DNA of 38,020 nt from Deltaproteobacteria bacterium (GCA_016283195.1 JAEEML010000087.1:1-38020), one strand, 5' to 3'. Positions 1-38,020 are shown, counted from the first letter of the stretch. Notes: generated by a model not told the origin, from the letters alone. Translations and numbers: made by a program.

Positions 1-1
1 A

Positions 2-739
2 GAGGCCCTCTCTATCGCCGCGCACCCTTATTCGCGCAAAAGACCTTTTACAGCGCCGCTTAACCGGCTTATGGGTATTGAGGTGGCCAGCACTTCGCGC
101 GATTCTTATTTATTGCTGGAGCCTAAAAACTTAGGCAAATTGCTTTTAAGCGTGCCGGCGTTTTTCCTTTTCCCGCGGGTAGCTTCCAGCTTGGTGAGTA
201 GCTACGATGCGGAAGCGCTCTCCGCTCTCGATAAGGAGCTTGTGCGCGGTCACTATATGCGGCCATTTTGCGGCCTCGATGCTCACGGCCATTTGGGCTA
301 TAATTGGGAATTAAGTAATTATCACTTAGTGACTATGGGCACTTGGCCCAAAGAGGCCGGCGCCAAAGAACAATATGAATATCTTTTAAATATCTTAAAA
401 GAGGGCAAAGCCTATTGCCGTAGCGGCATCTTAGGTGATATCCGCTTGAATTTTAAAGCCGATTTAACAGATGACTCGGCTATCTATAGTGGCCAGGTGC
501 GGGCAGCTGAAGTTAAGTCTTTTAGCGCTGATATTTGGCCCCGGCCGCCCTATCCGGCGGAAATGCGCCTCTATAAAGATGGGCAAATGGTAGCTACTTC
601 TGCCGAGCTGCCCTGGCGCTATGAAAAACCGGCGGTTGGTGCCTACAGGCTGGAAGTCTGGGTGGAAATTCCCGCTCTTATTGGGCGGAAAATGGTGCCG
701 CTCTTCTACTCGGCGCCCATTATTATTGGCGCGGAATAG
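2..739 (+). CDS. PHP-domain metallohydrolase (CehA/McbA-like), 5'-partial
   Basis: Frame is open from the window edge (EALSIAAHPYSRKRPF...MGIEV). PHP-type motifs AHP, GIEV and GLDAH; C-terminal GAYRLEV...PLFYSAPI block is typical of this subfamily. Confidence 0.65.
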   Translation, partial: EALSIAAHPYSRKRPFTAPLNRLMGIEVASTSRDSYLLLEPKNLGKLLLSVPAFFLFPRVASSLVSSYDAEALSALDKELVRGHYMRPFCGLDAHGHLGYNWELSNYHLVTMGTWPKEAGAKEQYEYLLNILKEGKAYCRSGILGDIRLNFKADLTDDSAIYSGQVRAAEVKSFSADIWPRPPYPAEMRLYKDGQMVATSAELPWRYEKPAVGAYRLEVWVEIPALIGRKMVPLFYSAPIIIGAE

Positions 740-1390
740 GTGGCGGCCGTGCTGTTAAGTAATATTTTAGGCTTCATCATCGCCCTTCTTTTATGGCCCA
801 TAGCTAAAACATGGCGCTACCATTATTATCTTTTTGACGGCCATAACACGCGAGAAATAAAGAAGAAAAAAGAGTTGCCGCCGGCCAGAGTTTTTGCTCT
901 TTTGCACGGCGAGCAGCTGCCGCTTTTAATATTTAATCCTTGTAAGCATTTGGCGGCTATTTGCTCTAAATCTAAAGACGGAGAAATAGCGGCCAGGGTT
1001 TTAAAATTACTCTCTGTAAAGCCTATTCGCGGCTCTTCGCACCATGGCGGGCAGGAGGCGCTTGAAAAGGCGGCCGAGTATGTAAAAGAGGGCGGCGAAC
1101 TGGCCATAACCGTCGATGGCCCGCGCGGCCCGCGCGGCACGTGTAAGCGCGGCGTAGTGCTGATAGCCAAGGCCGGTGCTGTGCCCATTCAGCCGGTTGT
1201 GGCTAGGGCCCAGAGCTGCCGTCATCTGCATTCCTGGGACCGCTTTATGATTCCGCGCCCCTTTAGCCGCCTGAATATTATTTATGGGCCGCTTTTACAG
1301 CCCAATAAAGAAGCGCAAGATGAGGAAATATTTGCTCTTTGCCAAGAAATAGCCGCCACTTTGCAAAAGATGGAGGAACTTGCGCTATGA
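740..1390 (+). CDS. Lysophospholipid acyltransferase family protein (DUF374)
   Basis: Motifs SKSKDGEI, RGSSHHGG, ITVDGPRGP and SWDRFMIPRPFSR. The GTG start directly abuts the upstream stop. Confidence 0.85.
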   Translation: MAAVLLSNILGFIIALLLWPIAKTWRYHYYLFDGHNTREIKKKKELPPARVFALLHGEQLPLLIFNPCKHLAAICSKSKDGEIAARVLKLLSVKPIRGSSHHGGQEALEKAAEYVKEGGELAITVDGPRGPRGTCKRGVVLIAKAGAVPIQPVVARAQSCRHLHSWDRFMIPRPFSRLNIIYGPLLQPNKEAQDEEIFALCQEIAATLQKMEELAL

Positions 1391-2124
1391 ATGAGGCGCC
1401 TATAGCCCTTATTAGCGGCGGCAGCAGCAAAATTGGCCGCCTGATAAGCGCCTGGCTCGCCGGCTCCGGCTGGCAAATTATTTGCCATTACCATGAAAAT
1501 AAAGAGGCGGCACTGGCTCTTGGCGCTGCTGCGCCGGCTATAGAGCTTATTAGCGGCGATCTCGCTAACTCTTGCGGTATTAAAGCCTTTAAAAGCGATC
1601 TTATGGAGCAACTTTCCGGCAGGGAGCTGGATTTATTAATCAATAATGCCGCTATCTATCCGCCGGAGGAGGCTCTTAACCAAGAGGCCGCTTATGAAGA
1701 AAATTTAGCTACCTTAATACAACTTAATAGCCTTAGCGCCCTTAATCTTATAAGCCATTTGCCTTTTAAAACCGGGGCTTTAGCTCTTAATATCGGTGAT
1801 GCCAGAGCAAAAGCTCCAATAAAAGGCTATTTGGAATACGGGCTTAGCAAAAGTTTTTTGCAACAAATAACTATGGCTTTGGCCCAAAAGCTGGCACCCA
1901 AAGTGCGCGTTAATATGATTGCGCTGGGGCAGGTGGATTTATCTAATAATAATGCTGAGTTATCTTCACTGGAGGCAGCCCGCCGGGCGGCACCGTTAAA
2001 ATCTTTACCAAATGGTAACGATATTTTAGCTACCATTAATTATCTTTTGAGTATAAAAAGCATAACCGGCCAAATAATATATTTGGACGGCGGCCGCCAT
2101 CTTATTGGAGTAAATAATGAATAA
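1387..2124 (+). CDS. SDR family oxidoreductase, pteridine reductase/FolM-like
   Basis: ISGGSSKIG nucleotide-binding loop, LINNAA, NIGD, catalytic YGLSK, and ITGQIIYLDGG. Start placed at ATG 1387 (ATGA overlap with the previous stop). Adjacent to folB. Confidence 0.8.
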   Translation: MNEAPIALISGGSSKIGRLISAWLAGSGWQIICHYHENKEAALALGAAAPAIELISGDLANSCGIKAFKSDLMEQLSGRELDLLINNAAIYPPEEALNQEAAYEENLATLIQLNSLSALNLISHLPFKTGALALNIGDARAKAPIKGYLEYGLSKSFLQQITMALAQKLAPKVRVNMIALGQVDLSNNNAELSSLEAARRAAPLKSLPNGNDILATINYLLSIKSITGQIIYLDGGRHLIGVNNE

Positions 2125-2482
2125 CAGCGATAAAATGATCATTCGTAATTTAAAATTACCTTGCTATATCGGCACTAAACCGGAAGAGCAGGAACGCACC
2201 CAGGTGCTGGTTTTTAATATTGAAATGGATCTTGATTGCCGCCCGGCGGGCCAGAGTGACAATTTAGCCGATAGCCTGGATTATGCCGCTCTTTCCGAGG
2301 CAATAGCCAAATTGGTGGTGGGCCGCCATTTTCAGCTCATTGAGCACCTGGCCGAAGAGGTGGCTAAGTGCTGCCTCTCCAGCAATTTGGTGCAATTCGT
2401 AAAAGTGGCGGTGACCAAAAGCGGCTCACTGGCCCAGGCTGATAGCGTCACTATCGAGATAAATCGCTGCCGCAGCGAATGA
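2117..2482 (+). CDS. folB: Dihydroneopterin aldolase
   Basis: 121 aa with IG..PEEQ...Q, SDNLADSLDY, FQLIEHLAEEVA and V.VTK motifs; GGAG RBS upstream. Confidence 0.92.
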   Translation: MNNSDKMIIRNLKLPCYIGTKPEEQERTQVLVFNIEMDLDCRPAGQSDNLADSLDYAALSEAIAKLVVGRHFQLIEHLAEEVAKCCLSSNLVQFVKVAVTKSGSLAQADSVTIEINRCRSE

Positions 2483-2504
2483 GCGGCGCTAATAGCCGCA
2501 GTGC

Positions 2505-4475
2505 TCAAACTGAAAGGCCGCTTAGCCGCTCTTCCTCGCGCATAAGGCCATATTCCCAGATTTTTTCGCTCCCATAAACAACAAAGCGCTTTTTGGCTCT
2601 GGTGGCAGCGGTATATAAGAGTTCTTTGGTGAGCAGAGCATTCTCTTTTTCTGGCAAAAGCAAGAAGACCTCCTGCGCCTCCGAGCCTTGGGATTTATGC
2701 ACTGTAATGGCATGAGCTAAAGTCAGGTGATCGGCCAGAGAAGTTAGCGGATAAGCCGCCAAACGGCCCTCTTTAATAAATATGGCCATGGGCTCCGGTT
2801 CCATGCGCCCGCTTTTTACCAGAGCGATAAAACCGACATCACCGTTATAAATATCATGCAAATAATCGTTTTTTGTGCACATTACCGGCTCGCCGACAGT
2901 AAAAAAAGCGCCTTTTTTATTATATACGGAATGCAAAATCTCATTTACCTTTATATCGCCCATGCGTCCTTCATGGCCGGCAGTCAAAATCAGCTTGGCG
3001 CTAATGAGCTCGTTAATGGCCAAAAGCTGCTTTTCATCTTCCGCGCTAAAGCCGTTTTCGCCGTAACAAAATATTTTATATTCCCCCCCGCCATCTTTTA
3101 ATTTTTCATCAATTATATTGCGCCGCTGCTTGGCGTGGTGCAAAAGGTTCCGCATAAAATCGGCTTCGCTAAAAAGCGCCGCATCAAGGAAGAAAGCACC
3201 GTTTTCTTGAAAAACGGCGGCCGGCTCAAGCGCCGTTTCGCCCTTGGGCCAGGGCTTATCATGCAAAATAGCGGCGGCCAAAGCGGGAATAGCCAGGCCC
3301 ATAGGGCTGATATTTTGCCCGCTGCGATAATTACCGCTTAAGGTCACAGCGTGCTCTTTCTCCCGCCAGGCGGCATAGAGGTCCTTAAAAATAGCAGCCG
3401 CGCCCACCGGCGGCAATTGATGGGGGTCGCCCACTAAGAGCAGGAGTGTTTTATTGCCAATAGCGCTAAAGAGGCGTTCCAGCAAAAAGAGATCGATCAT
3501 TGAAGCTTCATCAACAATAATAAGGCGCGCCGGCAGGGGATTATCCGGGCCGTGAGCAAAGCCCGCTTTAGGATTAAAGCCCAAAAGGCGATGCAAAGTA
3601 GAAGCCGGCGCCAGGCGGGCCAGAAGATCTTGGTCGCTTGCCATGGGATCTTGCACAGCGCGGATATTATTTTGCAAAGCTTCCATAATGCGGGCCGCCG
3701 CTTTGCCGGTGGGCGCGGCCAGAGCAATGGCTTCCGGCGGAAAAACATCGCCGATACTGGCCGCTAGGCGCACAATAGTGCTGATAACGGCTGTTTTTCC
3801 GCTGCCTGGGCCGCCGGCCAAAATAGAAATCCGCCTGGATAAAGCCATATCAAGCGCTTTTAACTGCTCGGCCGAGAGCTCTATGGGGCGGCCGTTCACT
3901 ACGGCGGGATGAGCCAAGAGTTCGGCCAGCTTTTCTTTTCTGGTAGCGGCGCATTTAGCCGAGTTGTCAAATGGTTTTTTCAGGCGCTCTATATGCTCTT
4001 CAAGAGAAATAAGCGTGGAAAAATGGCGGCTAATATAAATAGCGCCCCGCTCTTCTCTTAGAAATGGCTGATTGCCCTCCTCTGCTTCTTGCCATAAAGG
4101 CCGGCCGAAAATTTCTTCCGGCCGCTTTTGGGCCAAAAGTTCGCTAGCTACGCCGGCCAGCTTTTTAGCGGAAAAGCCGCTAGCTGCATTACCGAGAAGG
4201 CGCGCGAAAAGAGCGGGGATTTGCTCTTTGGGTAAGCAAATAGAGCCCCTGCCGCGCACAGTCAAAAGGGCGGAAAAGAGTAAAAAAAGCGCTTCTTCTT
4301 CCTCCTTACCGAGATTGCTCGCGCCGGCAAAAAGCCTAATGGGCTCAGCGACTAAAAAGAGGCTCTCTGGAGTAGCCCCCAAGTAAGCAATATTGGGACT
4401 TATGGCCGCCGCCAGGCGGGCAAGATGGTCCGGAAGAGTGGCCAAATAGTCGGCTATAAGATTTTCTTTATTCAT
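2505..4475 (-). CDS. recD: Exodeoxyribonuclease V subunit alpha (RecD helicase)
   Basis: Walker A GGPGSGKT, AAPTGKAAAR, STLHRLLG, IVDEASMID, GDPHQLPPV, AITVHKSQGSE and LLYTAATRAK; ATGA-coupled to recB. Confidence 0.95.
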   Translation of the reverse strand: MNKENLIADYLATLPDHLARLAAAISPNIAYLGATPESLFLVAEPIRLFAGASNLGKEEEEALFLLFSALLTVRGRGSICLPKEQIPALFARLLGNAASGFSAKKLAGVASELLAQKRPEEIFGRPLWQEAEEGNQPFLREERGAIYISRHFSTLISLEEHIERLKKPFDNSAKCAATRKEKLAELLAHPAVVNGRPIELSAEQLKALDMALSRRISILAGGPGSGKTAVISTIVRLAASIGDVFPPEAIALAAPTGKAAARIMEALQNNIRAVQDPMASDQDLLARLAPASTLHRLLGFNPKAGFAHGPDNPLPARLIIVDEASMIDLFLLERLFSAIGNKTLLLLVGDPHQLPPVGAAAIFKDLYAAWREKEHAVTLSGNYRSGQNISPMGLAIPALAAAILHDKPWPKGETALEPAAVFQENGAFFLDAALFSEADFMRNLLHHAKQRRNIIDEKLKDGGGEYKIFCYGENGFSAEDEKQLLAINELISAKLILTAGHEGRMGDIKVNEILHSVYNKKGAFFTVGEPVMCTKNDYLHDIYNGDVGFIALVKSGRMEPEPMAIFIKEGRLAAYPLTSLADHLTLAHAITVHKSQGSEAQEVFLLLPEKENALLTKELLYTAATRAKKRFVVYGSEKIWEYGLMREEERLSGLSV

Positions 4476-7400
4476 TTGTTACTCCCGGCCGCCAAAGTAT
4501 CGCTCACGCCAAGGCGGTGATAATTTTCCTCTATTTCCGCAAAAGAGGGGCGCACAAAATAGAGCCCCTCGCCCTGCTTTTCGCCGCGCACAAAGCAGTA
4601 AATAAGCCCACCAAAACGGTTATAGGCATTTTGCGGGGAATTTTTCCCTTCCAGGAGCAACATTTTATAGAGTGCCAGGCTGTAAAGAGCTATTTGGATA
4701 GCGTAATTTTCTGCCACATGGGCTTTTAAGCTCTGCTCATCATAAGCCGGCAGAGTGTCACTCTTCCAATCGAGAACATATACCTTACCCTCATATTCAA
4801 AGAGCAAATCTATATAGCCTTTCACATAGCCTTTTTCTACTGTAATATCGCTAAATTGCTCCATAACTTCTGCCGAGAGCTCAGCACTTCTTATAGGGTA
4901 ATAAAACTCCACTTCGTGCCGCCTTTGGCTGCTTTTTAAAGCGCCAAAAGGGCAAAAACCGGGCCCAGCAGCCAAGAGCGGCTGCCTGGTGAGCGTGCGA
5001 TAAATAAGGGCGTCAAGTTCATCTTTAAAATTCAGGTAATCAAAGTGGTAAAGCTGGCAAATAGCGGCCAGGTCGGCACTGCAGCGCTCCTGCCACTCGG
5101 CAAAAGAGATAAAAGCCGCCGCATCCGGCGCGCCCGGCTCAGCCAGCAGTATGCGGTAATCGAGTTTTTCCAGTATCTTGTGGATAAGATTACCAAAATT
5201 GGCTCCTTTAGGCAGAGCTGAATCCGCGCTTGCAGCACTTTTAGGCGCCAGATAATCGCTGATATCTATATCATCATCGGCGCGGCTATAGTCATATTGT
5301 TCGGCGGCCTTTTTCATCCTGGTATAGGAGGTAATGAGCGGGCCGGCAAAATGCTCTTTTTGGCCTAAAAAGCTATTTATCAGGCTCTCCGGCGAAGTAA
5401 GCTCGGCCGGCGGCTGCTCCCCGGCCGCCTCTTCTATGGCGTTAGCAGCGTTTATCTGCCGGGGCAGTGCTCTCACCCTTAATTCATAAGCTTCTTTTGA
5501 CCAAGGATTAAATAATGTAATATCATAAGTATTAATAAGCTTTTTAAGCTCCTCATCAGGCCTTTTTAAGAGCTCATTTAGGCGCTCGTTTATAAGCTGG
5601 CAATATGATTGACCAAGATGATTCTTACTACCACTCCCAAGAGCTTTATCATCCCAAGTCGGCAAAATAAGCTGCCTCTTGGCCCGCGTTAAGGCTACAT
5701 ACATAAGGCGCTCTTTTTCCCCGCGCGCTTCACTTAAAAGTATTTCCAGGCTCCCGGCCGGCGGGGCGTAATCTATCTCTATCTCTTTTTTGGTAATATA
5801 AAGGCAGCGTTTGCCATTTTGCCCATAAGTCCAAATCACCGGACAGCCAAAATTGGGGTACTTCGGATTACTAAAACCGCCATAAATAGCCACCACCTGC
5901 GCTTCCAGCCCCTTGGCTTTATGCATGGTGAGCAGAGTCACCGCATCTTTTCCACTCTCTTGCGGGCGACTATCGGCATCGGGATTTTCCAGCAGGCGCT
6001 TTCCCTCTACATATTGGTATAATATTTCAATAAGATCGCTAAGTTCGCCATCTTTTTCCGCCGCCTCTCCGGCTAAAATGGCGGCAATACGCCAGTAGGC
6101 TTTTAATTCTCTATGGCTCTCTTTTAAGGCTAAAAGCCGCACGGCAATACCGCTTTTATCCATAATATCGGCCATAAGGGCGGCAAAATTATGATGCTCA
6201 GCCAGTTGCTGCCAGGAAATTAAGCGGCTCACAATGGGGTGATTGGCGGGCAATTCTTTAAATTTAGCCACTTCGGTTAGCGGAACATTAAAAAACGGGC
6301 CGATGAGCGCTTTTAAGCGCTTCTTTTCGTCATAGGGCGCAGCAATAGCCTTCAAAAGGTCTATAAAATCCAGCACTTCATCGCCGGAAAAAAGGCCGCC
6401 TTCTTTATAATAAACATACGGCACTTGATATTCGGCCAAATAGGTGGCCATTTGCTGAAGCTCATCTCTTTTGGCGCCTAAAATATAGATATCTCTGGCT
6501 CTAAGAGGCTGTTTTCCTTGGTCGTTACTCACCACCAGCGGCGGGTTTAAAAGCATCTCTTTGATATACTGGGCCAGCCAGCGCCCATAGCGTTTTTTTA
6601 ATACCCCAGCACTAAGTTTCCCGGCTGCGCTGTTATCGGCCGCAATAACCAGCGGCGGCAAATGGCAGCTCTCTTTTCCGGGGACTGCCAAATAATTTTC
6701 TATAGCTATATAATTAGCTTTTAACTGCTCCTTAGGATATGTTATTTTTCCTTTAAAAAAAGAGGTTTCCGGAGTTTCCTGGGCAAAAAGGCCATTAATG
6801 GCACTAACCATTTCTCCGCTCGCGCGGTAATTGGTATCAAGAAATAGCTGCTTACTGCCGGGAATACTTGCTAAAAATTCCCTAGCTATAAGGTAAGTAT
6901 TCACATCGGCCCCGCGAAAAGCATAAATAGCTTGCTTGGGGTCGCCAACCAAATAGAGCGCCACTGCCTCTTTCTGGGCTTCAGCGCTTAAATAAATGCT
7001 CTTAAAAATGCTCCACTGACAAGGGTCAGTATCTTGAAATTCATCAATTAAACAAACAGGATACTTCTCCCGCAATTTTTTACAAAAAAGCGGCCCCGTC
7101 TCTTTGGCAGCCAGTTTTTCATCCACCACTTTTAAAAGGTCGTCAAAGGAGGTTGCGCCGTCTAAAAACTTGAGGCGGCTTAGCTCTTGTTTTACCTGCT
7201 CGTCTAAGAGCTCTATAACACACGAATATAATGAGGGAATTTTCTTTAACGCCGCTATGTAAGTAGCTTCTTGTTGCAGCGTTATAAGGTTCTTATCACG
7301 AAGATCTGGCAAAAGTTCCAGGGCACTTGTTCGAAAATCACTAACTATTACAGCCAGTTTTTCTTCCATACTCAGGCTCTCGCCGGCAATAAGGCCAAGA

Positions 7401-8161
7401 GCTGAGAGCAGCGGCCTGGAAAGTTTTGTATTAGGGAATTTTTTTTGCGGCCTAAGCGCGTTAATAATATCTGCTATTTCAAAAGCCGCCCGGAAGATAA
7501 GATCAATATTATCCTTATTTTCCGCTCTGTTATAGATAGATGGCTCTAAAGGTGATTTATAATCATGAGTAGCTGTCAGCAAAGAGCTTAAATGGCCAAG
7601 AAGTTTTTCGCCGGAAGAACTTTGCAAATATTTGGCCAAAAGATGGTAGGCATAAGCATCGCCATAATCCTCCGGCCGCCCTTCGGCTACCGCGCGCAAT
7701 GTATTGGAAAGCGCCGTTTTTAAATAATTTTTTTCATCCACCAGGCGGTCGCTTAAAGCCTTGCCGGAAAGAATGGGAAAGGAGGCCAAAATAGAGCGAC
7801 AAAAGCCGTGAATGGTGTTGATATTAACACTGTCAAAGTTATTTATGGCCATTTTAAGCCGCTCGCGCTCCTTGGGGCCGATTGCCCAATAAGCACTCTC
7901 CGGCTTTTCGCTGTTTTTAACTCTTAATAACTCATTCAGGCGGCTTCTGATGCGCTCTTTCAGCTCCTTGGTAGCCAGTTCGGTAAAAGTCATGAGCAAT
8001 ATTGAAGAAATATCATGCCCTTTAATAACTAAATCGGCCACCATTGAAGCCATGGTATATGTTTTGCCGGTGCCGGCCGAAGCCTCTAGGAGGACATAGC
8101 GGCTATCCCCTATTTTTCCAAGAATTTCCGGGCGCTTCACATAATAAGTGTTATTATCCAT
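4472..8161 (-). CDS. recB: Exodeoxyribonuclease V subunit beta (RecB helicase/nuclease)
   Basis: EASAGTGKT, TFTELATKEL, TIHGFC, IDEFQDTD, VGDPKQAIYAFRGAD, TMHKAKGLE and YVALTRAK, plus the nuclease motif GYIDLLF...DWKS. Start is ATG 8161 (TGATG overlap, AGGAG upstream) or GTG 8164. Confidence 0.95.
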   Translation of the reverse strand: MDNNTYYVKRPEILGKIGDSRYVLLEASAGTGKTYTMASMVADLVIKGHDISSILLMTFTELATKELKERIRSRLNELLRVKNSEKPESAYWAIGPKERERLKMAINNFDSVNINTIHGFCRSILASFPILSGKALSDRLVDEKNYLKTALSNTLRAVAEGRPEDYGDAYAYHLLAKYLQSSSGEKLLGHLSSLLTATHDYKSPLEPSIYNRAENKDNIDLIFRAAFEIADIINALRPQKKFPNTKLSRPLLSALGLIAGESLSMEEKLAVIVSDFRTSALELLPDLRDKNLITLQQEATYIAALKKIPSLYSCVIELLDEQVKQELSRLKFLDGATSFDDLLKVVDEKLAAKETGPLFCKKLREKYPVCLIDEFQDTDPCQWSIFKSIYLSAEAQKEAVALYLVGDPKQAIYAFRGADVNTYLIAREFLASIPGSKQLFLDTNYRASGEMVSAINGLFAQETPETSFFKGKITYPKEQLKANYIAIENYLAVPGKESCHLPPLVIAADNSAAGKLSAGVLKKRYGRWLAQYIKEMLLNPPLVVSNDQGKQPLRARDIYILGAKRDELQQMATYLAEYQVPYVYYKEGGLFSGDEVLDFIDLLKAIAAPYDEKKRLKALIGPFFNVPLTEVAKFKELPANHPIVSRLISWQQLAEHHNFAALMADIMDKSGIAVRLLALKESHRELKAYWRIAAILAGEAAEKDGELSDLIEILYQYVEGKRLLENPDADSRPQESGKDAVTLLTMHKAKGLEAQVVAIYGGFSNPKYPNFGCPVIWTYGQNGKRCLYITKKEIEIDYAPPAGSLEILLSEARGEKERLMYVALTRAKRQLILPTWDDKALGSGSKNHLGQSYCQLINERLNELLKRPDEELKKLINTYDITLFNPWSKEAYELRVRALPRQINAANAIEEAAGEQPPAELTSPESLINSFLGQKEHFAGPLITSYTRMKKAAEQYDYSRADDDIDISDYLAPKSAASADSALPKGANFGNLIHKILEKLDYRILLAEPGAPDAAAFISFAEWQERCSADLAAICQLYHFDYLNFKDELDALIYRTLTRQPLLAAGPGFCPFGALKSSQRRHEVEFYYPIRSAELSAEVMEQFSDITVEKGYVKGYIDLLFEYEGKVYVLDWKSDTLPAYDEQSLKAHVAENYAIQIALYSLALYKMLLLEGKNSPQNAYNRFGGLIYCFVRGEKQGEGLYFVRPSFAEIEENYHRLGVSDTLAAGSNK

Positions 8162-11100
8162 CACTTACTCCTGCCCCAAAACGGTGCAAAACGGCGCTTT
8201 ATCAGCTCCCTGGCCATTGTTGCCGGCGGCGGCGGATAAGTGCGCGGATGAGGGACAAATTTATGATTATCGGATGAAATGCTTTTATTTTGGCCCAAAT
8301 CTTCATACCAATCGTCAATAATTCTCTGTATGGCATTTTCCGGAGATGAAGCCGAGGACTTCTGCATAATTTTTTCAACAAGTTCCACCGGAAGCAAATA
8401 ATCGTGCTTAGTTTCGGCCATCTCAGGGAACAAATTATTAAGCCAGCTTTTGGCTTCTTTAACTTCATTAAAACTAAAAAAACTTATAGACGGATTACCA
8501 TTTTTAATAGCAATAATGCAGGGTTCACCTATAATCTTTGCTTTGCCGGTGACCAAAAGAATAGCACTATCAACAGCGGCCATAATTAATTTCTTAAGCG
8601 TTAACTTACTTTTTTCCTTGCACAAAATCAGCGGGTGCATGCCCTCGGCAATAAAAGGAACCGTAAGGCCGCTAAGAGAAAAAGTTACTTTATCCGCCCA
8701 GCCGTTAAAATCAACCTGGTACGGCTTTTCGGCTATCTCTTCTTTGGGAATGGCGGCATAAATATAGCGGCGGCTGATGCGCCGGCCCAAGCGATATTGG
8801 CACACCTTAGGGAGCCTCGGAAATTCTTGGTGAAAAGCGGCGTAATAGGCCTGCCAATCTTTTTTTATCTCGCCAGCGGCACATTCGCCAAAGAGGGCGG
8901 TGGGCATTTGGCCGATCTCGCGGTAATAAGCGAGGCGGTTATCTATTATAGCTAGCAATTCTTCTTCCGCTGCGCCCAAAACGAGCGGCCCAAGAAGATC
9001 TTTTTCCAGTTCAGAATCTAAAAAATCCCACTTTTCCAGCGGCGGATCATCATGATCTTTATAGCTCTCATAGCGCTCCTCCGCCAGGAGGCGGCCGCCG
9101 CTGAATTGCAATGGACAAGAGAGAAAATCATAAATATCTTTATTGGTAAATTCAATAATAGGCGGGATTTTGGGCCGCTCACGCGGGGCACTCCACATTT
9201 CCTCCGGCTTGGCATCTGCCTGCTTTAATAAAAATTGCCTACGGGCCAGTGCCTCTTTATAAGCCGCGCATGAAAGCAGCGGTTCATTACTGCTAAAGAG
9301 TTCGGCGGCATAGCGTTCCTCGGGCCAAATGTGCAGTAGGCCAATTTCTAAGGCTTTTTTATCGCGTTCTTCTTCTTTTTCATCCTCTATATGCCGATAA
9401 ACTGTGGCCACCATCTCATATAACTCGGCATAAAGATTACTCTTTAGCTTTTGGTCGCCGGTTAGCTCGTCTTTACTTACATAGCTTAAAATAGCCCCCT
9501 TTTGCACCATGGTGAGCATTTCCAAAAAGTGGTACATCTCCCATTCGCGGCGCTTTATATCATAAGGTCGGTGGTCGTTATTGCGTAAGTCCAGGGGCCT
9601 ATCGCTCTTGGGCGAAGGAAAGTCGCCGCTATTTAAGCCAACAAAATAAACATATTTAAAATTACCCGGCCGCAGGGTTTCTATAGCCCCCACACTCACC
9701 CCCTCGGTGATAGGCGTAAAAGGCGGGGTATTTATTTTGTTAAGCTCCTCACAAAATAGTTGGCGTGTCAGCTCAAAAGAGAGCTCAAGATCCGGGAGCG
9801 ACAATTTAGCCAGAGAATCCAAAGCCTTGAATATTTTATGTAAATGGCGCTCTTCTTCTTCGTTTTCCACCTTGATGAAAAGCTCAAAATACTCTTTTAA
9901 AACCGGCCCCCAGGCCTCCAGGGTAAGACGCGCTTGGCGCAATATATTGGCCTCTTTTATCAGCACGCGCACCAAAAGGCCAAAGGCACTTATTGTTTCA
10001 GCCGCGCCTTCGGCCAGTTCCAGAGGATAGTAGGGAAAATCATTAGCCAAATATGGTTTTGGTTCATAATTATTTCCGGGCAGATACCAGCCCAAAACAG
10101 CTCTTTTAAGCCCCTGCTCCCAGTTGTAGAGGTCAGCCGGGCGACTGGCGGGAGTTACCATTTTTTCCACCATATCGGCGCCGGAAAAAATGGCCAGCCT
10201 TTCGCAAAAAAGTTCAAAGGCTTCGGCATCGGCCCCGGGAAAAAGGCGACAAATAAAGGGGCTTTTAAGCACTTTCAGCATGGTGCTGCGTTTAAAATTA
10301 CTAAAGGGCACTTCCAGAAGATTTAAAATCAACTGAAAGAGCGGCTTGCCAATAAGTGGCTGATTTTGCAAATAAACCAGCGGTATCTCCGCCTCCTGCA
10401 TTATTTGCTTTAAAGGCACATTGTAATTGGCTCCGGCCTCGCCGCCGGGCAGAACAATAGCTATATCGGCAAATGAGAGCTCCTCGCCCCGCTTTCTGGC
10501 CGCTAAGAGTTTATAGCGAATATCCGAAGCAATAGACTCTACTTCGCGCCTTATGGTGGGAGCTTGCCAAAAGCGGAGGGAATCATCGGCGGCGCTATTT
10601 TCTGCTAAGCTCTCTTTATAATTTTCCGCCGGTAAAAGCCGGCGATTTAAAATATCGGCCTGAAAAGCGCTTAAAAGCGTCGCTTTTTCCGCATCCTCAG
10701 CTCCAAAAGCGCTGTCGTCCAAATTATATTCACAGAGGCTGCTTATCGCCTTTATATACTCTTTGCCCCCGGCTCCCCACAAAACGAGAGCGGCCGGCTC
10801 ACCTTCGGCGGCTGCCTCCCCCTCTTCGGCCATAAGGGCTTTTTTGCCGGTTTTTAAATCTTCCCAAAAAACTTTACAGGGATTTATGGCATAATAATAG
10901 AGCTCTACTCCGGGAACTTCCCCCAAAAGCTTAAAAAAATCAGTAAAAAGCGGCTCAGTATATAAAACGCCAAAAATATGCACATTTAAAGGCAAAAACG
11001 GCGCCAAAAGTTCCGCTATTGTTTCCGGTTGCAATAGTTCGCCCAAAGTTAGCCAGGCCGCCTTACTCTCGCCTTCGGCATTTAAAGTGTCACGCAAGCC

Positions 11101-11658
11101 GCCGGGCATAAAAATGGCCCGCCAGATAGCTCGTTGCCAAATTTCATCGTTATCTTGGGTGGCGAGTTTGCCTGCACACCAGGCCGCTATCATCTGCGGG
11201 CGGGTTAATTCGTAGTCGAGAAAAAGATTGGTTAGCGTTTTGGCCAGTTCAATACATTTTAAATCGTGGTCGCGCTCTTCTTCTATATGCTCTTCGGCTT
11301 CGGGAGCACTTTCGCTATGTAAATATTTGCTAATAACTTCCAGCTCCGGCGCAGCTAAAAATTTTTTATCCAGGAGGAGTTTTAAAATCAGCTGGCACAG
11401 AAGATCGCCCAAAATAAGGCGCTTATCCGTGCCTTCCTGGCTGAAATAGCGGGCTAAAAACTGCTTTAGGCCCAAAATGGTCTCAAGGCCACTAAAAACG
11501 CCCACACGCCTCGCCAGTTCCAATTTACATTTGGTGGCAATATAATTATTGGGCACCACCAGAGCGGTATTATTAAAAAGCGTGTCATTTTGACTAATTG
11601 CCTTAGATAGTTCATTATAAAGAGAGCCCACATCGGCGGCAACAAAACAGTGAATCAT
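8161..11658 (-). CDS. recC: Exodeoxyribonuclease V subunit gamma (RecC)
   Basis: 1165 aa with VVPN, WQRAIWR, NPCKVFWED, LWG..GK, FQADIL, RREVE, W..GL.R..LG and GLNSGDFP; no Walker A; GGAGG RBS; first gene of recC-recB-recD. Confidence 0.9.
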   Translation of the reverse strand: MIHCFVAADVGSLYNELSKAISQNDTLFNNTALVVPNNYIATKCKLELARRVGVFSGLETILGLKQFLARYFSQEGTDKRLILGDLLCQLILKLLLDKKFLAAPELEVISKYLHSESAPEAEEHIEEERDHDLKCIELAKTLTNLFLDYELTRPQMIAAWCAGKLATQDNDEIWQRAIWRAIFMPGGLRDTLNAEGESKAAWLTLGELLQPETIAELLAPFLPLNVHIFGVLYTEPLFTDFFKLLGEVPGVELYYYAINPCKVFWEDLKTGKKALMAEEGEAAAEGEPAALVLWGAGGKEYIKAISSLCEYNLDDSAFGAEDAEKATLLSAFQADILNRRLLPAENYKESLAENSAADDSLRFWQAPTIRREVESIASDIRYKLLAARKRGEELSFADIAIVLPGGEAGANYNVPLKQIMQEAEIPLVYLQNQPLIGKPLFQLILNLLEVPFSNFKRSTMLKVLKSPFICRLFPGADAEAFELFCERLAIFSGADMVEKMVTPASRPADLYNWEQGLKRAVLGWYLPGNNYEPKPYLANDFPYYPLELAEGAAETISAFGLLVRVLIKEANILRQARLTLEAWGPVLKEYFELFIKVENEEEERHLHKIFKALDSLAKLSLPDLELSFELTRQLFCEELNKINTPPFTPITEGVSVGAIETLRPGNFKYVYFVGLNSGDFPSPKSDRPLDLRNNDHRPYDIKRREWEMYHFLEMLTMVQKGAILSYVSKDELTGDQKLKSNLYAELYEMVATVYRHIEDEKEEERDKKALEIGLLHIWPEERYAAELFSSNEPLLSCAAYKEALARRQFLLKQADAKPEEMWSAPRERPKIPPIIEFTNKDIYDFLSCPLQFSGGRLLAEERYESYKDHDDPPLEKWDFLDSELEKDLLGPLVLGAAEEELLAIIDNRLAYYREIGQMPTALFGECAAGEIKKDWQAYYAAFHQEFPRLPKVCQYRLGRRISRRYIYAAIPKEEIAEKPYQVDFNGWADKVTFSLSGLTVPFIAEGMHPLILCKEKSKLTLKKLIMAAVDSAILLVTGKAKIIGEPCIIAIKNGNPSISFFSFNEVKEAKSWLNNLFPEMAETKHDYLLPVELVEKIMQKSSASSPENAIQRIIDDWYEDLGQNKSISSDNHKFVPHPRTYPPPPATMARELIKRRFAPFWGRSK

Positions 11659-11793
11659 GGAAACCTCCCTTTGGAGAGATAGCTATTATTTAATGAAATG
11701 ACAAGAGGAGCTAATAAATTTAATATGAAATTTTTAATTTATTTTCTAAGTTATAATACCGCACTTATTGCCGGAAAAGCGGCCTAACACTTT

Positions 11794-12330
11794 TTACCCG
11801 GCGCCGTGCAGAATTTTCTCAGCTATATATTTAATGGCTTCTTCAGCATTTTCGGCGGCAAAGACCGAATCAGACCTAGTAGTATCGAGCGGCTCCCCGG
11901 CCACTTTGGCGGCCCAGCCGCCAGCTGGTACTAGCGCGGCTACCGGGCGCCCATATTGCCAGGCCATGGAGATTTCCGACAAAGTGCCAGACATACCACC
12001 AACGGCGATAACGCCAGAACCAGCCATAACCACCAAGGCGTTGCGGGCTACTCCCATACCTGTCGGAATGCCCACTTCTATATACTGGTTAGCGGCTTTT
12101 CCTGTTTCGTCCTTTAAAATGCCCACAATGGGCAGGTGGGTAATACCCAGGCGCACCTTGGCTTCCGAGGCACCTTTGGCCGCCGCTTCCATTACCCCGC
12201 CATAACCGCCGCAAACCAAGCCGAAACCGTGTTCTATAATGGCACTGCCCACATTGTAAGCTATTTTATAAGTGGGCTCGTCGATCCAACGCCCGCCGAT
12301 AACCGATATAAGCTGCACTCTTCTTGTCAT
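11794..12330 (-). CDS. TIGR00725 / LOG-family (SLOG) nucleotide-binding protein
   Basis: ISVIGG, LVCGGYGGVMEAAAKGA, TGMGVARN and GGMSGTLSEI motifs. Confidence 0.85.
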   Translation of the reverse strand: MTRRVQLISVIGGRWIDEPTYKIAYNVGSAIIEHGFGLVCGGYGGVMEAAAKGASEAKVRLGITHLPIVGILKDETGKAANQYIEVGIPTGMGVARNALVVMAGSGVIAVGGMSGTLSEISMAWQYGRPVAALVPAGGWAAKVAGEPLDTTRSDSVFAAENAEEAIKYIAEKILHGAG

Positions 12331-13298
12331 AAATCATCCTCAAATGTTTCGTAATAAATGCTAATCTTGTTTAAGCGCTCTTCATTATAGCAAAAGGCGG
12401 TATGCACTTTGCCAAAGGTATATATGAGTACCATTTCACTCCCAAAACGGTTAGAATTTTTTAAAAGAGTATAGTTTTCACCGTAAAGTGCCCCCAGGAC
12501 ATCGGTGGTGCTATCCCAAGCGGGCTCGCTAAATCCCAGCGGATAATTAAAGGTTATTTCATTAATAAAGCCGCCGCCGGCCCCTTCTATATGACCACTC
12601 ATAGTAAGACCATAAAGGTAATAACTATCAACAAAGCAGTTATAGGCACCACAAGCTTTTTGGGTAGAAATATCGGCGTTGCCTAAAATCAACCAAACTA
12701 AAGAGCGCTGATACGGGCCACCATCCAGGGGAATTTGCCCCAAAATCAGCTTATCATGGCCGGCAGTCAGTTTGGTCGGCGGTATAGCTCCCGGCCAAAA
12801 GATGGTTATGCTGCTCACCAAATCGGCCGTAAACTGAAAAGCCACACCAAGGTCCCAAAAAAGCAATACCGCTTTATCGCCCCAGACAAAGGGGGAGCCA
12901 GCGGCCGCAATTTCCATACCCGGCCCAAGGGATTTAATAATATCGCGGCGGTGCGTGCCAATACCAAAACCTTCCGCGCTTTTGCTCTTGCAAGTAGCGC
13001 CCACCGAAAGGGCTAAAAGGTAGTCCTCGCCATCTAACTGACCGTTGCTGTTGCTATCGGCAAAAAGAGCTCGCACATCTTCATCATAGCGGAATAAGAG
13101 CTCTTTATCGCTAAGGCGCTGCGGCGGGGCAAAAAGGCGGGTCAGCGTTTCATAAGAAGTGCCCAAAATAAGCCGGCGACCATAAAGCCAGAGGCTGCGG
13201 CCAAAAACCAAATCTTCCTGCCGGGAAGCAGAGCCGGACTGGCCGGCAAATCGCACCTCAGGCCACTCTTGGCAAGCACCAAGGAGCAATAAAAGCAT
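12327..13298 (-). CDS. Hypothetical lipoprotein
   Basis: Hydrophobic stretch ending in lipobox LGA-C; EF-hand-like DSNSNGQLDGED; repeated G-x-G...LG-P segments. Start uncertain (ATG 13298 chosen; ATG 13370 would overlap the kinase by 56 nt). Stop is ATGA-coupled to the next gene. Confidence 0.6.
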   Translation of the reverse strand: MLLLLLGACQEWPEVRFAGQSGSASRQEDLVFGRSLWLYGRRLILGTSYETLTRLFAPPQRLSDKELLFRYDEDVRALFADSNSNGQLDGEDYLLALSVGATCKSKSAEGFGIGTHRRDIIKSLGPGMEIAAAGSPFVWGDKAVLLFWDLGVAFQFTADLVSSITIFWPGAIPPTKLTAGHDKLILGQIPLDGGPYQRSLVWLILGNADISTQKACGAYNCFVDSYYLYGLTMSGHIEGAGGGFINEITFNYPLGFSEPAWDSTTDVLGALYGENYTLLKNSNRFGSEMVLIYTFGKVHTAFCYNEERLNKISIYYETFEDDL

Positions 13299-13314
13299 TA
13301 TAATGAGATACGGT

Positions 13315-15762
13315 TTAGAAATCGGTATCGATAAGCTTAACTTCCTCGCCGTTTTGCACGTTTTTAACATGTTTTTTGGTCTTGCTACCGTTAACGAGAG
13401 TAATGGTTACTTTCCCGGCGGGGATAGTCAATTTAAATTGCGGAACAGTTTTCCCGGTATCTTTGCCGTTGATAAAAATCTTGGTGCCCGGTGATTTCGG
13501 AGTATGCACTTTAAGAATTGCCGAGCCGGTGGCAGCCGGGGCCTTAGTAGCCGGCCTGGTGGTTTTGCCGGACGTTTTACCGCCGCTCCTACCGGAAGCT
13601 ACGGCATGCTGCTTCACCAAACTGATATTCATGGAAGCAGTCTCGCCGTTAGCCGGCACAGTAAGGCTTTTCTTCTCGCGATTAAAGCCTTCCTTGGTAA
13701 TGACAATAGTCACATTTTTTCCGGAAGGCTGGGCAAAATTACAAGGAGTCACACATTGTTGCACATTATCAACATAAACCAGAGCTCCCATAGGCTCGGA
13801 ATTTATGGCGATATTGCCCATAGCGGCAGCCGGCGGCGGGGGCGGAGGCGGCGCGGCCGGAGCGGCCGTTGCCGCTTCGGTCGGTGCAACAGGGGCACTG
13901 GGCACCTGCTGAGTAGCTACCGGTTGCGTGGCTACCGGCTGCGTAACAGGAGCAGTTTGCACCTGTTGTTGGGGAACTCCTTGCTGAGCACTTCCCTGAT
14001 TCGGCTGAGCCAGAGCCGCCGGTTGCTGGCGCTGGGTGGCTGTCGCCACCTGCTGCATTGCCTGAGGTTGCTTGGTTCCAAGACCACCCGGTTGCAAGCG
14101 ATGCACCAAAGAGAGCGGGCGCCCGGGAAAAGCACTGGCACTAAAAACCGCTTCCTGATAACCTGGAGCTCTTAAAACAATAGTGTGGTCACCGGGCATC
14201 AAATCCTGTTTGACAAACGGCGTGGACTCAGAAACTTTAATATCATCAATAAAAACTGCCACCGGCACATCCGGGGGAATAGTCTCAATACGCAAGGAAG
14301 CGTAATTTTGGGAATTTCCCGGAGAAAGCACCAGATAAAAAAGCAAAAAGCCAAAGAGCAGGACAATAGCCGCGCCTAAAGCTATAACTAAAGTCATGGT
14401 GCGGTTTTTCTGCTGCGCCATTGCCGGCGGATATTGAAAACCGGCAGTGGTGTTGGGATAAAATTGCCCGCTGTTATAGCCACCCATCATCGGCGGCTGC
14501 ATCGTGCCGCTCATTTGCGACATTATCTGCGGCGCCTGAATAATACCGGTGGGCATGGAGCTTAGATCCATTTGCGGCTCAGGCTGGCGCTGACGCTGCC
14601 CACCGCGCCCGTGATTGCTGTTACCTACACTGCTGCTGCCACTATTACTGCCGCCGCCCTGCATAGCCGAAAGAGCATTAGATTCAAAAATAACCGTCTT
14701 TTGCTCACCGACATCATCGTCATCATTATTGCTACTTGAAGAGGCATAACCATGGCTGGCTCTGATCTCTTTGGCGGCTTCCGGCGGCGGCTCGGTGATC
14801 TTGGCATATTCCTCCATCTTGGCCGCTTCGGCTTCTATATCTTCGGCATAAGCATCTTTCAAAAAGTTAGAAAGCTTTTTGGCGGTAAAAACCGTGCCGT
14901 CCATAATGAGGAATTGTTGCAAATCCTCGGAAAAGTCGGAAGCCCATTGATAGCGCTCGTCTCTATCTTTGGCGAGAGCCTTCATAATGACCCGTTCCAG
15001 CTCCGGCGTGACATCCGGATTTATCTGGCTGGGTGGAATGACCTCGGCATTGCGCACTTTATCCAAGGTGGAAAAATCGCTCTCCCCCACAAAAAGGCGC
15101 TTGCCGGTGACCATCTCGTAAAAGATAACGCCCACGGCAAAAATGTCACTGCGGTGGTCAATAGCCATGCCGCGCACCTGTTCGGGCGACATATAGCCGA
15201 ATTTACCTTTTAATACACCGGCCTGAGTTTTACTGGCCCGGTCTTCGGCTTTGGCGATACCGAAATCGAGAACTTTAACGGCCCCCTCATAACTAACCAA
15301 AATATTTTGTGGGCTGACATCGCGGTGGACAATATTTAGCGGCTTACCTTGAGCATCGGTCTTGCGGTGAGCGTAATCGAGGCCATCGCATACTTTAGAG
15401 ATGATATAGGCAGCTTGGGCCAGGGGCATAATGGCTTTGGCTTTACGGAAACGATCCAAAATCTGCCTTAAATCGCGGCCGGAAACATATTCCATGGCAA
15501 TATAGTAACTCTGGTCATGACAACCGAGTTCGTATATCTGCACGATATTGGCATGGTTCAGCTGAACAGAGATACGCGCCTCATCAACAAACATGTTGAT
15601 GAATTCTTCATCTTCAGCCATATTGGGCAAAATGCGCTTGATGGCCAGGATTCTGGAAAATCCTTCAACACCGAAGGATTTGGCCTTAAAAATCTCGGCC
15701 ATGCCACCGACATTGACCCGCTCCAGAAGATAATAGTTACCAAAAGGAATTGGATTAACCAT
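13315..15762 (-). CDS. Membrane Ser/Thr (Hanks-type) protein kinase with C-terminal PEGA domains, myxobacterial type
   Basis: FGNYYLLERVNVGGMAEIFKAK, LAIKRI, HRDVSPQNIL, DFG and KFGYMSPEQ; one TM helix (TLVIALGAAIVLLFGFLLFYLVL); PEGA-like repeats (IETIPP..AVFIDD..TP; INSEPMGALVYVD..TP); Gln/Pro-rich linkers. Confidence 0.92.
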   Translation of the reverse strand: MVNPIPFGNYYLLERVNVGGMAEIFKAKSFGVEGFSRILAIKRILPNMAEDEEFINMFVDEARISVQLNHANIVQIYELGCHDQSYYIAMEYVSGRDLRQILDRFRKAKAIMPLAQAAYIISKVCDGLDYAHRKTDAQGKPLNIVHRDVSPQNILVSYEGAVKVLDFGIAKAEDRASKTQAGVLKGKFGYMSPEQVRGMAIDHRSDIFAVGVIFYEMVTGKRLFVGESDFSTLDKVRNAEVIPPSQINPDVTPELERVIMKALAKDRDERYQWASDFSEDLQQFLIMDGTVFTAKKLSNFLKDAYAEDIEAEAAKMEEYAKITEPPPEAAKEIRASHGYASSSSNNDDDDVGEQKTVIFESNALSAMQGGGSNSGSSSVGNSNHGRGGQRQRQPEPQMDLSSMPTGIIQAPQIMSQMSGTMQPPMMGGYNSGQFYPNTTAGFQYPPAMAQQKNRTMTLVIALGAAIVLLFGFLLFYLVLSPGNSQNYASLRIETIPPDVPVAVFIDDIKVSESTPFVKQDLMPGDHTIVLRAPGYQEAVFSASAFPGRPLSLVHRLQPGGLGTKQPQAMQQVATATQRQQPAALAQPNQGSAQQGVPQQQVQTAPVTQPVATQPVATQQVPSAPVAPTEAATAAPAAPPPPPPPAAAMGNIAINSEPMGALVYVDNVQQCVTPCNFAQPSGKNVTIVITKEGFNREKKSLTVPANGETASMNISLVKQHAVASGRSGGKTSGKTTRPATKAPAATGSAILKVHTPKSPGTKIFINGKDTGKTVPQFKLTIPAGKVTITLVNGSKTKKHVKNVQNGEEVKLIDTDF

Positions 15763-15819
15763 CGTATTCTAACTTTCCCCGGAAGCACCTGCCACGCCGC
15801 GGAAGGGTCCAAGAGTTTC

Positions 15820-16377
15820 TTAGGCCCGCTCTAAATATTCACCGGTTCTGGTATCAATGCGAATTGATTCACCCTCATTGACAAAAAGCGGCACATTGAC
15901 TCTGGCGCCGGTTTCAAGCGTAGCCGGTTTGGAAGCACCGGTTGCGGTATCACCCTTCACGCCAGGCTCACAATAAGTAATCTTTAAAATAATAAAATTA
16001 GGCACTTGGATATCAATCGGTTTACCTTTATAGAGCATGACTTCGCAGGCGGTATTTTCTTTTAACCAGCGGGCGTTGTCACCGACATTTTCTTTCGGCA
16101 CTGTCATTTGCTCATAAGTCGCGGTATCCATAAAGACAAAATCTTCACCCTCTTTGTAGAGGAATTCCATCTCCACTTCTTCGATATCCGGCTTTTCAAA
16201 TTTTTCACCGGATTTAAAAGTGGGCTGTTCAACATAGCCGTTTAAAAGATTTTTTAAACGAGTGCGCACAAAAGCCGAACCCTTACCGGGTTTTACATGT
16301 TGAAATTCCACGATTTGATAGGGTGTACCATCAATTTCGATTTTGAGGCCGTTGCGAAAATCCGCAGTAGTGTACAT
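15820..16377 (-). CDS. efp: Elongation factor P
   Basis: QHVKPGKGSAFVR, PGVKGDTA, ATLETG, VPLFVNEGE and IDTRTGEY; AGGA RBS. Confidence 0.97.
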   Translation of the reverse strand: MYTTADFRNGLKIEIDGTPYQIVEFQHVKPGKGSAFVRTRLKNLLNGYVEQPTFKSGEKFEKPDIEEVEMEFLYKEGEDFVFMDTATYEQMTVPKENVGDNARWLKENTACEVMLYKGKPIDIQVPNFIILKITYCEPGVKGDTATGASKPATLETGARVNVPLFVNEGESIRIDTRTGEYLERA

Positions 16378-16417
16378 GCTTTTTCTTCCTTAATGTAAAG
16401 CTCCTCTAAGGGAGGTT

Positions 16418-16960
16418 TTATGACAATTCTTCAACAAATTTCGGAGCGGTGATGCGCAGCATATAGCGCCCTTTACCGATATTGCCGCCCGGGGTCATGG
16501 TCATGCCGATAAAATACTCATCATTGATGGGCCGCAAAAGGGCAATAGCCTTTTCGGAGCAGATTTCATACTCCTTAAGCCCGCCGACCATGAGATTCAT
16601 ATTGCTGGCTTTTAATTTGCTAAGCAGCCCGGCATATTCAATAAGCACACTGGGCAAATCGTAATCATCGGGCAATTCTTTGGCTCTTGCGGAATCAATT
16701 TCAATGCCGTCAAAGCCCATAAGAGTGCACAAAAGACAGCCTTCAACCGAATTAACTATGCCATTCAGATGCTCTCTAAAATCCATGATACCCTCTCCTA
16801 GGCCCCTCTCCGGGCTAAGCTCCCTAAGGCGCTTAATATATCCGGCGTTCCCCGGCTCTTTAGCCAGTAATTGCCTATATATCTCAATTCCCTTCTCAAG
16901 GTGCCCTTGCTTAATGAATAACTCTGCTAAAGTGGCAGTTATGATAGGCGACCCACTCAT
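16418..16960 (-). CDS. mglC: MglC-type roadblock/LC7 protein with an in-frame N-terminal TPR-like segment
   Basis: Residues from M59 (MDFREHLNGIVNSVEG...MGFDGI...EYA.LL..L...SEK...YF....GNIGKGRYMLRITAPK) closely resemble M. xanthus MglC as I recall it, and sit next to efp. Residues 1-48 (TATLAELFIKQG..EKGIEIYRQLL..EP.N) are TPR-like. A second start at 16786 is possible. Confidence 0.8.
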   Translation of the reverse strand: MSGSPIITATLAELFIKQGHLEKGIEIYRQLLAKEPGNAGYIKRLRELSPERGLGEGIMDFREHLNGIVNSVEGCLLCTLMGFDGIEIDSARAKELPDDYDLPSVLIEYAGLLSKLKASNMNLMVGGLKEYEICSEKAIALLRPINDEYFIGMTMTPGGNIGKGRYMLRITAPKFVEELS

Positions 16961-17115
16961 ACCTTCTTCTGCTACAACTTTTAGGCGCCCCGTGTCAAGT
17001 TTCCAAGGATATAAAAGATGAAAAATAATTTGCAGCCAGTTAAAATGGGGGACAAAATGGCCTCTCTCCGAGGCGGAGAAGGCTACAATTTAGCTAAGTT
17101 AAGCAGGATTATAAG

Positions 17116-18162
17116 ATGACAGAGCAGGAAAAGAAGACGCTTTTTTCCTTAACTCCGGCCGAGCTGGCCAATGTGCTCGCCCTAAAACGCGGCACCGATT
17201 ATTGGGTTAAAACTATTTATCAAAAACTTTACCATAGCGGCGAATTTCCGTCGGCCGCTTTGGAACTCCGTCCCGATGTAGCCCGCCGCCTTAAAAATTA
17301 TGAAATATCGTGGCCGCAGATTAAATCTCTTTTGCGCGCTCCCGATGGCACCGTTAAGTGGCTCATTGCCTATAATGACGGCGCTATGGTGGAACTTGTA
17401 CTCATGAGCTATGACAAACGGCACACTGTCTGCGTGAGTACCCAGTGCGGCTGCGCTATGGGCTGCACTTTTTGTGCCACCGGCAAAATGGGTTTTAAGC
17501 GCCATTTAAATGCCGGAGAAATAGTCATGGAGGTGCTCATCGCCAGGCAGGAACTGGCCAAAAAAGGCGCCGCACTTACCAATGTGGTTTTTATGGGCAT
17601 GGGCGAACCGCTGGCCAATTATGAGGAGGTGATGCGGGCGGCGGCGATTATTAGCTCAGATATCGGTCTGGCCATAGCGCCGCGCCATATCACCATATCG
17701 ACAGCCGGCCTCCCCGCAGGCATTTATCGAATGGCGCAGGAAAAAGCCGGCTATCAACTGGCAGTCAGTCTGCATAGCGCCATAGACTCCGTGCGCGAAA
17801 AGCTCATGCCCATTGCCAAAACACACAATCTTGAAAGCCTTTTAGCGGCCTGCCGGGAATATAACAGCCTGACAAAACGGCGCGTTTTCTTTGAATACGC
17901 CGTGATGGCCGGAATAAACGACAGCCCTAAGGACATAGAGGCGCTGGCCGCATTTATCCACCGGCTTAACGGCCATGTAAACTTACTCTCCTGGAATAAG
18001 GTAGATGAGGTGCCGTTTAAAAGTGCCGACACAAAGAGGCTTTTAGCCATTCAGGCTGAGCTGGAAAAGCGCGGTGTGCGGGCGCTTATCCGCGAAAGCC
18101 GGGGCGCAGAAATTGCCGCCGCCTGCGGGCAGTTATATGCCGCGGCTGAGCAAAAACAGTAA
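17116..18162 (+). CDS. rlmN: Dual-specificity RNA methyltransferase RlmN (radical SAM)
   Basis: DGTVKWL, CVSTQCGCAMGCTFCATG (CxxxCxxC), NVVFMGMGEPL, LAVSLHS and C-terminal IAAACGQL. Confidence 0.93.
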   Translation: MTEQEKKTLFSLTPAELANVLALKRGTDYWVKTIYQKLYHSGEFPSAALELRPDVARRLKNYEISWPQIKSLLRAPDGTVKWLIAYNDGAMVELVLMSYDKRHTVCVSTQCGCAMGCTFCATGKMGFKRHLNAGEIVMEVLIARQELAKKGAALTNVVFMGMGEPLANYEEVMRAAAIISSDIGLAIAPRHITISTAGLPAGIYRMAQEKAGYQLAVSLHSAIDSVREKLMPIAKTHNLESLLAACREYNSLTKRRVFFEYAVMAGINDSPKDIEALAAFIHRLNGHVNLLSWNKVDEVPFKSADTKRLLAIQAELEKRGVRALIRESRGAEIAAACGQLYAAAEQKQ

Positions 18163-18170
18163 AATGATTA

Positions 18171-18201
18171 TTGACAGCTGGCGATAAGATCATTATAGAG
18201 T
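18171..18201 (+). promoter_or_regulatory. Candidate sigma70 promoter for the small basic ORF
   Basis: Perfect TTGACA at 18171-18176, then TATAGA at 17-nt spacing (or TAGAGT at 19 nt). Confidence 0.5.
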
Positions 18202-18227
18202 TCTCGTGATTTTTGAGGAGGTGCATC

Positions 18228-18380
18228 ATGGCATCAAGAACATTAGTCTTAAAGAAAAAACGTAAAAGCCGCGCCCGCAAAGCCGGACACGAACGGAAAG
18301 CAGAAATGGCTCGCAAGGGCACCACACCGGCTATGGCCGTGCTCTTTGGCGATGTTAAGGACGAAAAAGCCGCTAAGTAA
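18228..18380 (+). CDS. Small basic protein, 50 aa (not in the ORF track): MASRTLVLKKKRKSRARKAGHERKAEMARKGTTPAMAVLFGDVKDEKAAK
   Basis: Very strong SD GAGGAGGT 5 nt before the ATG and its own promoter-like sequence; fills the gap between rlmN and the convergent ATP-grasp gene. Confidence 0.8.
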   Translation: MASRTLVLKKKRKSRARKAGHERKAEMARKGTTPAMAVLFGDVKDEKAAK

Positions 18381-19614
18381 TAGCTGTTTTTTCCTTTCCC
18401 TTTAAAAAAAGCCTTTCTATATCGCCTAGTTGATTAAAGCAGCTTTGGCTGTCCGCTCCGAAGGCGACAAACAGATGTCCGGAAATCAGCGCTCTTGGCA
18501 GTGAGTCGGCTAGGGGAGTTAACAGAGCAATTCCCCGGCTGGCTCCCGCTGAGTAGTGCCTTGGGCCCAGTGTTTTGTCAAATTCCGCATAACTATCCGG
18601 TAAGCGGCAGCGCTTTTTACGCGCCAGGCGAAATAAAAGCGCCCCACGGTAACCGCTGGCCGCCAAAATACGGCGCGCTATAAGGCCCATAGTCTCGCGG
18701 GCATTTATTTCACACAGCGGCTCTATAGCCAAAGTACCATCGGCTTTTTTATAATAGTAGCCATCTATAACCACCGGGCCGAAATAACCTCTTTCATGCA
18801 ATTTTTGCGCCACCTGGCGGGCACACTCGGTGACGATTAAGCGCGCCTCAGCTCCTGCCGGGCCGGGGAAGGGCTCATCCGCCCCCAAAACCAGGCCATA
18901 AAAAGAGCCGCTCTTCCCTACCAGGCAACGCTGAAAAGAAATATCTGTAATCAGGCCGTCATTATTCAGCATAAAATAGCAGGAAAAGTCCGCTGTGCGC
19001 TCCCGCTGGGGCTCAAGCACGGCCGCGCCGCCGCCGCAAAGAAAAGATTGCCGAATAAAATTTTCTTCTTTTGCGTCTAAAGGATAATGATTTACAATAG
19101 TTATACCTATCCCGGCATTGCCGAAAATCGGCTTTATCAGCAGAGGAAGCGGCAACTCTTTAAGGAGAGAAAAGAGCTCATTAAGGCTTTTAACCAGGCG
19201 GGAAAAAGGCGATCTAAGCCCAAGCTCACCGGCAATATTAAAAGCAAATTCCCGGCTATTTACCGCTCTTACCGCGTCCGGCGGCGGCTGGTTAAAAGAG
19301 AGGCCGAAAGTTAAAAAGACTTGCCTGGCTTCTTCATTAACTCCCCAGGGGTGGGGCTTAAAGGCGGCGGCAGCACCATCTTCCGCCAAAGGTTTAAGCG
19401 GGCTAAGGCCATAACGGGCTATCTGCCGGGCATAAGCTGGCGGCGGCGGCGGCCCCAGCGGTATAAAGCAATCCCCGGCCCGGCCGAGAGCCCAAAAAAG
19501 CACCTCTTTTTGACTGGCTAATTTGCGCATTAAATTGCTTTGGCTTACCGCTACATCAGGCGATAAAGCCTGGGACATGTCAAAATCGGTATTAAAATAA
19601 AAGAGCTCTGGCAC
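18373..19614 (-). CDS. ATP-grasp superfamily protein, substrate unknown
   Basis: PWG, VNSREFA, LLIKPIFGNAGIG (Lys plus Gly loop), VLEP, DFS, GYFGPVVIDG and EINARETMG (E-x-N metal-binding motif). Confidence 0.7.
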   Translation of the reverse strand: MPELFYFNTDFDMSQALSPDVAVSQSNLMRKLASQKEVLFWALGRAGDCFIPLGPPPPPAYARQIARYGLSPLKPLAEDGAAAAFKPHPWGVNEEARQVFLTFGLSFNQPPPDAVRAVNSREFAFNIAGELGLRSPFSRLVKSLNELFSLLKELPLPLLIKPIFGNAGIGITIVNHYPLDAKEENFIRQSFLCGGGAAVLEPQRERTADFSCYFMLNNDGLITDISFQRCLVGKSGSFYGLVLGADEPFPGPAGAEARLIVTECARQVAQKLHERGYFGPVVIDGYYYKKADGTLAIEPLCEINARETMGLIARRILAASGYRGALLFRLARKKRCRLPDSYAEFDKTLGPRHYSAGASRGIALLTPLADSLPRALISGHLFVAFGADSQSCFNQLGDIERLFLKGKEKTAIT

Positions 19615-19661
19615 CTGACCTCACCCACGGCCCCTCTCCCAAAGGACGAGGAGGAAAATTG

Positions 19662-20882
19662 TCAAAAGAGCTTTTTAAGGCGGGTAAGGGCCTCATCTAC
19701 CGCTTCATGGCTGTTAAAAGCGCTGATGCGGATAAAACCGGCGCCGCAACGCCCAAAACCGGCGCCGGGAGTAGTCACCACTTGGGCTTTGTTTAATAAA
19801 AAGTCAAAAAATTCCCAGGAATCGCGGCCGCTATTTATCCAAATATAGGGCGAATTGATGCCGCCGGTGCAGGAAAAGCCCATCTTCTCAAAAAAGGCGC
19901 GAATTTTGCCGGCATTTTCCAAATAATATTTTACTAAAGCCTCGCACTCTTTGAGCCCCTCAGGCGAGAGAGCCGCCGCCGCCGCCTTTTGCACCGGATA
20001 ACTCACGCCGTTAAACTTGGTGGACTGGCGCCTAAACCAGAGCTTTTTGAGCTGATGACTTACGCCATCTTTATCAAAGGCACAACATTCTTCAGGCACT
20101 ACCAGATAAGCGCAACGCAGGCCGGTAAAGCCCGCGCTTTTGGAAAACGAGCGCGATTCCACCGCCACCTCTTTGGCTCCCGGCACCTGATAAATGGAGC
20201 GCACATAGCGCCCGTCCTGAATAAAGGAGCTATAAGCGGCATCATAAAAGATGAGGCTCTTATGCTCATGGGCATAGTCAACAAAGGGTTTTAACTGCTC
20301 TATAGTGGCCGCGGCGCCGGTGGGATTATTGGGGAAACAGAGATAAATCAAATCGGCCTCTTCTTTAGGCAAATTAGGGATAAAGTCATTTTCTTCCAGA
20401 CTATCGAGATAGATAAGCCCTTTGTAGCGGCCGTTTTCCGCCCGCCCGCTGCGCCCGGCCATCACATTGCTGTCGGCATAGACAGGATAGACCGGGTCGG
20501 GAATGGCAACTTTTATATCTTGCGAAAATATTTCATGAAAATAGGCACAGTCTCCCTTAGCACCATCACTCACAAATATATCATCAGGGGAAATATCTAG
20601 GCCAAAGCGGCGATAATCACTGGCAGCAATGGCCTCCCGCAAAAATTCATAGCCTTCATAGGGGCCATAGCCTTTAAAAGTCTCGGCTCGCGCCATCTCT
20701 TCCGCCCCTTCATGGAGAGCCTTAATCGTGGCCGGCGGGAGCGGCAAAGTCACATCGCCGATACCAAGTTTTATAATCTTTTCAGCAGGATGAAGAGCAG
20801 CATATTCTTTGACTCGCCGCTCGATTTCGGCAAAAAGATAGCCGGCCTCAAGTTTTTGAAAATTTTCGTTTATGTGAATCAT
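19662..20882 (-). CDS. dapL: LL-diaminopimelate aminotransferase
   Basis: YLFAEI, KLGIGDVT, GYGPYEG, SDGAK, PVYPVY.DSNVMAGR, LCFPNNPTG, DAAY, SFSKSAGFTGLRC and TPGAGFG. Start moved to ATG 20882 (GAGG RBS). Confidence 0.95.
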   Translation of the reverse strand: MIHINENFQKLEAGYLFAEIERRVKEYAALHPAEKIIKLGIGDVTLPLPPATIKALHEGAEEMARAETFKGYGPYEGYEFLREAIAASDYRRFGLDISPDDIFVSDGAKGDCAYFHEIFSQDIKVAIPDPVYPVYADSNVMAGRSGRAENGRYKGLIYLDSLEENDFIPNLPKEEADLIYLCFPNNPTGAAATIEQLKPFVDYAHEHKSLIFYDAAYSSFIQDGRYVRSIYQVPGAKEVAVESRSFSKSAGFTGLRCAYLVVPEECCAFDKDGVSHQLKKLWFRRQSTKFNGVSYPVQKAAAAALSPEGLKECEALVKYYLENAGKIRAFFEKMGFSCTGGINSPYIWINSGRDSWEFFDFLLNKAQVVTTPGAGFGRCGAGFIRISAFNSHEAVDEALTRLKKLF

Positions 20883-21105
20883 ATAAAACCTCACGCACCT
20901 AAGAAAGTGCCACTTTTCTCGCGCTATTTCCAAAGGCAGGCGCCCAAGGGAAGAGCGCCTTGGGTTTTAACCTAATAAGTGTTTGCTGGCAATCACCATT
21001 TTGCGGAGCATTATTGACAAAAAGTGATAACGAAAAGTATTTATGTATTATTAGTTTTGCGGTGGGCAAAACTATTCGCCACCTTTTAGATTATTGGAGT
21101 TAAAA

Positions 21106-21465
21106 ATGAAACGCATAACCCGTGTATTTTCTTCCATCTTACTCGCTTTACCGTTAGTCGCTACCAGTTGCGGCGGTGGCAAACAACTCTACGGCCCGGA
21201 TCCCTATTCATGTGGTGCCGAAAAAGACAGCAACCAATACTGCAAAGATAACTATGGCGAGGAATGGGTTTGCGTTGATGGCACTTGCGTCAAAGAACAA
21301 GCCGCGCTCTATGGGCCCAATCCGATCGTATGCGCCGGCAAAGCCAATGCCGATCAATATTGCAAAGATACTTTTGGCAAAGAGTGGGTTTGCGTTAAAG
21401 GTGAGTGCGCCAGCGCCGACAGCAATAGCGATGCCTCTTCTGACGCCGCTTCCGATAATAGCTAA
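21106..21465 (+). CDS. Small Cys-rich lipoprotein with two 40-aa LYGP repeats
   Basis: GGAG RBS then MKRITR...LVATS-C lipobox; two repeats of LYGP.P..C......(N/D)QYCKD..G.EWVCV.G.C; Ser/Asp-rich tail. Confidence 0.8.
   Translation: MKRITRVFSSILLALPLVATSCGGGKQLYGPDPYSCGAEKDSNQYCKDNYGEEWVCVDGTCVKEQAALYGPNPIVCAGKANADQYCKDTFGKEWVCVKGECASADSNSDASSDAASDNS
21187..21408 (+). repeat. Imperfect 120-bp intragenic tandem duplication
   Basis: Matching blocks 120 nt apart, for example tgcaaagata at 21241 and 21361, and tgggtttgcgtt at 21265 and 21385. Confidence 0.85.
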
Positions 21466-21519
21466 ACGCCAAAAATCATCTAAACAAAGCTAAAAAAAGC
21501 CTCCTTACCGGCATTTGAT

Positions 21520-21548
21520 TTGACGAATTAAGAAAATACTACTAGTTT
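21520..21548 (+). promoter_or_regulatory. Candidate sigma70 promoter
   Basis: TTGACG-17 nt-TAGTTT; this favours the downstream start at 21585 rather than 21549. Confidence 0.5.
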
Positions 21549-21584
21549 ATGGCCAGGGCAGCTCATACAAGGCTGCATGAGGTT

Positions 21585-22295
21585 ATGATGAGATATTTTA
21601 ACACCTTGCTTTTATTAGCTTTAGCTACATCTTTTGTTTCTACGGCCAAAGCCACCACTTTGGAGGGCACTGTAACAATTCCTGCAGAACTCACCCAGTC
21701 GCCGCCTAAAGAGGGCACTCTTTATATGCACCGCAAAATAGCTGTGGCCCCCGCTTATGACGACGGCGTGCGGCCGGTAGTTTTTATCAGCGGCCTGAAA
21801 AATGCCGACGATACCAAACCCAGCGAGTTTGCGCCGCTGCACTTTGATCGCTTGGGTATTAAAGACAATAATTTTTGGCTGTTACACGGCTCTGAGCTGG
21901 AAATCATAAGCGACGACACCATCCCTCTTACTCTCAAGGTGAGCGATGGCGAATCCTTAGAAGAAAAAATCACAATCGAACCAGGTAAACCTTTTAAATA
22001 TAAACCGAAAAGCCCCGGCACGCTGGAAATATCCATTGCTGATCGCCCTTATGAAAAAGCTTATGTACTGGTCACAACTTATCATTACACCATAAAAGTA
22101 AATAATAACGGCACCTTTTTTCTTGACGACCTGCCCCCGGGAAAAGCCACTGTCAATGTGTGGCATAATGGCGAAATAATCTCCGCCATGACCATTGATA
22201 TTGAAGACGAAGGTATTGTCGGTGTGGTTTTTGTCCCAGATGCCAACGGAACTTTAAACGGCCAACCGACAGCTACACGCCTCAAACGGAGATAA
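21585..22295 (+). CDS. Secreted beta-rich protein (carboxypeptidase-regulatory-like/cupredoxin-like)
   Basis: Signal peptide ending AKA; LEGTVTI at the mature N-terminus; GTFFLDDLPPGKATVNVWH motif; 1 nt from the next gene. Confidence 0.6.
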   Translation: MMRYFNTLLLLALATSFVSTAKATTLEGTVTIPAELTQSPPKEGTLYMHRKIAVAPAYDDGVRPVVFISGLKNADDTKPSEFAPLHFDRLGIKDNNFWLLHGSELEIISDDTIPLTLKVSDGESLEEKITIEPGKPFKYKPKSPGTLEISIADRPYEKAYVLVTTYHYTIKVNNNGTFFLDDLPPGKATVNVWHNGEIISAMTIDIEDEGIVGVVFVPDANGTLNGQPTATRLKRR

Positions 22296-22296
22296 T

Positions 22297-24345
22297 ATGA
22301 AAATCAATCAGAGCGCCTTGCGCATTGTTTTATTTTCTTCTTTAGCTATCTTGCCGATTATCTTGCCTTTTTGTATGGAAACGCGCCTTGCTGAAGAGCG
22401 CATTCAGGATGAAACGGGGCAAAAACTCCAGGTAGTAAACTCTTTTGCCGCGCAAAAAATAGAGAACACATACAAAATGGTGGCTCGATATCTCGCTATA
22501 ACCAATAGAGATGAGGGCCAAACCGCCCGTTTACAAGAGCTCATTCGCCTCTTTAACAACAAAAAACCGTCTAACAAACAAATTGAGCGTCAAAAAGAGC
22601 TCACTTTGGCCTTAAAGAGCCAGTTTGCCGAACTGGCCGGCGAAGAAATCAAGCTTTCATTAATTAACTCTCTGGGCACCGTTGTTACTGCCGAAGAGGA
22701 GAGCCCCTTCCCGCTGGATACCAGTATAGCGCACACGGCCTTTTTCAAAGATGTGCGCGCCGGCAATATGCGCGCCGGTATTGAATTAAGCTATTTGAAT
22801 ATGCCGGTTATGGTAACCGCCTTTCCGCTTATTACCAAAGACGGTATGCTTATTATCGTGGCTTCCACACCGCTCTCTACTCCCCTTAATAAGGCTCTGG
22901 CCGAAACGCCGGGCAACGAAAAAATGGCCTGGGCAGTCACCATAAAGCAAAATGTAGCTCTGGAGGCTAAAAATGCCGGTTTTAGCGGCCATATCAAAAG
23001 TATCCCCGATGGCAAGCCCCACCATTTTGCCCCTAAAACACCAACTACCGCCCTGCCGCTTATCGGCCAGGTTTCCGCTAAACCGCTGGCTCTAAAAACG
23101 CCGGAAAACTGCGGCATTATAGCTATTGGGCAAAAAATACCGGCCACAATTGATGACCTGGCTGTTTTTATTACTATGGATAATAGCGAGCGCTATTCCT
23201 TTATTCTCATCGGGCAGCTTTGGCTACTCTTAGGCACCCTGATATCTTTGCTTATTTTTATTGTCTTTTCGCTATTCAGATGGCGGCTCACAAGAAATAC
23301 TCTGGAAAGTATTTCCGACCAGGTGAGCAACTTAATTGTGAAAGGTGCCAAAGGGCGCAATACTCTTTCCCCCAATGCCTATCCGGCAGATTTTAACCGC
23401 CTGGTGGTGTTAATCAATAAACTGGCCAGCCAAATATCCACCGGCAATTCACCTATTTCCATGGGAGTGCAAGGCGGGCAGGGACAAGCGCTGGATAACG
23501 GTTTAAATGGCCCCGGTCTTGCTGACCTCGGCAGTCCGATAGGCGGCGACAATGCTCTGGGCTCGGCTTTTATCGGCGCCTCACTGGAAGAAGATAACGG
23601 CGAAGAAAAGACCATTGATACCGGGCTCATTAATTCTATCACTGATAATATGCCCGAAGAGCCGGAAAATCCGCTCAAAATGGCCGATGATATAAGTGCT
23701 GTTTCCGATATGCTGAGCGCTGTTGATGAACTTGATGCGCCGGGCAATATTTTTAATCAGTTCTCTATGCCGCCGGTCGCAGCCCCCGCACCGGCACCAA
23801 TGCAGCCGATGCCCACACCAGCGCCCATTATGCCCATAGCTCCGGTAGCTCCGGCTCCAGCGCCTATTATGCCGATAGCTCCAGCGCCAATGCAGCCGAT
23901 GCCCACACCGGCACCCATTATGCCCATAGCTCCGGTAGCTCCAGCTCCGGCGCCTATTATGCCGATAGCTCCAGCGCCAATGCAGCCGATGCCCACACCG
24001 GCACCCATTATGCCCATAGCTCCGGTAGCTCCAGCTCCGGCTCCGGCGCCTATTATGCCGCCGCCGAGCGCCCAGAGTTTTCCTGAAGAAACACTCGATA
24101 TGGGCCTTTTGGAAGCTGAGGCGGCCGGCGGTGAGGAAGCGGCCTTTTTGGCTGTATTTGAAGAATACAAGCGGGTACGCCAAGAGTGCGGCGAATCCAT
24201 AGCCGATTTAAAACAAGATAAATTCATTCAAAAACTCCACAATACCAAAGCTTCTGTTATCGCAAGCCAAGGTTGCACTGATGTGCGCTTCCAAGTATAT
24301 GTGAAAAACGGAAAGGCGGCTTTAAAAGCCATTACTTTAAAATAA
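22297..24345 (+). CDS. MXAN_5187-family membrane protein
   Basis: Two TM helices flank a periplasmic Cache-like region, followed by an acidic/Pro-rich linker and the C-terminal VFEEYKRVRQECGE...KFIQKL...CTDVRFQVYVKNGKAALKA, which I recognise as the MXAN_5187 C-terminal domain. Confidence 0.75.
   Translation: MKINQSALRIVLFSSLAILPIILPFCMETRLAEERIQDETGQKLQVVNSFAAQKIENTYKMVARYLAITNRDEGQTARLQELIRLFNNKKPSNKQIERQKELTLALKSQFAELAGEEIKLSLINSLGTVVTAEEESPFPLDTSIAHTAFFKDVRAGNMRAGIELSYLNMPVMVTAFPLITKDGMLIIVASTPLSTPLNKALAETPGNEKMAWAVTIKQNVALEAKNAGFSGHIKSIPDGKPHHFAPKTPTTALPLIGQVSAKPLALKTPENCGIIAIGQKIPATIDDLAVFITMDNSERYSFILIGQLWLLLGTLISLLIFIVFSLFRWRLTRNTLESISDQVSNLIVKGAKGRNTLSPNAYPADFNRLVVLINKLASQISTGNSPISMGVQGGQGQALDNGLNGPGLADLGSPIGGDNALGSAFIGASLEEDNGEEKTIDTGLINSITDNMPEEPENPLKMADDISAVSDMLSAVDELDAPGNIFNQFSMPPVAAPAPAPMQPMPTPAPIMPIAPVAPAPAPIMPIAPAPMQPMPTPAPIMPIAPVAPAPAPIMPIAPAPMQPMPTPAPIMPIAPVAPAPAPAPIMPPPSAQSFPEETLDMGLLEAEAAGGEEAAFLAVFEEYKRVRQECGESIADLKQDKFIQKLHNTKASVIASQGCTDVRFQVYVKNGKAALKAITLK
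23791..24060 (+). repeat. 3 x 90-bp near-perfect tandem repeat encoding PAPMQPMPTPAPIMPIAPVAPAPAPIMPIA
   Basis: Units start at 23791, 23881 and 23971. Units 2 and 3 are identical for 70 nt, and unit 3 has an extra ctccgg. Confidence 0.95.
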
Positions 24346-24358
24346 CTTGGGTAGTGCC

Positions 24359-25456
24359 ATGGGCCAAAAATCTTTTTTAACCTTCCTCGCCTTAATGCTG
24401 GCTTTTAGCGGGAATAAGCCGCTAAAAGCTGAAACACCGGATTGTTGCGCCGCTGTCAAAAGCCAGCTGGAGATGGGCAATATAACCCGCGCCGAAAGCT
24501 TACTAGAGCCGCTCATCCAAAAGAAGCCCTGCATTGCTGAGGCTCTAGCCTTAAAAGGGCGCATCTTAGCCAATAAAGACGGCTTAAAAGAGGCCCTTGT
24601 TTTTTACGATAAAGCGCTAAAATGCGGTTCTTTGCCGCGAGAAAACATTTTAGAAATTGCCACAGCTTACAGTCTAACAGAGCGCCACCGGGAAGCGGCA
24701 AAATTATTAGAAGATTTTTTAAATAAAAATCCGGGGGACAGCGAATTTTTACATGAACTTGGCCTTACTTACCTCGCCCTCTCCGAGCTCCAAAAAGCCC
24801 AAGAAAAGCTGGAACAAGGCTATAAAATAGCTCCGGAAAATGCCGCTATCGCTGCCGATTATGCCTTAAGCCTCATTTATAACGGGTCTCCTGATAAAGC
24901 CATAACTCTTTTGGAAAAAGCTGCCAGGGAGCATCCGGAATCAGCCGCTGTTTTTATGGCTCTCGGCAATGCCCGCACCATAAGCGGCAAAGCCGGTGCC
25001 GCAATAGAAGCCTACAGCAAGGCCCTGGAAAACGACGCCAATTATTCTCAAGCCCGTTACCACAGGGCGCGGCTCTATCAGCAAAGCGGCGATTTTGTTA
25101 AAGCCGAGGCCGATTTTAAAATACTTTTAAAGAGTGAATTGCAAGTTAAGGCTCTACTTGGCCTCATTGAGAGCGCCCTAGCTGCCGCGCGCCCTCAAGA
25201 TGCGCAAAAATGGCTGCGGGCTGCCGCTAAAAACGAAATTCTGCCGCCAGAGGAAATCAATATTTACCAGGCGGAAATCTATCGCCTGAACGGTGACAAT
25301 AAAAAGGCCAAAGAGCTGCTCTTGCCCCTGGTAGAAAAAGAGCCTAAAGCCCAATTGGCCTGGAAAGTACTTTTAGCCATTGCCGAAGAAGAAAACGATC
25401 CCATATTAAAAGAGCGGGCCTTAAAAGCGCTAAAAAAGCCGGCTTCCGCCAAGTAA
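24359..25456 (+). CDS. Exported tetratricopeptide repeat protein
   Basis: N-terminal signal peptide and many TPR-consensus helix pairs (LG..Y..L...A...LE....P; ALGNA...G..A...YSKAL). Start is ATG 24359 or TTG 24347. Confidence 0.8.
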   Translation: MGQKSFLTFLALMLAFSGNKPLKAETPDCCAAVKSQLEMGNITRAESLLEPLIQKKPCIAEALALKGRILANKDGLKEALVFYDKALKCGSLPRENILEIATAYSLTERHREAAKLLEDFLNKNPGDSEFLHELGLTYLALSELQKAQEKLEQGYKIAPENAAIAADYALSLIYNGSPDKAITLLEKAAREHPESAAVFMALGNARTISGKAGAAIEAYSKALENDANYSQARYHRARLYQQSGDFVKAEADFKILLKSELQVKALLGLIESALAAARPQDAQKWLRAAAKNEILPPEEINIYQAEIYRLNGDNKKAKELLLPLVEKEPKAQLAWKVLLAIAEEENDPILKERALKALKKPASAK

Positions 25457-25480
25457 TTAGTACAAATTAAGGATTTGAAT

Positions 25481-27937
25481 ATGCCTGATATAGAACTGCC
25501 TGTTGTTCCTCTCTTGCCCCTTAGGGATGTTGTGTCGTTCCCCAGCACAGTCTTGCCCCTTTTTATCGGCCGCACCAGCTCTCTGGCGGCGGTGGAATAC
25601 GCCATGAATCACGGCAAGACCATCTTTTTAACCACTCAAAAAGCCGCCGACAGTAATAATCCGCCCATAAATGAGCTTTACAAAATGGGCACTTTAGCCA
25701 GGGTTTTGCAAGTGGTAAAAGGTCCGGAGAAAAACATTAAAATTTTCGTCGAGGGTCTGGAAAGAGCCACTATTGTCGAGCAAATAAAAAATCCCATTTT
25801 TACCCTGGTAAAAGTAAAACCGGCCAAAGAGATTCCCTCGCCGGCCTCCGGAGATGTAGCTTTTAGCACTATGCTGCGCAAGAGTTACAACGACTTTATA
25901 GCCACAAACAGTAATATTCCGCGCGAACTGGCGCAAAAACTGGCTAAGGCGAGTAGCGGCACTTTGGCCGATCTCATCACCATGCATCTTAGAGTTTCCA
26001 TCCAGGAACGCCAGGATGTTCTCGAAGAGCTAAACCACGAAAAACGGTGCGAATTGGTGCTGGGGCTCCTTAATAAGCAGCAGGAAATTGCTCAGCTGGA
26101 GCAAAAAATCCAGGCCCGCGTAAAAAAGCAGCTCGAGAAAAACAACAAAGAATATTATCTCCATGAGCAAATAAACGCCATCAGAAACGAACTCGGCGAG
26201 AATGAAGATAATCAAGCTGAACTCGCCAAATTGGAAGAGCGCTTAAAAGAAAAAAAGATGCCCGAGGAAACCCGGGAAAAGATTGGCAAAGAGCTTAAGC
26301 GCTTAAAAACCATGTCGCCCATGGGGCCGGAGACCACTATGCTGCGCAATTATGTGGATCTCTGCCTCGATTTGCCCTGGGAAGAGTATTCGGAAGACAA
26401 TCACAATATCAAAAAGGCCAAAACCATTTTGAATAAAGACCACTACGGCCTGGAAAAAGTCAAAGAGCGCATTTTGGAATTTTTGGCCGTGCAAGCGCTC
26501 GTCAAAGAGATAAAAGGCCCCATTCTCTGCCTGGTCGGCCCGCCGGGAGTAGGCAAAACTTCCCTGGCCCGCTCTATTGCGCGAGCTTTGGGGCGCAAAT
26601 TTGTGCGTCTCTCTTTGGGCGGCGTGCGCGATGAAGCCACTATTCGCGGCCATAGACGCACCTATATAGGCGCTATGCCGGGGCGCATTTTGCAAAGTAT
26701 AAAACGCGCCGGCACCGGTAATCCGCTGCTGCTTTTGGACGAAATAGATAAACTGGCCAGCGATGTGCGCGGCGATCCGGCCTCTGCTCTTTTGGAAGTG
26801 CTCGATCCCGAGGTCAATTCCACCTTTTCCGACCATTACCTAGAGCTCGATTACGACCTCAGCAAAGTGCTCTTTATTTGCACTGCCAATACCTTGGCCG
26901 GTATTCCCCCGGCTCTCGCCGACCGCATGGAAATCATCCACCTGCCAGGCTACACCGAGGAAGAAAAGCGCTCCATTTGCCAAACTTATCTCTTGCCCAG
27001 GCAAAAAGAGGCCGTGGGGCTCAAAGAGTGCAAAATAAGCTGGCCGGCCTCTGTCAGCACTTATATTATCCGCAATTACACCAAAGAGGCCGGCGTGCGC
27101 ACCTTAGAGCGCACAGTGGGCACGGTACTGCGCAAAATAGCTCTGGAACTTTTGGATAAAGGTGATGAAAAGGCTCTCCTTGGCCCTTACCAGGTGAGCA
27201 AAGAAAAAGTGCGCGAGCTTTTGGGCCCGGAAAAATATCTGGAAAAAGCCACCGAAGATAAATGCTTTATCGGCCTCGCCAACGGCCTGGCTTGGACTGA
27301 GGTAGGCGGCACGGTTTTGCCGGTGGAAGTAGCCATTATGGAGGGCTCCGGCAAATTGCAAATTACCGGTAAACTGGGCGATGTGATGAAAGAATCGGCT
27401 CAGGCCGCCATGAGTTATGTGCGCTCGCGAGCCGCCCTGCTCGATCTCGCCCCGGATTTACACAGCAAAATAGATATTCACATTCATGTGCCGGACGGCG
27501 CTACGCCCAAAGATGGCCCCAGTGCCGGTATTACCATGGTCACCGCTCTCATAAGCGCCCTCACCAATTTGCCGGTGCGTCACGATGTAGCCATGACCGG
27601 CGAAATAACTCTCCGCGGGCGGGTACTGCCCATCGGCGGCTTAAAAGAGAAATCCTTAGCCGCTTACCAAGTGGGTTGCAAAAAGGTGATTATCCCGCAG
27701 GATAATGTGAAAGATCTTGAGGAAATTCCCGAAAAAATTCGCCAGAAATTGACTTTCGTCCCGGTGAGCAACATGGACGAAGTATTGCAACACGCTCTTA
27801 TAATCCCCAAAAATGATCCTATTTTTCACGCTACTCTTGCACTTGAGCCCAGCCTTGGTATAAGAGTCACCAGCAGGCTAACGAGCCAGGCCATAGGCGA
27901 TAACGGTGCTCCGTTTGGTGAAAGAGCGCCCATCTAA
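25481..27937 (+). CDS. lon: Lon protease (endopeptidase La)
   Basis: [54 protein letters not shown] (catalytic Ser) and IGGLKEK (catalytic Lys). Confidence 0.97.
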
Positions 27938-27966
27938 GGCCGGCACCAACATAAGGGCATTATTTA

Positions 27967-29076
27967 GTGGCGCAAAAAAGCGAATATCATCAAACACTTT
28001 CGGCCTTTGAAGCCGCTGCTATCAAGCTGGTACTGGCCGGCGATTCTGTGGTTGATTGGAAATATTTACCCTTAGATAGCCTGCCGGCGGCCAGGCAACT
28101 TCTGGAAATCAACGGCTATGATTTGGAAGATCCGCTCGACCGCGAACATTTGACCGATATGTACCGCGAAGCCGTGCTCTATTTAACAGATATTCACGGC
28201 TACCACATGCCCCTGGAACTGGAACACAGCGAAGATCTGCTGCGCCTCTTCTCCTGGGCCGCCAAATTGGAAGAGGCTTCTCCGGAGCTGGAAACACTTT
28301 CCGGCATGCTCTTAAAAGTCATCAGCGTGCTCAATTATCTTTCCGCCCGCGAGCTGCTCTTTCGCCTGCCCATTTCCGAAGAAGAGCTAAATTCGCGCCT
28401 TTCCGCTAAAATATTTAGTCAAATGGAGCATTTGCAAGATCATACCAACTTGGTTGAATTTGCCACCGGCCAAAAAAGCCGCTCCAGTATGCTCTCCAAG
28501 CTCCTCGTTAAAGCCGAAACTCAGGCCAGCCATATTTTCGATGTTATTCGTTGCCGCATTGTGGTGGAAAACAAAGCCGACCTCCTGCCGGCTTTGCAAT
28601 TTTTATTAAATAATCTCATACCTTTTAATTATATTTCCCCCGGAGAGTCCAAAAATAATCTCATTCCTTTGCAACTAATCCGCCCCTACGATCATCTGCC
28701 GAGCGAAGAGCGCATTATGGAATTTTTAAATAATTTCAGCGGGCGCAATAGTCACAGCGACGCCGCCGGGCGCTTAAATGAGTTTTCCGGCCCCACTTTT
28801 CGCTCTATCAATTTCATCGCCTCCATTCCCCTAAGGGTTGATGAAATTTTGGAACTTTTAGACCCAACAGTGGCCGATGATTTTGGGCGCGTCATTTTAA
28901 CGCAGATGGAAGTGCAGCTTTTAGATAGGCAAACAGCCATTGAAAACGAGAGCGGCGCCAACTCACACCACGCTTATAAAGCCAGGCAATTACAAAGAGT
29001 TCGCCAACGCATAGAGGTAGCTCGCGACCCCGATTTACCGCCTCTTGAACGCACCGATTTAGACAGCGAAGAGTAA
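27967..29076 (+). CDS. TIGR04552-family protein with RelA/SpoT-like nucleotidyltransferase motifs
   Basis: L.G.SVVDW, K...S..SKLL.K, IFDVIRCRIV, PFNYISPGESKNNL, NEFSG..FRSINF, PLRVD, EVQLLD and NESG.NSH..YK.RQ are the motif series I associate with TIGR04552. Confidence 0.75.
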   Translation: MAQKSEYHQTLSAFEAAAIKLVLAGDSVVDWKYLPLDSLPAARQLLEINGYDLEDPLDREHLTDMYREAVLYLTDIHGYHMPLELEHSEDLLRLFSWAAKLEEASPELETLSGMLLKVISVLNYLSARELLFRLPISEEELNSRLSAKIFSQMEHLQDHTNLVEFATGQKSRSSMLSKLLVKAETQASHIFDVIRCRIVVENKADLLPALQFLLNNLIPFNYISPGESKNNLIPLQLIRPYDHLPSEERIMEFLNNFSGRNSHSDAAGRLNEFSGPTFRSINFIASIPLRVDEILELLDPTVADDFGRVILTQMEVQLLDRQTAIENESGANSHHAYKARQLQRVRQRIEVARDPDLPPLERTDLDSEE

Positions 29077-29108
29077 TTTATTAAATTTGTGTTAGTTTTT
29101 TAAGCCGC

Positions 29109-29138
29109 TTGCCAAGGCGTGTGGGTATATCCTATACT
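29109..29138 (+). promoter_or_regulatory. Candidate sigma70 promoter of the paralog triplet
   Basis: TTGCCA-18 nt-TATACT with an AT-rich upstream tract, followed by a short hairpin (CGGCAG/CTGCCG, 29143-29158) and an AGGAGG RBS. Confidence 0.5.
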
Positions 29139-29178
29139 TGCGCGGCAGTTTGCTGCCGGTATGTGTCAGGAGGTTTTA

Positions 29179-30978
29179 ATGGTTAGCGGAATTAGCGGGG
29201 GCTCCAATTGGGACCTAAATATCCAGAGCGAAGAGCTGGGGCGGGCACAAAAAACTCAGCAATTAGATGAATTAAACCAAGAAGAAGCCTTAAAAGGGCT
29301 CGAAGAGCAAAGGCAGCTGGAAGCCAGTAAAACGCCCAGTGACGAAGACTGGGCCAAAATTACCGACGAGTTCAAATCCAGAAATGTAGAATTCCAGTTC
29401 GACCCCAACGAAGCGCCCTATCAGTTGCAACTTGATAACGCCGGCAAGCTGGTTGATAATGATATAAATTTTAATATTTCCGCTTCACTGACGCGTGATT
29501 TGTATAATATGGTTGTCGATTCGGTGGCCGAACTCGCCAAAGCGGCCATGACAAACGACGAAGCCATAAAAAGCGCCGATGTAGCCAGCCGCCAAAAAGA
29601 TCAGGATTTTGCCGCCGAGTGGCAAAAAGCCGTGGTGGATGAAGCTCTTAAAGCCACCAGCGACACCATCCGCGAGCTGGCAACGCAGGATTTAGCAAAA
29701 GACGAGCGCTTAAAAAGTGCTGCCCCGCGCCCGCTGCCCAAAGTGGAAGAGAGCCAGAATACTCAGTCGGCCAGAGCACTGCGCATTGATGACCCGCGCC
29801 AGCGTTTTGCGAATATAATGCCCATAAATCGCCCGCAGGAACCCAGGCCGGTTACCAAAACCGATAAAAGTGCCGAAGCGCAAAAAGCCCCGAAAGATTT
29901 TTCGCTTTCTGCCGACCTGCGCACGCGCATGATGCTGGGCAATCAGCGCCTGGCCGCCGCCGGAGCCGGAGTCGGAGCCGAAAAACCGGTGCCACCCGCC
30001 AATAAGAGCACCGCCACCAGCCAAACAACCAGAAACCAAAGTAATAGACCATTACAAAACAGCAGCGCAGCCAGCTCGGCCAGCCAAGCCAACAATGAAG
30101 CCAGGCTGCCACTAAATCTGGCCGAAAAGTGCTCTGCAAGATTTGCTTCCTTCATGGCCGAAGCGGCTACTTACGGCTTTTCTATGGACATAAACGGGCT
30201 CATCCAGTTTGTCATCCGCGAGGCCTATTTGCAAGGACTTGAAGACATCGTTTATGTGCGCGACAAAGTGCAATATAACATTGCTGCCAAAAAAGTGCTG
30301 CGCGCCGCTTTAAACGATGCCAGAAGCGAAGAGACGCGCGTAAAAACCAAAGCCGCCGAAGATTTAAGAGCTGTTTATGCCAAACATGATGAGGATATTG
30401 CCGCTGAGCATGCGCGCGTTGGCGATGCCAGATGGAACGGCGCCAATATCAGTGATGACGAAATAGATGAAATTATAAATAATTATTACAACTACAATAA
30501 CTCCACCGGGCAATATCGAGCTAAACAATATGGGGTGGATCCATCAGATTATGATTCCATCGAAGAAGTCAGGGCAGCTTTTAGAGCCTCACCTGCTTTA
30601 ATTGAGGAAAAGGGCACTTATGAAGCCGCTTATAAGAGTGCTCACCCCTATGACCCTCCGGCAGATAAAGCCGAACAATGGCTCGATGACAAAGCCAATA
30701 GCTATCTTGAGGGCTTTAATGCTTTGGTACTCGATCAAAGTCAGGATCCGCCGCAAATGGTTAAAAGCCAAAATACCACTATCAAAACTACTAAAGACCT
30801 TGAAGACCACATCAAAAGCATGGAAGAGACCCTGGCCTCTTTGGGCGACGATGCCCAGCTTTTAAACACCGATTTACAAAGCGTGATGCAAAAGCAACAG
30901 GAATTCATCAATATGCTCTCCAATGTCAGCAAATTACTCAGCAATACAGCTCTGGCTGTCATCCGCAAGATAGGTTAA
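29179..30978 (+). CDS. Hypothetical protein, paralog 1 of 3 (candidate T3SS-type filament/tip subunit)
   Basis: AGGAGG RBS before MVSGISGGS; shares central and C-terminal blocks with the next two ORFs and ends LGDDAQLLNTDLQSVMQKQQEFINMLSNVSKLLSNTALAVIRKIG. The CDS itself is secure; the function is inferred. Confidence 0.8.
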   Translation: MVSGISGGSNWDLNIQSEELGRAQKTQQLDELNQEEALKGLEEQRQLEASKTPSDEDWAKITDEFKSRNVEFQFDPNEAPYQLQLDNAGKLVDNDINFNISASLTRDLYNMVVDSVAELAKAAMTNDEAIKSADVASRQKDQDFAAEWQKAVVDEALKATSDTIRELATQDLAKDERLKSAAPRPLPKVEESQNTQSARALRIDDPRQRFANIMPINRPQEPRPVTKTDKSAEAQKAPKDFSLSADLRTRMMLGNQRLAAAGAGVGAEKPVPPANKSTATSQTTRNQSNRPLQNSSAASSASQANNEARLPLNLAEKCSARFASFMAEAATYGFSMDINGLIQFVIREAYLQGLEDIVYVRDKVQYNIAAKKVLRAALNDARSEETRVKTKAAEDLRAVYAKHDEDIAAEHARVGDARWNGANISDDEIDEIINNYYNYNNSTGQYRAKQYGVDPSDYDSIEEVRAAFRASPALIEEKGTYEAAYKSAHPYDPPADKAEQWLDDKANSYLEGFNALVLDQSQDPPQMVKSQNTTIKTTKDLEDHIKSMEETLASLGDDAQLLNTDLQSVMQKQQEFINMLSNVSKLLSNTALAVIRKIG

Positions 30979-30988
30979 GGAGAAGGCC

Positions 30989-32494
30989 ATGGTCAGCACC
31001 AATTATAATTATAGAGTTCCCGTTTATACCGAGCCGGTAACAACAGCTCCCGAAGTACAAACACCGGCCGGGGAAGTAGCTACAGAGCTCACTACCGAAG
31101 AGATTTTAGCTACCGTTTTCACCAAAATGCTGAACGATGCCGTAGCGGCCGACCCGGAATGGGCCGATCTCTCGCAGCGCCTTAATGCTCAAGGCAAAAA
31201 CAGCCTGGAAATAGATCTTGAAGATTTCGGTATTGATTTCAATGAGCTGGCGGCCAATAACGCTCCGGATGTTTTTGTTCCGGCCTCTCTTTTAAAAGCC
31301 CAGCAAGAGCTCGCCGACCTAGTGCTCGATACTGCCAAAGTGGCCATGGGCGAAACGCTTTCTAAAGCCGATATGCAAAAAATTGCCGGCATTGAAAGCG
31401 CCCCTTGGCAAGAGGCCGTGATTCAATATGCTTTTAGCATGAACCCGGCAGCCATTGATACTAAGCCGGCCGAAAAACCCACTGCACCCTTAAGCAAAGA
31501 TATTCACCGCGAAGTTAAAAGCCAGGCCCCGCTTCTCGGCACCTTTAGCGTCAGCAGTATGCTGACCACCGCCCAAGCCAAACCGGCCGAAAAGAAAATA
31601 ACCAGTACGCCCAAAGCGCCGCCGCCGGTTAATCTGGCTAATTATAAAAGCGCTTCTTTACATAGCCAATTTGCGGCTACTCATGCCGCTGCTAAGGCTC
31701 CCGCCCCAAAGAGTGAATCGGCAGATGCCATAGAGGCCAAAACCGGTGTTTTGAATTTAGGTATGGCCCGGGCCGTATCTGCTAAATTCTCTTCATTTTT
31801 AGCTACTTGCGCGGCAGACGGCATTCCAACCAATGTTTATGACATTGTGCAGTGGGTTTTGCGCCAGGCCTATATGGAAGGCATTGAAGATTTAGTCTAT
31901 CGCCGCGACAAAGTAATGCTGGCCAATAAAGCCAAAGAGGCCCTGCGCAAAGAGGCGGCGGCAGCCAGAGCGGAAAAAACGCGCATAAATGCCGAAGCAG
32001 CGGCTTATGTCAAAGATCTTGTCACCAACTACCCGGCCATGCGGGAAGCCAAAAAGAAAGAGCTGGAGGCCGAAGCCGAAAAGAAATATCCTTGGTACAA
32101 ATACCCATTGTCCAAAAAAACAAAGCGCAATAATTATGTAAACGATAACCTGGAAGCATGGGAAAAAACCCATAAACCAACTCCGGAAAATATCACCAAA
32201 AATCTGGATAGCAAAAAGGACGAACTGACCAGCGTCGGCAAATATGTCCTCGATATGAACCAGAATCCGCCTAAGATGATAAAGAGCGGTAAAAAATGTT
32301 CTTCTATGGCCGAGCTGGATGATTATATCAAAGAGCTGGAAAATAAAATGTCCTCCATCGGCGACGATGCCCAGCTTTCCAATGTTGACTTGCAAACGGT
32401 GCTGGAAAAGCAACAGGAGCTCATAAAAACCCTCTCCAACCTCGGTAAACTACTCCATGATACGGCGCTCGCCATCATTCGCAAAATAGGTTAA
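30989..32494 (+). CDS. Hypothetical protein, paralog 2 of 3
   Basis: TAAGGAG stop/RBS coupling; starts MVSTNY and ends IGDDAQLSNVDLQTVLEKQQELIKTLSNLGKLLHDTALAIIRKIG. Confidence 0.8.
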   Translation: MVSTNYNYRVPVYTEPVTTAPEVQTPAGEVATELTTEEILATVFTKMLNDAVAADPEWADLSQRLNAQGKNSLEIDLEDFGIDFNELAANNAPDVFVPASLLKAQQELADLVLDTAKVAMGETLSKADMQKIAGIESAPWQEAVIQYAFSMNPAAIDTKPAEKPTAPLSKDIHREVKSQAPLLGTFSVSSMLTTAQAKPAEKKITSTPKAPPPVNLANYKSASLHSQFAATHAAAKAPAPKSESADAIEAKTGVLNLGMARAVSAKFSSFLATCAADGIPTNVYDIVQWVLRQAYMEGIEDLVYRRDKVMLANKAKEALRKEAAAARAEKTRINAEAAAYVKDLVTNYPAMREAKKKELEAEAEKKYPWYKYPLSKKTKRNNYVNDNLEAWEKTHKPTPENITKNLDSKKDELTSVGKYVLDMNQNPPKMIKSGKKCSSMAELDDYIKELENKMSSIGDDAQLSNVDLQTVLEKQQELIKTLSNLGKLLHDTALAIIRKIG

Positions 32495-32505
32495 AGGAGT
32501 TCAAA

Positions 32506-34050
32506 ATGGTTAGCAGTATCGGCTCTTCTTCTATTTACGATCAATATGCCAATTATCAGTGGCCGCAGTCAAATGCGCCCCAAAATCTGGAGGCTCTTTC
32601 CGATGAAGAAATTGCTAAATTAAATATAAATATAGATGATAACGACCCACTTAAAGATCTCGCGCTGGAGGAGCAGGAGGCTCTCTTTGCCGCTATTTTT
32701 GATGCCACTTATAATGAATACATCATTAATCAAAACGCAAAGACAGCCGCTGCCATTGATCCAGAACTTAGGGAATTAAAACAAAAATTCAGCGAAATGG
32801 GTTCTTCTTTTTCCTTTAACCAGGAAAAGCACGCTCTGCCGGAAATGAACGAAAAGGGCGAAGTCACCGAAAGCGAAGAAAAATATTTTATTCCCGCATC
32901 GCTCTTAAACGAAAAAGCGCTCCTAGAAATAGCCCTCGTAGATGTCTTTAAAGCCGCTTTAGGGCAAGCCGGTAATACCATAAAAGCGGCCCGCCCTATC
33001 GACCTGCCGGCCTGGCAGGAGGAGTGCGTCGCCGAAGCGCTCGGCAAAAGTGCCGATATTATCGACACCACGCCGGTGGTGCTCTCGGAGAGCGAACGCT
33101 TTAGGCCAATAGATAAAGATATTTCCCGGCGCCTCGACAGCACGCGCACTCAGGCCGGCGTTTTTACGCTGAAAAGCGCCATGACCGGCCGGGGCGCCAT
33201 TAAAGATACCCCCAAAGAGCCGGTAAAAAACGATGTCTCCGCTTTTGCCTCTTTTGCGCAAAAAAAGCCGGATATTTCCATTGAAGTGAAAAAGCCGGAA
33301 AATGCCGTTGCCGCTTTTGCTGCCGCCAGCGGTGGAGCCGGAGCCGCTTCGGGCCTTAAGATCACCATCAATTACAAAGGGCCGAAAATTCCTTTTAATA
33401 CCGCCCACAATGCCTGCGGGCGCTTCTCCAGCTTTTTGGCAAATTGCGCAGCCGGTGGCATACCGACAGATATCAACGCTCTAATTCTCTGGGTGCTCAG
33501 AGAGTCTTACAAAGAGGGCATGAATATTTTGGTTGATGTGCGCGAAAGAGTGAAATTTTTCAACAACTTAAAGAGCCAGATCCGCGATGTTTTGAAAGAT
33601 CTTAACGCAGCCAAGACCAAATATACCAAGGCGGCCACCGATAATGCCATAGAAGAACGCAAAAAATATGTAGAGGAGCATAAAAACGATAACGAAAACA
33701 GCGATGCCAACAGCGCCGGCGCCGAGTTTGACCGGGAATCTTATGATGCCGTTTACGGCCAATATGACATCAGCGCCGAAGGGCTTACCCGTTATTGTTA
33801 CAACGATAGTTATACCGGCATACCGGCCACTGTCACCAAAGGCGGCAAAGAAATTAAAACCATGAAGGAGCTGGAATCTTATATCAAAGAGATGGAAGGC
33901 AAGCTCTCTTCCATAGGCGATGACGCGCAGGTGCAAAATATCAATTTGCAAAATGCCATGCAAAAACAATCGCAGCTCATTCAAACTCTCTCCAATTTGC
34001 AAAAACTTTTGCACGATACCGCCCAAGCCATTGTGCAGCGGCTTTCATGA
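32506..34050 (+). CDS. Hypothetical protein, paralog 3 of 3
   Basis: TAAAGGAG stop/RBS coupling; starts MVSSIGSSS and ends IGDDAQVQNINLQNAMQKQSQLIQTLSNLQKLLHDTAQAIVQRLS. Confidence 0.8.
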   Translation: MVSSIGSSSIYDQYANYQWPQSNAPQNLEALSDEEIAKLNINIDDNDPLKDLALEEQEALFAAIFDATYNEYIINQNAKTAAAIDPELRELKQKFSEMGSSFSFNQEKHALPEMNEKGEVTESEEKYFIPASLLNEKALLEIALVDVFKAALGQAGNTIKAARPIDLPAWQEECVAEALGKSADIIDTTPVVLSESERFRPIDKDISRRLDSTRTQAGVFTLKSAMTGRGAIKDTPKEPVKNDVSAFASFAQKKPDISIEVKKPENAVAAFAAASGGAGAASGLKITINYKGPKIPFNTAHNACGRFSSFLANCAAGGIPTDINALILWVLRESYKEGMNILVDVRERVKFFNNLKSQIRDVLKDLNAAKTKYTKAATDNAIEERKKYVEEHKNDNENSDANSAGAEFDRESYDAVYGQYDISAEGLTRYCYNDSYTGIPATVTKGGKEIKTMKELESYIKEMEGKLSSIGDDAQVQNINLQNAMQKQSQLIQTLSNLQKLLHDTAQAIVQRLS

Positions 34051-34062
34051 TATAGGTAATAT

Positions 34063-34800
34063 ATGTCTTTAGAATCACTCAAAAAAGTGGCTATGCTGGC
34101 CATAGGCGATGAACTTTTACGCGGCGATATCAGCGACCAAAACACCCCCTATCTGGCCCGCTTTTTAGTACAACACGGCGCTATTTTAGAGCGCGTTGTC
34201 GTGGTGCCGGATGACGAAGAACAAATCATCGCCGAGCTTAGGCGCCTAAAAGAACGCTATGCCCTTATCTTTACCTCCGGCGGCCTGGGGCCCACCCACG
34301 ATGATGTAACCATTGAAGCTATAAGTGCCGCTTTAAAGCGCGAGGTGGTAATTTCCCCGGAAATAAAGGCCCAAATGGAGCACTTTTATGGTGGCGACAT
34401 AAAGCCGGCCAAACTGCGCATGGCCCGTATGCCGGCCGGTAGTGAGCTCCTTTTTGGCGCCTTCCGCTGGGTGCCGGTGATTATTTGCGAGGGCGTTTAT
34501 ATTTTACCCGGCGTGCCGGAAATTTTTGCTAAATGCATCGACTTTTTGAGCCCGCATTTTGCTGGTTCTGCCCTCGCCGGCCAAGCTGTTTACTTGCAAG
34601 TGGGTGAGAGCCTTATAGCCGATGAGCTTACATCTATTCAAAAGCGCCACCCGGAAGCCGTTATCGGCTCTTATCCTTTTATGGAAGATCCGCCGCGCTT
34701 AAAACTCAACGTCGTGCACCCGGAAGCTGCCGAAGTAGCCGCAGTTATAGCGGAAATAAAAGCAGCCTTTGCTCCTTACATCATTCCCCAAGAAGCATGA
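34063..34800 (+). CDS. CinA N-terminal-like / molybdopterin-binding (MoCF) domain protein
   Basis: IGDELLRG...D.N, VVPDD, TSGGLGPTHDDVT, MARMP, LPGVP and IGSYP; lacks the PncC domain. Confidence 0.85.
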   Translation: MSLESLKKVAMLAIGDELLRGDISDQNTPYLARFLVQHGAILERVVVVPDDEEQIIAELRRLKERYALIFTSGGLGPTHDDVTIEAISAALKREVVISPEIKAQMEHFYGGDIKPAKLRMARMPAGSELLFGAFRWVPVIICEGVYILPGVPEIFAKCIDFLSPHFAGSALAGQAVYLQVGESLIADELTSIQKRHPEAVIGSYPFMEDPPRLKLNVVHPEAAEVAAVIAEIKAAFAPYIIPQEA

Positions 34801-35810
34801 AGCGCCACTTTTCACCTCTGGCTCTTATAGCGCCCCTTTTAACCTGCGGCCTTTTATTTTACTTTTGGCTTAAAAGCGGCCGGCCAGAGGCGGAAAAGCC
34901 CGTTTTTTTTATTTTAGGCCCGGCGCTACTGGGGCTATATTGCCTGCTGCCCAGGTGGTTTTCAGGCCCAAAAGCCAAAAAATACCTGCCTTTACAGTTT
35001 GCCACCATCGAGGGCAAATTCACTTGGATCCATGGGCCGGCCTGGTTTTTATGGCATCTTAGCCGCGGTTTTTTGCCGGCGGCTATTATAGCTCTTTCAG
35101 CCGCTCTGGCCGGTTTTACCACCATTAGCGTAGAAAACCGCCGCGATTTGGATTTAGCTCTCGTCTATGATTACAGCGGCTCCATGGAGGCCAGGGAGGA
35201 GATGGGCTATTCGCGGCGGGAGCTGGCTCTGGCTCTATCAAGACGCCTCATCGGTGAAAGCGGCGCCGGAGCCATTGCTATCATTGGCTTTGCCCATAAA
35301 GCGGTGCTCCTCTCTCCGCTGACTGCCGATTTTTCTCTTTTAAGGCAAATTATTGAGCGGCCGGCGCCCAATTTAGACGACGGCACAGCCATAGGCGATG
35401 CCCTCATGGTGGCTATAGCGCACTTGGCCCAAGGTGCAGCAACACATAAAAAAATTGTCATTCTCTCCGACGGCGCCAATAATAGCGGCCTCATTACCCT
35501 TGATGAAGCTATAGCCGCCGCCAAGGAGCTGAATATTGAAATTCACGGCGCCCTAATCGGCAGCACCCACCCCCTGGGGCTGGCCCCACCGGCCGAGGCC
35601 CATACTTTGGCCGCTATTGCGGAGAAAAGCGGCGGGAAGCTCTGGTTTCTAAGTGCCGGCGATGAGCTCATCGCTACTTTGGCCAAAGATTTACCTCTAA
35701 GACCGGCCGCCGGCGCCAAACAGCCGCGCGATTTTGCAAGCCCCATGGCTTTTCTCCTGCTTTTACTCACAGCTCTTGGCCAATACGGGAGGCTCCGTGC
35801 CCATGATTAG
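34797..35810 (+). CDS. vWA domain membrane protein, BatA-like
   Basis: MIDAS DYSGS, SPLTAD, DGTAIGDAL and ILSDGANNSG; N- and C-terminal TM segments; ATGA coupling to the previous gene. Confidence 0.8.
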   Translation: MKRHFSPLALIAPLLTCGLLFYFWLKSGRPEAEKPVFFILGPALLGLYCLLPRWFSGPKAKKYLPLQFATIEGKFTWIHGPAWFLWHLSRGFLPAAIIALSAALAGFTTISVENRRDLDLALVYDYSGSMEAREEMGYSRRELALALSRRLIGESGAGAIAIIGFAHKAVLLSPLTADFSLLRQIIERPAPNLDDGTAIGDALMVAIAHLAQGAATHKKIVILSDGANNSGLITLDEAIAAAKELNIEIHGALIGSTHPLGLAPPAEAHTLAAIAEKSGGKLWFLSAGDELIATLAKDLPLRPAAGAKQPRDFASPMAFLLLLLTALGQYGRLRAHD

Positions 35811-36780
35811 TAGCCTCTCTGACATCTTTCAATTAAACAGGCTCCTTATTTTAAGTGTGCCGCCAGTAGTCCTTATTATTTATTTCATAATATTATCAAT
35901 AAAATGGCAAAAGCGCGCCGGAACTGGCGAAACCCCTGCCGAGCCCTGGCCACGCTCCAGGCCGCGTACCTTAAAAGAGCGCCTTTTGCCCCTAGCTCTC
36001 TTTGGGGCCATTATGGCAACTGCGGCCTACCTCGCTATAAAACCGGCGCCGCCGCCATATAACGGCACTATAGAAATGGTGACTATTCTCGATGTTTCGG
36101 CCTCAATGCAGGTAAGAGAGCAAAGCGGCCAAATCACCCGCCTGGAGATGGCCAAAAAAAAGGTTAAGCAATTTATTAAGCGGGAAAAGCCGCAAAAAAG
36201 CGGCCTCATTCTCCTGGCCGGCAGCTCTTTTTGGGCTATGCCATTAAGCAATAATATCATTACATTTGAGCGCTTTTTAGATGCCGCCACCACCTTTTCC
36301 ATCAGCGACAGCGGCACCGCCCTCACTCCGGCTTTGGAAATTTTGGCCGAAGAATTTTGTGAGAATAAACATTATTGCCGCCTGGAAAAACCGCTGGTAG
36401 TGCTGCTTTTAAGCGATGGTGAAATTTTTGATGAAGTACCGAGAGCGCTCATTAAAAAGCTCACAACTGCCGGTTTTACTTTTATTTTTGCCGCCATAGG
36501 CGAAGAAGCGGCACCGGTGCCCAGCTTTGATTTAGATGGTAATATAAGCGGCTTTAGAGTAAAGCTTAACGGCCAGCCGCAATTATCGGAGGCAAATCCG
36601 GAGTTACTACAGGATCTGGCTAAGGTGAGCGGCGGCCTTTTTGTGGCCCCTAGCGCCGATATTCCGCCGCTAAAGGCCTTTCTGGATAAGCCCATTCCCC
36701 AAATACTGTACAGCAAAGAGCGGCTTCTCATGGCGGCCTGGCTCTTAGCTCTTATTAGCCTCTTTTTAAGGAGGGCTTAA
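35803..36780 (+). CDS. vWA domain membrane protein, BatB-like
   Basis: MIDAS DVSAS, TRLEMAKK, AG.SF..MPLS, SGTAL, LLSDGE and L..LAKVSGG; GGAGG RBS; start overlaps the previous stop. Confidence 0.8.
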   Translation: MISSLSDIFQLNRLLILSVPPVVLIIYFIILSIKWQKRAGTGETPAEPWPRSRPRTLKERLLPLALFGAIMATAAYLAIKPAPPPYNGTIEMVTILDVSASMQVREQSGQITRLEMAKKKVKQFIKREKPQKSGLILLAGSSFWAMPLSNNIITFERFLDAATTFSISDSGTALTPALEILAEEFCENKHYCRLEKPLVVLLLSDGEIFDEVPRALIKKLTTAGFTFIFAAIGEEAAPVPSFDLDGNISGFRVKLNGQPQLSEANPELLQDLAKVSGGLFVAPSADIPPLKAFLDKPIPQILYSKERLLMAAWLLALISLFLRRA

Positions 36781-36820
36781 GAGCGGACAAGTATAGCCAG
36801 ATTTAATTTTTGTGTTTTGC

Positions 36821-37240
36821 CTATTCTATTTGATCTTCATCAATCAATGGTTTCTCACATACAGAAACATTTTTCCTCTCCTTCAATCTTAGATAAAAAG
36901 ATTTTAATGTGGCTTCCTGTATGTCGGAAATTATTTGATTAGAGCTCAATCGCACATCATTCTCTATGATAAGATTATTCGCAAAGCTGATTTGGCAAAG
37001 AAAGTTTTCTAAATCATCGTTATTATCAATATCTTTAAAAAGATAAGACAATTTTACTTTTCTGGTTATGTTGTTTTTATCATCAAATAATTCCGGTTGA
37101 TATGTAAAATCCAAAACATCATCTATAGGAAAGCTTGGAGCAGGCGGAAGTATTACTGATTCATAATCACAATTTAGCAAAAATCGCTGATGCATATAAT
37201 AATCTTGTCTCATAGATTCCTGATTCCAATCTAAAACCAA
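36821..37240 (-). CDS. Hypothetical acidic protein or gene remnant
   Basis: 139 open codons in AT-rich DNA is unlikely by chance. No recognisable motif; start uncertain (TTG 37240, ATG 37213 or ATG 37195). Confidence 0.4.
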   Translation of the reverse strand: MVLDWNQESMRQDYYMHQRFLLNCDYESVILPPAPSFPIDDVLDFTYQPELFDDKNNITRKVKLSYLFKDIDNNDDLENFLCQISFANNLIIENDVRLSSNQIISDIQEATLKSFYLRLKERKNVSVCEKPLIDEDQIE

Positions 37241-37593
37241 AATTCAACCATGGAATTATGCTCTTTGGCAAAAGTAAGTACTTCTATCAAATTTGTAGCA
37301 GCAATATCAGTATTGGTATCTACAGTCTCTTTTTTAAACTGCCAAGCCATTTCTAGAGCTTTGGGTACATCTTCTTTTTTCATTCGCTCATCCTCACAAT
37401 TGTCGATTATAATACCAAAGGCCTGATTAAATTGGTTATAGAGTGGTGTCAATAAATTATTCAGTTTACTCTTCATATTAAATTCTTTTATATTTGGCGA
37501 TTGATTATCAATATAATCAAGATATTCCATTTCTTTTTCCCCCGCCTCATTTATTGGCACAAAAAAGGCAACATAAAGCTCATCGATATTCAT
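37231..37593 (-). CDS. Acidic 120-aa protein, putative immunity protein
   Basis: GGAGG RBS lies inside the upstream gene's 3' end, and the start is 2 nt after that stop; contains VP.NE..., FN..FGIIIDNCEDE; acidic partner of a more basic upstream domain. Confidence 0.55.
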   Translation of the reverse strand: MNIDELYVAFFVPINEAGEKEMEYLDYIDNQSPNIKEFNMKSKLNNLLTPLYNQFNQAFGIIIDNCEDERMKKEDVPKALEMAWQFKKETVDTNTDIAATNLIEVLTFAKEHNSMVEFWF

Positions 37594-37595
37594 GA

Positions 37596-38018
37596 CTACA
37601 TTTCCTCCCTTTTTTTAATTCTAAAATGAGTAGCTCTATTGTACTCACTTTTCGACCTCCCGTGAGTTTTACCAGCACTATCTTTGTAATTATGACCATT
37701 GGTTCCGTCAAGATTCAGGTACAATCGGTGGTTTTGATTTACTGTGCAGTCTTGAATTCTAAGATATCCTCCTCCTATGTCAGCGACAACAGCTATTGTT
37801 CGATCAGTGTTATAAAATGATATTTTGCCATCTTTGTACTCCGGCTCTGCACCTGGAGCAAATTTCTCCACTATTTCATTAATATCCACCGACTCCCAAT
37901 TCTTACCATAAGTAGCAGCACGTCTGATTCCTCTATCAATTAATTCCGTTAGTATTGGGTCATTGATTGCCTCAATTTTTTTAGTATAAACACCATCCGA
38001 GTATCTTTCTTTAGCATC
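37596..38018 (-). CDS. 5'-partial ORF, putative polymorphic toxin C-terminal domain
   Basis: The frame stays open from 37889 to the window end (DAKKRYSDG...RGIRRAATYGKNWESVDINEIVEKFAP...GK...VVAD.GGGYLRI.D...R.YL.LDG...GR....YN..THF). The pattern resembles toxin tips I recall from Rhs/CDI proteins. Confidence 0.5.
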   Translation of the reverse strand, partial: DAKERYSDGVYTKKIEAINDPILTELIDRGIRRAATYGKNWESVDINEIVEKFAPGAEPEYKDGKISFYNTDRTIAVVADIGGGYLRIQDCTVNQNHRLYLNLDGTNGHNYKDSAGKTHGRSKSEYNRATHFRIKKREEM

Positions 38019-38020
38019 AG

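Follow-up and report, generated by a model that had tools for sequence, protein, structure and literature searches.

Three tandem deltaproteobacterial paralogs with a needle/tip-like C-terminal helix: candidate substrates of a non-flagellar type III export apparatus

The stretch of DNA analyzed here (hereafter the window; 38,020 nucleotides from a Deltaproteobacteria bacterium, JAEEML010000087.1) carries three closely packed genes, designated A, B and C, whose open reading frames all lie on the plus strand and are separated by 10-11 nt. MVS forms the first residues of each product, and AGGAG-type ribosome sites are found 5-8 nt 5' of each ATG. The features of the locus are as follows.

27967..29076, plus strand: TIGR04552-family protein (276.7 bits against a cut-off of 125) with a weak RelA/SpoT-like match, same-strand neighbour 5' of the trio
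29109..29138, plus strand: sigma-70-like promoter candidate TTGCCA-18-TATACT, 5' of gene A, 10/12 consensus matches
29168-29174, plus strand: gene A ribosome site, AGGAGG
29179..30978, plus strand: gene A, family member of 599 aa without a signal peptide, start ATG (alternative start: GTG at 29119, giving 619 aa)
30121..30336, plus strand: gene A block 1 (about residues 315-386), predicted first hairpin arm; placed by invariant columns, its helix by analogy with the gene B model
30799..30975, plus strand: gene A block 2 (about residues 541-599), C-terminal needle/tip-like helix
Immediately 5' of gene B and of gene C: ribosome sites, AAGGAG
30989..32494, plus strand: gene B, family member of 501 aa without a signal peptide
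31772..31981, plus strand: gene B block 1 (about residues 262-331), placed by the alignment and the gene B model
32315..32491, plus strand: gene B block 2 (about residues 443-501), C-terminal needle/tip-like helix
32506..34050, plus strand: gene C, family member of 514 aa without a signal peptide
33412..33621, plus strand: gene C block 1 (about residues 303-372)
33871..34047, plus strand: gene C block 2 (about residues 456-514), C-terminal needle/tip-like helix

The three tandem paralogs with MVS starts and individual ribosome sites, as given in a preliminary description of this DNA, are confirmed by the open reading frames and the AGGAG sites. The promoter proposed in the same description was located, but it is regarded as weak because such sites are not enriched over shuffled sequences (12 in the region against 8.0 +/- 2.7). 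A connection of the TIGR04552-family neighbour to the trio is not established.

Pairwise identity among A, B and C is 27-32%, with phmmer E-values (1e-28 to 1e-46) far beyond chance, and the alignment bears out the ordered blocks that had been described, with two helical blocks common to all three proteins; in gene A, block 2 reads GDDAQL..N.DLQ...QKQ...LSN..K....TA.A. Searches of the three proteins against Pfam and NCBIfam returned no family above cut-off, DUF1521 (PF07481) had no match in any of them, and the EspA family (PF03433) had none at E<=1. No 19-residue window in A, B or C reaches a mean Kyte-Doolittle hydropathy of 1.6, in agreement with the reported lack of a Sec signal or transmembrane (TM) helix, a call that rests on a hydropathy heuristic rather than on a trained predictor.

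The trio is part of an unnamed family, comprising about 2,000 clusters, in which every named relative is annotated as 'hypothetical protein'. The family genes are multi-copy (at least seven per genome), encode proteins of 150-1,200 aa, and are dispersed and distant from apparatus genes. Beyond the trio, the same genome carries four to five further relatives, including another tandem cluster, located on contig C13, a 268-aa protein encoded on contig C94 that matches gene C at E 8.9e-12, and a more distant relative of 183 aa on contig C65.

[quoted passage not shown] Profile A11, which represents the needle-like tails of other proteins in the clade and excludes the trio, C13 and C94 sequences, was compared with the PDB at E<=1, and 29 of its 34 hits were T3SS needle/tip chains (best E-value 9.9e-6); for profile A9, the corresponding count was 30/34. 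The solved proteins matched by needle-like tails were PrgI, MxiH, YscF, SipD and IpaD, and for the profiles of these tails, the E-values against the C-terminal helix of IpaD and that of SipD were 0.002-0.06. In hhalign, A11 was joined at 95.7% (E 8.9e-9) to A10, the profile of the trio and the C13 paralogs, and at 96.2% to A5, the 50-member family profile; the controls gave 0.3-0.7% for reversed A11, at most 1.5% for 20 column shuffles, and at most 0.4% for three neighbour families.

The needle model PF09392 matches gene A (30784-30972, 13.3 bits) and gene C (33940-34041, 13.9 bits) far below its cut-off of 29.4, which counts against a T3SS reading. The C94 paralog reaches E 1.5e-4 against the same model (22.3 bits) and E 0.0017 against TIGR02105 (18.7 bits, cut-off 41.7). 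Family members are the sole PF09392 matches at E<=1 in this genome, and no canonical needle was found there; among 17 related genomes, none has a match over the cut-off and 12 have sub-threshold matches, which lie at the C-terminal ends of frames 294-922 codons long. A whole-protein profile (A1) yielded noise only against PDB sequences, and a trio-type C-terminal profile (A4) gave a best T3SS row at E 0.053, too weak alone. Also counting against the needle link, generic coiled-coil families match as many of the 50 members as PF09392 does (DUF4164, 15/50; DUF1664, 14/50; PF09392, 13/50). When the family was aligned with single E. coli O157 EspA, EscF and EspB sequences, hhalign returned 0.2-1.6%, a weak test because the templates are single sequences. 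Of the type III-like helix in the preliminary description, the needle/tip relation is thus retained through the profile chain, and the likeness to EspA or EscF taken singly is not.

A non-flagellar type III export apparatus is present in this genome. Its SctV scores 835.8 bits on TIGR01399 (cut-off 692) versus 691.6 on the FlhA model, and the genome-wide search for sct genes also recovered SctU, SctJ, SctL and, at a contig end, a partial SctN; no flagellin was found. The reading that we prefer, with a probability of roughly one in two, is that the trio would be substrates of this apparatus, each with a tip/needle-like hairpin. Two absences count against this reading: no chaperone or apparatus gene was detected within the window by Pfam or NCBIfam, and no T3SS secretin lies above cut-off in the genome, so that a substrate would have no evident way across the outer membrane.

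The distribution of the family cuts both ways. A search of 61 genomes, comprising this one and 60 others that share only the domain level with it, is uninformative on kin. The gene for FHIPEP, the T3SS or flagellar export gate, is absent from 24/50 family-bearing genomes, with representatives in Thorarchaeota, Thermoplasmatota, Bacteroidota, Actinomycetota, Armatimonadota and Acidobacteriota, and across phyla, T3SS-less bacteria and archaea included, identity over the last 60 residues is 70-87%. The existence of the family where a T3SS cannot act counts against T3SS export. According to the hydropathy heuristic, signal-peptide-like N-termini occur in 10/23 members from genomes without FHIPEP, in 4/12 from genomes with an FlhA-like gene only, and in 2/43 from SctV-positive genomes. 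Of 301 genomes sampled from the phylum of the related genomes, 26 contain the family; co-occurrence with SctV within this phylum is uninformative because FHIPEP is present in 266/301.

These observations bear on an alternative that we consider rather unlikely, in which family members act outside the cytoplasm, independently of the T3SS, as coiled-coil hairpins that form either a self-assembling scaffold or a calcium-activated toxin module and are Sec-exported in most phyla. In the present genome, such proteins would exit via a Tad/T2SS-like pilus machinery or by lysis, and their likeness to needle and tip proteins would reflect old ancestry or convergence. The FHIPEP-less genomes with their signal-peptide-like members, the C-terminal identity that extends to archaea and the missing secretin all favour it, as do the PilY1-like and GspH-like (minor-pilin) genes that adjoin a conserved family locus in seven related genomes. 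However, Sec signals appear to be lost in SctV-positive genomes, the needle/tip profile chain is specific against its controls, and genes of SycD/LcrH-class chaperones adjoin family members in SctV-positive genomes.

The last point comes from 14 related loci in SctV-positive genomes, in which SycD/LcrH-type T3SS chaperone genes flank the family gene and a conserved gene encoding about 770 aa comes after it, with a 240-aa gene and small TPR genes recurring nearby. The TPR proteins score 90-117 bits on the SycD/LcrH model TIGR02552, and two of them, one in our genome, exceed its cut-off of 104.8; in our genome, SycD-like proteins are encoded at C188 3289-3855, C122 2445-2930 and C65 40239-40724. 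A homologue of the 240-aa gene also lies directly 5' of the C13 cluster. A hydropathy scan of the 770-aa and 240-aa neighbours detected no hydrophobic segment, so by this criterion they are not classical, SctE/SctB-like translocators. Relatives of the trio carry inserts that are calcium-dependent and typical of exported proteins, namely DUF1521, EF-hands and a calpain protease. In a C13 paralog (C13 3480-5120), PF07481 lies between the hairpin arms (E 4.3e-10), a position that it also occupies in many relatives; DUF1521 is described as a domain of T3SS-secreted NopE1/NopE2 and VIC_001052 (PMC6506597). The earlier proposal that the trio is exported by a T3SS encoded elsewhere is kept in part: the sct genes, the signal-less members and the chaperone context of SctV-positive genomes agree with it, and the T3SS-less genomes, archaea included, do not.

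The family core was modelled by AlphaFold as a long antiparallel helical hairpin. In the gene B model, the N-terminal half is of low confidence and helices 283-366 and 440-500 are confident; blocks 1 and 2 are predicted to pair with each other, as the preliminary description had anticipated. The Foldseek comparison that it recommended lent no support, with no row at E<=0.001 against the PDB for either model and generic hairpins only, and VIA-align (wide) gave a best Z of 8.9, again for generic hairpins and below the level that is meaningful for helical models. In the ESM Atlas, 'Secretion protein EspA' accounted for 3 of the 30 nearest clusters (score 0.93), which serves as a lead only; PF03433 is carried by just 27% of the members of that cluster. 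Nothing shows polymerization or a heteropolymer, as had been proposed, and a complex prediction with the hairpin halves of A, B and C, run without controls, scored 0.00 against a mark of 0.32, which speaks neither for nor against binding.

The structural searches also raise the very improbable idea that A, B and C are the three components of an alpha-helical pore-forming toxin in the ClyA superfamily, comparable to AhlABC, SmhABC, MakABE, Nhe and Hbl. Such tripartite toxins are likewise encoded by three adjacent paralogous genes, and the top weak Foldseek rows of the core model include AhlC, SmhA/B, MakA/E, XaxB, NheA and Cry6Aa; however, these rows, at E 0.06-0.6 and TM-scores of 0.13-0.31, are not significant, A, B and C lack a hydrophobic head or tongue segment, and the C-terminal helix links instead to needle and tip proteins. 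Moreover, the known tripartite toxins of this superfamily are Sec-dependent or have other layouts. Least probable of all, the trio might be cytoplasmic coiled-coils that are never exported, akin to T3SS stalk or regulator proteins (SctO/FliJ-type) or to cytoskeletal scaffolds, for which the missing signal peptide and VIA-align rows with the YscO, FliJ, CT398 and CdsO hairpins would speak, but these rows (Z 7.5-8.7) do not rise above the noise level given for helical models, relatives in other phyla bear signal peptides, inserts include calcium-triggered domains, and the genes are multi-copy and fast-diverging, unlike those of housekeeping scaffolds.

Returning to export by the type III apparatus, we envisage the following course. 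The Ser/Thr/Asn/Gly-rich, signal-less N-terminus would act as the T3SS export signal, within an N-terminal half that is probably poorly ordered and lineage-specific. Blocks 1 and 2 would form the antiparallel hairpin, with a small beta element or a variable insert at its tip, and the C-terminal helix would be distantly homologous to the one that mediates docking and stacking of SctF and SctA (IpaD/SipD). Once exported, the hairpin may assemble on or with other axial-type proteins of the clade's needle-less apparatus, and the variable N-terminal half, together with the inserts of paralogs and relatives, could confer a target-directed or calcium-triggered activity outside the cell. For the trio, we infer all three steps, namely export by the T3SS, assembly and action on a target.

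In predatory bacteria with "needle-less" secretion systems, the family may provide cargo or the outer parts that these systems lack. For the substrates and outer components of the T3SS* of predatory myxobacteria, it offers a concrete set of candidates, given its needle/tip-type C-terminal helix and lack of Sec signals and, in relatives, the SycD-like and pilus-tip neighbours and the calcium-triggered inserts. In its fullest form, which we regard as a doubtful speculation, the trio and its relatives would be the missing outer layer of the T3SS* in a predatory Myxococcota clade: an expanded set of interchangeable tip/needle-helix hairpins that have SycD-like proteins as chaperones and deliver variable or calcium-triggered domains to prey. 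The needle/tip helix would then sit within a self-assembling hairpin module spread across prokaryotes, which would be exported by Sec in Bacteroidota, Gemmatimonadota and other groups and, in Asgard archaea, joined to a zinc ribbon; the injectisome axial proteins would have arisen from this module or have given rise to it. The high identity of the module in T3SS-less organisms bears on the origin of these axial proteins.

Among the closest known systems is the SctA tip protein (IpaD/SipD/BipD). In IpaD and SipD, an N-terminal domain precedes a long central coiled-coil hairpin that has the C-terminal helix as its second arm and a variable domain between its two arms; the family models suggest a similar arrangement, and SycD/LcrH-class chaperone genes adjoin the genes of related loci. 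Unlike SctA, the trio has no match to a tip family in Pfam or NCBIfam (Foldseek, core model against IpaD/SipD: E 0.1-0.6), and its family is multi-copy, dispersed, variable in length and also found in T3SS-less organisms. With the SctF needle (PF09392/TIGR02105: PrgI, MxiH, YscF, EscF), the trio shares a C-terminal helix, LSN..K...D.....I.., that reaches the last residues, supported by sub-threshold end-anchored matches and the profile chain to PrgI, MxiH and YscF. However, SctF is a helix-turn-helix of about 70-90 aa, and the trio proteins are 6-8 times longer, their first hairpin arm is internal rather than N-terminal, and their scores lie under the curated cut-offs; hhalign of the family with E. 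coli EscF alone, a single-sequence template, gave 1.6%. EspA and SseB (PF03433) are secreted, signal-less coiled-coil hairpins that extend the needle, and the trio would resemble them as signal-less hairpins with putative export, but it lacks PF03433 (hhalign against E. coli O157 EspA: 0.2%); in 300 genomes of one gammaproteobacterial class, PF03433 itself had no match above cut-off. The DUF1521/MIIA domain of NopE1/NopE2 (Bradyrhizobium) and VIC_001052 (Vibrio coralliilyticus) is present in the C13 paralog, not in the trio.

The 2025 Kil-pilus paper describes a 'needleless' T3SS* of Myxococcus xanthus that works with Kil Tad-pilus tips, calls its effectors unknown, and lists the needle, secretin and translocon as missing (PMC12075869). 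The preliminary analogy with Myxococcus is apt for the lineage and limited by the low frequency of the family in that phylum: in most 9-13 Mb genomes of the 301 sampled, the family was not found at E<=1e-5, and related needle-like-tail proteins were present. The genome studied here is likewise without a detected secretin or canonical needle, seven of its relatives carry the PilY1-like and minor-pilin genes beside the family locus, and its SctV is 80-84% identical to the SctV of genomes in the phylum titled Myxococcota.

The trio of tandem paralogs in the window is real as such, and its genes and immediate surroundings are as follows.

Features at the trio in the window
27967-29076, + strand: TIGR04552-family protein (276.7 bits), weak RelA/SpoT-like nucleotidyltransferase match, directly upstream of the trio
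29109-29138: promoter-like site TTGCCA-18-TATACT, motif match
29179-30978, + strand: gene A, ORF of 599 aa
30989-32494, + strand: gene B, ORF of 501 aa
32506-34050, + strand: gene C, ORF of 514 aa

The three ORFs lie on one strand with gaps of 10-11 nt, share 27-32% identity (phmmer E between pairs, 1e-28 to 1e-46) and have in common all the sequence blocks listed in the preliminary description, whose three linked paralogs are thereby borne out. AGGAG-type ribosome sites precede the ATG in all three genes, as had been claimed; the promoter is present as a motif match, but such sites are not enriched in the region (12 vs 8.0 +/- 2.7 in shuffles). Each protein begins with MVS and a Ser/Thr/Asn/Gly-rich run, and a hydropathy scan found in none of the three a hydrophobic segment fit to serve as the core of a signal peptide or as a TM helix, in agreement with the earlier reading. 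The same-strand neighbours (Lon, the TIGR04552-family protein, a CinA/MoCF-like protein and two VWA proteins) include no secretion gene by Pfam and NCBIfam annotation; the TIGR04552-family gene is absent from the recurrent neighbours of family genes at 79 related loci. In the first third of the window, the minus strand carries four large ORFs of 656, 1,230, 1,165 and 815 aa (2505-15762).

The trio belongs to a large unnamed family. A word-indexed search returned only 10 relatives, and a full profile search, run over 1.84 billion representatives, returned 1,982 at E<=0.001, 1,420 at 1e-10 and 505 at 1e-30; among the 150 listed, lengths range from 154 to 1,206 aa, and all relatives that bear a name are called 'hypothetical protein'. 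The core, defined on an alignment of 50 short members, consists of a variable N-terminus, block 1 (W..F...GG.DVNALVQ.VLRESY...DL.FYA.KVKFFN..KK.IR.EL..AR), a variable linker and the C-terminal block 2 (L..YI..LE..L.S.GDDAQLANVDLQN.LQKQQQT.Q.MSNISKML.DTA.AIIRKIG). The AlphaFold model of a core member (mean pLDDT 80) folds two helices of about 60 residues (135-195 and 248-309), separated by a small beta element, into an antiparallel hairpin, and that of gene B (mean pLDDT 68) has confident helices at 283-366 and 440-500 behind a poorly ordered N-terminal stretch of 245 residues; on the basis of these models, the two blocks are predicted to pair as a helical hairpin, as the preliminary description had anticipated. 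Foldseek gave no row at E<=0.001, and the weak rows mixed AhlC/Smh/Mak/Xax/Nhe toxins, IpaD/SipD, flagellins, V-ATPase stalks, YscO and colicin E1. The top VIA-align score (Z 8.9) fell among generic hairpins. In the ESM Atlas, 27 of the 30 nearest clusters belong to unnamed families and three to a cluster named 'Secretion protein EspA', which we regard only as a lead.

No Pfam or NCBIfam model reached its cut-off on the trio proteins, and we do not assign them to the SctF, SctA or EspA families as defined. Direct tests of needle-likeness were weak. The needle model PF09392 at E<=1 matched 13 of 50 core members, as many as were matched by generic coiled-coil families; the trio-type C-terminal profile matched a 43-residue chain of PDB 7y6c only weakly (E 0.053). 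A chain of profiles provided much stronger evidence. It starts from a 268-aa form on contig C94 of the same genome, which clearly belongs to the family (E 8.9e-12 to gene C) and matched PF09392 (E 1.5e-4) and TIGR02105 (E 0.0017), end-anchored in both. A canonical needle was found in none of 17 related genomes, and 12 of these gave sub-threshold PF09392 matches at the C-termini of 294-922-codon frames ending ..IRNIR, ..IIGNIRA or ..ITQNIR.

The profile A11 was built from these needle-like tails and a 183-aa needle-tailed protein of the same genome, with the trio, its tandem paralogs on contig C13 and the 268-aa form all left out. Against PDB at E<=1, A11 matched 34 sequences, 29 of them T3SS needle or tip proteins (best E: PrgI-SipD 9.9e-6, IpaD 0.002, MxiH 0.004, YscF 0.02) and the other five YefM antitoxins and a nucleoporin; with the 268-aa form and one extra tail added, the count was 30 of 34. 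In hhalign, A11 aligned with the C-termini of the trio and C13 paralogs at 95.7% (E 8.9e-9, 59 columns reaching the last residues) and with the 50-member family profile at 96.2%, against 0.3-0.7% for reversed A11, at most 1.5% for 20 column-shuffled copies and at most 0.4% for three unrelated neighbour families. We take the C-terminal helix to be a distant homologue of the needle/tip helix; the resemblance first proposed stands through this chain, but not in hhalign against single EspA, EscF and EspB sequences (0.2-1.6%).

The genome (3.2 Mb, 190 contigs) contains T3SS genes, as the preliminary description had supposed. Its single FHIPEP (export-gate) gene passes the SctV model (835.8 bits; cut-off 692) but not the FlhA model (691.6 bits; cut-off 772). 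SctU, SctJ, SctL, a FliG-like gene and an SctN truncated at a contig end are also present, scattered over the genome; no flagellin was found, none of three secretins reached the SctC cut-off, and a search for a canonical needle gene with PF09392 at E<=1 turned up family members only. The assembly, with a stated contamination of 4.18%, is possibly a chimeric bin; both Myxo-type Cys-rich repeats and Fib_succ_major domains occur in it. Further relatives and associated genes lie on other contigs and in related genomes.

Features outside the window
391-1806, locus L005 (contig C13): first paralog of a second tandem cluster, split by one in-frame TAG (1501-1503) into a 370-aa part with block 1 and a 101-aa part with block 2
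39575-40126, contig C65: distant 183-aa family form
6159-10572, locus L107 (contig C65): 105-aa gene, 183-aa needle-tailed gene, SycD-like TPR gene (161 aa), 103-aa gene and 803-aa gene
17924-18139, locus L140 (genome G585): needle-sized 71-codon frame ending ..ITGNIR, about 0.8 kb upstream of sctV; same place in G568 and G613
959-1528, locus L140: 189-aa orthologue of the C65 protein, Gly-rich, ending ..ISNVR, about 18 kb from sctV; same place in G568 and G613

The five-gene C65 locus, in which only the TPR gene has a family match, lies downstream of a Ser/Thr kinase gene and looks like an operon for T3SS substrates. Among species-representative genomes, a scan picked up 145 relatives, and 79 loci were retained. 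Fourteen loci, whose records carry the labels Myxococcota, Bdellovibrionales, Deltaproteobacteria or uncultured bacterium, share an arrangement in which a conserved gene of some 770 aa comes 22-250 nt after a family gene of some 300 aa. Recurrent companions there are a 240-aa gene upstream (11 loci), small TPR genes (12), and PilY1-like and GspH-like pilin genes (seven each). In the genome under study, a 240-aa homologue lies directly upstream of the C13 cluster and a 770-aa homologue on C65. The TPR proteins scored 90-117 bits on TIGR02552, the SycD/LcrH class II T3SS chaperone model, and two passed its cut-off of 104.8 (117.1 on contig C188 of the same genome; 109.3 at locus L031). A hydropathy scan found no TM segment in the 240-aa and 770-aa homologues or in the 183-aa and SycD-like genes of the C65 locus, and these neighbours are therefore not classical translocators.

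The 79 loci represent 53 distinct genomes by record names, and 50 of these were tested for FHIPEP (L056, L099 and L105 left out): SctV exceeded its cut-off in 16, a lower-scoring FlhA-like gene occurred in 10, and 24 had no FHIPEP gene, among them Thorarchaeota, Thermoplasmatota, another archaeon, Bacteroidota, Actinomycetota, Armatimonadota, Acidobacteriota, Gemmatimonadota and Rokubacteria. Within the phylum to which records titled Myxococcota belong, the family occurs in 26 of 301 sampled genomes (21 with at least three matches), FHIPEP in 266 and SctV over cut-off in 175, the latter two tallies including one genome (G590) flagged unpublished; all 26 family-positive genomes have FHIPEP, as chance predicts. 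Within the phylum, co-occurrence with T3SS is thus uninformative, and across the tested genomes the family reaches beyond T3SS carriers.

By a simple, heuristic hydropathy rule applied to genomes that are not independent, signal-peptide-like members number 2 of 43 in SctV-positive genomes (both doubtful), 4 of 12 in FlhA-like-only genomes and 10 of 23 in genomes with no FHIPEP. The remaining members of the last group either are short and start at block 1 or are archaeal and bear a zinc-ribbon motif at the N-terminus; archaeal members (three Thorarchaeota, two others) are 70-80% identical in the C-terminal block and differ in their N-termini (CxxC...CxxC in the three Thorarchaeota, a long acidic coiled-coil region in the Thermoplasmatota record). 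Because of the signal-peptide-like N-termini, the module seems to act outside the cytoplasm in many lineages, and the main rival explanation is that these are extracytoplasmic hairpin proteins independent of T3SS, which the FHIPEP-less holders favour and which we consider possible, if rather unlikely. The Sec signal seems to have been shed exactly where an injectisome-type gate is present; within the limits of the rule and sample, T3SS export finds its strongest indirect argument here. Inserts in long relatives (DUF1521, also in the third C13 gene; EF-hands; a calpain-type protease; PF26745) include calcium-triggered ones that fit proteins activated after leaving the cytoplasm, DUF1521 being described as a domain in T3SS-secreted NopE1/2 and VIC_001052 that cleaves itself when induced by calcium (PMC6506597).

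The most likely of the readings weighed, with a probability of about 0.5, is that the trio encodes T3SS-exported proteins with a tip/needle-type hairpin, which would have expanded within a Myxococcota clade whose apparatus has no canonical needle; the heteropolymer of the preliminary description is a conjecture. A tripartite pore-forming toxin, echoed in the weak Foldseek rows alongside tip proteins and flagellins, is a weak alternative, as is a cytoplasmic scaffold, which suits the absent signal peptide of the trio and conflicts with the apparent extracytoplasmic action of the module.

The SctV of this genome shares 80-84% identity with its counterparts in eight family-bearing genomes of the phylum and 62% with the one in a 10-Mb genome of the phylum, and on this ground we infer that the organism belongs to a Myxococcota clade whose apparatus resembles the 'needleless' T3SS* of M. 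xanthus. The M. xanthus system is described as having no secretin, needle or translocon, with effectors unknown (PMC12075869), and the apparatus studied here is similar in its secretins, all below the SctC cut-off, and its missing canonical needle. Should the three complete genomes of about 10 Mb (G585, G568 and G613) be of M. xanthus type, needle/tip-like proteins may have been overlooked in the 'needleless' T3SS* cluster.
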